Assembly (NCBI RefSeq): GCF_026571515.1 | Contig: NW_026861373.1 | Location: forward strand, 1 to 64,000 | Length of the DNA stretch: 64,000 nt | From: Ruditapes philippinarum | Taxonomy: Eukaryota | Direction: 5' to 3' | Part shown: positions 1 through 64,000 of the stretch, piece by piece | How the letters are laid out: every line of letters starts with the position of its first letter | Position numbering within the stretch: the stretch's first letter is position 1 | Made by a program: the position numbers and the translations under genes | Notes under the pieces: model-generated | What the model was told of the DNA's origin: nothing | The model's database searches: none | The model's input: the letters and a program-made list of their open reading frames with translations, nothing else

Positions 1-122
1 AATGTATTAAAAAAATAAAATCTAGGTATTAATAACATAATGTAGTACTTAACTATTAAAATTATTTAGAATTAAGCCTTACATTTGCTTAACATGCATT
101 CTAAAACGGTTGTATGTTTCAG

Positions 123-282
123 GTTGAAAGCCAATTCACACATTTGTATATAGTATATACCGTGTCAAGCAATACCGACACGTCAAATGAAAATTATGAT
201 GGAAAAAAATACATGGCTCAAGAAAAAGCACCTAGTCTGTTACAATGGAATGACTTCAAGAACTTGACACAAAGAAAACAAG
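123..282 (+). CDS. Gene A exon 1 (hydrophilic N-terminal extension; possible start Met at 213)
   Basis: ttcag|GTT...CAAG|gtatc; open frame VESQFTHL...QRKQ; same 160-nt exon at 35209-35368. Confidence 0.6.
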
Positions 283-3200
283 GTATCAATAAAACACTTT
301 TTTATAAATAACCATGAATGTTCATCGACTTTAATTCATAAAAACATGGATATGCTAATCATTTACTTACTGTTCATTTTAAATTTAATACTCATTTATC
401 AGGTAAACGCACAAAAATAAAAAAATTATTTGAAATAATTTTTAGAAGCAGATTCAGTAGCACCTAAGGACGAGTGCCGCTTATTAGTACAAAAGAAGCA
501 CCCTCAAGAAGAAAGCCAAGAAGCAGACAGTTATGGTCGTCAGATTTCAAGCTCAATGCAAGTTACAAAGGTATGTGATTGTAACCTTTCTCTAATTTTG
601 ATTTGCTATTAAAGTCTTAGTTTTTAGATTCAATGGTTTGATATGTTAAATTGAGGACGCGTAGTATCAACAATTTTTTAAGATATATTTTACAAAATTC
701 CCAAATAAATGTTATCATGTTCTAATACAAGTAAACAGAAAATGCAAAATCCCAAAACTTTACTGTGTCTTTATTCATCTATTACATTAATTGCAAAAGT
801 GTTCGAATTAAAAATAAAGATAAGCATGTCAACTTTTGCAAGCATTACTAAGGTGTGCAGAAAGACGGTTTTCCTTATTTGTGCTTTTCGACTGTGTAAT
901 CCACTTGATATCTTTAAATGAATGCTCTAAATTGGTTGATGTATCTTAATTGGAAAAACATATGATAACATTTTCCATTTTGCCTACAATCTGAGATCAG
1001 ACACACGCGTTATTAGTAAAGCAATGAACTTTTTGTAATGCAAAGGTTAAAGGGACTCCACTGACATTTGTTTAACTGACGGGACTGGAAATATTTTTTT
1101 GAGATTATTACTCCATTTGATGTAGATCTATACTAATAACATATGTGCAAATTTCAGATCATAAGCTCCCTTCGTTTTTCCAGAATAGATATTGTAATAG
1201 TGAAAAGTGACCCAAAATTGAAAAGCGTTTATTATAATAGTCTTCGTCCGTCCTTCCGTCCGTCCGTCCGTCCATCCATCCGGACGTCTGTCCTTCCGTC
1301 CGACATTTTTGTCCGGAGCACATCTCAAAAAAAGAATTTGAGGTATCAACTTGAAACTTCATAGGTGGATAGACCTCATTAAAGAGGAGTGCAGTGTACA
1401 AGAATGATAACTCTACCCTGCATAATTTTTGAGTTATTGCCCTTTGTAATGTTTTAAAATTAATTTTTGTCCAGAGCATAACTCAAAAAGCCTTTGAGAT
1501 ATCTACATAAAACTTCATAAGTGCATAGATCTCACTCAGGAGGTGTGCAGTGCATAAAAATGATAACACTACCTTTCATAATTTTTGAGTTATTGCCCTT
1601 TGCTATTTTTCATACTTAATTTTTCACCTTATTGGAACAAAACACAAATTGTTTGAGATGTCAATATGAAATGTCATAGGTGGATAGATCTTATTGAGTA
1701 TGAATGCTGTGCGCAAGAATGATAACTCTTCCCTATATAATTTTTGAATTATTGGCCTTTATTCTTTTTCATACTATTTTGTCGGGAGCATATTTCAAAG
1801 AGTACTTGAGGTATCTACTTGAAATTTAATAGGTGGATAGATTTTACTGAGGAGGGGTGCAGCACACAAGAATGATAACCTACCCTGCATTATTTTTCAG
1901 TTATTGCCCTTTGTTGTTTTCAGCCATCAGTATTCATATAGGTTTCAAATCTGTAATCACTTCAGCCATCAGTTTTCATTACCAAAAGACCTCTTAAAAT
2001 TAAATTATTCTGCTCTACTACATATACATTCTTCCAATGAGCAAACACATTCGGCGGGGAATGGCCATGTTGACATGGCTCTTGTTATATTTCAAAAGGT
2101 TTTGGCGAAAAAACATCGTGTGTTAGAGTATGAACATCGCAAGTCGGACACGGAGCATGATGTAAAGAAACTGCCCGTTTCAACAGATATCAAAAGAGGA
2201 AGTCTTCGTTTAGATGGTTCAATGTCCTGCACATACCCTATCCGTTTTAAAACATACGTATGTCTGTTGATGTTATATCTTATCAGAGTCATTTCATTTT
2301 TCTTATATCAAACAATCCGAGATACCGAATCTTCTGAGACAAGTTTATAAAGTAATATTTAGTAAGAAAAAGTCTGTAACGCGTTAGAATCAGCGTTTCA
2401 AAGCCTACAGTCATATTTTACAAAATTTATGATTAACAACTTTATTTTAAACAAGCTTAAAGTAAATATTTGCGCTAATTCCGTTCTCTCAATTAGATAT
2501 ATAGATACTTTAATTTATTTACTTGATTAATTTTATTCACATATTATAACAGTGTTTATCCAAATCATATATAAGATACTGGCCTCATAAAATACTTTTG
2601 TTTTGCATAGTAATTCATACTTGTTATAAGAAATCTCAACAGAAAGCTTATCATAATCGTCAAACTATTCTATTTTATAATCATGATGTATAAGTCGCTT
2701 TTGCAGTCAACCCCTTTTAAGTTTGTCAGTTTTATACAATGGACGCAAATAGTTATTCAAAAAACAAAACACAATATATGTGTAAATACATAATGTTAGT
2801 AAAACGATTTCTGATGATTTATAAGTCAATGTGGTCGAGATGTATGCTATTTATTCTTGAGGATAATTTTGTGAATAGATGTACAACTGACACGATTTTA
2901 AAATATATAATTTCCTCCTTACTTGTGGTTGTGTTTTTTTACTTGAACCATTCACGCATTATTTTTACGTTTCTGGTTTACCTAATACATGTACTCACAG
3001 AGATTTAACGATTCATTGAATTGTCTTTTTTTTAATTCAGGTATTTATGATTTTACTGTCTTTCCATCTTTCCGATGCCATGAACATACAACCTCCAACC
3101 GAACACGATCAAAGTCTCACGGAGATACAAACCTTTGTGTCTCTCAGCACTTCTTACTGCAACCCTTCAAATTTAGATATGACACAGACTTGCCTTTTTC

Positions 3201-6200
3201 CAGGAAGTGATAAACTACGAGACTTACTCGATTATTGCGAATTCAATAAAACGTGTTTATCGGGATATACACCTGTATGTGTCAACACTGAAAAAGGAAT
3301 GGCTTTCATCTGCGCTCCAATGCATCCTATATGCAAAAAAGGTTAGCCAAAACAACTTTTTCGTTGCTGTATTTGCAATCACTTTAGCTTTCTTTTGAAT
3401 TGTGACTTTGTCCAAAATTCTCACAGAATAGATCAATGTTTCTTATTTCATTTTCTTCAAATATAATTGTTAGTTATTGCATTTCCTTACATGTCTGTTA
3501 ACAAGAAAATAAATTTGCCACCGTCCAAAACTGCCCTTCTGTTTCTATGGTTCAATGGTGAAAACCAAATCTCTCAAAATATCTAAATATGTAATTCTGT
3601 ATTGAAAAATGCCCTGTTCAATGTATTTGTTTTACTGGCTTTATTGAAAAATAAAATGTACTTTTATAAAACTAAATGAATGATACAATGTCTCTGGCCG
3701 TTGCATTTCTCATTGAAGTGTTTGAGGAGGCTTAATTAAACAGTACTGCAACAATTTCAATTTAGCAATTTTCATACTTTCTGTTTGAGCCGCTCTTAGG
3801 ATTTCCAAATTATCTGTTTCAGTTATCTATCAGTAACCCGTCTGATGTATGTAAAGTTATTATTTTGTGTATAAAGAAGTATCATACATTTTTAACGTAT
3901 ATTGCCTTTTTTGGTTTTAACAAACTACAATATTAGTGCAGTACCTTGAGAGTAGAGTTTGACAGAAATCATGATCACAAGTACAAAAACCTCGCCTTTT
4001 TGGCAGCGATTTATACATTTTTTCATTCATAATTGTATATCAATCGACGAGAGGAGATTCATTAGCCGTCTAAAAGTACATTTGGGCGGGAGATGTTAAC
4101 AATAAATGATTCAAGCGCTTTGCCTAGTATACGAGGAATACGATTTTTAGTGTGGTACACTTTTTTCAGTCTCATTCCTTTTTATTAGGTCATTGGTGGA
4201 GAGTAATGCAAGACGAGGAGAACCCTTCAAAGATTAAAGTTATTGTCGAGAAATGTCCAACTGGTTATTTCCAGGAAACAAATTCAAACTGTATCAATGC
4301 CTGTAGATCAAAGCACTTAAATTTAACAAATATTGAAGAAAGATATTTGATCTATAGTGAAGGTAACCATATCTACCCAACCATTGTCTATTGTAACTAC
4401 AAAGAAGGATACTATAACAGAGCTGGTAGATTTCTATTAGATTACGACAGGGAAAGTGTATATGAACCTTATTTCTGTAGTGGGAACGCTGAAGTAAACA
4501 ATCCATGCGTAGAAGGACAAAAACCTTTGCCTAGTAAGTTAAATCTAAAATTTGATTAACAACTGAATTTTAGGACAGTTCATAAAAATACATTTGCAGT
4601 ATTCGTAATGATTATGAAAAATATTACCTTCTTTTAGTGTGCTTTAATGGTATTTTGATTTATAATTATGACTACTTAGTTAATTTAACAGACACATATT
4701 TTGTTGTTTTGTTTATTGTAGATGGGACATGTGTTCTTCCTTGCAACCCGAATGAATGTAGAGATGACCATAATTACTTTATCTGCAAACAGACTTGCCG
4801 GTAAATATTTCATAACATAGACCTGCGGTCTTCACTCATGAATACCCTTTAATTTATAAGTTCAAGACTTTTTTCCAGTTATCTTACACTATCAAAATAT
4901 ATTTCATTACCAGGAACTGCAAAGCCTTCTTAGATGATAACTCATTTATTTATTAGATCACGAATTTCTTCTTATCTTCTTTAAGTTTCAAAAATAAATG
5001 GACGTTTATATTAATTTTTAATCAAATCACCACCTATCTCGGATCAAAAACATAATAACATTTTTTCAATTTAAAAGTTAAATAAGATTATATTACAAAT
5101 GTACAATATTTTCAAGTGTTTACATATAATGAAGGTTTATGTTGTCTGTGGCACAACAGACAGTTTATGAGTGACAGGCGTTATTGTCTCAAAAAGTTTT
5201 TAACAAAATGTGAAACAATTAAAGCGATGAATTTAGATCATTTGGCAACTACTGGTCCCTCGGAACCTTATATATCTATTTCAAGTATGTAAGTGAATGT
5301 TCTTGATAATAAATAAATAACTTGTTTTGGTAATTTGACCTCATATTTTGGCAGGGACCATCTTAGAGATGGACATTCCATTACAGTTACTGTATCAGAA
5401 AATCCTGACTTAGACACCGGTATGATATTTTACTCAGCTACATATAAATGCATTGTAATTTGATTATTTCAAAACGTTATTGCTACAAACATTAACCTTA
5501 TCACATGTATCATAAAATCTTTTTTCAGTACGTTTTAAATACATAAATTAAAAAACTTTAGGACGTTAATAGTATCCTTTGATTGTCTTAGAGCTTTTAT
5601 GCGTATATTAGTGTTTGATGTACCACACCGGGTATGCCCTTCTTGTTTTTGTTTGGGGTTCAAGCCGCTGGTTCTTGTTGCTGGATCGTGCAGGAGTTGG
5701 GTTCATTGAACGCCGCCTTTCTTTGTTGATCTTAGTTATCAAATTTTAGGAACGTTTCAATCTTATGTTTGTTATTTTAGATATATCCCGCTGATCACTT
5801 TAAGTCCCATTTGACTGTACGTAACACGATTATATGTAATCCTTTCCTTGGTTTATCTTTATTCGAGAATGACACTCTTCATTCAAAACTGGTAATAAGT
5901 TAATATCAACTTTAAAAAAAAAGCACAAAACAAACCAAGCCAGTTAGAACTTGTATTATAACTCGCTTTGAAAGCTCTTGCTGTTTGAAAATGCAATTTC
6001 GAAGCACTCGTTATGACACATTGTCGCATTGCGTTATTGACAGATGTTGCCGAATGCGATGGGGAACCATGGGTTTGTGAAAATGGGATATGCAAACAAT
6101 CTTTAAACGAACATGTTTGCCAATGCAACCCAGGATTTGTGATTGATGGGGAAACTGGAAGATGTATAGGTACATAAAAAGGCTACTCCTATCAATTCTA

Positions 6201-9200
6201 TGCATTCATATTAGTAAGAGGGACTTAATAAACTTTAATTCTCTGTTGCATACACTGTATACTGAAAATGTTGCAAGCTTTTTTCACATTGTAGAAAAAG
6301 TATTTGAAATTCAAATCGTTATTGAAGTTAAAGAGTATCATTACATTCGAGTAATCAGTTAGTATTTCATAAATAGAAATAAAGTTAAATACTTTTAGTT
6401 ACGTCTTATTCGAACTGTATTGTACATATTTGAATGTTACACCTTGGCCAAAGAGGTGATTATGACTGCTTTTGTGTATGTAAACACAACAGCTTGTAAT
6501 ATTTTTTAATTAATGGTGTGCTCCCATAAACTAAAATTCATCTCTTATTTATATGTACTATTAATTGCTTAATATGTTGATTCTTTTAACCAGTAAGTTG
6601 TGTACGGTCAGTGATTTGTTTTCGCTTTACATGAATATTGACGAGTAAATTTCAATCTCAGGATCAGATGTGACCCCCCAAACAGAACCTTTAGCAACGG
6701 GAATCATCTTTGTTATTGTTACCTGTGTGATATTTGGTATGTATCATTCGCATTTACATTTTTTTTTTCGAACGTACTCATCAGATTCAGACAAGTGCTT
6801 TTAAAAGCATGTTCTACATTAAATTAAGAATTAAACCATTGATAGCAATTTAAAATATTTTTTGTATGATATGTAAAATTCAAATATGAATTCAAAAATA
6901 AAAAGAAAATATATGTCGACGTGTTGGTATATGTACAATTCCGTGCTAAACGTATATCTAAAAACTGTCAAAATAACCACAATTTCAAAAACAAACTTTT
7001 ATAATTTTTTATACTTTTCCAAAGCAATCAAAATATGGAAATTTCATGACCAGTTTCCACATTACTTTTTTGGCGAAATGATATAAAAAAAATTCCCTCA
7101 AATATGCGGAAATAAATATGTATGACAAAAAGTATAACCTGTCTTTCTTATTTCTGACTTGAAAAACAACAAATTTTGAAAAATGTTATTATTATTTTGG
7201 TGTTATTTTTTTAAACAGAGTATAAAATAAATATACAGTCATTAAAAAAAAAATAATCAGATATTGATTTATTATTTTTGTCAGGTTCACATTCTTAAAA
7301 AATTAAATGCTACATGTAAACTTCCAAAATCTAACAGGAAAATTATTGAAATGTATTACAGGAATATATATTTCATCATAAGAATGAATAACTCTATCCT
7401 TTGATTCTGTAAAAAAACAATAATCTGAACCCATTCGTTACAGAATGAGTTTTTCATGTTTCTTAACTCAGCAAAAATACAAAAATGCAAAAAAGAGAAA
7501 TCAATGTATAAATAAACATTAATTCTGCACATAAATGAAGATATCGAAAACTGTTTTCATACAATTTTCAATTTGTTTTATATATTAAAGGTAAAATTGT
7601 GAATTCAAAAAGACAAAGAAAAAATATATGTTGACATGATAGATTATTTGTAAACGGGCAGTTTCGATGTTTACCACATATGCTCACTGTCAAAACGACC
7701 GCGCTTTCTTTAGAAATAGTTGTGTTGTACACAATGCATTCAATTTGTTATATAACCCAAAAATGAGGAAATATAAATTATTTAGAATATTCATAACCCG
7801 TATATATATATATTATTTGTAAAAGTCACGACATAAGTCTTTTTCCATCAAACTGAATGATATATTGACAAAAAATAAACATTTAATGAGAATGAAAGTC
7901 CGGGTTGACTGAAGTGAAAAGAAATCAGAGAAAAGAACTTCATATTTTAATCTTTAAATTTTTAACGATTTCTAATTATTTTCAGTTTGTTTGATGACCA
8001 TTATAACTGTGTTTTGCACTCCAAAAAAATGCAAGTATAATATTATTTCTATATTTATTACATTTAAATATGCAATTCGGTTCTATTCGGCACTTAAAAC
8101 TGTACAAGGGGCGTAATAATTTAGAACTTTTCAATTATCTATGATCATGAAGAGATAAAAATGGACCAAGTCTTTAATTTACATATTTTTGTTGACAGAA
8201 ATGTACTTTATAATTGAATCAATTTTGCAGTTAATTCTTTAAGGGTTTTTAATTCTTAGCTTAGATTATCAACTGAAAGTACGTTATTTCCTTTATGTAT
8301 CAACTGACAAAGCTAATAAAGCGAAACATGTATTGATATCTAAATTTGTGTTAGTTTTGATATATTTATCCTATAATCAACTGGTACGCATTCTTACAAT
8401 GTATGCATATCAAAACCGTTGTTCTCAATTAAACGGCACACTTATTTGCAATGATTGTAGTCAATATCATGAAGCTTACATGTCTTGGTGATTTATGTGA
8501 TTCTTCTTTATAAAATTATTATTTGTACATGCTGGTAAATGTGCTACATCGTTTAAGAAATCATTTTAAACAGTTCGAAAACTTAAATCAATGTAAAGCT
8601 ATCAACCTATGATATAAATGTCACGTGTAATTGATTAAAACAATATTATTTGATTGTATAGAAAACTATATTTCAAAACAGGTAAACCATCGGGTGAATT
8701 AGAAGACGGAAACTCTTCTCAGCATGATATCTCTTCATCTGACACAGGTACTAATTTAATATGTTATTTAACATGTTGTTTACATTTGTAAAATATTTAT
8801 TCAAAGACTTGTTTTCTATCACAGATAATACTTAATTTCATTTCCCAAGAAAATTGATGACAAAGATGATTTCTATTTTATTTGGATTTTTTCTTTATAT
8901 AAATAAATAGTATAGACTTTCCGATCTACAATTTAAATTTCGCTAGATATTGGTTGGCTACTTATGAGATGCAACTGATATTTCACAAAAAAACAGATCC
9001 AAGAAACATTGCCAACATTATGTAATAACATATGTCAAAGAGCGTGAATCGCGAAGACAACGCACTTATCGTATCTTATTAATTGCATTATACATGTATA
9101 CCGAACAGAAATGAGTAAATATACAGTAAAATGTTGTTGTGTTTTCAATGAATTCATCTAGTTTGTTTACCTTTATAATCCTGTCATAAACAATGTAAAC

Positions 9201-12200
9201 AAAGTATCATATAAAAAATAAAAACTTTACAAAAAAATGTACTCATTTAATCAATAATTTCTCTATAAAAAGACTTAAACATTTCACAACTCCGTCTTTC
9301 TGTTTCGAGTTCAGTATCGACGTCACTTTTGATAGTCGCTTGAAGGGGTGCGTGGGTTTTCATTTGATAAAATTTACCCAAGAAGAGTGTGTCGCACCTC
9401 AAAGGGATTCGAATAGGGCCGCAATGAGTGAACTTTCCTAGTTAATGCCGTATAGACCTCCTTGAGAATCATTATTCCACGCTTTGTACCGAATAGTGAT
9501 CCATTAGTTTACGAAGAGCTGTTCTTGGAGTATTAGTTGGTTTTTTAGGATAGAGATCCACAAGCACAAAAACAATATAAAATGAGTTATTAATTGTATA
9601 ATTAAACACATGATTCAAGACTAAAGCAACATGATTTTCTGTTTGTCTTGCAAATTATTGTATGTCCACCCATTTATCATATGTCTCTATATTTGGTAAC
9701 CTGGCTGTCTATCTAACTTTCGATCCGTCAGTCTGCCTTTGTACAATTGATATGCCTGTTTGTAGTTGGTAATTCTGAGTTATGTTAGACTTGTGAGAAC
9801 ATGCGGTATGTTTATTTGGGTTTTGTTTGTCCGTCCGTTGTCAGTCCTGATTCAGTTACATGAAATTTATTTTTATTGAAATCATGGCCTTAGCGAGCAG
9901 ATAGTTTCTACGTTTATGAATGAATGAGTCAAATGAGTTAGATTTTCGATCAATATCTGAAATTTCTAAATACTTTGTGAAAATAAGCCAACAGTGAAAA
10001 CCACGACCAAGATCATACAGAAAACCAGCTGGCTATGGGGAATAAGCACAGGAGAAATAACTTTAACTTATATTAAAGACCCTGTACATCATTACAAAGT
10101 CTATTATTTCAAAATCTAAGAGTAAGGAGAAGATGATAGGGAAGAATATTTAATTTATGTTTTCTCTTGTTAACGCCAAACATTAAAATGTTCGGGTTGG
10201 TACGTACGTTTTTCCGTTTGTCTGTACGTACCCTGTTCTTTGTTTTACTATACCGTTAAGAAGGATTAGTCGTTGGACATTTCCCATGATCAGTAGATAA
10301 CCCCTATTGCTATTTTGAAGTTTTAAGGTCAAAGAACTAGGTTACAATGTCCATGACATTTAAAAGATTGTCCGACAAATAGCAAAAACGACATCATTGC
10401 CTACAATCAAAATACTTATTGTAGAGGATTGTCATGACTTGGTAATGGCGGCAATTGATTTTAAGGTCACTATGTAAAAAGTTTAGGCCATCGCGACATT
10501 GACCACCAATTCCTTTTCATGCCAATATCTAGAAAAAGCTTTCGCGGAAAATCAATAGATTTGACGTTATGGTTGATCATAACAAGAAAATGACAGCACA
10601 TTTTAATTTCGTTACGTCAAAGGTAACGGTCACAGAGAATATATGTAAAATGTCTTTTCTATCAGTCAGCTAACAAGGAACTAAGTTTTGTTTTAAGAGG
10701 TTGAAATGCTATGTATTGAATTTAAGGTCATTAGGTCAATCTTACAGGTCACACTGACACTGTGTTGATTTTTTGTCTAATTAAAATCTGGAAACATCGT
10801 CTTAGTTAATGAACTTTGTATGGAAATTGCCATTCATGGTCATGGATATAAGTGGCAGTGACACAAACATGTCTTTAGTTTTGTTCAGTACATTTTATCA
10901 ATGTTTAAAAAACCTTTAAGAATTGCGGAGTATATTGAACATTGATTGATACTGCATATTGATTCTGGACAATGAAGTAAGGGTTAAAAAATTCACCACA
11001 CTTGACTAACATGTATATGACGATAACTGTCAAGAAGAAATGGTTTGCCTTGAATTTTAAATTGGTTTGAATCACCGTGTTTATCCAGTTACGCCGGAAT
11101 GTGAAAATAACGCACGATTCGTGCAATAAGTAATGCAGAATTTGGGCAATAAATGACGGATACCTGACAGTACCATATATGAAAAAATCACTTTTTTTCG
11201 GCGTTACCACCAAGCACTATTTATATACATAAATAAAAAAACTACAATCACATTTATCAGCTTATTTTCGAATTTCTGTCACCAGAAGTTTAGTAAATGT
11301 CACTTACCTACCGAAAAACGAAATTATACAATATAATATGCATAGTTGTACCAAAAAGCCAAAATCACACTCAAAACGGTGGTCAAGCCATCATTTTCAC
11401 GAATTATCTTGAAAAGTATGCAATTTCGTGGAAACAATCTTAGTGAGGGATTAACGCGGCCATAGGCGGGTATTTTTTTCAGTATGGTTAAATAAAAAAA
11501 TAAATTAGCCAGTCTACTTACCGCGAGGTATCCGCCATCTATTGCACAATTTTGCTGTTCTTATTGGACGGATCGTGGGATTTTTTTCAAATCCGACGTT
11601 ACTGGATATACACGGTGTAAATTGATTCTTAATCATCAATACTATAAATGTAAAACTGAGCTAGATAAATCAAATCATAATGAGGCAAGATCATTGGGCA
11701 TGTTTTAAACTGTTTCAGATAATGCACCATTTCCTAATGGCCCTTGTGAAGAGGAGAAGGAACATCTGTTAGCTAATTCAAATATTGGTAAGAAAACAAA
11801 GAAACAAAAAAAACAACAAAAAAACAAAAAAAACAAAACAAAAAAAACAAAAACAACCAAAAAAATCGAGACCTAAGCAAATTGTAGAGGTGGTAAAGTC
11901 AAGTGGTTAACGTGTCGAAATAGCTACCTAAGAATTGCGGTAAGAAGAAAGCTTTCATTGTTTCCATGAACAAGAACTTAACGCTCGTTCGTAAGTACTG
12001 GTTTATTGCAGGAACGGAATCGAGAGTGTATATATGAGCAATCGACTTTAATTGAATTCTGTATCAACTTAAACTATTATATAATTTTTGCCTCACTTAT
12101 GGAAATCCCGCTGATACTAAAGATTTAAGTAACGATCAGTTTTGTGTGAAATCAGTATTCCCCCATGTTGTTGTTGTTGTTTTTTTTGTTGTTCACGGGA

Positions 12201-15200
12201 CATTGAGCAAATATCTGTGTTTTGTTATTTTGAAATTCAAGCATTTTCCTTCTTAACTATTATGCCACCGCAACATCTATAATTTATACCAAACTTACTA
12301 AGATTGTTCCTTGGGTGAGGGGCCTCCAAAATTGTTCAAAGAATTGAAAATCTGGGTGCCATGACAAATTAAACGAATTATAAGAAATTCAAAAAAAAAA
12401 TCTTTTAAAAACCCAATAGAGCAAGAACATTGATATTTTGCATAAGGCATTGTCTAGTGTACCTCTTCAAATATTGTTTAAATCAAAGCCTGGGGTAAAA
12501 ATTGGCACCGCCCCTAGGTAATGTGTTTTCATAAATGACTACATAGACTAGAGCTTAGATGTTAAGCATGAAACATTGTCTTGTAAACCTCCTTTTAGAT
12601 TATTCAAATTATAGCTTAGGAGTCAAAATTTGCGCTGCCCTAGGAGGTCATGGCTTTTCTCCAAATCATAGTTAAATAATGAAAGGAAACAACTCGTGTT
12701 GGAGTGTCATTTTACATGTGTACATAGTATGTTTTTTTTCTGAAATAATAATGAATCAATAGCTTTGAGTTTGTGTTAAGGTCATAAGGTCTAGAAAGGG
12801 AGATGTTTTAAATTAATTTTCAAAGCTGTTTATAAACTGATTTGATATCATGACCTCTAGCGATATAGATGTTTGGTTTGTAGGGAAATTTACGTAATGA
12901 TTTGAGCACATTGTAAACAATTATTTATTTTCTGTAACAACTCTCAAATAATATTTTCTTTCCTTATAATGTCCGTCTGAATCAAACACAATTATTGTCT
13001 TCCTTGATATACACAACCTTTAAAAATGGCGGCCAGTTCATTAAGCCTGGTCTAATATAATTTTGCAGTAATTAACGGAAATGAGATCGGATGGTGTGAT
13101 TTTTTATTTTACTAGTATTTTTTGTTTTAATTATTAAAATAAGAGATCATTCATACTTTTTAAATAAAATAGATAATATCATCGCCATTTAATGTTGATT
13201 ATCGGACTTATTTTGCAGCTCAAGACATCTTGAAATTCGACTTAAATTGTGGCTAAAAGTGGGGAAAACAGCTTTTAAAAATTAAAGCTTATATTGAGGA
13301 AATTTCATTTATACTGTCTAGTTTTTATGTATAAAATAAAAAGAAAATTTGTTTGTAAAATGTAATTTTATTTTACACACAAACGAACAAATATCCTCTA
13401 TGTAATACTGTAAATACCTAAATGTTTGTCTATTTTAAATCAATTATAAATTTATAATTGCACTATGGCCTTTGTATCTAAACATTTGACACATCTGCAC
13501 ATTGTCTTTTATTTCACATGCTTAAATATTACATTTAAATCCAAATTTACGAGATACTTCTGGATTTTGGTAAAATTTAATTGTAAAGAAACAAAACAAC
13601 TACTTCTTTTCCTACTATTACGTATTGTGCGGTGGCATATCATTTTTCACAAACGTTGCTCTTAATACAGATTATGTTTACCTCAGGGAAGATCATAGCT
13701 ATCAAAAAAAAATCATTTTTTTAAATAATTAACACATTTTACTCTCGGACAAATGAAAGGTTCCATTATTGTAACGTACGTTTCCGGCTTTAATAATTGA
13801 ATTATTATGTCACATTCTTTGCCATTACAAATGTATTTCGTCTTCATTATGCAATAAAACATTTTCATAAGACAACTTATGTACACATTTTAGTTAAGTC
13901 TCAATAATTATTTTTTATTTTAACAAACGTAATCAATACTTATGTTTAATAAGTTAACATCGTGGTTCATGGATGTCGCTGAGACACTTTAAAGACATTT
14001 TCAATGGACAAATATTTCTGTAACTTTAACTTAGTTTGGTGGACCTCTGAGGACATCATATTTTGTTACCGATTTCAGGTGATACAAAGTCAAATCCCGG
14101 AGAGTTCAAAAAAGATGCCGATGACACTAACACACAAGCTGCAACGAATTGTCTGAACAAGCTTTTCCTGAGCTGCGGCGCAATAATACTCAAGAAAAAG
14201 GTTATTGGGTCTGCTTTCCGTGTTGGTCCATGTTATGTGATGACAGACTTTCATGTTATTCGTGATTTAAGTCGAGGTTAAATTTGCTTTTATTAACAAA
14301 TAGTATACATGCCTATGTAAAGGAGAATGATGACTTATATATTTTTATTAGCTTTATACTAAAACATAATCCAACCGATTTACATAGATGAAGCATGTGA
14401 TGAAATGTTCGTTTAGGATTTATGTATTTATTTATTTATTTATTTATTTAAAGATACATTTCCTTTTTGCTGTCTGCTGTACTTATTAATGGTTTGTGTT
14501 GTAGCAGTTTAATAAAAATGTTGCTATTTCTGTTAAGATCACTTTTCCACTACAAAAAACATAATTATATCCGATAATATTGTAAAAGCTTAATAGAATT
14601 CCGATCAATTTAGCTCAAATATGAAATCAACCTTTCATTTGATAAATATAAACACTGTGGTACTATGAATAAGTCTATGAAAACGATTTTGTCTCAAATA
14701 CATGTACTACAAAAATAGTATAATGTCATATAGTTTTTGTTTTTTTATTTACATTTCAGATTTGACGGGAAAAACAGACTATGACTTTTCACGGATTGAA
14801 CGAGAACATAATTTACATGTAAATTTCAACGGTTCTTTCATCGACAAACACAGACGGGATATTCTATTAAAATATCGATATCATGATGAGGAAAACGATT
14901 GTGCTGTACTTGAAATAAAAGATACCGACCTGCACCAGAACCTCCCGGACCCTCTATTTCTATGGAAATACGACAGCTATCATTTGCGTATAAACGAAGC
15001 TTTTCTCATAGGTTATGGTAATAAGAACAACCCAAATGAAAAACATTCTGATAAATGTATCATAATCGGAGAGGACCCTTTTAATACAAGGTATAGGGAG
15101 GCCCTAGCAAGCTTGCATCAAAATGCAGAGGTGTACAAAAATGACATACAAGAACGAGGATTTGATACATCCTCTGTAGATCGGGGATATTATGATGTTG

Positions 15201-15466
15201 AAAACGAAAGGTTATTTAAATTTGATTGCTTTTTGGAAAAAGGTTCATCAGGTGCCCCAGTTATTACAAATGAAGTAAATTCACCAAAGGTGATAGGCTT
15301 ATTTATAGGTGGTAAGCCAGATTTTTTCTATGAATTGTCTGACATGCAACAAGCCGCGTTTGAAAGGAAATATTTATTTGAGGTTGGAGTAAAAATGAAT
15401 TGGATATACCAAAGAATGGAAAGGGAAGACCCGGACCTTGCTTCTGAAATATTTCCTACAAATTAA
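123..15466 (+). CDS. Gene A: single-pass receptor-like protein, Cys-rich (TNFR-like)+EGF ectodomain, TM, cytoplasmic FAM111-like trypsin-fold serine protease (multi-exon; 5' end possibly incomplete)
   Basis: Exons 123-282, 446-570, 2099-2257, 3041-3341, 4189-4533, 4722-4800, 5355-5419, 6044-6169, 6662-6736, 7986-8030, 8682-8747, 11719-11787, 14079-14276, 14760-15466. All have AG acceptors and GT donors (one GC). Phases are compatible and the total is 2520 nt = 839 aa + stop. Triad: His 14252 (TDFHV), Asp 14897 (DCAVLE), Ser 15248 (GSSGAP). Paralog B shows the same exon layout. Confidence 0.85.
446..570 (+). CDS. Gene A exon 2 (N-terminal extension)
   Basis: tttag|AAGCA...ACAAAG|gtatgt; phase 1 to 0; same 125-nt exon at 35536-35660. 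Confidence 0.65.
1049..2085 (+). mobile_element. Non-autonomous Helentron/HINE (Pearl/CvA-like) element in gene A intron 2
   Basis: (CGTC)n microsatellite at 1246-1300, about four ~155-bp core repeats, 3' hairpin gccatgt-tg-acatggc then tcttgtt; absent from the paralogous intron of B; 5' boundary approximate. Confidence 0.75.
2099..2257 (+). CDS. Gene A exon 3 (ends with the n-region of a signal-like leader MSCTYPIRFKTY, Met 2222)
   Basis: aaag|GTTTTG...ACATAC|gtatgt; many synonymous differences from 36222-36380. Confidence 0.75.
3041..3341 (+). CDS. Gene A exon 4: hydrophobic leader VFMILLSFHLSDA plus Cys-rich ectodomain
   Basis: attcag|GTATTT...AAAG|gttagc; 7 Cys conserved with B exon 4. 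Confidence 0.85.
4189..4533 (+). CDS. Gene A exon 5: TNFR-like cysteine-rich region (CPTGYFQ...C...C...YCNYKEGYY)
   Basis: ttag|GTCATTGG...CCTA|gtaagt; 102/115 aa identical to B exon 5. Confidence 0.9.
4722..4800 (+). CDS. Gene A exon 6: Cys-rich (NGTCVLPCNPNECRDDHNYFICKQTC)
   Basis: tgtag|AT...GCCG|gtaaat; paralog 38341-38419. Confidence 0.85.
5355..5419 (+). CDS. Gene A exon 7: linker
   Basis: gcag|G...ACCG|gtatga; phase 2 to 1; paralog 38991-39049. Confidence 0.8.
6044..6169 (+). CDS. Gene A exon 8: EGF-like domain (DVAECDGEPWVCENGICKQSLNEHVCQCNPGFVIDGETGRCI)
   Basis: Six-Cys EGF spacing with C-x-C-x-x-G-F; phase 1-1 exon; paralog 40483-40602. Confidence 0.9.
6662..6736 (+). CDS. Gene A exon 9: stalk and first half of the TM helix (LATGIIFVIVTCVIF)
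   Basis: ctcag|GA...TTTG|gtatgt; hydrophobic run. Confidence 0.85.
7986..8030 (+). CDS. Gene A exon 10: second half of the TM (VCLMTIITVFC) plus basic stop-transfer TPKK; GC donor
   Basis: ttcag|TT...AAAT|gcaagt, aligned with B's ATAT|gtaagt; the GC donor keeps the frame into exon 11, whereas the nearby gt at 8035 does not. Confidence 0.75.
8682..8747 (+). CDS. Gene A exon 11: juxtamembrane cytoplasmic linker
   Basis: 66 nt, phase 1-1, same length as B 43449-43514. Confidence 0.8.
11073..11617. mobile_element. MITE with ~34-bp terminal inverted repeats
   Basis: caccgtgtttatccagttacgccggaatgtgaaaa versus the reverse complement of ttttcaaatccgacgttactggatatacacggtg; additional subterminal inverted repeats. 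Confidence 0.7.
11719..11787 (+). CDS. Gene A exon 12: linker with EEEKEHLL dileucine motif
   Basis: tttcag|AT...ATTG|gtaaga; homologous exons at 46718-46816 and 51841-51976. Confidence 0.8.
11890..12075 (+). mobile_element. Degenerate tRNA-derived SINE
   Basis: A-box-like head and agtactgg...caggaa core shared with the 39256 copy. Confidence 0.45.
12965..13400 (+). mobile_element. Interspersed element, same family as 42520-43065, with the terminal hairpin deleted
   Basis: Shared tctgaatcaaacacaattatt...aaaatggc...gctcaagac...atcctctat. Confidence 0.65.
14079..14276 (+). CDS. Gene A exon 13: protease N-terminal helix and catalytic His (GSAFRVGPCYVMTDFHVI)
   Basis: FAM111/Trypsin_2-like motif; tttcag| and |gttaaa sites. 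Confidence 0.9.
14760..15466 (+). CDS. Gene A exon 14: protease Asp and Ser motifs, stop codon
   Basis: DCAVLEI, LIGYG, FDCFLEKGSSGAPV; AATAAA at 15546-15551. Confidence 0.93.
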
Positions 15467-18400
15467 AAAATAACAGAACATGAAGTCTTGTTTCAGATAT
15501 TAAAAAAGAAACAATTTCATCAGATTTTTGAATTTGTATTCCAATAATAAATACATTCTTGTATGTCTTTATTATGATTTCTTTTCTATGTATTATTGTT
15601 TGATTTTATTAACCTTTCAATTGCATACTGATTACACGGTTAATGCACACAATATATTAATCTTCGATAAATGATCGTTTAACTTCGTGAGATGTACTCA
15701 GTAAGATTTGATTGAATTAAATTTGTTTCTATGAAATAGCTGTACTGACCGTTATAGCGCAATAGGGGAAACTACCGGTTTATATCTTCAAAATGTCCCA
15801 TCTGTTGTAAGATCTAGATCGCGTTTGTCTATGCTTTTTTATTTATATTCTCCACATTATTGAAAGTATGATTGTTTTTCTTTTTAATTTTTAATGTGTT
15901 TTGCACTTATTTTGGCAAAGACAATATACTTTTTAAATGGCATGGTTTAAGAATTTAAATTTAAATCAATAAAATTCAATACAAAACAAACAAATCTGTG
16001 TTTTTAAGTTGTTCCATATCCGTGTAGACTATTTTGCAAGCCCTAGTCATTAAAACATACTTCAAGAATCAAGAATAGTGTGAATTATCAAAACATTTGT
16101 CATATACTACAAATTTATTCTCGTAATCTATATGGACAGAACCAAAGTGGTATCGAATATTTAGATGTGTGCTTTAATGTTATCATAATTGACAGGTCAA
16201 TAAAAGCAGACTATACCGAAGCAAAATGATATTTAAACTCTTGTTTTAGATTTATAAAATATGAGGATTTAAAGTATTCGACACTTTTATCATTTTCATA
16301 AATGACATAAAAATCAGTCAAAAATATTTCATGATTTTATGTAAGTTCTATGAAGTCAAGGGATACAATTATTCCGTTAAACATTCGCTTCAATAACAAA
16401 TAATAGGCAATTTTCAATCATTATCGTCATCATGGCAGCATCGGCGATGATGACGACAAAAAGCACAACAACAATTTGATAATTTGATACAACAACATAC
16501 ATGCATACATAAAGGTTGTTAATACATGCTCCATACCATAAACATTCATTTTATACTGTGCTTACAAAATGATAATAAAACTATTTCATTTATTTTTTAG
16601 AGTAAAAATCAGATTAAGTCTTCAAACCTCGATTAAATTGGTGTAAATTGATTTTAAAAAAATACATTTTGAAGTACTTTTTTTTACGGTAATCATTAAC
16701 ATTTTAAATTTTAACCTTTTCTGAGCCCGAATTTAACTTTGAAGTAAGGAAAGGCCACCACCTTTATCACAAAATAACATTTTCCCTGAAAAAAAATGAA
16801 ATTAATTTTTAGGTTTTTCCTTTTTCCGCAGGTAATTACGGTCAAAAATCAATGGGTAAAATTGCTTAACCGCCCCCCCCCAAAGAAAAAGAAAAAAAAG
16901 AAGACAAAGGGTTTTGGGTTAGGTATGATTAAGCATTTGAAAATATAATTTAAAATAATTCAATTTTAAAAATAAACCAACTTTTTAATTAGTACTTTTC
17001 AAAAATTAGTTAGCAATCCACGTAAGTTAAAAAAATATATTTCCCATTTTAACCCTTCAATTAGGGGTGATTTGTCCTTTTCTGTTTTTGTTTAAAAGAA
17101 AAAAATTTTTAAAAAAGGGGGGGGGGAAAAATTTAGAAAAAAATTTAGATTTGGAATAAAAAGGGGGGCCGGGGCCCCGTTATTAAGGTTCGGGACTGCA
17201 TTGGTGTTTTGCCCCCGGGAACCCCCCCAACCATAAGAGGAAAATTATTAAAATAGGGTAAAAAGGGCCCCGGTGAAAATTTTAAAAATAAAAGGCGGGG
17301 GGGAACAAAAAAAAATTTTTACCCGGGGGGTTTTTAAAAAAAATTTTCATAAATAAAACTTCGCCCCGCGTTCCCGCTAATAAGCGGTTCTTCGCCCCGC
17401 CACCTCGCCAAGCGAAAAGTCGAGAATGAACAAGTTAAAATAGCAGGGGGGCGAAGCGAAACCCGCTTAATAGCGATATCGCAAATAAGCGGGTTTTCGA
17501 TTCGCGCCCCGCCATTTATTTTTTAAATCAGCCATTATAGTCATTTTACAAATTGCGCATGCGCGAAAAAATACTACTTCCGGTCATTTTTTTTCATAGC
17601 AACGGACCGCGTCGTAAAAAGGTCTATACTAAAATTATTCAACCGTTGTTTGATTATTGGGGAAATCGTATTTTATTTTATGAAGGCGTATTTTATCATG
17701 TCTTATTAACATTTTATAAGATAACTTGATGATATTAAATCAATATTATTTTACGACTAGATAGATGAAACATCCAGCTTTTCACAGGTATGGATTAAAT
17801 GAAATATAAAAAACAAGATCAACAAGGAACGCCGTTTAATGAAAACAACTAACCCAGCAACGCAGGACCACCGGCAACGTGAAAATCGTATGAATTACAT
17901 ATACGTTCTGGTTGATACCTCTGTCATATTAAGAAACTTTCTAATCGACTACATGTACATTCTATCGCAGGTGTGATTAATATAGTGTGACTTTAAACAA
18001 AAGTTATACATTCCATAGTAATTATTGTTGATTTGACCAGATGATCGAACATTTAGCGCTTTAATGTTTTTTTTTCACTTGACAAACCAAGAAAATAAAA
18101 CAATACCATGCATATATTTAAAAAATTTTTTCCCTTTGAAAAAAAATAAAATTACAAGTAAACATCACAAATCAAAATTTTTTTGATTAAAAACCTGTAA
18201 CTGTTACAAACAGTTAAAATAAATCTTTTGTTTTTTTTATAACATTGCGAGGTAATAAATTTCGTCATTAGCGGATTATAGTCGTCTTATGAAAAATATT
18301 AGTCACCGCTACGTAGCACATTGTGTACATATCATATACCGAAACGAAACCATCAACGTTAACAAAGGTAGTCGGCGGGGACAGTGTTCATCTGAACATT

Positions 18401-18729
18401 GTGTCTTTACCAAAAAAGCTGACCTAAATTTGATTTTTTAAATAATTCAATCCATGTTTTCATTTGGCCGAATAAATCAGTAATTGAGATTCCATCGTCG
18501 TAAATGGAAAACATTGACGTATAAGCAAACGCTTAAAATATAGAATAAAAGAAAGTCAAAAATGCAAATAGAAAATATCAGCCTTAAACATATTCTATTT
18601 TTACTTTTTGTTATAATAATAAATAAATGTGATGTTTTATGTTTTAATACATTCAAGCCCTGATAAGGAGGAAAAAAGAAAGGTAAATCAACCTGTTGAA
18701 CATTGTAATTTTCTGTATCCAGTTGATTT

Positions 18730-19840
18730 GCAGCTCACCTGAGCTGGCTCAGAGAGAGATTTAAGGATCGTTGATTGGTCATCGCCCGCTGTCTATCGTC
18801 CACATTTAGATCATTAAAACTCTAGTGGTCGCATTTGTGCCTCATTTGCCACCAAACTTAGTCATGGTGTAAGTACTTGCTAGGTGGGTATCTCGCATGA
18901 CAAATAAAGTCACAGGAGCTAAAAATTGAGAAATCTTGTTCGCACTCTAGTAGCTACTGCTTTGTTCCAAATATCGGGATATTGGTCAGAAAGAAAGATT
19001 GTTTTGATGATTTTTCTAGCTCATAAATGGTTGTCATATTGGGTCAGAAACAAGGTCATACAGACCAAATATGGTAAAATCTTTTTGACATTTAGCGGCT
19101 ACTTTTTAAATCTAGATATACTGGAAATTGGCCAGAAAGGTTGCAGAGGTTGATTTCTATTTCAAGTACGAGTATGGGTCACCTAAGGTACAAAAAAAGT
19201 CAATCATGGAAAGCCTTGTTAACATTCTCGAGGCTACTGTTTCGCTTTTAATATCCTAGAAATTAGCCAGAAAGATTATTTTGATGATTTCTTGTGCTAG
19301 TTGTGATATGGGTCATCAATGATCATAAACTAGGCTACACAGCCAAAATATGAAAAAAATGTTAACACTCATAGACTACTGTTCCTGGATATTGGTCAAA
19401 AACATTGTTTTGAGTTTATAAATATGGGTCATCTGGGATCAAAACCTACGTTACACAACCTAAATATGGAGAAGCCTTGTAAACACTCGAGAGGCAACAT
19501 TTCAGCCCAAACGCCCTGGGTATTAATCAAAAAGATCGATTTCTAGTTTACCTTTAAACTTGGATTATTTTTGACAGAAAAGTAGGCAACATGGCACAAA
19601 TATGAAGAAAACCTTGCTAACACTATGGACATGAAATCTTCAGTCCATAAAAAATATAAAATTCGAGTCATCTGGGGTTAAAAACTGGGTGACAACCTAT
19701 AAATGAAAAAATATTGTTTACATTTGCACTTATTCAGGTGAAGAGTGGAGATATGAACTTTAAGTTAAAGATTTATTTGCTTTCCATTCACTGTAAGAGC
19801 CTTACTAATCAACTTACCGATAAGAGGCCATCATTACCCT
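18730..19840 (+). mobile_element. Degenerate Helentron/HINE-like element with ~165-bp internal repeats
   Basis: agctcacctgagc 5' end, recurring tatgggtca...aaacc/gccttgt units, caggtga near the 3' end. Confidence 0.55.
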
Positions 19841-21640
19841 TTTGTTGGTTTTAACAGTATGAATCATTAATTATAATACACCCACCCGTGCTTTCCCCTT
19901 TTGCTCTTTCCAGTTTGTGTTTAATGCCCTGCTCGTCTCCTTGGCGACGGTATTTGTTGGGGACGCCACCCTCCCTTGTTGGCCTTTGTTTTCATTTCTT
20001 GAATTATTAGTCACTTCTTTTATGGTCCTTCCCTTTAGATTACTGTTTTAATTGTGTGTCCTATTTTATCATTATGAATATTATCAGAATAGACTATTCA
20101 GAATAGTCGGTTATTGAAGTGGATTATTTTTTTATAATTATTTATACAATTTTGTAACAAGTCTCGTTTTTATCTGTAGTGTTTCTTTCTTAGATTTTGC
20201 TAAAAGGGCAACACAATTTCGGATATATAGCATGTCTCGTTAATAGCTTTTTACTGCTATCTTAAACCTATCAACAATTGTTTTAAGTCTTCTGTAATTT
20301 TTGAATTGTGTTGATAATAACAACATTTGTTTAGAATGTCTTTATGTTTTTGTTTTGTTTTGCTTTTGTTTTCTATTTTAAATAGGCAATAAAGTGTCTC
20401 AAAGCAACACGTACCATACTTTTGCTTGACAGCTTGAATGATATTTAAGTTACAAAACGTATCAAAGCTCGCCTATGTAGTGAAGATTTATAGTAATATT
20501 TTATAAGCAATATCCTATAGAACAAATTGTCAATAGCCAATTCATATTATTAATACTGATTAAAGAAAACAAAATATGAATTTATGTTAGCTCCAACCAT
20601 ATCTTAATAAGTGATGAAATAAAGATTTATGAATATTTCTTCTTCTTCACACATTTGGAAAATACAAATGAATACAGAAACAAATTTTATTTCACTAAAA
20701 ATAAATCAATTAATCAGTAAATCAATGGATAATAATGAAATCATTCAAAACTGATTTAAAGGAAGGACACGATCGTTATGATATATACATACATTAAATG
20801 TTCTAGATTAAATAAATTTATAAATTCTACAAACAACACCCCCCCCCCTAAAAACCCAAAAACAACATGTAATTAAACATGTACAACAGCGAGTTTGATA
20901 ATTCTGTTTAATGCATGGTCTGTAAGATGCACAAGTTCATTTTTTGGTCTGCAGAAGAAACTACTTTGTTTGTCACACTGTTTTGTGTTTCAGAGTCTCA
21001 AAGGAATAAGAACACGCTTGATGTAACTAGAGAAAATGAAACATAACTGGATCATGAGTAAACAAAACTACTTTTACACAGGCAACCCGATACTGATCAG
21101 GTCGATAAAATATTGTTTTGTCGAGTGTATTTTTTTTGTATTTAGAATTTTTATATAAAGAAAACTATCAGTAAAGAAAATTTATATGAAATTTCAAGAA
21201 TTAATTAAATCAGAATATGTAACCATTTGTTCTTAGAAATATTAAAGTTTTCTTATATAATTATTCTAATTTTCAAAGGTGTAATATAATTCTTGTTGAT
21301 CAGAAGTTAAGTACTCTGTATGGAAGAAAACAAGTATAACATTAAGTTCATAAGAAACAGAGTAAAATTAGATTTAAACTTGTTTTGAAACATACAAATT
21401 ATAACGTTGAAAAAGTTTGTTTAAAAAAAGAAATACTTTAGGATTTTAAGAGTCATTTGTTTAAAAACTATTGTTTAAACTTGAATTATAAATAACGTAT
21501 GTTTAATAATAACACGCATAAAAAGACAGTTTTTAACATTTCAAACATGATTGGAGGTGATTTATGAAATAATTAGAAATGGACTCTTATCTGAAAATAT
21601 TAATAAATCAATAAAATAGTTTATTTCCTTTGTATTTAAG

Positions 21641-23151
21641 GATTTTTTAGAAGCTTTTGAAAGTCCATCAAACACTTCAAAGACGTGTTTACAAGGTAAA
21701 ATATCTAAACCAGTTACATTATTATTGTTTCATTGCATAAAATACTTTTTACCGCTCACTAAAAGTAATAATATTCCTGCTATGAAACATGTAAATGTTC
21801 TGCTTGTTGCACGTTTGGTTAAGATTTTGTAAGCTGGCTGGATATCTTCCTGGTATGAAAGAATCCAAAGATGGCGAGATTCGAACCCAGAGCGGTGAGG
21901 GACAAGTGGTTTGAAAACAACGATCTTAACCATTTGGCTATGGACGCACAATAAATGAAACTAAAAAATAAATATTTAATTGATTTAAAGGAGGCGAACT
22001 TAAAAAGGAGGTGGACGATACATTCACTCAAAGCGCAATGGCAAATCTAATCATCAGTTTAATGTCGTGTGGCGCCTTGATCAACGACGGAAATCTGAAA
22101 GGAACTGTTTTTCGGGTTGGTTCTAAATATGTGATGACGGCGTATCATGTGATAAAAGACATTAAACGTAAGTTTCTGTATTAGTTTACTGAATAATCAT
22201 GCCACAATCGTACTTTAAATATGTAAACTTTATGAAAGGGCTCAATCAAACCGAGCTGCAACATTTTCAATTTGGCCGCTTTGTGCGATCTTTAGGGATT
22301 CTTTATTTCTCTATTTTAATTGAAACAAAACCTTTTTAAAGTAGTAGCTGTGAACATAAATTTTGTGAATATGATGTGAAATCATCATTATTTAAATAAC
22401 AAAAATTATTTCCAAAGCATATTGAAAATCATAATATAAACATAACTGCATAAATATCACTTTTGTGACTTTCACAGATTTAATAGAAGCTGCATGTGGG
22501 GACATATTTGTGAATTTCGAGGAATCTGTATGTAATGTTTCCTGCGAAACGTACCGGGTGAACATTGAATTCTACTCTGAAGAAGCAGATATAGCAATTC
22601 TAGTGTTACATGTTGCGAACTTGGAGAAACTCCCAAAACCATTATTGCTGTGGCCTAAAAATGTAGATTTCCTAAAAATAAGAAACATTTCTGTTATTGG
22701 TTATGGACATGCAGACAGTCCATACAAGAAGCATTTGGAAAAATGTCAAATTCTAACAGATCCATTAACGGAAGAAAGAGTGACTGCAGCTAAGGATTGT
22801 CTGCAGAAAAAGAAAGACGAATTCATTCAAGATATAATATCGAATCGTAAAGATCATACATCTGTTGAAAGAGAATATGCAGAGTATAATAATAGTAATA
22901 TAATAAAATTCGACTGCTATATGGCAAAAAGGTTATCCGGAGGCTCAATTTTAACAAATGAACATGAGACTCCTAGAGTTATTGGCATGGTTATAGGAAT
23001 GCGACCCGAGTTGTTCTATAATATATCCCCTAATAAGCAAACCTCATTTCCAAAGGAATTTATGTTTGAATTTGGTGTAAAAATGCATATAGTGTATGAA
23101 CAACTCCGTTCAGTTAATCCTGCTCTTGCACAGGACATTTTTTCCACCTGA
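21641..23151 (+). CDS. Protease-only module X (FAM111-like): standalone cytosolic paralog or alternative 3' end of gene A
   Basis: Exons 21641/21651-21695, 21991-22167 (GTVFRVGSKYVMTAYHVI; His 22146), 22478-23151 (DIAIL Asp 22588; KRLSGG Ser 22936); AATAAA 23226. No ectodomain or TM exons seen between 15.5 and 21.6 kb. Confidence 0.8.
21830..21950 (-). mobile_element. tRNA-derived SINE fragment
   Basis: Minus strand A box tagccaaatgg and B box gggttcgaatc followed by a non-tRNA body. Confidence 0.6.
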
Positions 23152-26100
23152 TACAACATCGTCAAATGAACAACTCTACCCATAAAACATAGCGTCATTG
23201 AATCTCATTTTGGGATTACTTATTCAATAAACTAATATAATACAGGAGATGCTCTCCACAGTTTTGTTGTTTACTCAAACTATTAAAAGTATGCAAATAA
23301 GCATTAAATGATATATTGACTAACTACATAACGTGCAATAATATAAGTGTTAGGAGAACACTTACAAAATAAAATTTAATATTTGAAATTGTTAAAAATA
23401 TAAGTTTTATCATGCTTTTTTAACCAATTAAAGACACACACATAAACACTTAAACTATTTTTGACTTTGTTAAATACATGTATACAAAACTTGGCTAACA
23501 AACTGATAAAGCAAACTTTATTTTAACAACACTAAGCGTGAATACCTAAAAGTGTTCTTTTAACTTATGGTGTTTGTGCACGATATTAAAATTGCAAACG
23601 TAAACTATTATCCATTCCTGAACAACAGGAGCTCCACCTAATTGCCAGAGGCTACTGGTCGATTTCTCACACGCCCACAATTTGCTGGAACTCGAGCAAA
23701 TACTTGTTCTGATTGGAGAAATATTCCCTAGCCTTCATGAGAAACTACGTCATTTCCATGAGACAGGGGTGTTTACACGTTTTTATAACCATGGGATGAC
23801 ACACAAAGTATTAGAACTGGTTAACATACAGCTTTAGTGCAATTCAGAAAATGTTTATTTTGTAACGATTTTCACAGCTATTCTGTGATTTTTCATTTTA
23901 CAGTACCTATTTTGTGTTATTCTTTTCTCTTTTATTGTCAATGAATTGTGAATGAAATTATAGGTAACAAGTATGACATGTTTTGTATGGTCAAAATTTG
24001 AACAAAATTTGTCCACAAAAAAGCAATAAATACCGAAAAATGTAAGTTTTGTGTTATAAATGCCTCTGAGTGTACATGTTTAACAATATATCAAATGATT
24101 TCAGTAAAAAAAAAAATCTGATATCAAGAATTGATATTCATATTGGTCGGAATCAACCCTCTACCCCCTACACAATATTAATTTGATGTTTAGTGATCAA
24201 TACTTATTCGTTGTTAAATCAGATAAAAATGTCAAATTGAAAAAAAAAATAAACAAAAATGAGTTTGATTTAAATAAGCCTTACATACAAAGATTGATTT
24301 AAAGATACACGTCTAAAAATGCATTTTTTTAGCAACTGGTCAGTTGTATATTTTATTTATATACTTAAAGATAAGAGTACTTTAAGCAACAAATAAACAT
24401 TGTAAATCCAACGTATCTAATGACTAAAGCCATTATGGGTTACGGTTTTGATGAAAAATAAGTTTTAGAAAGAACCAGTATGTAAAAATCTTTTGCATCA
24501 CAGTTTGTCCATTTTGCACACTATTTTTGTTAGGCAGTAATACTGGACTTCATCTAAAGGATCTTGGCCGCTAAAGTCTACCCGCACATTTGATATATGA
24601 TTTGTTCATCAAAAAGATGTTGCTCAAAGTCACACTTTAACCTTTTTTAATCTATTGTGTTTACGGTTCTTTTGTTTTTCAACCTGTTCAAGATGAATTT
24701 GAATGAATATTGTTCTATGATCAACCTTATGATTATGTGTATGATTTTCAAATTAGTTCAGACAATTGTCAGTGAACCTTACGTTTTGAACACATGTCGG
24801 ATCTCCCAATTGTCTTGCGTATTTTATAATTACAAATTTGGGTAAAGTTAACTACGTTTGATCATGTGGCTTTCATTTGTCAAAGGCATCCTACTTAAAA
24901 ATCAAATTGATATGGCTGTCCTGAATTTATAAACCTACGTTAATGTTTGTACAACGGTAAGCATGATACATTCAATGTTACAACTATATCCATGGTTACT
25001 TTAATTTGACAAAAGAGAAACAATTCTAAAGTAACTGCATACACATGTCTACAAGATGAACCTTATACATGCAATTTTCCGGCTTTGAGCAGTTTACACC
25101 TTGACATTGGATGCTTTACGGCTTTATAGCTACCCTTAACTCATTGCCTTTGTCGGACAAGCTACTTTCACTTATCACATTGTAAATAGAATGAATCAGT
25201 GTAATGTTTCAGTATGTAATTTAGCTGTTGATATAGATATATATTGGAATATCATTTGCCTTAATGGATGGCATGGTTATGAGTGATTCAACGATCTAAA
25301 TATCATTGCAAACAGATGACGCATCATTTTCATTATAATCAATGATGCAGAAAAAGCTCTTAAGAATAACATACTTGGGGAAGATAAATGTTTGAGTTGT
25401 TGCTATGTGGTGTTGCTCTAGATAGATTACATTAATTGGAAATAAATACTTATGAAAAAATTGATACTGCTCTATATAAAACCACTATGAATATGTTAAT
25501 AGATCAGAACATTTGAATCACAGAATTTCCTAGCTTGTGGCTTAGTCAGGACATTTTATGGCAATCTGCTGCAGAAGTGTAACCATGATATCTTTTTTAA
25601 AGGCAAAGTCATTCTTAATTACTGTACCAAAAAAGGATTTAAATCCAAAGATATTTTATTATGACAAAGGAGAACATTCTGCAAACATGGTATGATCAGA
25701 CTAATAGCTATTGTTTCATTTACATTTTACATGATACAGATGTTATTGCTTTTGATAAACGTAAATTAAACACACCATTCTATCTTGTGATTAATGTAAT
25801 GGTCGGGTTTTAAATCTAAACAAACAAAGACAAAGTAAAGTTCACATGATGATTTTCCACCTTCACTAGTGACGTAAGAAGAGGCATGAGCGGGCATCCG
25901 AGTAGAATCAACGCCAACATATAACATGAAAAGTATAATTAAAAAATAACCGTCCTTTGATGCAAAAAGTATTTGTCATAATTCGTCTACCCTTCTTTTA
26001 GTATGTAAATCTGCTGATTAGTCATAATAAAGAAATATGTTTATGTTACCTTCAAAATAACATGTTAAAAGTTTTGAACAATTAACTTCCATTTTGGTTT

Positions 26101-26221
26101 CCCAAAACCCACGTCTATTTTACACAAGAACAAGTTACTGGTCTTTGTTATATAATGTGTCACTGTAACATTACATGAAATGTAGTTAATCCGATTTATA
26201 GAATGTCACGAATGAAAAATA

Positions 26222-26897
26222 CAGTGAAAACCCTCAATTAAGACCACCTTTTGGACTGGTCCAAAGTGATCTTAATTGCGGGGTGGTCTTAATTTTGAAT
26301 ATTCTTATTGCATACATACTTTATGACCATGGTCTATTTTAGCCATGTTGCATGAACAAACAAAATGTATCTTAACAATTATATAAAAATATGTTATAAT
26401 ATTTAATCTGATGAGAGGTAAATATGAAGAAATTTAACATTAAATTCTATTTGGTCTGATTTCAATATTTTTATTTTATAAATATATATTATTATATGAT
26501 GTACATACTTCACATAATAAAAAATAATTCTTCACAAAATAAATGTGGCGAAAACAACATTAAACCACTCTAAAATTTACATTTTCACTTGATTTCATAC
26601 AATAACCCAATAACAACAGCTTTTCACACCTTGTGAAATCAAGTGTCATAATTAAGTTCATTCAAGCAGATGATACAACAAATTAAAGAATTAGGAATGT
26701 GTTGACTATGATATCAGTGGTCTCAATAGTGGGGTCAAATAAAGAAATAAACAATGAATTGGGATTGAATCTGGTGGTCTTAAAAGTAAATAAGCGGGGT
26801 GGTCTTAATTCTGGACAGAAAGTTCCGTTCTATTAAATAGTCTTAATAGCGGGGATTGGTCTTAATTCCGGGGTGGTCTTAAGTAGGGATTGTACTC
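26222..26897. mobile_element. Tc1/mariner-type MITE
   Basis: TA-flanked imperfect TIRs cagtgaaaaccctcaattaagaccacc / ggtggtcttaagtagggattgtactc; internal ggtggtcttaa repeats; absent from the paralogous block at about 50290. Confidence 0.75.
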
Positions 26898-27203
26898 TAA
26901 TCTATATAAAAAATAGTGTAAAATCCTGTAAAATCTATTTAAATGAATTGATCTATTTATAATTCATTATATACGCAGTATGCTAAAATAAAAAAAATCA
27001 CGGAGTATCGATTTACTACGATAGCTATACAGGAGTTCTAGAAGTTTGCATGGGATATTCAAAGGTATATATTTATTTGTTTATTCAGATTATTGGTTAT
27101 CATTTAGAATAACATGAAATAGTAAGATGCTTGTTTTTCTTGCAGAGTTAAAACTTAAACTGACTTTTATATCATACAGAGCTTGACCTCACATTTTATG
27201 TAG

Positions 27204-27983
27204 NNNNNNNNNNNNNNNNNNNNNNNNNNNNNNNNNNNNNNNNNNNNNNNNNNNNNNNNNNNNNNNNNNNNNNNNNNNNNNNNNNNNNNNNNNNNNNNNN
27301 NNNNNNNNNNNNNNNNNNNNNNNNNNNNNNNNNNNNNNNNNNNNNNNNNNNNNNNNNNNNNNNNNNNNNNNNNNNNNNNNNNNNNNNNNNNNNNNNNNNN
27401 NNNNNNNNNNNNNNNNNNNNNNNNNNNNNNNNNNNNNNNNNNNNNNNNNNNNNNNNNNNNNNNNNNNNNNNNNNNNNNNNNNNNNNNNNNNNNNNNNNNN
27501 NNNNNNNNNNNNNNNNNNNNNNNNNNNNNNNNNNNNNNNNNNNNNNNNNNNNNNNNNNNNNNNNNNNNNNNNNNNNNNNNNNNNNNNNNNNNNNNNNNNN
27601 NNNNNNNNNNNNNNNNNNNNNNNNNNNNNNNNNNNNNNNNNNNNNNNNNNNNNNNNNNNNNNNNNNNNNNNNNNNNNNNNNNNNNNNNNNNNNNNNNNNN
27701 NNNNNNNNNNNNNNNNNNNNNNNNNNNNNNNNNNNNNNNNNNNNNNNNNNNNNNNNNNNNNNNNNNNNNNNNNNNNNNNNNNNNNNNNNNNNNNNNNNNN
27801 NNNNNNNNNNNNNNNNNNNNNNNNNNNNNNNNNNNNNNNNNNNNNNNNNNNNNNNNNNNNNNNNNNNNNNNNNNNNNNNNNNNNNNNNNNNNNNNNNNNN
27901 NNNNNNNNNNNNNNNNNNNNNNNNNNNNNNNNNNNNNNNNNNNNNNNNNNNNNNNNNNNNNNNNNNNNNNNNNNNNNNNNNNN
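27204..27983. other. Assembly gap (780 N)
   Basis: Run of N. Confidence 1.
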
Positions 27984-29450
27984 ATAAATCAATTTATTTC
28001 TCAGGTAAGGAAATAGTTTTTTTTTAAATTTTTAACTATTTTAATCAATTCAGATATAAACATTAAAAATAAGTGATTTTTAAAACGGTAAAGTGAATTT
28101 ATGCAGATATTTACAAACTGACGAGGATGTATTCTTGGATGCGTGTAATTTGACTACTGGTTTCCCAACACTACTAGTTTCCCAACAATATATATCTGTA
28201 TTTAGAAAGAAAATGTTAATTTAAAGATATTGTGATTAACAGTAATTCGTAAGAATATTACTTGTGCATTCACTTTGTGTTGTCATTAAAGTAAATCGGA
28301 ATTATTTGTTGCGTTGTATTGGTACCAGAATTAAATGATATTTTATAGGTCCGTGATAAAACTGAAGTGGTTTACCTACAACAAACCTAAACCAGAAAGT
28401 GAATTCTTTATCAATATAGAATTTTTTTTAAAGGACTTGTGCCTAGTTGGAAATGATGTAACACTATCTTAAACAGGGAAATGAACGTTTCTCTTTCGTA
28501 CAAATTTAATTTAGAAAGATAAAGTGATTAGATCTCATAAAAGTGTGTGGCATTATTTGTAGCAGCAATATGTGAACTCAGTTGGTGTTCTGATAAAAAA
28601 TGAGTTCATTTATTACATGAATATTGAAAATTATTACATTAACATATTAACTTCAACAGTTTACGCCGCCAAAAAGTATTGATAGGTATTATACTGGAAA
28701 CATTGAAGACCACTGCTCCCGTCATGCCAATCTTTCAGCTTATAGTCATTTGGCCATGTTCAGGATATAAGCTATGTTTGAAATTTCATACCATTCAAAA
28801 TGAAATGTGAAGATGTATCCTGGCAAAATGAAACGGTTCGTTAAATTTATGTTTCCTTTATATATAATTATATATTATTATATTCTGAATTGAATTGCTT
28901 AAGTTTATAATATTAAGATAGTAAACTGTAAATATATACCTAGGTTCTTGACGAATTATGGCATTTGGTTCGAGGAAAATGTGAATTTTCATAGATTAAA
29001 TAGTTATATACTTATATGTTTTTGCTCACAAAACTTTTTAAGTTGAATAGTTTATCTTACAAATTACGTACCGTGTTTGTTGAAAATACTTTGTGAGTAT
29101 TACTTGACATAGTACCTAATAGAAAAATTATATTTTAACAGATTTTAGATTAATGAAGGGATTATTCGTATAGACTATAATCATGTTTAGTCGGAATTTC
29201 TTTTACATGCACAAAGTAAAGCGGTTTTCTTTCAAGTATGCAAATAAAAGAATACTAAACATTGTATCTGCAATTATAATGTAAAAATACTTTTTATTCA
29301 ATGTCACATTTATCTAGTAGAATGTTGTATATACTCGTATATAAGATACATGTTAAATATGACAGAGATGTATAAATAAATTGGTTTTCCAAATCTATTA
29401 TTAAACATATAGTGCAGCCGTACTGATATCGGTTAGTATTAATGAAAACC

Positions 29451-31996
29451 CAGGCCTCGACATTAGCGGTGGTCCGTTGGTCCGAGACCACTTGATTTTG
29501 GCAAGGACCACCTAATTTTAAAACCCACTGGTCCGTCGGACCACTTGACTTTTCTGGTTGATGCAAGGCTTATATGGGAGAATGGCCATTTTGTCAAAAA
29601 CATGTTATATATTTTATATTATATATATTTTGTTTAAAATCTATGTCCGATGTACATGTATATGGTTCATTAATATCTGATTAGTTAAAGAAGTTCTTAA
29701 GTCATCAATAACTCAATAAATCATTTTAAGACGCTAAAATTTTGTTTATGCAAGCTAAAAGAGTTAAGAATTTGTGATGTAAATTTAATTAGGTACAAAA
29801 TTCATAAAAATGGTGCTAGTAATTATACATCGTCTGATAACCACGGCGGAACACATTTATGTTATGTTACATGTTAAGCCCGTCTCACACAAAACACGGT
29901 TGGACACACTATTCCCATACGGTATACTCGGTTATACACGGGTTGACTGGTACGAGTTTTGAGCTCCAGCCGTGCTTGTGGATTAGTTGGCACGAATTAG
30001 ACTCGAATATAGCACGAGTATGTACGAATTGAGCACGGAATAACTCGGTCAAGCAAGGTTTGAACACGATTTGCATACGAATACATACGACTGTTGTACA
30101 GTTCCAAGTACGGTCTAGTACGGTCTGGTACGGTTAAACACGACTTTTACTCGATTTACTCGACTTTCACAGGGTTTACATAGGGTCCCGCCGACTTTTG
30201 TTCGAGTTAGGCTCGAAATATCACACATTTGTGTATGTTTTGATATAAATTAACCCATTTTGATGACTTGGCTTCATGAATTTTCGAAATTTCAGCGAAG
30301 AACACCTATATATAGATCATTAACATCAATAAATGAATAAAATGGTGAACAAATATAAAATGAATGTGCCTTTTTTTTCTGTGGTGCAGCGGTTGCTGGA
30401 GGGTCCACCGAGCTGGCATTGGAGTTTGAATCCCTGGGAGACATGGTTATTGTCGGTTGGTCCTCCAGCTTATCAGAGTCAATAAGTTGGAGTGGTCGGT
30501 GGGCCTGGATATGGCTTTTCTTGTATTCCTTCCATGCGTCCAAACCTTCTTCTTTGGAAACATTCTAGTGTGATGCAGCAAGTACTCTTGGTAGGGTAGC
30601 AGCAGTTAGTTGTGTTTTGTAACGTTCTTGCTGAGGCCGTGTTAGAACGTACGAGGCCGTGTGAGACCCTGTATACCCGTACTTTACCGTGTCGGCCATG
30701 TATGTTTCGTATATGAACCGTATTGGTCGTATGACGATCGTATGAAACCGTGTGTGCACTCGTTTGAATCGTACCGTGATCTTGTGACATTCGGGTGTTA
30801 ATCGGGTGTTGGATGTAGGACTTGGGACGGTCTCCGATCGATTCCATACGATTTATATACGACATTGATACGGTTGGGCTCACTCGTGGATTGGACTTCA
30901 CATACGGCTGTATATACGGTCTCATACGGTCTCACACGGTCTCTTACGGTATTGTACGGTCGCTTATACGGTCATACACGGACATGGCATCCGTACCAGT
31001 TTTTTAAAAGTTTTAAAAATCATACACGGCTTACACGGATACACTCGAATGGCCCGATTGTAACTCGGATAACGCTACGGTTAGTTCGGTTGTATGTACG
31101 GTTTACACGGGTGGCCAACCGTGTAAGCCGTGTGTCCTGTGTGAGATGGGCTTTAATCAACCGTGAGTATCCGATGATGGTAATTATATGATATTGGATA
31201 AACTTAAATTTCAGATACTTGAATAACGGCAGCAAACGAAAGGAACTGGAAAAATACATCTAGTAATTCTATGCTATTTATCTTTATTTTAACTGTTTAA
31301 CGATAAGAGATCTGTTTCTTCTAGAGTCAAAATTATTTCAAAAGGTTAAAAATACCCAATGTCAAAAATGAATATCAACGAACAAGCAACTAGGAAGTAA
31401 AATTCTGTATGATAAATCTGTGAGAAAAATAAGATAAGTTAGAGTAAATAATAACGTTGTCATTATTTCAATAATTAAGATATTTCCTTGTTTTCAAAGA
31501 CAAGAATGAGATAATTTATTAGTTCCATTGAAAATGTTAAACTATAAAAGATGCTATGTTATTATCATGATTATAAGCCATACCACGTATCAGCAATGAA
31601 TATTTGAATAACAGTAAGAAAATAACAGACACAAATGGCTTCATTATTTCCTAACTTGAGTTGAGGGAGAAATCACTTTAATATAAAAGTTAACATAAAT
31701 AAGAGCTCTGTTGTGTATTTTTCACTGAGATAAAAACAAATAAACAAATAACTCTACGATAAAATACCTACTGACTTGCTCTCCCTTTTCTGATTAGATG
31801 AAAAATATATATCTAAAAATATCTGTTTTCTTTAAAGGTTAATAATACATCTTTGTCATAAAGTTAACATTTTTTTCTACATTTGCAGTAAAATGATATA
31901 ATAATGATAACTGACCACCTGACTTCTGGAAGGACCACTTAACGTTCAAATCTAGTGGTCCGGCGTACCACCTGCTAAAAAAGTTAGTGTCGAGGC
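29451..31996. mobile_element. hAT-like non-autonomous element, interrupted by a nested Harbinger element
   Basis: caggcctcgacattagc ... gttagtgtcgaggc TIRs, subterminal ggaccac repeats; left flank tgaaaacc, right remnant aaacc. Confidence 0.65.
29877..31152. mobile_element. PIF/Harbinger-type non-autonomous element
   Basis: TIRs agcccgtctcacaca / tgtgtgagatgggct, TTA target-site duplication on both sides, dense (T/C)ACGG subterminal repeats. Confidence 0.8.
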
Positions 31997-32634
31997 AAAC
32001 CTATCTAATATGTCAATATAAATCGGTATTGAATGCGTCTTCGCTATTGTAGTAAAATAGTAAAGTATATTTTTATTATAATTATCCTTATCTGATTATT
32101 TAAGTCGCACATGCAAACGAATGATGTTCTTCAAAACAGTATGAAACACTTTCAGTTTGTAGTTAATCGCTCATATGACAATGCTATAAAATAAAGTTAC
32201 ATTTTTATTAAGAATTTAAAGTTGTTTACCTGATTTTTTGTCTTTTCATATTGCTTTCTGATATTATGATATAACTGTATAAATAATTTTAGTCTAGCTA
32301 TTTCACACGAACTTAACCAGAACCGTTTTTGATGATCCTGATGTGATATAAATATAGATTCAGTTGGTTCCGTTGCATTGGATGGTGTCACAAGTTATAG
32401 ATAGAGATAAATAATGAACAACATTTTCTGTTTTACATGATTTGTTACTGTCAATTATTATTAAAGTGATTATGATTAAATATGTCTATCTAATGGTATA
32501 TAGTGCGTGTACAGGTTAAAGTCGATATTAGTTTACATTTCATTTTGCCATAATTCCTTTCAATTTATATTTTACTTCTCATAAACGGTTAATAGCTCAC
32601 CTGGTACATGAATCGTTCAATCGATATAAAGAGT

Positions 32635-32644
32635 GGGGAATTCC
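32635..32644 (+). promoter_or_regulatory. Consensus NF-kB site GGGGAATTCC upstream of gene B
   Basis: Matches GGGRNWYYCC; about 0.9 kb before a candidate 5' UTR exon at 33534-33589. Confidence 0.35.
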
Positions 32645-35208
32645 TTTTATATTTAAGGCAGATTTATATTTAATCCGAAACATTTTTCAATACCAACTGT
32701 TTGTCAATCACCATTACAGATAATAGTCAATCTTTTAAATTAAATAGTCAATTCAGCTCAACTTGACAATGAAAAAATGAACTTTGGCCACTTTAACGTA
32801 ATATTTTAGTATTAATAAGATGGTCACATGAAATTGAAATTAAAAAAAAACAAAACAAGTTGACCGGCACCCTTTCTTCTAATGATGAGATATTTTATAC
32901 AGAAATAAACATTTTAGAGTCACAAAATATAATAATCTTTGCACACAGCGTTTCCATAATCTGTGGACCAATTTTTATAAAATTATACAAAGATAATTAT
33001 TGAGTTCATCTTTACAAAATGACTTAAACTTTCAACAGTCTGTGATGAAAGAAAACATGAAACAACAACAATAAGCTTAACAATCAAATAGACAATACTT
33101 AGGAACAATTTTTGACCCTGAAACGGACCTTCATCCCGACAGTTGACAACGGATTCTTAAAAATGTGTTTGTTGTATTTAAGAATTATATCTCGGATTCC
33201 CGAATTATACGATTTAGAAGAGTTAAAAAGCATCATTGTGTTATTTTATCGAAAACGTAAACGCGTTAACGCTTTCAAGTAATGCAATATTCAGAAAACT
33301 TCATATAAAATATCTAATGAGTTAAATTTCATTGTTAATGTTTTCTTTATGTTCATAACTCATAAGCTCACAGAGGATCCACTATCAAACACAAAGCTCG
33401 TACGTAAAATTTCCAAATTGCTGCTTTCTGATTTTCTATAATTGGATAGGACATGAGTTCATTAGACAACGACACTCTTATAAATATAATTATTATCGTT
33501 GACTAATGGTATACTTTCCAATTTAACATTTAGAAATCTGGAACCTATTTGAGTATGTCAAGTGATGTAAAACTGTGTCACAAGAGCCGGTGAGCGCGAA
33601 GTCTTGTTATGACCTTTTTGTTTGTTTATATTACTGTGGCTTCTTTTTCTTAGTTTTAATATGGTTTTGTAACAGTATAAACATGTATGCTTCTTTTATG
33701 CAACTAGTATTTTCAAATGTTTCTCTGTTACTATATTGTTTGTAAATTTTACATTTAATTTAATTTTACCCATGAAATATGGTGCTATATCAGCCAAATA
33801 TATAGCATATTTGTGAAAAACAATTATGAAAATAAATATTAAAATGGGCGGAACCAAGATGGGACTACTTTTTCAGTTATTTCTCTTTTACAATGAGTAG
33901 CTTCAGCTATTCATTTCATCATTGACAGACATTATCTGGATATAATTTTTTTTCAAGACAGTATGAATTCGAAGCGCGTCACGCACCTATAAATAATCTA
34001 TGTATTACTCCGCGCTGTACAATTGCAACTGCGCAGAAAATAGATGTGTTCGTAAACAACGTTTTTCTTGAAGGTAAAATAATACAATAAGGTTGCTATT
34101 TTTTCTTCTTTTTTTTTTGAAGAATGGAATTTATCTTCACTTAACATGATGGAATTCTTTATATTTACTCATTGTCCCGGCTCGTGAAAATATATGGAAT
34201 TTTATGTTTCTTGAAAATATGCTCCATATTTCACCCAAACGAAAAACTATCCTCTTAGTATTCCTTCCTTGCATGAAATGTATATATATTTGCTATGGTT
34301 TTATTATAATACTTTCTGAATCATCAAATTCTGTGTGTTTGTTATGCACAGGCTTGGAGGATACCTAACCTTGTCTCAATGTCTCAAATGTTGAATTTCA
34401 TTGCAAATGCCATTTTGTGTATGTTATTTTTTCTCCTTATTGTAGTGCAGTATCCACTTTTTTTCGATACTCAATGCATATAGCTTTAAAATCTTTGGCG
34501 CAAAATATTATTTTAAAGACTTTGCTATCATCATAACTTAACTTTATTTATTTCATGGGAAAAGTTACATGGTTATGAATGGCAGCTTTAATATTGCCCT
34601 AGCTTGTCTCATTTACTTTGTTAACAACCTTCAATGATTGCTACTTTTGAAATAACTAATTAGAAATATATAAAAGGAAATGATTTCATTTATATCAGCT
34701 GTGCAGTTTTTGGTGGTTTGGAAACATATAGCTTTTGTAAATTTGCTTTTCCTTAACTGTTCACATGTCTTTTGATTAAATTGTTTTGGTGATAATTTCA
34801 ACATGTCATTCATGTTATAGTTATATCACCATTCTTTTATGTTATAAAATGATATCATGAAAAAAAAAAAACAAAAACAACGACCTGACTATTATGGTAT
34901 ACATTTCATTTTATACTTACTTTATTTAAAGAGCAGCATATTGATGATTTTAATTAATGATACAATACTTAGTAGGATATATTTTTATATATGCATATGA
35001 GAATGCATCTAATTAAATTATTTAAATTCGTTAAACAAATTGGAATAATAATGAAATGTTTCCTTAAGCTTATGGGTATCGAATACATTTTTATTTATAA
35101 AATATAGTCATTACTTAGATAATGTAGAAGATATAAAAACTATATCAAATTAAGAGCCGTACGAGTACATTTGCTCAACATGCATTCTAAAACGGTTGTA
35201 TGTTTTAG

Positions 35209-38200
35209 GTTAAAAGCCAACTCACACATTTGTATATAGTATATACCGTGTCAAGCAATACCAACACGTCAAATGAAAATGATGATGGGACAAAATACAT
35301 GGCTCAAGAAAACACACCCATTCTGTTACAATTGAATGACTTCAAGAACTTGACACAAAGAAAACAAGGTATCAATGAAACGCTTTTTATAAATGACCAT
35401 GAATGTTCATCGACATTATATAAATTCATAAAAACATGGATATGCTAATCATTTACTTACTGTTCATTTTAATTTTCATACTCATTTATCAGGTTAACAC
35501 ACAAAAATAAAAACATTATTTGAAATAAATTTTAGAAGCAGAATCAGTTGCACCTAAGGACGAGTACCGCTTATTAGTACAAAAGGAGCACCCGCAAGAA
35601 AAAAGCCAAGAAGCAGACAGTTATGTTCGTCAGATTTCAAGCTCAACGCAAGTTACAAAGGTATGTGATTGTAACCTTTCCCTAATTTTGATCAGTTATT
35701 AAAGTCTAAGTTTTTAGATTCAATGGTTTGATATGTTAAATTGAGGAAGCGTGGTTTCCACAATTTTTAAGATATATTGACAAAATTCCCAAGTTAATGT
35801 TGTCATGTTTCAATACAGAAACAAAAAGAAATTGCAAAATCTCAAAACTTTACAGTGTCTTTATTCATTTATTACATTCATTGCAAATGTGTTCGAATAA
35901 AAATATAAATATAAGCATATCAACTTTTGCAAGCGTTACTAAGATGTACTTATTTGTGCTTTTCGACTGTGTACTCCACTGGATGATTTTAAATGAATGT
36001 TCAAATTGGTTGATGTATCTAATCGTGAATTACATATGATAATATTTTCCATTTTGCCTACAATCTGAAATCAGACACACACTTTATAAGTAAAGCAATG
36101 AACTTTTGGTAAAACAAAAGTTAATGTTACTTTGCGATTCTGCTCAATGTATGCTACTATTATAATTTGTTTCCGGTGTCTTTTTAACAGATTTTGTTCT
36201 CGAATTGTTATATTTCAAAAGGTTTTGGCGAAAAAACATCGTGTGTTAGAATATGAGCATCTCAAGTCGAACATGGAGCATGCTTTAAAGAAAATGCCTG
36301 TTTCAACAGACATCAAGAGAGGAAGTCTTCCTTTAAATGGATCGATGTCCTGTACATACCCTATCCGTTTTAAAACATACGTATGTCTGTTGATGTTATA
36401 TCTTAACAGAGTTGCCATTTTCATATTTACTTATATCAAACCATCCGAGACAGCGAGCCTGTTAGGAATCTTCTGAGACAAGTTTATGAAAAATAACTAG
36501 TAGGATAAAGTCTGTAACGCGTTAGAATAAGCGTTTCAAAATATATGATTAACACTTTTAATTAATTTTAAACAAGCTAAAAGTAAACATTCGCGCTTAT
36601 TCCGTTTTTTCCATTTCACTTATTTAAAGATATATTGCTTTACTAGTATTTACTTGATTAATTTTATTCAAATGTGATAACAATGTTTATCCAATACGTA
36701 TGTGAATAAATACTCATATTAAATACTCTTGTTTTGCAAAGTAATTAATACTCACAGAGATTAAACGATTAAATAATTTTTCTTTTTCTAAATTCAGGTG
36801 TTTATGATTTTACTGTCACCCTATCTTTCCGATGCCATGAACATACAACCTCTAACCGAAAACGATCAAAGTCTCTCGAAGATACAAACCTTTGTGTCTC
36901 TCAGCACTCCGTACTGCAACCCATCAAATTTAAATATGACCTGCCCTTTTCAAGGAAGTGATAACATGCAACTATTAATCGATCGTTGCGAATTCAAGAA
37001 AATGTGTTCATCAGGATACACACCTCTATGTGTCAACAATGAAAAAGGAATGGCTTTCATCTGCGCTCCAGTACATCTTAGATGCGAGAAAGGTAAGCCA
37101 AACTAACTTTTAGTTGCTGTATGTTCAATCTCTTTAACTTTCTTTTGAATTGTGATTTTGTCTTTCTTTACAGAATAGATTATTTTTTCTGATTTTCCTT
37201 TTCTTACAAAATTGGCAAGATAGTTATTGCATTTCCTTACATGTCTGCTAACAATAAAATAAATGTGTCATGGTCCAAAGACTGTCCTTTCAATCGTACA
37301 ATGGTGAAAAATCATCAAATCTCTCAAAATATCTGAAATTAGTAATTTTTTATTTAAATTTGCCCTGTTCAATTAATATGCTTTGCTTGTATATGGTATA
37401 TTTTATTTTTATTGGCTTTATTGTTAAATTAAAATGTACTTTTTTAAAACTATGAGTCATCTATAAAATGTTTCTTTGTCGGCCGTTGCATTTCTCATTG
37501 CAGTCTTTGAGGAGGCTTAATTAAAACGAGTCCTGCTTTTCAATTTTGCAATTTTCATACTTTCTTTTAGAGCAATTCATACATTGTTCATTCATAATTA
37601 TATATTTTTTATTCATAATCGTATATAAATTAGCGTCAGGAGATTCATTAGCCGTCTAAAAGTGCGCACTTGGGCGGGAAATTTAAATATTAAATGATTC
37701 AAGCGCCTTGTCTAGTGCATACAGGAATTCGGTTTTTAGTGTGATTCTCAAATACTTAAGTTTCAGTCTCGCTCCTTTTCATTTAGGTCATTGGTGGAGA
37801 GTAATGAAAGACGAGGAGGACCCTTCAAAGATTAAGGTTACTGTCGAGAAATGTCCTACTGGTTATTTTCAAGAAACAAATTCCAACTGTATCAATGCAT
37901 GCAGATCAAAGCACTTAGATTTAACAAATATTGAAGAAAAATATTTGATCTATAGTGAAGGCAACCACATCTCTCCAACTATTGTCTATTGTAACTACAA
38001 AGAAGGATATTATAACAGAGCTGGGAGACTTCTATTAGATTATGACAGGGAAAGTAAACATGAACCATATTTTTGTAGTGGAAACGCTGCAAAGAACAGC
38101 CCATGTGTAGAAGGACAAGAACCCTTGCCTAGTAAGTTTTATTTGAAGCATGATTTAGAATCAAATTTCAGGACGATTGAAATGATATTTGCAGTATTTG

Positions 38201-41200
38201 CAAAAATTATATAATGAAATATAGTAAATATATTTTTAATGGTATTTCGTTTTACAATTACTGACCAATCGGTTAAATTAACATACTAATTTTTGTTTCA
38301 GGTGCTTTGAAAATTTAAAAAAAAAATGTGTTTATTGTAGATGCAACATGCGTTCTTCCTTGCAACCCACATGAATGTAGAGATGATCATGATAACTTTA
38401 TCTGCAAACAGACTTGCCGGTAAATAGTTCATTACCTAGAACTGCAGTCTTAACTAATGAACACATTTATCTATAAGTTCAAGAACTTCTTCCAGTTATC
38501 TTACATTACATAAAATATATTTCATTACATAGAACTTCAAAGACTTCATTTATCTATGTCTTATTTCAGGAATTTCTTCTACTTATCTTAGAATCTAAAA
38601 TAAATGAACATCTTTATTCATTTTTAATCAAACCACCACCTATCTTGGATCAAAAACATAATCACATATTTTCATTAATTTTAAAATTTTAATAGAATTT
38701 CATAACAAATTTGCAATATTTTGAAATGTCTACATTTATCAAGAAAAAGGCTGTATGTGGCACTACAGACAAATTATGAGTAACAGTCAATCAGTGTTTA
38801 CTTATAATCTCAGTAGGTTAATCATATTAACAAAATGTGACGAAATTGAAGAGATGAATTTGATTAATTTGGCAACTTCTGGTCCCTTGGAATGTTTAAT
38901 ATCTATTGCACACTATATAAGTATTTGAGTGAATGTTTTTTGATAAAAAATGGATACTTCTTTTGTAATTTTATCTCTTATTTTTTCCAGGGACCAGATT
39001 GGAATTGGACATTCCATAACAGTTATAGATAAACCTGACTTGGACACCGGTATGATACTTTACTCTGCTACATAAACATGTATTGTATTTTTATTATTTC
39101 ATATAGTTTTACTACAAATGTAAGCGCATGAATATCTTATTCACCATAACACCGTTTGTTCAGTATCTTTGAATAAATCGTAAAAGATTGAACGATATAT
39201 GATTTACTTTCCTCCGAGCTATGTGCTAGTTTCAGTCTTAGATGTTTTATATTTGGCGAGCGGTAGCCTAGTGGTTAAAGTGTCTGCCTCTCAACCAAGA
39301 GATCATGGGTTCGAGCTCTACTCGGGTCACGACAATGTTTTTTTCATATGAGACCAGTACTGGTTGGTTTCAGGAAGCGGACTCAAAAGTGTTAAATATA
39401 ATATCGAGCTTAAATAAACATGTTTAACCCATATTTGACTAGTTTTAAATTTTGTTTGCAATGGGTTTAAGCTATTACCCGTTGTTCAGAATAACCTCAT
39501 ATTTCATTATTATAATTTACTAAGTAACTGTAATCTGCCAACGTTTTATAAGTAAACCTTTCTCCGGAGATGGACATAATGCTCAAATGTCGAAATGTAT
39601 GCCAAGTTGAGCTTTATTTGACATGTACTTCGCTTGGCTTCGATAATCGAAATAGACCAATAAATTATGATGGTAGATGTTTTGAATAAAGTACATTTTT
39701 ATGCCCCCACAAAGTGGGGGGGGGGGCATATAGCGTTGCACTTGTCCGTCCGTCCGTCCATCCGTCCGTCCGTACGCCTGTCCGTACGTCCCGAAATCTT
39801 GTGAACGCAACTCCTCTTAAACCGGATGGCAGATTTTGCTTAAACTTCCAGGGATGAACAACCTTAATGTGTAGATTGTAGTAAAGGAAGGAATTTTTGC
39901 TGCGACCAAATTTAACATAATTATGGCCCTTTAATGATTTTTTCACTATATACCATATAGACATTTTGTGAACGCAACTCCTCTTAAACCGGATGGCAGA
40001 TTTTGCCTAAACTTCCAGGGTTGAACAACCTTAATGTGTAGATGGTAGTAAAGGAAGGAATTTTTGCTGCGACCAAATTTAACAGAATTATGTCCCTTTG
40101 TTATTTTTTTCCCTATATACCATATATATGTTGTCAGTGGGGGCATCCGTGTCCTTTGGACACAGTTCTAGTTTTGTATAGAAACTGTCCTAAATATAAT
40201 ATGACTTCCCCCTCCTTTTAACAACTAAACGCTACCATTAGAATAAGACGAATTCATAGAAAAATGTCTAGGTCATATGGGGTATTGCCTATGTAAAATA
40301 AAAAATAACTTTTAAATGACGAATTGTTATTTTAACTTTTAGTTGCACATTCACCATTTCCTCTTGAATCGGCATTTTATCACATAAAGAAAAGATAGAA
40401 ATAGACAAAAACCTCAAAGTCCGCTGTTGATACATTGGTCCTATTTATTGAAAACGTAAGTAATTGTATTAAACTGTTTCAGCAGAGTGCGACGGAGATT
40501 CATGGGTTTGTCAAAATGGAATATGTAAACAATCTTTTAACAAGTATGTCTGTCAATGCAATCCAGGATTTGTGAAGGATAGAGAAACTGAAAAATGTAT
40601 AGGTAATTGGTTAAAACTAGTTCTTGTACAAAAAATGCTGAAATTGTCTAAGCCTAATATTTATTATTCTAACACGACCCGCATGTTTCGCTATTGAATA
40701 AAGAAGAACCGAAAGTGTGTGTTATTATGCAATAAAGTCACAGTTGAGTTCTATATTTAGATATGTGACGTAATCATTATACATGTGACGTAACAACTAA
40801 AAGAATCCGACGCGCTGAAAATAAGTGGCGCAATTTTGCTTAATATCAGGTATGTTAGCATTTTTTTTGTTGATGTCGTGTTAGAATCGAAATAATATAT
40901 CCAAATCTGTGAATTTATCGCTTGATAACATCACTGTTTCTCGTTCGGATGCGCATCATTATATCACTCGGGCTACGCCCTCGTGATATAATTCGTCGCA
41001 TCCGAACTCCAAACAGTGATGTTATTGAGCGATAAAATCACTGTTTGGGATATATTATTTCTTAAACAATAGTCCGTCCGAAATTCAAACTTCCATATAA
41101 ATGGAAGGAACATCATTTCTATCATGACGTAAGTGAACGAACTTTTAAGATACCTTATTGAAGAAAATCAAAATTGTAGATCTACTTAAAAATTAGATGG

Positions 41201-44200
41201 GAACAAAAAAAATCGATTTCAAAAATTTTACCTATTCTTTAGAATTTTACGAATAAACAAACACATAAATAAATAAATAAATAAGTAAATTAATAAATTA
41301 TTCAATAGCGTAAATATTGAGTGAATAATAACGATACACAACACATAAGTAATATATATATATTTATATTACTTTTCTTTTTATTAAAAATATATTTAAC
41401 GCTTTTAGTAGTTAAAAGAAGCAATAATTTTAAATTTATGTTTTGATAAAAGCCATACCATGTGACTATGGAACGTTACTGTTTAACTCATACATAGATT
41501 AAATCTAATGTGTTCTGAATTTCATAACCTCGAGCAACCATTACCTTTATACTTTCAAAGTTTTGTTTGAAGGCTTATTCCAATTACAGAACCAGATGTG
41601 GGTTCCGGAACAAGACCAGGACAACACAAAGAATATATAATTGGTTTGGCGTTCATTCCTGTGGTCTTCATACTAGGTATTTATAACATTCAAGTACTTA
41701 CCGATCAAAATATAACATTACATATGTATTTTTCATCGTAAGGTTTATTACCAATTGTGAAAACTAATTTGACTGGTAAGCTAATTTCATGTTCTGAATG
41801 TCGTTAATTTGACATGTTTTATATATGATTTGACATTATTTTTATTAAAACCGAAAACGTGCTGCTCTTTAAACTAAAATTTATTAATTTAGTGGAATAA
41901 CTTGTTTTATTTTATGCTTTTCAGTGGATTACTGATTTATCCGTGAAAATTCTATTTGATAATTTCACAGTGAAAATTATCAAAATATAATTTCACACTT
42001 TTCAATGACGAAAATACTTTTTTGAGATTTTCCCCATGTGGTACCTGAATTTTATTTTTGCTGACAATTCTGACAATGTCAGGCTATTTAAAGAAAAAGC
42101 AAAGCTGAAATTGATAAATAACTTAAATAACTTAAATGACAAAAGTAATAAAAAGAAGAAAACTTACTTCTATTCATTCAAATTCCAATCACCAATTTCG
42201 TCTCTAAATTTTTTGTTTCATTTTTACAGTCTGAAAAATACATTCCTTCCACATGCAAAACTGCTCTTGATGATATTTTGGCATATTAAAGTATCCTATG
42301 AGCAATAACTGCCGTATGCTTTATGAAAAATTGAAAAGCTATGACAGCAATCAAGCCCGTAGAATAAGTAAACAACCCAGCGTTCCTGAGCCAGCTTCCA
42401 AGTTTTTTCCATTTCCCTAGCTGCTTTATGAATGTTTTCACATCTGTCAAGACTTATTTTTTGTCTGTTGCAATCCTCAAATAAGTTTTCTTTCTTTTAA
42501 AAAGGTGTATGACTAACAAATCCAAATGATATCCCTCTGAATCAAACACAATTATTCCTCCCGTGAAATACACAACTTCAAAAAATGGCTGCCGCTTACA
42601 TTTAACAAAGCCAGGTCTAATATAAATTCGCAGTAAGTAACAGAAATATGGATGGATGGTTGGACTTTTTCTCCTTCAAGAACTGTTTGTTTTCATTATT
42701 AAAAAAGCGATCATCATATTTTTTAATAAAATGAATGATATCACCGTCATTTAACGTTGATTGTCGAACTTATTTTTAAGCTCAAGACTTTTTGTATTTT
42801 ATGAGAAATTCTGACTAAATGGGGCTCTCAATGAGGAAAACAGATTTTGATATTACGTTAATGTTGTGGAAATTTCGTTTTAACTTGTTTTTAAGCATAA
42901 AATAAAAAGAAAATTTGTTTGTTTGTTGTGTAAGATGTAATTTTATTTCGTCTTGTGAACTTTAAAAACAGTATTCTAACTCGTGGGCACGCCACTCGTA
43001 AGAATACTGTTTTTAAAGGCCACTCGATGAAATAAAAATTCACCTTACACACAAACATCCTCTATTAAATAACATATTTGATAATGACAACAACAGTTTG
43101 TCTGTTCATATTTTTATAGAAAGGATTGTATTGTACAAAATCCTTTAGTTTAAGAATGGATATCAAGTTTCAATTTATTTAGCAGTTATAGACTCAAGAC
43201 AATTTCTTTTTTCAGTTGGGTTTTTCATTCTTTACCTTCTTTACCGACGCAATATATGTAAGTATATTTTGTAAATACAAACTTTAAATTCAAGTAAGTG
43301 TCCCATATTGATATATTTCCCAATAATAAGTCAATCGTGCAACCACATAAACATTTATTTGAGCATACCTAAAGTAATTATTATAATCGAAAAAGTGAAA
43401 TAATTAGTTCACTGTTCACTATTAAAACTATTATTATATCTTTTACAGGGAAACCAAAGTGTTTAACAGAAACACCTAGTAATGCATATCATGAAACCTC
43501 TTCATGTGAGACAGGTACGAATAATTCCAATTATGATATGTTTAGGTATTAAATAGCAGCTGAAACACTCAGAATTTGACAGAAACGTTTATATCAGTAT
43601 ATATATCTTGTTAATGAATAAAAATTCAGCATGTATTTTACAAACTGAAGGTAATGTATTTCGATACTTCTTTAGTAACAATACATTCAAGAGGCTTTTT
43701 GCCAAAGGGTACAATTTCAGAAAAACACACTTAAATCTAGATATTTCTTTTTGGCAGATAATAAGTGATAGCATAGATTCATTTTGCTATCGTTTGATAA
43801 ATAAATCAAAATAGAAATGTGATACTACGGTTCTCGGCAGTTTTTGTCTTTCTATGTCATTTCCTTTCCATTATGAATTTAATCTTTGAAACATAATAGC
43901 TTCCTTCTACTGAAATTATTTTCTATCCGTTTGTCTTGGATGTATAAGTAATTACCAACTAAATAAACACGTGTTATTTCTATTAATATGTGTACTTCTA
44001 CATTTAGTTTGTGTTACTGCTGGAGCGTGAATGTGTTATTAAAGATCCTGTATGCTGTAATTAAGGTTGCTACATGTATCACACTTAAGTGAAATGTTAT
44101 ATATATGTATATAATTATGCTTCTAAAACAATTATCAAACATCGAAGAATATGTAAAATTCATACTGAAAATTTTTGTTCACATAATATGTTATCATTAA

Positions 44201-47200
44201 AATATATGCATTCATTTCTTATTGAAAAATTTCACTTAAACTTTATAGAAAATAATTCTTTAATTACCCCCCTTTATTAACATGAAAATGTAAATTCGTT
44301 AAAAACTTTACCAATAATGCTTTTTGGAATTTACACTTTTAATAAATCTTCATTTGAGCATTATATTAATGATAAAAAACCATAAAGAAATTGAGTTACA
44401 GAATCTTTAAATTAAACACATTAATCCTTCAACCGAGACTTTATGGATTCGATCCATGCTTGCGTCACGACCATGTTAATGAATATGACACCAGTACTGA
44501 TTAGTTAAAGGAAGCGGACATGAAAGTCATAAATAATGATTGCAAGAACTTGTTTCACAATCAGGCTTAAATCAATAAAAGCTTAGTCCACAAATTAAGC
44601 AGGTGAGAGCAAGTCAGGAACATTGTGTAATAGTTGCCATCAGAAACATATAAGTAAACGTTACGAAAACATGTTTCCGATCAATATGTCTCTAAACTAT
44701 CTAACAATTTTAATAGGTGAGATTAGTTCAGGAACATCGAGTAATGATTCACCAAGTGTTACCAGAAATAAATCGAGCCGGAATGATCAGCGTATAACAT
44801 TCGACAATACAGAAACTGTGAATATAACAAATAATACTTACCATTACAACGAAACACATCCAGAACAACAAATTGCATTACATTCTGTAGGTATATACAT
44901 CATTTGAAACAACTAGAAGGAAAAGGGAAATAATAAAAATTGCATTTAAAAGAAACATATATTTCTTTAATGAAATAAATTATAAAAATGTAAGTGTTCC
45001 TTATGCAAATTATTCTTATATATAATGTACTATTTTAACCATTAACTTTCAGGGTATGTCTGGTCAATTGTTACAAATCGGTCATTATCGCTCCATGTGT
45101 GTATTTCTTTATTGAAACTTTTTCATTTTCATATGACCGGTTCCTTATCTATAGCTGGGCAGATCAATTGAACAAATTAAGCAGCGTAGTCAATGTTTTT
45201 AATTGGTGTATTTAATAAACTGTGCATACTATGCTTGTATAAATATATTTTAAAACAGTTTTGCCAGTAAAGACCTAAATTATTCATGAATTTAATTATC
45301 GTGCTATTTTATACATAACCAAATTCATAACTATTTTATATACAATATGATTTTAAATAAATGATATCTTGCGTTAAAATTGTGATTATGTATTACAAGT
45401 ATCAAAAGTTCAGAAATCCGGAAGATGACACAGTTCCTCTTGCAGCTGAAAAAGGTGAATGAAATATTTCTTTCTTTTGTTTTGACAATTAATTCATTAT
45501 AATTAAGTTAATCTACTGATACAAGATTTTGATGTGATTACGACACAGTTGTCAAACTGCCTGCGTTTTCTTCTGGGTCTAGTTTTATCTGTTATTGTTA
45601 AACGATATGATTTCCTTTCGATATTATTTTCGTATGGCGCCCAGCCGTTTTATTTCTTAAATCGAGCTCCGCACCTCCGCGGGGTGAAGTTTAACTAATA
45701 AACTTCGCCCCGCGCCTTCGCTAACTAGCGTATTTTTGCTCCGCTCCTCCGCATTTTCACTTGTTTATTCTCGATTTTTCGCTTTACGGGGTCGCGGGAC
45801 GAATACACACTTATTAGCGTGTTTTCGCTCCGCGCACCGCCGATTTATTTCCTCAATCTTGCCCCGCGCCCCCACTAATAAGCGACTTATGCTCCGCGCC
45901 TCCTCCATTTAAATTTGTTAATAATCGACCTTTTCGCTTGGCGGGGTCGCGGAGCGAAAACACGAATGGCACAAATGAGCCACACTATTCCCGCATGCAT
46001 CGGTTGTGAATGACGTCATGTTAACTATGTGTTAATATGGATTGATAAAAATGCACGCACTTTATCACTGCTATCAATGAAATTCCATGTTTGCTAACAA
46101 TGTATTTGCTGTTTACTAAATGTATAAAATTAATTTTAATAATGCTAATGTGTATATATTTTTATTGAAGCAATTTATGGAATAAACATTTTCTTTCAGT
46201 TTTCACCTTGCTGGAACCGAAAATTAATATTCTTTGGTATCTGTACATAGTCAGTCGTAAACTTCTACCATGTTTTATATTGTTGTTAGTTCATATTTGA
46301 TCGCCTTAATTAAAATCAAATTAAAAAACGTATACATCCATTATTCAGAAAGCGTTATTAGCGTGATCACGCATCTTCGTATATAGATTTAAAGCAAACA
46401 CACATGCGGTACCATTTAAGATTGCAACACAATAAGTCTTTAATCAAGTGTTTTGTACATAATAATGTGTCATTATGAAAATTGACAGACAAAAACAGAA
46501 AATCTTATATTAAACAAAATAAAAAACAGACAAGCCAAAAAGAGGATGAAATATATAAAGCGTAGTTACCGATATAATGTATATTGGCCGTTTTATTTAT
46601 AGATGCCTACTTTTGAACTATGTTGGTAAAATTCTAAGGCGGTACATTGTTATCTAAAATATTATAACTGTTGTAAAACACACAATTCCTGTAGTGATAT
46701 GTTGAAAACATTTTCAGCAACATCAACCAGTGGCAATATACAGAAAGTTACAATAGAGACTATAGGAGTAACAAGTGAAGACGAAACAAAGCCTTTGTTA
46801 CCTTATTCTGAGACGGGTAAGAAGAACTAAATTAATTGACAATATAAGACAAGTCTCATGAAAATTGTCTTAAAACAGAGAACGTAGTCACTTTAAAGAA
46901 TTCAATATAACTGTAGGAAGAACTTAATCATTATTACTGCATCAAACATTAAATTTCAAAATCTATACATTTCAAGTGTCTCACAACTTAAAGAAAACAT
47001 TGACACAGTGATTTTATTATTAGTTTTAAATATAAATACGATCTGGAATAGAAGTCTCTGTCACATTTATTTTTATAAATGTCATTCCTCATTGAATAAT
47101 TTAAAGACTAAAATAGTTTTGATAAAATAAAAGTGAAGTCAGTTTCAGATTAAAATGTCAAAAATATATACTGTTTAAGTTTCATCGTCATTGTTAACTA

Positions 47201-48381
47201 GCAGGCAGGATACATTTTACGGAATGTAAGAAAGAAACAGATGATACCAACTCAGAAGCTTATATAAGACAGCTACATGACCTTATGAAGAAATGTGCAG
47301 CTGTAATGTACAAGGATAACATTATTGGGACTGCTTTTCGTATTGGTCCTTCTTACGTGATCACAGCATTTCATGTCATAAAGATTATTGTAAAAGGTTG
47401 AAACCGTTTGATTTCATATATTATATCTATATCTTTGAAAATATAAGAATATTTTTTTTGTTACTTTAGTTTATAAATGTTTAATAAAAAAAGATGGCAA
47501 ATGAATTTAGAAAAGTTTACCCTCTCAAATGGCGTTTAACAAGCTAAATGATAGATGAATATAAGTGCATGTTTTAGCATTTCTTTTTTTACCAACTAAG
47601 TAAATTGATTTAATTCATCATACATATACAATGTATATTTTTATATTTATTTATTATTTTTTCATGAAACCTTTTCTTTGCAGATTTAAGTGGGAACTTC
47701 GATTTTTCACTGATTGATCATGAAAATGTAACTTTAAACTTTAATGAAAATGTGAACAATCTACATAAGTACAAAATTCGACTTACATATGTATTTCATG
47801 ATGAGCAGTACGATTTTGCGATCCTTGACATTAAGGATGTTCATCTTCAGACAGAATTTCCGAAAGCATTTCTGCTGTGGAGACATAATGTGTCTCCTTC
47901 GGACAAATTGAAAGGAACAATAATAGGGTTTGGTCATCAGGTTAATTCTAATGAAAAACAAGAAGAAACATGTCAGTTAAATATTAAAGACTTTACACAG
48001 CGGCTCACAGACGCCCGTGTAAGCTTGTCTCAAAATGAAATGGCTTACAAAGAGGACTTGCGAAATCAAAATAAAGATGAACGACTAGTCGATCTCGGAT
48101 ATTCAGGTATTGAAAGCGACGAGTACATAAAAGTGGATACTTTTATGGGTCAAGGACTATCTGGTGGTCCTGTAGTAACAAATGAAGGACATTCTCCAAA
48201 AGTCGTAGCTATGTTTGTTGGTGAAGTGCCCCGTTTTTATCATGAATTGTCCCGGAATAAACAATCGACCTTCAAAGAGAGACATTTGTTTAATATTTGT
48301 CTCAAAATGTCTAAAATACACGAGATTTTGGTGAATAAAAATCCAATGCTAGCATCTAAAATCTTTCCTAAGGAAAAATAA
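35209..48381 (+). CDS. Gene B: paralog of gene A (Cys-rich+EGF ectodomain, TM, cytoplasmic FAM111-like serine protease)
   Basis: Exons 35209-35368, 35536-35660, 36222-36380, 36798-37092, 37787-38131, 38341-38419, 38991-39049, 40483-40602, 41590-41676, 43216-43257, 43449-43514, 44717-44886/44890, (45053-45096/45100 and 45400/45414/45446-45454 ambiguous), 46718-46816, 47202/47205-47396, 47684-48381. TM YIIGLAFIPVVFILVGFFILYLLY-RR. Triad His 47372, Asp 47812, Ser 48160 (GLSGGP). Confidence 0.85.
36798..37092 (+). CDS. Gene B exon 4: leader plus Cys-rich ectodomain
   Basis: attcag|GTG...AAAG|gtaagc; paralog of 3041-3341 with a 6-nt deletion. Confidence 0.85.
37787..38131 (+). CDS. Gene B exon 5: TNFR-like Cys-rich region
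   Basis: 345 nt, same as A exon 5. Confidence 0.9.
39256..39427 (+). mobile_element. tRNA-derived SINE
   Basis: A box tagcctagtgg, B box gggttcgagc, body ...ccagtactggttggtttcaggaagcggac; another copy at 44428-44580. Confidence 0.7.
39697..40173 (+). mobile_element. Helentron/HINE (Pearl-like) element with two 167-bp core repeats
   Basis: Sub-TIR atgccccc/gggggcat, (CGTC)n, repeats starting at 39801 and 39968, 3' hairpin gtgtcc-ttt-ggacac, ctagtt end, T-rich flanks. Confidence 0.85.
40483..40602 (+). CDS. Gene B EGF-like exon (AECDGDSWVCQNGICKQSFNKYVCQCNPGFVKDRETEKCI)
   Basis: Six Cys, phase 1-1. Confidence 0.9.
40660..41063. mobile_element. Interspersed element with ~170-bp terminal hairpin (40890-41060)
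   Basis: Arms aaataatatatccaaa...cactcggg / ccctcgtg...tttgggatatattattt; inner inverted pair ttctaacacgac / gtcgtgttagaa. Confidence 0.6.
41590..43257 (+). CDS. Gene B transmembrane exons (41590-41676 and 43216-43257)
   Basis: 24-residue hydrophobic helix split by a phase-1 intron and followed by RR. Confidence 0.85.
41925..43065 (+). mobile_element. Interspersed element with terminal hairpin (42928-43051)
   Basis: tgtgtaag...taaaaacagtattct...agaatactgtttttaaa...cttacaca palindrome; related copies near 12965 and 34060; 5' boundary approximate. Confidence 0.6.
44717..44886 (+). CDS. Gene B Ser/Asn/Thr-rich cytoplasmic exon (no counterpart found in gene A)
   Basis: aatag|GT GAG ATT...; donor gtaggt after 44886 or gtatat after 44890. 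Confidence 0.7.
45640..45990. repeat. GC-rich ttcgccccgcg / gcggggtcgc interspersed repeat (related copy at 17355-17520)
   Basis: Shared aaaacttcgccccgcg, ctaataagcg and gcgaaaagtcgagaa motifs in direct and inverted orientation. Confidence 0.6.
47202..48381 (+). CDS. Gene B protease exons (47202/47205-47396; 47684-48381)
   Basis: GTAFRIGPSYVITAFHVI / YDFAILDI / VDTFMGQGLSGGPV. Confidence 0.93.
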
Positions 48382-50192
48382 ATAAAGGGATTAAAATCGT
48401 TGCTAATAAAAGAAGAAGACGATGAAAATATGAAGCAGAAGAGAACAGCAACTAAAGCGATGATGTAGTTTTGAAGAAGAAACAAAGTGACCTTCATTAT
48501 GTAATACATTTGTAATTTATTCTTGAATATGATTTTGATTTCTGTGCTTGATTAACTGGGCTGAAAAGATCATGTATGTGCACTTGAGAGATATATGTGG
48601 AATGACATATGAGGACCAAGAGATAATCTAATGAACATATATTCTAGTTTTTTTATGGAAGATGTATGAGGGGATAATGTAAGATTAGCAGGAGGTCATC
48701 TAAATGTACATATACATAAGTTGTTATGGAAAAATTATGAGGGGTCACCTTAGATGACAAGGGGGTATTTAAGATGTATAATAGGGCTGGGCGAGTATCA
48801 AAGTACTCGAATAATCACGAATCAAAATGAAAAATTGTACGATTATCTGTCAGTCCAGAGATTGTGGATCCCGATCTTATTTATTTATACACATTCACTG
48901 CTTCTCACAATCTAAAAGTCGAACTAAAATTACAATTTGAGTATGAATTATGCGACGTTTACTGAAATACAATTTGCCGATTAAAGACAGGAAGTAAACA
49001 AACAAGCTAGAAAGTCATTAGTTTCCTAATTAAAATCACTTTATCCACATGAACCTGACATTCTACCAACATTAACGATAATATCCATAATATACCCCCA
49101 ATATAGTTATTTATACTATAAAGAGGTATTTTAAATATCATTTATATTGTCAGAACTACAGAACATGTACATTTAGGTAATGCAGATTATCCGATTGTCA
49201 GCTATTTTCTGACCCTTCGCGAGAAAAGAATCCAGCACTTTTAGGTGTTTAGAAATGAGTACCGCTCAAGCCGATGCTAGGGGCGTGAGGGATGTTGCAC
49301 TTTCCATTATCCCTCATTTACAGACTCGATTAAACCGAGTCTGCAATTTTTACGTAAGTTTGCTGTTTTTAATGCTTCCAAGGGCTCTCTTTTTTATCAG
49401 TAATATATATACATTTAGATGATCCTTTACTCATCTTACGTAATATCATCACATGGGTTCATATCGCGGTTTAATTATTAGGTATATAAATGAAAATTCA
49501 TAATAATACTATTGTATGTCCTGAACACTTTAAAATTAGTTTCAATTTTTAGACATACATTTTATATTCATAAGAAGGATTAGGCATATGCACTATTTAC
49601 AAATGACATTCACCGGGACGCTGATCATTTTCACAACAATTTATAGTTTAATCAGGATGATCACGCTTTATCATAAATTCTTGCTTAATTTATAGGCTGC
49701 AACGGCGGGGCTTTATATGCTAAGTGTTCTATCCCATGATTCAAATTATCGAATACATATTTTTCAGTAGAACTATACAATAAATATTTTTAATTAAACA
49801 ATGTACATTTTCAAATATAGAACACACATATAGAAAATTATCGCACTCAATACTTTTTATGGTGAACAAATATTCAGCAGGATTGAATAAATATTATGAT
49901 ATAAAATATAAAATTAGAGTTATACAATATAAATATTTGATGTAGAACAAAAATTTAATTTATTAAATATTGCAACGTTTAACATGCCATATGAACCTAT
50001 CAAATTATGATTTTAGAAAATAGGGGCTTCAATACGTATTTCTATAACATTGCATCGGGCACCAGCAAAACAAAAACAAAATGGTGTGTATTTGCCAAAC
50101 GTTTGTTGGTTTAATATTAGAACAGATCATACCAATCTAATTTGAGTCTATAAACGACTATTGCACATATATTTTTATTCAATATCGTACTC

Positions 50193-51620
50193 TACACAAG
50201 AACAAGGTACTAGTATTTGTTATATAATGTGTCAATGTAACATTACATGAAATGTGGTTTATCCGGTTTATAAAATGTAACGCATAAAGTCAATATATAT
50301 ATGTAAAACATGATTTATAAATAAAAAAATGTGAAAAATCCTGTTTTTATTTAAATGAAAAGATTTATTCATAATTCATTATTTACGCACTATGCTAATA
50401 TAACAAATAACGAAGTTAAACGGAAAATGTCGGTTTACTACGATAGATAACATACCTTGTAAATGTTTCAAAGGTTAGTTTACTGTACTACAAGAGTGTT
50501 CCTGATCCGATGCAAGGTTTTTAAACGGGATATTCAAAGGAAGATATTTATTTGTTTATTCAGATTATTTGCTATTATTTAGAATAACATAAAATAGTAA
50601 GATGCGTATACGTAAAGACTTAAACTGAGCTTATATTTCGTGCAGAGCTTTACCTCACATTTATGTAGTTAAACAATTATTTCACATATTTCTATCAATA
50701 TACTAGTCAAATAATACTATTTATTTCTCAGTGTAAGACATTGTTACGATTTTTATCAATTCAGATATAATACATTTAATTATGTGACTTTCGCGTCATT
50801 TGATTAGGCTTATGTAGTCTCAACAGAATCTCAAAGGAAACGCAATTACAATATGAAGAAGCTCTGATGAGATCAATCTGTCAATAAAAAACATTAAATT
50901 CAAATTTTAAACGGTAAATCTAATATATATAGATCTTTACAAATTTATTCTTAGATGCACGTTATTTGACTCCTGGTTTCCCAACACTATTGGTTTCTCA
51001 AAACTATTTAATTTATTTTTAGAAAAAAATATTTATTCAATAGTAACAGTAATTTGTATGAATATTATTGATGTATTCACTTTTTCTTGTCTTCTTTTAT
51101 GTTTTCTTTTTTAACAAAATAGGAATTCTTTGCTGTATTACATAAAAACAAGAATTTAATGATATATCTTAGATTCATAATGAACTGAATAGTTTTACAT
51201 ACTGCAAACATGGACCGAAAAGTTAATTGTATTTCAATAAAAAAAAAAACACATTTTAATAGCATGTTCCTAGTTTGGAATGATGTAGCATTAAATAAAA
51301 AATGAGAAATAAACGTTTTTCTTTCGTACAAATTTGTTTCATAAATCTAGGTGATTAGATCTCAAAAAGACATATCAATGTGTGTAAGTATTCGCTGCAG
51401 CAGTATGTGAACTCAATTTGTATGAATGTTGAATTATTAAAGTTTAATTTAATGTGATTTTTACACCTATCTTTACCATGCAATATTGCAATTGTGTTGT
51501 AATCCAGAGTGATGAAAATGATTTCATTTATTATACTAATATTTGATATTGTTCAATTAAGATATTAACATTAACATTTTACGCCCACGAAATTTAATGC
51601 TGGGTATTGCACTCGAAACA
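50193..51620 (+). repeat. Segmental duplicate of the 26121-28700 non-coding block
   Basis: Colinear matches, e.g. tacacaagaacaag, tttactacgatag, gggatattcaaagg, ctggtttcccaaca, gtgattagatctca. Confidence 0.75.
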
Positions 51621-51840
51621 TTGTATGATATCAGTAACCATAACACAATGCACATCTTTTTTCATGAAATTTTGAGAACGAGTTTAAATATTTTCATTGT
51701 AAGGATTTAGTTTGTAACAATTCTGGTGTTTATTTACAATTTCATTTAAGGGTATTACCTTTGTACAATGTTTGTTAATCTTTTTAAAGATTTAACCGTT
51801 GCAAAAATTAAAAACTAGAAATCCGTTTTACTGTCTACAG

Positions 51841-52575
51841 CATTTAGAAGAAGTAGTTGTTGGCAATGAGGCAGATAAATCTAACAAGCATGGAGCCAAA
51901 TGCTTAAAAACTGCTGGAATGGTTGAAGTTATGAACAAAGACGAAAGAAAGCATTTGTTACTTGATTCTCAGATTGGTTTGAATGATTGAACTTAATTTT
52001 AAATACTATCTCGATTCCAATCGTTCAAGTATCAATAAATTCACTGCTCTGAGAAACTAAAAAAGTATGGCGATAAAAAATACGGTGTATTTGATATTTG
52101 TTGTAGTTTGAATAATTTTTCTGCAACGTATTTATACATCAAGTTGGTAATTTATGAAGCAATGTTCATGGTCTAATTATGAAGAAAGCGTACCATATCA
52201 TAAGCCTCACTTAACTTATTATGCACAGTTTATAATAATGATTATTTCGTGACTTTAATTTTAATTGTTTTCAAGACTAAATTATAGTTCATATACGACA
52301 ACAGTTTAATTCTCGTCAGATATGACTGGTATGACTTTCATTTATATATACTGTAATAATTTCATTTTGTTGGAGAACTAATAAAAGCTAATCATATTAC
52401 GGGCTTTAAAAAAGAAAATGGATGCTTCCTACTCTCAAGCGTTTATCAGTCTGCTACACGACCTTATGATGAAATGAAATGTGCAGCTGTTATGTTTAAG
52501 GATAAAGTTATTAGGACTACGTTGGTCCTAAATATGTGATGACTTCATTTTATGTCATTAAGTCCTTTGTAACAG
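51841..52575 (+). pseudogene. Pseudogenised family member: dileucine linker exon (51841-51976) plus disrupted first protease exon (about 52376-52575)
   Basis: KDERKHLLLDSQI matches A's EEEKEHLLANSNI. The protease exon reads SQAFISLLHDLMMK/CAAVMFKDKVIRT/VGPKYVMTSFYVIK with frameshifts (including a duplicated tgaaa) and His to Tyr. No last exon found. Confidence 0.8.
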
Positions 52576-53395
52576 GTTTGGATTGTTAAATTTCATATAT
52601 TACATTTTTTTTTAAAAATAGTTATTACTTTTACTAGAAATTACTCATTGTTTGCAAATAAAAAGTAGAACAAGATTGCAAGCTATTCATAGTCGATATT
52701 CTTAAAGTATCACCATCCTTAAGATAACTTCCATTTTGAAGAGTATTTAAATTGACTGACTACAAATGGTAGGTCGTCTTTTTTCGCACTTAAACAAACA
52801 CATAAGCACGCGCACATGCACGCACTCGCATGTTTAAAGTTTTTAAAATTAAAGGGACCTTTACTAATGATGCATAAATGTACGATCAAATGGTAACATT
52901 CTACCTACTTATGTATGTGAAGCTAAGTTATTACATAGCATTGTTCTTTCTGTAGGTTCTCAGTATAACGTTATGAAAGGTAGTAGATGTTTCATAATAT
53001 CTAAATGTATAAAGGCCTATTACTTTTTTTTAATTTAGAAGTGTATGCATGTAAGCAGTAAGTGTTCTGTCAATCGATAATACATTTTGAATAAAATTCA
53101 AACTGCTTTTTATAGTTAGTGTATTTGTTACTTTTATCAGGCGACATTGAAACCAAACAAGATCAAAAAGTGTTTATCTATACTGCATAAAACATACGGA
53201 CCATTATTAGAAATAAACCTGAATTTATATCTGCACACAAGTTATTGATTTAAAGTATAGAAAATTCTTTCGTGTAAAATCTAATTGGAGTAATTGAGTC
53301 CCTTCTTATCTTGCACACAAGTTGGTTGTTCACAGGCCTTTGTTCTCCGTAGACGATCAAAAGACAATTATATGTTTCTAACCTTGAATATAAAT

Positions 53396-54174
53396 CATGA
53401 TTATACGGAAGCCCTGGAGGGACATTTATTATTTAAAACTTATTACTTGTAGACTATTTTTTATAACTTATCACTTATTATTTACAGACTATTACTTATA
53501 TTTAGTATTAAACAACGGCATGGTTGGCAGGAAAAAACTGTTAACATCAAGACAATTACTGGAAAAGATGAAGGAGAACATCATTTATAGAAGGTCATAT
53601 AATACGGAAGCCCTGGGAGCAAAATTATTATTTATTAACTTAATATGTTTAACATAATCATCAATTATTATCTATTACTTATTATTAATAACTTAAATAA
53701 TCTTAGTTACATAAAATGTAAGAAGTATTTAGTTTTTACATATTTATTGCATACATTAATATAATCAGACTACAACATACACAGATTTTAAATGATATAT
53801 TCGACTGAAATATGTAATAAGTGATAAATAATAAGTGATAGATAATAAGTTATAAATAATAAGTAATATATTATAATTGATAATTATGTTCAACATATTA
53901 ATTAATAAATAATAAGTAATAAATAATAATTTTCCTTCCATGACTTCCGTAAAATATGACCTTAAATAAATGATGTTCTTACGGCACGGTTCTCCTTCAT
54001 CTTTTCAAGTAATTGTCTTGATGTAAACAGAGATTTTTCCTGCCAAACATGACGCAGTTCAATACTAAACATAAGTAATAATCTGTAAATAATAAGTGAT
54101 AAGTTATAAAGAATAGGTAATAAGTAATAATTTTTAAATAATAAATGTCCCTTCAGGGCTTCCGTATGATTATG
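53396..54174. mobile_element. Foldback (near-palindromic) element, about 780 bp
   Basis: Arms beginning catgattatacggaagccct and ending agggcttccgtatgattatg are reverse complements over more than 300 bp. Confidence 0.8.
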
Positions 54175-54730
54175 GTACCGTTTGGACAAATGTTTTAAGC
54201 AACACAGATACTACAAAATTGTTTAGAAGACAAGTAATTAACCTTGTGCAGAACACAAAATATTTCTTCACTTTATTGTATTAACCTTATCACTAATAAC
54301 CAGTGTTAATTTGAAATACTACATGAATCATAAAGGTACTTAAACGTTATCTTGATTAAAACGCACGCGTTATAGTCGTCAATTAAAGTTTATCTATCCT
54401 TTACTCTAAAAATCCATAATTTATTGTGGCCTATTTGTACCCTGTCGTGTTTTCGCTTCTATCACTATTATTTTCTCTGTTGTTACAATAAGTAAACCCC
54501 AGAAAAAATGAGCGAATAAATGGGCACGCTTTGGAGTGCGTGCAACTAATACCTGCACTCGAGGTAACGCATAGGTTACGATTTAAATCTGACACATTTT
54601 CAACAGAAAGGTCCCCAAACTATGATACAACTATTTTAAACCTCTCTGATCCGTTATAATCAGGTACACCTACGCTTGCTAAATATTGGATACCCGATAT
54701 TTTTTTTTACGTATCATCTAAAAATAAAAT

Positions 54731-55028
54731 GGGAAAACCCAAACAAAACTAAAAATAGTAAGAACTTGTCAACTTGACAATAATTTGGTGGCGTGATATT
54801 TACAATGAATTTGACAAAAGCTTTTCCTGAACAAGACATAACTTAGTAAATAGGTACTTTATATCCATGATGGTTATAAAGCATCCATTTTAAGCTTTGA
54901 TATTCATAAACGATTACCATACGTTCTTTTATTTTGACGGGACAACCGGGACGGAAAGGAAAGAAACCATTAAAAGGAAGGTTTCTTAAGTGATCACTAT
55001 TTCTTCAGATCTTTCCAAAACTGAAACT
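54731..55028 (+). promoter_or_regulatory. Candidate immune-type promoter of gene C (Rel-like GGGAAAACCC; IRF-like GAAA repeats)
   Basis: gggaaaaccc 54731-54740; ggaaaggaaagaaacc 54953-54968; aaaactgaaact 55017-55028; strong donor aag|gtaaga at 55143. Confidence 0.3.
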
Positions 55029-57965
55029 CTAAAACTGTGTCACAGAAATATCGGATTTATAAGAATTAAAACTTAAGCAGTATATCATTCAGGTGCAAAG
55101 GATCACCATATTAAAACATAGCTGTAAAAGAAGAATGATTAAGGTAAGATATATTTTCTTTCATTTTTACCCCACCCGTTCTATCTTAATAATATGTGTT
55201 TTGTGTAATCTCACATGGCTTGATGTATATTGATTGTCTACAATCTATAATCATTTCATTCACGTTAACGCCATTTTGTTCTCAATCAAGATACATAAAA
55301 GTCTCAATTAAGTTATAGTTAATGTAGCGGCATGGTTGAGTGGTTAGTGCGTTTGTAAATTGGCAAGCCATTATTTCCTTGAGCATGATAAGATATTTTA
55401 CACTCATTGCTACGTACTAGTTTGATCTTAAAACGGATTAGAGAGTGCATCTTTAAGCTTATAGAGTCCAACACAATCGAACAAAAATAAGTTCGATACA
55501 AATTGAAATCAAACAAAGCTTTGTTAATTACCATTGGATAAACATGTTAGATACATAATCTCCTTTGAAGAGTGTTCATTTTCAGTCAAGAAATATCAAT
55601 TCCCACTGGAGTTATATCGTGTTTTTATACTTTCTTCTTTTTATTTGTCTTTATAATATATATTTGTGCAGGTTTCTATTTCATCAAAACTGAGAAATAA
55701 GATCGCTGTATTTTTACAAGTTTTCGTGTCAATTTATACACACATGTACTATATGATGTCCAGATATTGTCTAAGCGAAATTGGTACTTTGAAGGAGGTA
55801 TACTTTATCCTATTCAAATTAACATCCTAAAATTTGATTACAAACTGAGGCTAAAGAATGGAACATGAACGTACAAGTTTAAATGCCGTCAGTCATACAA
55901 TTTTGCAGGAATGACGAAATAGAACTTGGTTGTGGCTCAACCTGGCCTAAAACAAAATATATGCAATGTTTGAAAATGATATCAAGGAAAAACTACGTGG
56001 CACTTTAAAATATACATTAAAACATAAGTGAATTTAATTTTTAAGGTACTACAAAATTTTAATATTAAATGCTAAGAAAAAATAGTTTGCTGATAATAAA
56101 AAAATCAACATGATATTGTTACTTATATCATTATGTTATTGACAAACTTGTACATACCCTTTTGTTTCAAACCACCAATGACAGGGACCACAGTGGAAAT
56201 AAAGAGACAATTATTTCCCTTTGTGTATTTTCCCTTGTTTTGATGTGCATTTTTCTTTATTATTATAAATTCATTTTTATGTTTTATAGCTAGTCTGTTG
56301 AATCATGCATCTAATTATGGAAATGCTTTGAATGTATATATACACTTACCAAAATAAATCTATTAACAAATTAAAAATTGTATGGTCTTTTAAATAAATA
56401 TGTAGATGTTAATGAAGCACAAACGTATTACATAAGGCAAATTCTGTATTAGATATTAAGATGATCTATAATTCAAAAGATAGTATCATATTAATATTTT
56501 GCAAGTTTTAAAAAGTATCACTTCTTTCTGGTTATTCATGAAATATGTTATTGTAAAAGAAATAATATTTAAATGTATAAACTAAGTTAACTATGATTTT
56601 TAAATTTAGTAATTTTAAATTGAATCAGAAAATATGCCTGCATGTAGGCATTATTTTGACAATTTATTCATTTGAAATTAGATCAAAATTGAAAATAGCC
56701 TTATAAGTGGAACAATTTTGTATGCTGTTTTACATAAAAACTATTTATTCAAAAAATGTTCCATAAAAGTGATACACAATTAAAGCATTATTAACATTGG
56801 TGTCTGATTCAAATACTTTATATTTGCTTATCATTAATAAATGCTAGGAACCTTTTCCTCTTTAGTATGAATTTAATATTAAAAGCGGAGAAATATATAT
56901 GTTGCTATTTACAACTAAAATATAATATCATAAAAACAAATAACAGAAAAATGTTAAAGCAAACAGGCATAACTCATTGCTTTATAAAAATAGAAACAAC
57001 AACAAGAACAACATCAACAAGCAGATTATAAAAGTAGTTCATACACATAAATATTCCTTTTTGTGTAATTTAATAATGTTGTATACTACATGTACAAAAT
57101 TACCTATAAAGTTTTAAGATATGAGTTATATATTTTTATTGATGGTGACAAAAGCATAATATAACCACCTATTATTGAGCATGTCTATAAATAACATTTA
57201 AGTAAGCCAATGAAAAGTTATTTTGGTCTGGGTTTTCCGATCTATTTGAAATTCATACTAATGGTGCATTGTAAAGTGTATATGCCATATGTAATATAGA
57301 CTGTCTACTTTTGACATATACAGGTAAAGTCAATGCTTGTATAGAGGTATAATTTCCTTGAGTTTGGATAATTTACACTTTGTAAAACCTGACCTAGACA
57401 ATGTAATGATATTTTGATTTAATGGCATACTCTAAAGGTTAACCGTGATTACTTATTTACCTAATTTAGGTGTACTTTCAAAATATATACATATACATAT
57501 AACCACACAAATATGGTTAACTTGTTAAGGTTAAATAGTAAAGCCTTTTATATGAAAAAGAAAACATCAACATTGAAATGTGATGGGACAGGAGTTTGAG
57601 GTGGTGGCCGGGATTAAGCTTTTATAAGTAAAAACAAATTCTTGTTGGATGATTTGAGGATGTTATTTCATTAATCTTAATTTTGCATGACAATTACTAG
57701 TTAAGTATGTTTTGTAATGACTGATAATAGCAGTCTTTTCAGTGACAAACGCGAACATGAATTTAAAAACCTTAAAATAATAGGTTCATATATGATTTAA
57801 ATTAATGGATTGTAAAGCATATTGAATGAAATGGATTTAAACTATTCTTGTTGTCGAGATCATCCAAATCTCAAATGGAAATATTTTCGATAAGAAAAGA
57901 ATACTGAAGTATAGTTACTTGTATATATTGAAAGTTAATGATAATAACAAAGTGATTAAATTATA

Positions 57966-59505
57966 TGGAAAGCCTTGACTGTCTTATAATTATAAACCTG
58001 AACATTGTTATGTCCAAATAGCAATATATTGAGTCAACCTCTCCTTATACAACGTGCATTCATCAATATATTAATATGTTGATCCATCTTTATAATTCTA
58101 TAGTCAACCGAACAATATATGATGTCAATGTATCTCTTTATATGATGTCAATATATCATTATACTATGTGCATTTTTGAATATATTATGTGGAACCAGCC
58201 TTATTTAAGGTCGAAATAACCGAAATAACTATATTTTATGTCAAACTGTCCTTTTATGGTGTCAATACGTCATTATAAGATGTGAAATTATGAATTTATT
58301 ATCTGGAACCATCTTTATATAGTGTCAACAATATATGATGTCGATGTTTACTTATAGTATGTCAATCTATCAATGTACAATGTGCATTTTTCAGTATATT
58401 ATATAGAATCGTCTTTATATAGAGTCAACTTAACAATATATGATGTAAATGTGTTCTTATATGATGTAAATCTTTCATTATACGATGTGCATTAATGAAT
58501 ATATTGTGTGGAACCATCTTTATATAGAGTCAAAATTACATTATATTATATAGAACCGTCTTTATATAGAGTCAACTTAACAATATATGATGTAAATGTG
58601 TACTTATATGATGTAAATCTTTCATTATACGATGTGCATTAATGAATATATTGTGTGGAACCATCTTTATATAGAGTCAAAATAACATTATATTAGTATG
58701 TAGAACCGTCTTTATATAGAGTCAATTTAACATTATATGATGTGTATCTGTCCTTATATGATGTCAGTATTTCATTATATGACGTGCAATTACGAATATA
58801 TTACGTGGAACCATCTTTATATAGAGTCAACTTAACATTATATGATGTAAATGTGTCCTTATATGATGTCAATCTTTCATTATACGATGTGCATTAATGA
58901 ATATATTATGTGAAACCATCTTTATATAAGTCAACTTAACATTATATGATTTAAACGTCCTTATATGATGTCAGTATTTCATTATATGATGTGCAATTAC
59001 AAATATATTATGTGGAACCTATCTTATATAGAGTCAAAACAACACTTTAGTATGTAGGATTGTCTTTATATAGAGTCATCTTAACAATATATGATATAAT
59101 TTACTTTGAGTTTTCCCTCTGTCGCCACGAACGGTGCATAGTGAGATATAACCCGGTAAATTTAACCCCATCAGTATAATGACAGAAGCACAGGATATAA
59201 TGATGTTTGCACTTCATATAAAGCAGGGGTCGTATAACAATAGATGCACATCGTATAATGAAAGATTGACATAATATATTGATAAGTTGACTCTATATAA
59301 TGGTTCTACCACATCATATTTTCATAAATGCACATTGTATAATGATTGGTCGACATCATATAAAGACACATTGACATCATATATTATTCAGTTGACTTCA
59401 TATAAGGATGCATCTACATAATATATTCATGAATGCACATTGTATAAAGAAAGAGTGACACAACAACGTTCATTTTTACAATTATAAGACAGTCAAGGCT
59501 TTCCA
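57966..59505. mobile_element. TA-flanked TIR element carrying a minisatellite array (21-bp subunits, ~105-bp higher-order unit)
   Basis: ~45-bp TIRs tggaaagccttgactgtcttataat / attataagacagtcaaggctttcca; tandem tatatgatgt units at about 58040-59090 and inverted at about 59200-59460. Confidence 0.8.
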
Positions 59506-59695
59506 TAAAATTAGGTAAATAATGTATATTGTGTTGAGGGTGATAACGCTGGTTAAACACATAGTTATATTAATTACTGAACAACTTTTTGCTTGTTCCT
59601 TTTAACAGTTTATAATAAAAAAACAAACACTTGGAAGTTGTATATATTGTAACGTGTTTTTTCTAAATGTTTTTTTTTTCTTGCTTTTTTGCTTT

Positions 59696-59727
<32 letters not shown>

Positions 59728-59767
59728 AAATATATATTTGTAACAAATGTACAATTGCTCTATTTAG

Positions 59768-62700
59768 ATGTCAATAGACGAGGCTCTCAGTTTTGGTAAA
59801 ACCTACCACGGCACTATCACACGGATGTCTTTTAGCTCTGGATGGACATTAATGCCAGAAAACCGTACGACAAGTCGTTGTGCTTACCTTCAAAAATGTC
59901 ATCCACAAACTTTGATTGATATCTGTAGATATAGGCAGCGTTACCAAAATCTAGTAAGTTTTTATTTTCTTTTTCGTTAAAGCCTTTACTTTTCAAAGGG
60001 GTCTGCTAGCAGATTTCAAATAAAGTATATGTGTCTTCAAACTAATTTCATTTTCTTTATCATTTCGGTTTACGTTTTTTTTAAACAATATATTAATTCA
60101 GCTGTCGGTGCAATGTTTTAACAAACAATAATACAAGTTTTAACTTGTGAATAATCCTTTTCGAAATAATTAAAAACTCATTGTAGGCGTCTTGTATTTG
60201 GAAATGATTTAGTAAATACTGTTACAGTGAATATCAATATCATATTTTAGATAACTACATCTGGAAGTTCCGAGAGTTTTCAGTTGTTTGGGGTTTCCTT
60301 AGAAATAAAGAAAGATAACACGAATAACGTGGATCTGTTAAATAAACGTAAGCATGATAATTAAATTCTAATATACCGATATATTTAATATAATTCAAGA
60401 TTGATAAATTTTCAAAATGTTTTTTTTTGTTTCCCGATTACACTGAATATTACAACTTAATTTTAACGGTACACTTTATTTTACATTTTTGATCTCATTC
60501 ATATGTATCATGATAACCGTAATACGATATATGAACAACATGTGGGAGCAAAATGTCAAAAACCGATACATTTTCTTTTATGACAGCAGATGAATCGGTT
60601 GGGGACATGGATTCAAAAGACCGAAAGGAGTTCTCATCTGATGAAATATTACATGGCAGGATAAGTGTAAATATATCTATTTGATTATATTGTTTTTTTT
60701 TTTATATTTTTTTTTTGCATTTATATATCTATACATTATTAAAATATCAATAATAATCCTACATATTATTTTTAAAAGACAGACTGTGTACATGCTGTAT
60801 AACAGTGTTTGTTTATTTAGATTCTGACCGCGAAATGTAGTCTTATTTTTAGGTAACAACTACATTTGTAATAAATAACAGGGATGCTATGCATTTTCGA
60901 ACTTCTGGCATAGTACTGTTTAAGAAATAAATGTAACAATGTTTATTACACGTCGTTGGAGTTTAACAACAGATATATCATATTTGAAGTTTCAAAACAT
61001 ATACTAGCATGTGGAGATCGAAGATAAATTGAATTTTATATTTATATATGCATAACGTTTAACATAGAAACCTGTATTACATATTTAGTCTATTTTTGTA
61101 CTTTAAAGATATTATTAGACGAGCTGAAAAGTCTAAATGACGAAATAGATTGCACTCAAGCTTCAAGAAATGCACTGTCGGGGCCAACAAGCAACGAGGT
61201 CTCCTCAGCAGAATTCCAATGTATGTAATAATGATAAAAATGGGTATTTCAAAAATTGCACTTTTATCTTGCATTTTCAATGTCATCGCACATCTTTTTT
61301 ATAACTACTCGTCTTAATCTTAACGATAAACTTGGTTTAAGATAAAGTCAGATTTCAGGTGGTATAGGGTTTTGTAACGAAGTGTTTATAGTCGTTTTAA
61401 ACATTTATGGGATTTATTTTTTACAGGAGTCGACATTGTTTAAGATTTGTAATCACTTTATCTTACTACTTAATATGAAAAAAAAACCAACACGTTTTGA
61501 TTTAACTAGAGTTTATTTCACTCAACAGTAAACAGGGAGGTCATATAGTTTTTACATATTAAATACATGATAGGTTTTTTTATTATAATATTATTTTTTT
61601 ATAATTTGGCAAAGTTGACCAACTCATTGAATGGCAGGTCAGAGGTGTACCCAAGTACCCTTACTTTTACAAAATGTGATTAAAATTTTGTGTAGCATTT
61701 ACTTGATTTTCTTTTTTTAATATATGAAGGAAAGTAATCTACATTTTTGTTTTTTTATCAAAAATTTATGGAATGTTTAGCTTACAATAAATAAGATGAA
61801 TTTTTTATTTTACTTCACTTATATGTACTATTTTGCTCAAGGTATGAAAAATGTCACAAGCACAATGTGTGGACAGAGAAGAAATATGATACGGCATGAT
61901 CATAGCGGAAACCGTTATATTGTCACATTGCAGGTAATAGTTAATAGTTAATGTCGGTGATCGTAAAAACTTCAATTAATCATTAAGCCTAAGTGAAGTT
62001 TATTTTTATCTTAAGTAAATGAAATATCGCAAGGTAATATTTTTAAGATAATAACTCCAACCTGTTTTGTAAGGTTTTAGTTATCGAAAGCGGTGTTCGA
62101 TTTCATCACTATACATACTTTATTATGTTATCTGAATAGTTTCACACTGTTGATATTTTAGATACTATATACATTAGCATGCATTCACATGTTTAACATA
62201 TCTAAGGTTTCAATCATTTTTTTTTGTAATAATTATAATTAAATTATTTTGTTACATTCTCATTTATATCAAGGTTGCAGCACTTTTAGAGAAAAGTTCA
62301 TGGGCTACCAGATATAAAAACAGCATTGAATTTTCTGATGAAAAGTCGCTTAATTTGATGACCCAAGGATACATTGCATACCTTATATACCTGGAAACTA
62401 AAATGACCATGATGGAAGTTATTATCATGGACAACAAACTTCATGTGAAAGTTTTTGTCGAACATATACAACAATGGATGTATAGTATATGTGAAGGCAA
62501 ATTAGACAGTAAGACACTTTCAGAACTCATTGCAAATAAAGTATTCTTTTCAAGTACATGTAGTTTAGAATTATTGCAAAAATGTTGTGTTAGTCGTATA
62601 AATGAAACGATCAATTTTAGAATAAGATTAAACAAGAGTGGGCGACAGTCGATAGATACAAGTGATTGGTTGTTTGTATGTGTACACATTACAATGAGAA

Positions 62701-64000
62701 GATATATAAGTCGCGCATAATTTCCCAGACATAAGGTTTACAGTTTAGCTTTGTAATGTGTAAGTACACTTATAAGTTAGATATATTTTTTGTATATCAA
62801 CTGCAGTCCTGAGGCAATGGACACCTTCATATGTGTAATGATCGAATTATATCAAAGGTAATATAATAAGTAAACACATTTTAAGAAATGTTTTTTCCTT
62901 CTTTCAATTTCAGAAAAGAAGTCTTTACAAATGGCAAATGAACACATGATTGACGCATGCACTCATCAAAAGGATGACACAGATCAAGTTGAAGTTGAAG
63001 TTGACAATCGTACACAAATAAAAAAGGAGGGAGATTCTCATGTTATTCAGGCTGTTTGTGGTCTAATTTTGACAATTAAAACCAATAGCAGTCTAGTATT
63101 TCTTATTCGAATAACACATGTCGACATAAATGTCAATTATTGCCTGAGTAGAAATGCTTGATCTTTAAGGCCCAAAACTGTTAATATTGTATCATTTTAT
63201 CATTATAAAATAGCAATTTTCAAAGTTGAGAGATCATTAAGGTTTAAATACAGGAGTTTTACAGAAGATGCATGAAGAAATCAAAATTATCTAAATGTTT
63301 GAATACTTATTTAAAGTCATTTTGGTTATTTTGTAGGAACAGAAAGGAGACAAATTAAATGTCATTGATGAAAAGGAGAAAACCCAAATAACCCAGATGC
63401 ATGGATGGTTTTTCTGGTTCCTGAAGGTAAATGTTTCATTTTCAATGTCATTGAATTATCCTGAAGTTTATTAATTTCTCAAGGATTGTTTTATATCTTA
63501 GAGACATTTCGGATTATCTCTAATGAATAAGATATTTGTAAAGCATTTATGCCCTTCGACTTGGATGTTTGAAATATTGAATAAATTTTACGTAAAGTAA
63601 AAGGAAATGGATATTGGCAGTTGTTTAATATTTATAACTATTTCATGCCTGATATTGTTTGTTCTACATTTAATGCATGTATTACAAATATAACCCGACC
63701 CGACAAAATAAATCTGTAATTACACTCGAACGTGATCCGAAATTACGTTGGATTGAATATATAGTGTTAATTTTGCAAGGTATATAATAAAAGGATTATT
63801 ATTAGAGTATCTTAATTTTACTTAAACGAATCCGTTTACGCACCCCCTAGTGCAAACCATGAGAGCCAAATACAAGTTCCAGATAAAGATGCTCAAATAA
63901 AAGACTCGTATAACAAAAACTAGTTTTTTAAAATACGTAATGTCTTAAAATGTTGTTTTATATTTCAGGTACTGTTATGGACGATAGTTATACTACGTGG
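59768..64000 (+). CDS. Gene C (5' part, runs off window): TRADD-N-like domain followed by a hydrophobic leader/TM
   Basis: Exons 59768-59953, 60251-60347, 60587-60655/60664, 61842-61933, 62274-about 62661, 62914-about 63040 (donors uncertain), 63337-63426, 63969-. Possible first coding exon ending at 55143 (ATG ATT AAG|gtaaga). The modelled end reads MHGWFFWFLK|VLLWTIVILR. Confidence 0.65.

Follow-up and report, generated by a model that had tools for sequence, protein, structure and literature searches.

Gene structure and transcripts of LOC132715424

We analysed a window of 64,000 nucleotides from Ruditapes philippinarum (contig NW_026861373.1, positions 1 to 64,000) that holds LOC132715424, annotated in RefSeq as an 842 aa "uncharacterized protein" (XP_060554410.1, P0001). 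The gene consists of 14 exons on the plus strand between positions 123 and 15466, with phases that fit throughout (Table 1). Exons 2-14 translate, in the frame required by their neighbours, to contiguous pieces of XP_060554410.1, and exon 1 shows only 85% identity to the first 56 residues. An acceptor AG at 121-122 leads us to expect one more 5' exon, located before the first base of the contig; gene models of paralogues start with one additional short exon. All introns are GT-AG except for 8031-8681, which is GC-AG, and its GC donor is also found in the paralogue on contig C11291, with the frame kept. At least 17 more copies of the exon 5 sequence are present elsewhere in the genome. The product of LOC132715424 spans the membrane once and comprises a Cys-rich domain, an EGF domain, a 27-aa transmembrane (TM) helix, a 57-aa linker and a FAM111-type protease.

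Table 1. Exons of LOC132715424 and the protein segments they encode. Residue numbers refer to XP_060554410.1 (P0001).
Exon	Position	Strand	Encoded segment
1	123..282	+	N-terminal extension; 85% identity to P0001 residues 5-56
2	446..570	+	N-terminal extension, predicted disordered; P0001 residues 58-98; pLDDT <40
3	2099..2257	+	N-terminal extension; absent from paralogue isoform model; dN/dS 0.24-0.32 vs paralogues
4	3041..3341	+	Signal-like segment RFK/TYVFMILLSFHL/SDA and first Cys-rich ectodomain subdomain
5	4189..4533	+	Conserved core of family-specific Cys-rich ectodomain; dN/dS 0.13-0.34
6	4722..4800	+	End of Cys-rich domain; codon split with exon 5 is Asn367 of sequon LPN-G-T-C
7	5355..5419	+	Short stalk, disordered by prediction
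8	6044..6169	+	Single EGF domain, six Cys; phase 1 introns on both sides
9	6662..6736	+	Juxtamembrane segment and first half of TM helix; AF2 helix 468-492
10	7986..8030	+	Second half of TM helix and PKK; GC donor (GCAAGT) at 8031
11	8682..8747	+	Cytoplasmic linker (predicted): Ser-rich, acidic, disordered
12	11719..11787	+	Cytoplasmic linker (predicted)
13	14079..14276	+	Conserved F551-K-K...DDT motif with candidate autocleavage site; helix alpha1; initial beta strands; catalytic His600
14	14760..15466	+	Remaining FAM111-type protease: Asp654, Ser771 in GSSGAP, C-terminal helices, stop codon

The original prediction held that one continuous spliced frame runs from the ectodomain side to the protease, and both the exon phases and the transcripts agree with it. 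RNA contigs from three studies link the second TM exon with the two linker exons and the two protease exons. The splice joint 8747|11719 was seen in RNA-derived contigs of runs X1, X2 and X7. In a library listed as RNA-Seq, a 507-nt contig spans 8700-8744, 11716-11786 and 14078-14276 and continues into the start of the last exon, which a 1551-nt contig of X2 also enters from 14078-14276. Upstream, an X2 contig over the 8682 exon crosses the GC-AG intron into letters of the second TM exon, and the loose end of the corresponding X7 contig reads exon 10 letters, two of them differing. One RNA run inspected as raw reads gave no exon coverage, so expression appears to be sample-dependent. It is extremely improbable that the gene model is an artefact joining ectodomain and TM exons of one gene to protease exons of its neighbour. 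The linker exons are indeed separated by long (2-3 kb) repeat-rich introns, but the contigs that span the TM, linker and protease exons contradict separate genes, every exon phase fits, and the same ectodomain-TM-protease architecture is repeated in paralogues and in other bivalve species, including proteins of 619-667 aa on compact contigs of ~2.6 kb that leave at most ~0.6-0.8 kb of non-coding room.

The ectodomain and membrane topology

The ectodomain (residues 165-456) holds 24 of the 37 cysteines of the protein. Its first Cys-rich subdomain was modelled by AF2 with a pLDDT of 80-94 (residues 180-290) and matched no solved fold. The Cys-rich domain is family-specific and unclassified, with a core that has no recognisable relatives in our sequence and structure comparisons. 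The TNFR likeness originally proposed for this region could not be reproduced: Pfam matched no TNFR_c6 repeats on the exons or on P0001, no TNFR signal was obtained by PDB profile search, hhalign, Foldseek (no E better than 0.2) or VIA-align (Z at most 2.6), and hhalign of the family ectodomain profile with a TNFR/NGFR alignment matched the TM only. An Atlas structure search gave a TM score of ~0.3 from a poor model. The EGF domain, in contrast to the TNFR repeats, was recovered as predicted, with its six-Cys pattern scoring just above the Pfam cutoff on exon 8 (PF00008, 21.8 vs 21.5 bits) and fibrillin cbEGF as the best PDB sequence match (phmmer, E 1.4e-4).

The proposed signal-like leader stood in part. 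The segment RFK-TYVFMILLSFHL-SDA shows n-, h- and c-regions at residues 147-164, but it lies ~150 residues into the RefSeq model, so that a normal N-terminal signal peptide is not supported. With regard to ER targeting, this internal position was counted against our best explanation of the protein. Homologues P0006, P0009 and P0022, from other samples, carry canonical signal peptides at their N-termini.

The hydrophobic helix with a positive-inside flank was found as described: the 27-aa LATGIIFVIVTCVIFVCLMTIITVFCT is preceded by acidic residues, followed by PKKCK and joined to the protease by the 57-aa linker, which is acidic and disordered. In its TM and the flanks of the TM, the protein shows the features of a type I single-pass protein, with a single TM, positive charges on the predicted cytosolic side, and a sequon and disulfide-type modules on the opposite side. 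The N-x-[ST] sequon at Asn367 is kept in 9/9 ectodomain-bearing homologues aligned there. Very probably, then, the Cys-rich and EGF part lies outside the cell and the protease in the cytosol, as originally predicted. This orientation is strongly favoured because of the positive-inside rule, the kept sequon and numerous conserved cysteines N-terminal of the TM, the extracellular-type EGF domain, the canonical signal peptides of homologues and the fusion of the same protease to cytosolic HEPN, Death, Mab-21 and B-box domains.

A protease outside the cytosol could arise if skipping of TM exons yielded an ectodomain-protease fusion that is soluble and secreted. Two exons, of 75 and 45 nt, share the TM; both are multiples of 3 with phase 1-1, so that skipping one or both would leave the frame intact. 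Moreover, the predicted Mercenaria isoform models X4 and X5 (P0103, P0104) lack the TM, and soluble forms may therefore exist. We nevertheless consider a secreted protease very improbable for LOC132715424, given that in X2 and in X7 one contig over the 8682 exon reaches into letters of the second TM exon, that the zymogen start and conserved disulfide pattern are both absent, and that FAM111 proteases reside inside the cell, with cytosolic domains present in paralogues.

The protease module and its relatives

The catalytic triad, claimed to be intact, is formed by His600, Asp654 and Ser771, and it is kept across the family (His in 38, Asp in 43 and Ser in 43 of 45 aligned sequences). The protease has no IVGG zymogen start, and none of the six cysteines of the protease region falls in a nearly invariant family column, which agrees with the stated absence of the secreted-S1A disulfide pattern. 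Assignment to the type II transmembrane serine proteases was rejected, as the protease lies C-terminal of the TM on its positive side and lacks an IVGG-type start. Across its full length, the protease domain resembles FAM111A more closely than any other solved protease, in line with the FAM111/Trypsin_2 type proposed. In the search of the family profile against PDB, human FAM111A (8S9K/8S9L) was matched at E 4e-21 in a full-domain alignment that takes in alpha1 and the C-terminal helices, and the next families (Spl, HtrA) at E 4.5e-6 or weaker. FAM111A also took ranks 1-6 in Foldseek (E 1.8e-12 to 1.3e-10, TM score 0.69-0.75), with TMPRSS2 and others following from E 3e-9; the structural alignments to the solved FAM111A domain show only ~16-18% identity. 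AF2 modelled the protease domain with a pLDDT of 88-98. The Pfam Trypsin_2 score of P0001 (25.8 bits) is just below the cutoff of 27.6, which its paralogues exceed. The dN/dS of the protease exons (0.38-0.49) points to purifying selection. The whole protein is not a FAM111A orthologue: Pfam finds EGF and Trypsin_2 only, and the N-terminal part is made up of the ectodomain and TM.

PMC10920703 describes FAM111A as dimerising through alpha1, the helix before the protease fold, as the original prediction had stated, and as autocleaving after Phe334 with a chymotrypsin-like P1 preference. The helix NTQAATNCLNKLF (561-572 in the model) aligns with alpha1 and does occupy the position of the dimerisation helix. 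Conservation of the FAM111A dimer contacts was not supported for LOC132715424, where Thr564 and Asn568 align with Val347 and Val351; across the family, Val or Leu predominates at the first of these positions and the second varies. Phe551, followed by K-K, is a candidate autocleavage site at the position of FAM111A Phe334. It stands 22 residues before the S-[VC]-G motif, the same spacing as between Phe334 and Ser356, and Phe is by far the commonest residue at this position (27 of the 33 family sequences with a residue there).

LOC132715424 belongs to a bivalve expansion of the FAM111-type protease module, with close paralogues in the same window (gene B) and on contig C11291 (LOC132720279). In bivalve proteins the module is also located C-terminal to HEPN_DZIP3, with or without Death, after cGAS-like Mab-21 with TPR, and after B-box. 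Furthermore, two Dreissena genes encode true TNFR_c6 repeats (P0029, Pfam E 1.4e-18; P0123, precomputed Pfam) followed by a TM and a C-terminal FAM111-type protease, with ectodomains that come nearest to p75NTR. The occurrence of the module behind TNFR repeats and TM, behind HEPN and Death and behind Mab-21 suggests that it serves in the cytosol as an effector of immunity or death. The death-receptor analogy of the original prediction is thus supported by the two Dreissena genes but not by the ectodomain of LOC132715424 itself, which is without TNFR signal.

Proposed function and comparison with known systems

Taken jointly, we consider it fairly probable that the protein is an immune or cell-death receptor with an outward ectodomain and a cytosolic protease serving as its own effector, activated when the ectodomain is engaged. 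By analogy, it would act in innate immunity or cell death with the protease itself as the executing part. Engagement of the ectodomain would bring the cytosolic protease domains together, and their proximity might activate them and/or lead to a cut after the conserved Phe551. Such a cut would free a 291-residue protease fragment (552-842) into the cytosol, where it could cleave its targets. Hyperactive FAM111A kills human cells, and FAM111 activity triggers apoptosis according to PMC7534640.

An unlikely alternative is a membrane-tethered cytosolic protease without ligand gating, with an ectodomain used for adhesion, sorting or localisation and a protease that is constitutive or otherwise controlled and acts on substrates near the membrane. 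We found no ligand and no conserved dimer interface, FAM111A autocleavage does not require dimerisation (PMC10920703), and purifying selection on the ectodomain core (dN/dS 0.13-0.34) fits a conserved partner better than it fits an arms race. On the other hand, the same protease is joined to typical sensor or adaptor domains (TNFR repeats, Death, HEPN, Mab-21), a FAM111-type protease that escapes regulation is toxic to human cells (PMC7534640), and the N-terminal ectodomain subdomain evolves faster than the core (dN/dS 0.53-0.79). We prefer the gated receptor.

If the ectodomain gates the protease, sensing and proteolytic execution would be combined within one polypeptide. More tentatively, and with somewhat less than an even chance in our judgement, the protein might represent an enzyme-linked cell-surface receptor of a new class, a "receptor serine protease" activated by clustering, self-freed after Phe551 and capable of antiviral, antiparasite or cell-death execution without adaptors, of which the Dreissena version would be p75NTR-like with an executioner replacing the death domain. 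The protein would be predicted to be cut after Phe551, to require Ser771 and to become active on clustering. Kinases, phosphatases, cyclases and TIR domains are among the enzyme domains described in single-pass receptors of animals; to our knowledge, no such receptor with an intracellular serine protease has been described. In the literature searched we found no paper describing the ectodomain-TM-FAM111-type protease design, which is consistent with the novelty first claimed for it. The ancestral role of the FAM111 protease, antiviral restriction or replication-fork protease, is debated, and its presence in plainly immune-type invertebrate architectures supports a defence origin of the family. 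With this protein the expanded immune repertoire of bivalves would gain a new effector, and this may bear on disease in a farmed clam.

Human FAM111A (8S9K, 8S9L) and FAM111B are the closest known systems by profile and fold, sharing alpha1, both barrels, the helical insert, the C-terminal helices, the intact triad, the G-x-S-G-x-P motif and the Phe at the autocleavage position; FAM111A is intracellular, as predicted for the clam protease. [quoted passage not shown] FAM111A-like proteins of marine invertebrates also lack UBLs (PMC9798293). The type II transmembrane serine proteases (TMPRSS2, enteropeptidase) likewise anchor a trypsin fold in the membrane and form the second Foldseek tier, but their protease lies outside the cell and their zymogen activation site and S1A disulfides are absent here. 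In bacterial conflict systems (Kaur et al. 2020, 2021), a trypsin-fold peptidase likewise serves as an exchangeable effector placed after sensor or adaptor modules; these systems are prokaryotic and multi-gene, and are likened to the clam module by general fold alone.

Nearer in lineage are the oyster receptor-like proteins with a Cys-rich ectodomain, TM, DED, TRADD-N and a variable effector (Kaur et al. 2021, PMC8195603). As far as the available text of that paper goes, they too form a bivalve lineage-specific expansion with swappable cytosolic death or immune effectors, and their partner set of HEPN, Death and Mab-21/TPR is also that of the protease module in clams. No DED or TRADD-N was detected in the clam protein, that text names no trypsin-fold protease as an effector, and the likeness lies in layout, expansion and partner set. 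Finally, the TNFR-superfamily death receptors such as p75NTR (TNFRSF16) differ in that their cytosolic module is a death-domain adaptor and not a protease enzyme, and no TNFR repeats are detectable in the clam ectodomain. Nevertheless, they share with it the type I arrangement of a Cys-rich ectodomain, a TM and a cytosolic death or immune module, and in the two Dreissena relatives true TNFR_c6 repeats stand before the FAM111-type protease.

Gene model and transcripts of LOC132715424

The window corresponds to the initial 64 kb of contig C9860 in a 1.4-Gb assembly. A query with the last exon returned an 842-amino-acid RefSeq protein (P0001, XP_060554410.1; residue numbers follow it) with 100% identity across residues 609-842. 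Its gene, LOC132715424 (gene A), is present in the RefSeq annotation without any description. P0001 was placed back onto the window as 14 exons (see the table), each of which was verified singly, with the database protein used as a proxy for the spliced product. The phases agree between all successive exons and the introns are GT-AG throughout, with the single exception of 8031-8681 (GC-AG). The GC donor at 8031 (GCAAGT) fits the RefSeq protein and yields the in-frame ...PKK-C-KPSGE..., and the paralogue on contig C11291 has the identical donor and frame. Splicing of exon 10 from the GT at 8035 would bring a TAA immediately past the transmembrane helix (TM), the frame being restored by the GC donor; we rejected it because the RNA contigs and conservation in the paralogue both favour the GC donor. 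The downstream GT, if used, would give a tail-less, decoy-like receptor, and this layout is likewise conserved in the C11291 paralogue.

Features of gene A and related units in the window
Feature	Window position	Strand	Basis or match
Exon 1	123-282	+	P0001 mapping
Exon 2	446-570	+	P0001 mapping, phase check
Exon 3	2099-2257	+	P0001 mapping, phase check
Exon 4	3041-3341	+	P0001 mapping, phase check
Exon 5	4189-4533	+	P0001 mapping, phase check
Exon 6	4722-4800	+	P0001 mapping, phase check
Exon 7	5355-5419	+	P0001 mapping, phase check
Exon 8	6044-6169	+	P0001 mapping, phase check
Exon 9, TM part 1, 75 nt	6662-6736	+	P0001 mapping, phase check
Exon 10, TM part 2, 45 nt	7986-8030	+	P0001 mapping, phase check
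Exon 11	8682-8747	+	P0001 mapping, phase check
Exon 12	11719-11787	+	P0001 mapping, phase check
Exon 13	14079-14276	+	P0001 mapping, phase check
Exon 14	14760-15466	+	P0001 mapping, phase check
Protease-only unit	22504-23148		matches 267-aa representative P0007
Gene B, second full receptor-protease gene	35209-48381		LOC132715423 (P0107)

Four public sequencing runs were compared with window 8600-14599. The joint 8747|11719, with GT..AG ends, was found in contigs from three runs belonging to three studies. A 507-nt contig of run X7, whose library is recorded as RNA-Seq, spans 8700-8744, 11716-11786 and 14078-14276, its loose end being the initial 30 letters of the last exon, and a 1551-nt contig of run X2 covers 14078-14276 and continues into the last exon. 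In an X2 contig over the exon starting at 8682, the 255-letter loose end before 8675 reads as exon 10, which encodes the TM's second half, and thus confirms the GC-AG splice. The original prediction of one continuous gene therefore holds from the TM to the protease, where spliced contigs exclude separate genes; for the exons upstream of the TM, splicing is supported by the phase check and by homologues. A merged gene model, by which the receptor-protease would be an artefact of annotation, is contradicted by the reads and has a negligible probability. Both TM exons are in phase 1-1, so that omission of one or both preserves the frame; a soluble or luminal protein could arise by such skipping, a reading that we regard as very improbable. 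Isoform models X4 and X5 of Mercenaria LOC123533884 (P0103, P0104) are without a TM.

Raw-read run X21 gave zero exon coverage of gene A in 8600-14599, and the gene is thus not expressed everywhere. Very high contig depth (up to about 2800) with many odd joints was observed in introns at 11000-11600, 12400-12600 and 13200-13400, which raw RNA reads also cover modestly; these places probably represent repeats or pieces of transposons that are transcribed, and not gene A exons. A low-complexity A-rich run (AAAACAAAA-like) lies directly after the exon 12 donor (11790-11865) and, as a repeat, was excluded from the read comparison. At the 5' end, P0001 departs from the window over its first 33 residues, in the exon 1 region, later exons matching exactly; exon 1 shares 85% identity with residues 5-56, with a 2-aa indel. 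Since the exon 1 acceptor is at 121-122 and the contig begins at window base 1, the 5' end of gene A is off the contig, or was patched in the RefSeq model. A better copy of the exon 1 region was sought elsewhere in the assembly and was not found.

Ectodomain and membrane topology

Residues 1-151 of P0001 are predicted to be disordered (pLDDT under 40), and a short helix at 147-164 shows the signal-peptide pattern RFK / TYVFMILLSFHL / SDA. Of the signal-like leader predicted originally, the pattern is thus present but its N-terminal placement is not; the RefSeq models of all three close Ruditapes paralogues carry 105-150 residues ahead of this segment. Exon 3, upstream of the segment, has a dN/dS of 0.24-0.32 versus both paralogues, so this exon may truly be coding and translated. 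Translated sequence before the signal-like segment would be unexpected in a protein that has to be targeted to the ER, and the start of gene A itself is the weak point of the topology.

Further along the protein, a Cys-rich region (residues 180-395), its first part confidently modelled (pLDDT 80-94), is followed by a single EGF domain (416-456), a 27-aa hydrophobic helix (467-493) with acidic residues upstream and PKKCK downstream, and a disordered, acidic, Ser-rich linker (494-550). An ectodomain outside and a protease inside the cell, as originally proposed, is strongly inferred from several features: the positive-inside TM, the Asn367 sequon (LPN-x-[ST]-C) present in all nine ectodomain-bearing homologues aligned at that position, the location of 24 of the 37 Cys of P0001 in the ectodomain together with the EGF domain, the ordinary signal peptides with which homologues from other samples (P0006, P0009, P0022) begin, and the cytosolic domains that partner the protease elsewhere in the family. 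FAM111 proteases are intracellular (PMC9798293). On these sequence features, the protease of P0001 is very probably cytosolic.

The TNFR-like character ascribed to the ectodomain was not borne out, since neither Pfam, PDB profile, hhalign, Foldseek nor VIA-align linked it to TNFR repeats or to a solved fold. Pfam, run on the gene A exons and the whole protein, left the Cys-rich core unclassified; the PDB profile search gave zero ectodomain matches, Foldseek a best E of 0.2, and VIA-align against 48,161 chains a Z of at most 2.6. With hhalign, the family ectodomain profile matched TNFR/NGFR in the transmembrane helix alone, and the three Ruditapes paralogues were the only ectodomain relatives that a word-based search returned. 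The sole TNFR hint for the core came from the ESM Atlas structure search (TM-score about 0.3, mean model pLDDT 0.50), where ectodomain feature scores were below 0.8. For the ectodomain-only homologue P0100, AF2 gave a model of mean pLDDT 60. We therefore regard the core as a domain specific to this family, without a match to any solved fold; as its second subdomain is poorly modelled, the failed matching does not prove the fold to be new.

The FAM111-type protease and its putative release

The protease region (residues 551-842; pLDDT 88-98) contains the intact triad foreseen from the sequence: His600, Asp654 and Ser771. Pfam reported Trypsin_2 alone, slightly below cutoff, and a single-sequence phmmer search of P0001 against PDB returned EGF matches only and none for the protease. 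A profile built from 36 family members reached E 4e-21 with the serine protease domain of human FAM111A (8S9L, 8S9K); thus a family profile is required to find FAM111A. The match spans the entire domain, starting with the helix that precedes the first barrel and ending with the C-terminal helices, and the next families, staphylococcal Spl and HtrA, followed at E 4.5e-6 or weaker. Foldseek with the AF2 model placed six FAM111A chains at the top (E 1.8e-12 to 1.3e-10, target TM-score 0.69-0.75), with TMPRSS2, factor XI and others from 3e-9. The FAM111-like assignment, made originally from motifs, was therefore right. As a whole protein P0001 is not a FAM111A orthologue, since UBL, DNA-binding and PIP elements are all absent from it; a review states that marine invertebrate FAM111A-like proteins likewise lack them (PMC9798293).

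FAM111A cleaves itself at Phe334 and has a preference for Phe at P1; the construct published for its domain begins immediately behind this residue (PMC10920703). In the family alignment, F-K-K-x-x-D-D-T-L-[ST]-Q directly before helix alpha1 is the best-conserved stretch outside the catalytic core. Phe551 lies 22 residues ahead of the S-[VC]-G motif, a spacing equal to that of FAM111A Phe334 ahead of Ser356, and 27 of the 33 sequences have Phe in this column, the others Leu, Tyr or Cys. We infer from this alignment that the clam proteins may cut themselves after Phe551, detaching the protease from its membrane anchor. The helix NTQAATNCLNKLF, earlier proposed for dimerisation, aligns with FAM111A alpha1, but the human dimer contacts are not conserved in gene A: Thr564 and Asn568 take the places of Val347 and Val351, the residues that were mutated to disrupt that dimer. 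Family members mostly carry Val or Leu at the first of these positions and vary at the second. Induced proximity would render the protease active, and a cut after Phe551 would then release the domain, a course of activation that we put forward tentatively. The alternative, a protease that is tethered and not gated by ligand, appears unlikely.

Family architectures and comparison with known receptors

Genome-wide, at least 29 copies of the last protease exon were counted, and the main ectodomain exon occurs at least 17 times besides in gene A. Two further protease exons fall within the window, one in the protease-only unit and one in gene B. A whole-locus copy of gene A with about 77% nucleotide identity, LOC132720279 (P0106), is located on contig C11291, and a further main ectodomain exon copy (48% identity) lies just beyond the window end at C9860:64654-64932, so the tandem array probably extends past the window. 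Genes A and B diverge little at synonymous sites of the ectodomain exons (dS 0.18-0.42, with 0.80 for the short EGF exon) and strongly in the protease exons (dS 0.9-1.3), and the TM and linker exons are without a counterpart. On these sequence comparisons, the two genes look like products of a mosaic history, with a shared sensor and a swapped tail. Purifying selection acts on the protease exons (dN/dS 0.38-0.49), with stronger constraint in the ectodomain core (0.13-0.34), less in the first ectodomain subdomain (0.53-0.79), and values near 1 in the TM and linker.

Among 1.84 billion representative proteins, the last exon had only 92 matches at E 0.001 or better, and all those with a source name were bivalve (Ruditapes, Mercenaria, Mya, Dreissena, Mytilus). 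In several clams the module follows the same Cys-rich ectodomain and TM; P0006 and P0022 (619-667 aa), with this architecture, were called on contigs of about 2.6 kb, which leaves at most 0.6-0.8 kb non-coding and makes these contigs likely cDNA. The module also recurs behind immune-type domains: true TNFR_c6 repeats and a TM in two tandem Dreissena genes, whose ectodomains come closest to p75NTR; HEPN_DZIP3, in some cases joined by a Death domain (Mya, Mercenaria, Ruditapes); and Mab-21 (cGAS-like) with TPR (Mercenaria). A Mytilus protein has a B-box after the module and a weak HEPN match ahead, and one other protein has a GTPase after it. Possible further fusions of this type are P0090 (Mercenaria LOC123563542), with the module behind a sub-threshold Rel-homology match (20.8 vs 27 bits), and P0023, with the module ahead of a Roc/AIG-like GTPase start.

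We read the gene A product as a single-pass protein of death-receptor-like layout with a FAM111-type protease built in as its probable effector, and rate it as moderately probable that this is an immune or death receptor acting through the protease. Since FAM111A hyperactivity is reported to cause caspase-dependent death of human cells (PMC7534640), a death or restriction output is plausible. P0001 has no functional name in RefSeq or UniRef, and literature searches on FAM111 in molluscs or bivalves, on FAM111A-like proteins and on intracellular protease receptors returned no description of the architecture. Should the gating prove real, this would be a new class of enzyme-linked receptor. In the excerpt consulted of a study of lineage-specific immune and apoptosis expansions in oysters (PMC8195603), the effectors listed do not include a trypsin-fold protease. 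The expansions described there comprise receptor-like proteins in which a Cys-rich ectodomain and a TM are combined with exchangeable cytosolic effectors, and their partner set matches that of the protease module.

Follow-up and report, generated by a model that had tools for sequence, protein, structure and literature searches.

A second Ruditapes philippinarum gene coupling a predicted receptor to a FAM111-like protease in a tandem family

Introduction

Does this Ruditapes philippinarum locus really encode a Cys-rich receptor and a protease in one transcribed gene, and if so, what might such a protein do? The locus lies in the window, i.e., the 64,000-nucleotide stretch of contig NW_026861373.1 analyzed here (positions 1 to 64,000), in which a sequence-only reading had placed a second full receptor-protease gene (gene B) at 35209-48381. 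That reading took gene B to define a tandem family and, together with module X, a pseudogene, and gene C, to indicate the birth-and-death evolution of invertebrate immune loci.

Gene structure and transcription

The second full gene was borne out. Spliced from the window DNA with a local script, gene B (LOC132715423) has 17 exons, all GT-AG and all on the forward strand, and its product is identical to P0059 (XP_060554404.1, isoform X2) over 928 of 928 residues plus the stop codon. The coding sequence starts at 28800 in exon 1 (28800..28835, 36 nt), which carries the start codon and residues 1-12 of isoform X2, matches P0059 exactly, and ends at a GT donor. Exons 2-17 fill the interval 35209-48381, with 35209 as the exon 2 acceptor and 48381 as the final base of the stop codon. 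Other RefSeq isoforms have an alternative first exon or begin at Met43, and the fusion is retained in all five isoforms.

RNA-derived contigs from four independent runs, belonging to different studies, contained spliced gene B sequence and between them covered every junction from the transmembrane (TM) exon to the exon of the catalytic His (E10>E11, E11>E12, E12>E13, E13>E14, E14>E15, and E15>E16). The exon 10 junction, 41676>43216, was found in runs X2 and X3, as were the junctions of exon 12, the one with exon 13 also appearing in run X8; junction 44886>45400 (exon 13 to exon 14), exon 14, and exon 15 were present in all four runs. One 2140-nt contig from run X3 spans all the TM-to-His junctions, with ~105 nt of sequence ahead of the TM exon and 1.3 kb past the His exon, reaching into the 3′ UTR. 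In run X2 the acceptor at exon 16 is shifted 3 nt downstream, in agreement with isoform X3, which lacks Ala632. Gene B is a real, spliced, intact gene, and its TM and protease exons are joined in one spliced RNA. Transcription as a single unit, the absence of which that reading had named as a refutation, was observed from E10 to E16.

That RNA junction evidence begins at E10, downstream of E9>E10, together with the presence of a protease-only gene, gene X (RefSeq LOC132715427, 267 aa), 25 kb upstream, could be taken to mean that prediction has merged separate ectodomain and protease genes; a related suggestion is that gene B is a haplotype of its relative gene A. We regard such an annotation or assembly artefact as hardly tenable, and it is largely refuted already. 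The run X3 contig is one spliced RNA, and there are homologous 2.6-kb contigs, intronless and of transcript size, in which a single ORF runs from the signal peptide through the ectodomain and TM to the protease. Moreover, the gene B protease exon is 38 to 43% identical to all other copies in the 1.4-Gb assembly (nearest copy, 43%), and dS relative to gene A exceeds 1.2 in the 3′ half. These values, with the tandem arrangement of A and B on one contig, rule out an uncollapsed haplotype of A, which the sequence-only reading had itself named as a possible refutation. The same receptor-protease design is found again in gene A, in two other R. philippinarum genes on contig C11291, where the ectodomain-to-protease exon spacing is also ~10 kb, and in Mercenaria mercenaria proteins. 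The earlier view that the fusion is no one-off artefact therefore stands.

Receptor half

The predicted protein consists, in order, of a disordered N terminus, a signal-like segment, a Cys-rich ectodomain with an EGF-like domain, a TM helix, a disordered linker, and the protease. The N-terminal extension is encoded by exon 2 (35209..35368; phase of the following intron, here and below, 1), exon 3 (35536..35660; phase 0), and part of exon 4 (36222..36380; phase 0). Residues 1-160 are predicted to be disordered (AF2, pLDDT <50), the N-terminal stretch measuring ~157 residues. The remainder of exon 4 encodes the first half of a signal-like hydrophobic segment that is internal (~158-175), the second half being contributed by exon 5 (36798..37092; phase 1). 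In the homologues P0008, P0009, and P0018, the aligned segment is a true signal peptide at the N terminus. Since 115 to 157 residues precede the hydrophobic segment in every RefSeq isoform, it is not certain that gene B has a cleaved signal peptide; its product may be two-pass with both ends cytosolic or may be translated from a later Met.

The ectodomain that follows is disulfide-rich (~300 residues, 24 Cys) and ends in a single EGF. Its first Cys-rich module is in exon 5 and a conserved one with the motif CPxGxYQ...YCNY...GYYN in exon 6 (37787..38131; phase 1), a module with at least 19 copies in the R. philippinarum genome. Exon 7 (38341..38419; phase 2) and exon 8 (38991..39049; phase 1) complete the region up to the EGF-like exon 9 (40486..40602; phase 1), on which the Pfam matches are weak and under Pfam's own cut-offs (hEGF, E = 2e-5; EGF, E = 8e-4). 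The only TNFR-related Pfam match was TNFR_nem on the EGF exon (E = 0.29); with TNFR_c6, P0059, P0058, and P0003 had no match up to E = 1. Fold matching was carried out with a model of the homologue P0068 (mean pLDDT, 82) in place of gene B's own ectodomain. All matches listed by Foldseek were TNFR-family chains, at E = 6e-3 or weaker, and ranks 1-22 by VIA-align were likewise all TNFR family, at Z scores (4.4 to 3.0) under the tool's reliable level. The models thus weakly suggest a TNFR-like fold for the gene B ectodomain.

A single strongly hydrophobic segment, residues 473-497, forms the predicted TM helix and is split between exon 10 (41590..41676; phase 1), which encodes the juxtamembrane region and the first half of the helix, and exon 11 (43216..43257; phase 1), which encodes the second half plus the RRNIWKPK stop-transfer residues. 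Because homologues have N-terminal signal peptides, the ectodomain holds 24 Cys versus 3 in the protease domain, and the TM flanks carry four K/R on the C-terminal side versus two on the N-terminal side, the Cys-rich part would lie outside the cell and the protease in the cytosol. The two are connected by a linker of ~145 residues, of which 502-645 are predicted to be disordered (AF2). It is encoded by exon 12 (43449..43514; phase 1), exon 13 (44717..44886; phase 0), exon 14 (45400..45454; phase 1), and exon 15 (46718..46816; phase 1). No Death-fold or TRADD match was found in P0059 by Pfam at E up to 1, a search that a divergent TRADD-N may escape.

Protease half

The protease is encoded by exon 16 (47202..47396; phase 1), with its N-terminal alpha1 helix and catalytic His689, and exon 17 (47684..48381), with the rest of the FAM111-like domain, Asp740, Ser856, and the stop codon. 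Pfam matches in P0059 were limited to Trypsin_2, Trypsin, and EGF-type domains, Trypsin_2 just above its cut-off (30.6 versus 27.6 bits), and phmmer with gene B alone found no protease in the PDB. A profile of 47 family members, in contrast, matched human FAM111A (8S9L, E = 4.6e-19; 8S9K, E = 1e-18) across the whole domain (profile positions 57-347, chain residues 6-275), the next match being a staphylococcal Spl-like protease (E = 2.3e-5). Residues 650-928 are modeled with pLDDT >90 as a double beta-barrel chymotrypsin fold (AF2), for which the best six Foldseek chains were all FAM111A serine protease domain (SPD) (8S9K and 8S9L first; E = 1.9e-12 to 6.8e-11; target-normalized TM-score, 0.70 to 0.73), with other S1 proteases at E = 3e-9. 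By profile and by predicted fold alike, the closest relative of this domain is therefore the human FAM111A protease domain. Because identity is only ~16 to 18%, it is to be seen as a relative of that domain and not as its orthologue. Whole-protein orthology with FAM111A/B was rejected as well, the N-terminal part being a TM receptor and UBL domains and a PIP box being absent by Pfam.

As the sequence-only reading had stated, the putative catalytic triad is intact (His689, Asp740, and Ser856 in GLSGGP, i.e., GxSGxP). Genes A and X keep it too, and Asp and Ser are each conserved in 47 of 49 aligned family sequences. His is missing from 19 aligned sequences, of which 13 have a gap (mostly short products without that exon) and six another residue. 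It is very improbable, in our judgment, that the gene B protease is a catalytically dead scaffold serving only protein-protein interaction. Triad residues have indeed been lost in a few members (P0025 and P0034 have Asn at the Asp position and no Ser), and the Pfam scores barely exceed threshold, but gene B itself retains the full triad with GxSGGP, and dN/dS is 0.38 across an old divergence.

Modeled as a homodimer, residues 636-928 gave a score of 0.49 (best control, 0.00), a result that may be recall of the solved FAM111A dimer 8S9K; the mark applied, reached by 21 of 30 solved homodimers and none of 23 solved single chains, shows likeness and not binding. Three runs agreed on at least 80% of contacts, placing the interface at 648-661, 718-719, and 787-791 (pLDDT, 84), so that helix 650-660 forms the predicted dimer interface. 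In FAM111A, substrate cleavage requires dimerization via the N-terminal SPD helix (PMC10920703).

We consider there to be about an even chance that gene B is a receptor whose ligand-driven dimerization activates a cytosolic protease to give an immune or cell-death signal. The ectodomains would be clustered by a possibly multimeric ligand or by the surface of a pathogen, and clustering would pair two cytosolic protease domains via their N-terminal alpha1 helices. Pairing would, as in FAM111A, order the active site and lead to proteolysis of cytosolic substrates, possibly including the receptor's own linker. An immune or cell-death signal would be the outcome, following the proximity logic by which death receptors activate caspase-8 but within one polypeptide.

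Alternatively, the protease might act mainly in cis, cutting its own or a neighbor's disordered linker to free a cytosolic signaling fragment, with no dimer-activated cleavage of other substrates. FAM111A cleaves itself immediately upstream of its protease domain, a reaction for which dimerization is not required (PMC10920703); in gene B the disordered linker lies directly upstream of the protease and, with three exons where gene A has one, is the family's fastest-changing part in length. Yet no cleavage site, conserved or otherwise, was identified in the linker, the alpha1-helix interface predicted for the dimer has been kept, and protease genes that stand alone, such as X, lack a linker that could be cut. 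We consider self-processing of this kind unlikely as the main activity and retain dimer-driven activation as the working model.

Tandem locus and evolution

Identity between genes A and B is 80% in the ectodomain and falls to 25% in the juxtamembrane/TM region, 33% in the linker, and 40% in the protease, confirming the divergence noted earlier for the latter three. Exon 2 is 93% identical in DNA to gene A positions 123-282, with no indel; exon 4 has kept its frame, with a dN/dS of 0.46; and exon 9 ends a stretch that is 77 to 87% identical in DNA. The A/B duplicate, introns included, ends at 40605. All introns common to A and B have the same phase (1,0,0,1,1,2,1,1,1,1,1 ... 1,1), and all differences in exon length are multiples of three. 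The claim of the same exon phases holds for these shared introns, with the nuance that a single 69-nt linker exon in the gene A model corresponds to three exons in B (170, 55, and 99 nt), i.e., two extra, exons 13 and 14 being absent from that model.

With dN/dS at 0.31 to 0.47 in every region and all exonic indels in frame, the A/B comparison marks gene B as evidently under purifying selection. The pair is mosaic, because dS is low in the 5′ half (0.15 to 0.33) but exceeds 1.2 in the half that encodes the TM, linker, and protease. A young 5′ half and an old 3′ half point to gene conversion or module exchange.

The tandem family is confirmed: besides genes A, X, and B, the window contains a short, weak His-exon relic at 52515-52586 (E = 0.003), and just past its end lies gene C, which has ectodomain exons and none for a protease within 25 kb. 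Of the proposed birth-and-death evolution, the tandem family was seen, but the history is not simple, given the different ages of the two gene halves. The family probably diversifies by duplication plus an exchange or gene conversion that combines the sensor half with effector halves that are old and diverged.

Discussion

The designation of the locus as immune draws on analogy with the protease's partner domains in other clam proteins, where the FAM111-like domain is fused to HEPN_DZIP3+Death and to Mab-21+TPR. A non-immune role in adhesion, development, shell or tissue remodeling, or membrane proteostasis, with tandem expansion as ordinary bivalve family inflation, would suit the EGF and Cys-rich ectodomains common in adhesion and developmental receptors. 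It would also suit the ectodomain dN/dS of 0.31, which indicates purifying selection where pathogen sensors typically show a diversifying pattern. We nevertheless judge such a role quite unlikely: the protease module is elsewhere fused to Death, HEPN_DZIP3, and Mab-21/cGAS-like domains; FAM111A is an antiviral restriction factor (PMC9798293 and PMC11847056); and the family is lineage specific, clustered, and modular, like the bivalve receptor-like expansions linked to apoptosis and immunity (PMC8195603).

The expansion in question, the receptor-like TRADD-N proteins of Crassostrea virginica (Kaur et al. 2021, PMC8195603), is lineage specific and combines a constant Cys-rich extracellular region and one TM with variable intracellular apoptosis/immunity modules. 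The gene B family would follow the same logic of a constant sensor with swapped effectors, again in a bivalve that is sessile and marine. In the oyster proteins, DED plus TRADD-N are followed by Death, STAND, HEPN, or GTPase modules, whereas gene B has neither DED nor TRADD-N by Pfam and its protease comes directly after the linker. No trypsin or FAM111-like effector appears among the metazoan proteins in the portion of PMC8195603 covered here.

Like FAM111A (PDB 8S9K and 8S9L; MEROPS family S1, no subfamily assigned), gene B has a predicted intracellular trypsin-like domain with no conserved disulfides and triad order H-D-S, and in the model its N-terminal helix forms the dimer interface, as that of FAM111A does (PMC10920703). 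FAM111A has a chymotrypsin-like specificity. Unlike FAM111A, gene B lacks UBL domains, a PIP box, and a DNA-binding region, and its protease is attached to a membrane receptor by a disordered linker. Our literature search found no paper describing a single-pass receptor with a cytoplasmic FAM111-like protease; PMC9798293, in the section concerned, lists invertebrate FAM111A-like proteins without UBLs, none of them transmembrane. Type II transmembrane serine proteases (TTSPs; TMPRSS2, hepsin, matriptase, and enteropeptidase) are also membrane-anchored S1 folds and are among the lower Foldseek matches. In TTSPs the signal anchor is N terminal, and the disulfide-rich protease lies outside the cell and is activated when the zymogen is cleaved, whereas the topology of gene B would be reversed, with the FAM111-like protease C terminal to a stop-transfer TM. 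TTSP identity was rejected on the position of the Cys-rich/EGF modules N terminal of the TM, the few Cys of the protease, and the K/R-rich flank on the protease side.

With the TNFR death receptors (Fas, DR4/5, and TNFR1), gene B would share a type I-like single-pass layout. The best fold matches to the P0068 ectodomain, weak at Z ≤4.4, include HVEM, Fas, TNFR2, 4-1BB, and DR6, and the proposed proximity activation would parallel that of caspase-8 by the death-inducing signaling complex. Gene B differs in lacking a Death domain and TNFR_c6 and in carrying its protease in cis, a predicted chymotrypsin-fold serine protease and not a caspase. A broader reading, possible though doubtful, is that venerid clams possess a "death receptor in one chain," in which a TNFR-like ectodomain, TM, flexible linker, and dimer-activated FAM111-type protease take the place of the relay of adaptor and caspase in the extrinsic apoptosis of vertebrates. 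If this were true, it would, taken with the Death/HEPN and cGAS-like fusions of the same protease, imply that FAM111-type proteases started out as interchangeable effector modules of innate immunity and that FAM111A/B of vertebrates are their nuclear survivors.

Gene B encodes a spliced receptor-protease

Querying with the RefSeq protein of gene A (P0003, from LOC132715424, the upstream tandem paralogue) retrieved the product of gene B, P0059 (XP_060554404.1, LOC132715423 isoform X2, 928 aa), encoded on the same contig; these protein matches place the window in the Manila clam, Ruditapes philippinarum. P0059 mapped onto the window, AT-rich eukaryotic DNA belonging to contig C9860 (160,775 bp), as 17 exons from 28800 to 48381, with every junction solved and GT-AG ends throughout; local splicing of these exons gave a translation identical to P0059, followed by a stop. 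The sequence-only reading had placed the gene at 35209 to 48381, i.e., from the acceptor of exon 2 to the end of the stop codon; exon 1 is 36 nt long and lies 6.4 kb upstream of exon 2. A stretch of Ns occupies 27204-27983. The five RefSeq isoforms differ solely in two NAGNAG choices (Ala420 and Ala632) and in the first exon and start Met, and all five retain the ectodomain, the transmembrane (TM) segment, and the protease, confirming the proposed receptor-protease. RefSeq already lists the gene as an "uncharacterized protein," and the novelty is the reading of its architecture.

In a word screen, 46 to 63% of the sampled words of 46600-48500 were present in many sequencing runs, a share that RNA contigs with exons alone would fit, since exons make up an estimated ~58% of this stretch. 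Contigs of four runs from four studies, one run being declared RNA-Seq, were placed on 41560-47420, where all annotated junctions between the TM exon and the exon encoding the catalytic His were found with GT..AG ends. Junctions 41676>43216 and 43257>43449 were found in runs X2 and X3, 43514>44717 in runs X2, X3, and X8, and 44886>45400 and 45454>46718 in all four; 46816>47202 was found in three, the remaining run taking a +3 acceptor in agreement with RefSeq isoform X3. Run X3 covered all junctions at equal depth in a single 2,140-nt contig, the first ~105 nt of which lie upstream of the TM exon (compatible in length with the 117-nt EGF exon) and the final 1.3 kb past the His exon. The RNA contigs differ from gene B by 0 to 8 mismatches per piece whereas the paralogues are ~40% identical in protein over the same part, indicating that the transcripts are gene B's own. 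Together with the recurrence of the architecture in homologues, the spliced RNA running from the TM exon through the His exon supports the view that the fusion is no one-off prediction artefact.

Intron 13 occupies 44887-45399, donor 44886 being joined to 45400 in all four runs. The stretch 44790-45100, which had been proposed for RHIM-like motifs, is therefore intronic past 44886: exon 13 ends ...EQQIALHS, reading resumes YQKF... in exon 14, and 44903-45182 is covered solely by low-depth unspliced contigs (depth ~3). In three other intronic stretches (41756-43127, 43912-44695, and 45872-46067), depth is in the hundreds to thousands, compared to ~6 to 39 in exons, and variants and odd joints are numerous; these stretches probably derive from repeats or transposable elements that are transcribed.

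The protease domain is closest to that of FAM111A

Terminal exons at 14.7, 22.4, and 47.7 kb of the window match Pfam Trypsin_2 weakly and are 32 to 38% identical among themselves. The gene B protease exon alone scores 21 bits, below threshold; with the His exon added, the complete domain (in P0059) passes at 30.6 bits. As a single sequence, P0059 found no solved protease in a phmmer search of the PDB, which returned marginal EGF matches only. A profile of 47 family members, on the other hand, matched the human FAM111A protease domain over its full length (E values of 4.6e-19 and 1e-18), followed by staphylococcal Spl-type proteases (E ≥2e-5) and HtrA (E ≥~0.06). The structural model gave the same leader, with six FAM111A chains heading the Foldseek matches (E values of 2e-12 to 7e-11, TM-scores of 0.70 to 0.73) and TMPRSS2, plasmin, and others as runners-up (E ≥3e-9). 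The catalytic triad, already judged intact, comprises His689, Asp740, and Ser856 and is conserved across the protease family.

Orthology to FAM111A was rejected because the UBL domains and PIP box are absent from P0059 according to Pfam. In the part of the FAM111 evolution review considered here (PMC9798293), UBL-less FAM111A-like proteins are listed in soft coral and amphioxus, no transmembrane FAM111A-like form is mentioned, and FAM111A is counted among the few S1-fold serine proteases that work intracellularly, which are described as rare.

Topology and ectodomain

An AF2 model built with a 49-row alignment predicts a disordered N-terminus (residues 1 to 160), a short helix forming a signal-like segment (158 to 173), a beta-rich module (186 to 282; pLDDT 63 to 86), a poorly modelled Cys-rich region plus EGF (283 to 440), a TM helix (475 to 501), a disordered linker (502 to 645), and the protease (650 to 928; pLDDT >90). 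Three sequence features make it very likely that the ectodomain is extracellular and the protease intracellular. The ectodomain contains 24 Cys residues and the protease domain 3; of seven family members compared, six have more K/R in the C-terminal than in the N-terminal TM flank; and three homologues, P0018 and P0008 (each from a 2.6-kb intronless contig) and Mercenaria P0009, start with ordinary signal peptides that align with the internal hydrophobic segment of gene B. A TTSP-like arrangement with an extracellular protease was rejected on the Cys counts and the K/R-rich flank on the protease side.

The N-terminal extension of gene B, ~157 residues, is conserved and in frame, with a dN/dS of 0.46; if translated, it would make gene B a two-pass protein or the segment an internal signal. 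The signal-like segment (...RFKTYVFMILLSPYLSDA; residues ~140 to 175, window 36222-36820) is internal, with intron 4 splitting it. A conventional signal peptide would result from an in-frame Met located 25 residues ahead of the predicted cleavage-like SDA site; the RefSeq isoforms always start upstream of this Met. Homologue P0066 likewise has an extension, of ~75 residues; P0008, P0009, and P0018 have none (P0008, P0018, and P0066 are Logan transcript contigs).

The fold of the ectodomain was approached through homologue P0068, whose modelled ectodomain (30-row alignment, mean pLDDT 82) found no strong match. Its top Foldseek matches were all TNFR-superfamily receptors, at weak E values of 6e-3 to 0.2, as were ranks 1 to 22 in VIA-align, again weak (Z of 4.4 to 3.0). 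The TNFR models in Pfam did not match the gene B protein, and a protein atlas search with residues 176 to 460 returned mollusc clusters only, with scores of ≤0.79 that are at chance level by calibration. A TNFR-like ectodomain is thus a consistent but weak lead from modelling.

Genes A and B are mosaics of two ages

The 5′ 5.5 kb of the gene B locus (35097-40605) duplicates window positions 15-6172, in gene A, at 77 to 87% DNA identity including introns. Exons of this 5′ half are 89% identical with gaps all in frame, and introns ~74 to 82% identical with numerous indels. As the sequence-only reading had noted, exon phases are the same, being identical at shared introns with exon lengths differing by multiples of three, and the 3′ parts are diverged: protein identity is 79 to 80% through the EGF, falling to 25% in the juxtamembrane and TM part, 33% in the linker (three exons of 170, 55, and 99 nt in gene B versus one of 69 nt in the gene A model), and 40% in the protease. 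Synonymous divergence is 0.15 for the N-terminus, 0.33 for the ectodomain, 1.9 for TM plus linker, and 1.3 for the protease, with dN/dS at 0.31 to 0.47 in every part, indicating that both halves are constrained and that their ages differ. Either gene conversion homogenised the 5′ half, or that half recently spread onto old, diverged effector halves. That gene B might be an uncollapsed haplotype of gene A, one of the refutations named at the outset, was ruled out by this two-age divergence, with its old 3′ half, and by the finding that no copy of the gene B protease exon in the 1.4-Gb genome is >43% identical.

A further similarity, between 42526-42948 and 12966-13373 in a gene A intron (74%), was rejected as a gene part and taken for a repeat, since it is not collinear and falls in introns that RNA contigs cover to great depth with numerous variants. 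In intron 8, the minus strand (39583-40167) contains two tandem ORF copies, 85% identical (39668-40006 and 39949-40167), Gly/Arg/Thr/Asp-rich and repeat-like; this is probably a repeat element and explains the 767-nt size difference from the gene A intron.

Sensor and effector as separate modules

Among 1.84 billion representatives, scanned exhaustively with HMMER, only 57 relatives of the gene B protease exon were found, and all those that could be named are from bivalves (Ruditapes, Mercenaria, Mya, and Argopecten). A TM segment lies upstream of the protease in ~12 clusters of the family. In other members, the protease is fused to HEPN_DZIP3 (P0016 and P0017), to HEPN_DZIP3 with a weak Death-domain match (P0033), or to Mab-21 plus TPR, architectures typical of cytosolic immunity and cell-death proteins; many members stand alone. 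A homologue search with P0003 or with the ectodomain region of P0059, limited by word-based sensitivity and a length window, gave three Ruditapes paralogues only.

The genome search bore out a tandem family of several copies, with at least 20 matches for the protease exon and at least 19 for the conserved ectodomain exon. A second cluster, on contig C11291 (25885-248951), has seven ectodomain-exon copies, all of the same strand, plus two protease exons (227176 and 248247). For each of two ectodomain exons, a protease exon follows ~10 kb downstream, the spacing seen in genes A and B; no protease exon was detected near the other five. The gene ending at 248951 (LOC132720279, P0058) shares the long linker with gene B and is 82% identical to it in the ectodomain and 43% in the protease.

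Partial members occur in and next to the window. Gene X (21984-23148, plus strand; LOC132715427, XP_060554415, P0004, 267 aa) has two exons with the full triad region (Trypsin_2, 28.5 bits), no ectodomain, and no TM; it may be a gene of its own or an alternative 3′ end of gene A. Gene C, at 63957-64926 of contig C9860 (L001:3957-4926), has exons homologous to ectodomain exons 5 and 6, at 30 to 48% identity to those of A and B, and its own signal-like segment, with no FAM111-like protease exon within 25 kb downstream. A His-exon relic at 52477-52586 (plus strand), recovered as two tblastn pieces in adjacent frames and matched weakly and over a short length by the family HMM (E of 0.003, 52515-52586), has no matching last protease exon downstream and is probably the pseudogene mentioned in the sequence-only reading. 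Stand-alone proteases and ectodomain exons lacking a protease indicate that sensor and effector are separate evolutionary modules. The mosaic A/B history, with halves of different age, does not fit the plain birth-and-death first suggested. Overall, the original observation is confirmed and its interpretation supported, with a mosaic family history.

A possible route to protease activation

Substrate cleavage by FAM111A requires a dimer formed via the N-terminal helix of the protease domain, according to the part of PMC10920703 considered here. A homodimer model of gene B residues 636 to 928 scored 0.49, versus 0.00 for the best control, passing a mark reached by 21 of 30 solved homodimers and 0 of 23 solved single chains; the pass may be memory of a solved relative and is therefore read as likeness, not binding. 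Three runs share ≥80% of contacts (pLDDT 84), and the modelled interface comprises helix 648-661 plus 718-719 and 787-791. Given this dimer likeness, a receptor-type layout, and a linker that is long and flexible, there is, by analogy, about an even chance that a ligand would cluster the receptor, the cytosolic proteases would dimerise, and the protease would thereby be activated. The main rival, a protease chiefly engaged in self-processing, seems to us rather unlikely.

Our literature search on FAM111 in invertebrates or bivalves, transmembrane forms, and TNFR found no description of a surface receptor with a FAM111-type protease as its cytoplasmic tail. The closest published analogue is the oyster expansion of Kaur et al. 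(PMC8195603), which, in the part considered here, combines a constant Cys-rich ectodomain, a TM helix, and DED plus TRADD-N with variable effectors; unlike in gene B, no FAM111-like protease figures among the effectors described there.

With their two-age mosaic, genes A and B provide a clean case of gene conversion or module exchange within a tandem receptor cluster. Bivalves, which to our knowledge have no adaptive immunity, suffer mass mortalities in aquaculture. Gene B represents a new effector class among their modular "sensor plus swapped effector" receptors. If clustering does activate the protease, this would be a new, compact route from an extracellular cue to cytosolic proteolysis and, because dimerisation would be under ligand control, a tractable system for FAM111-type activation.
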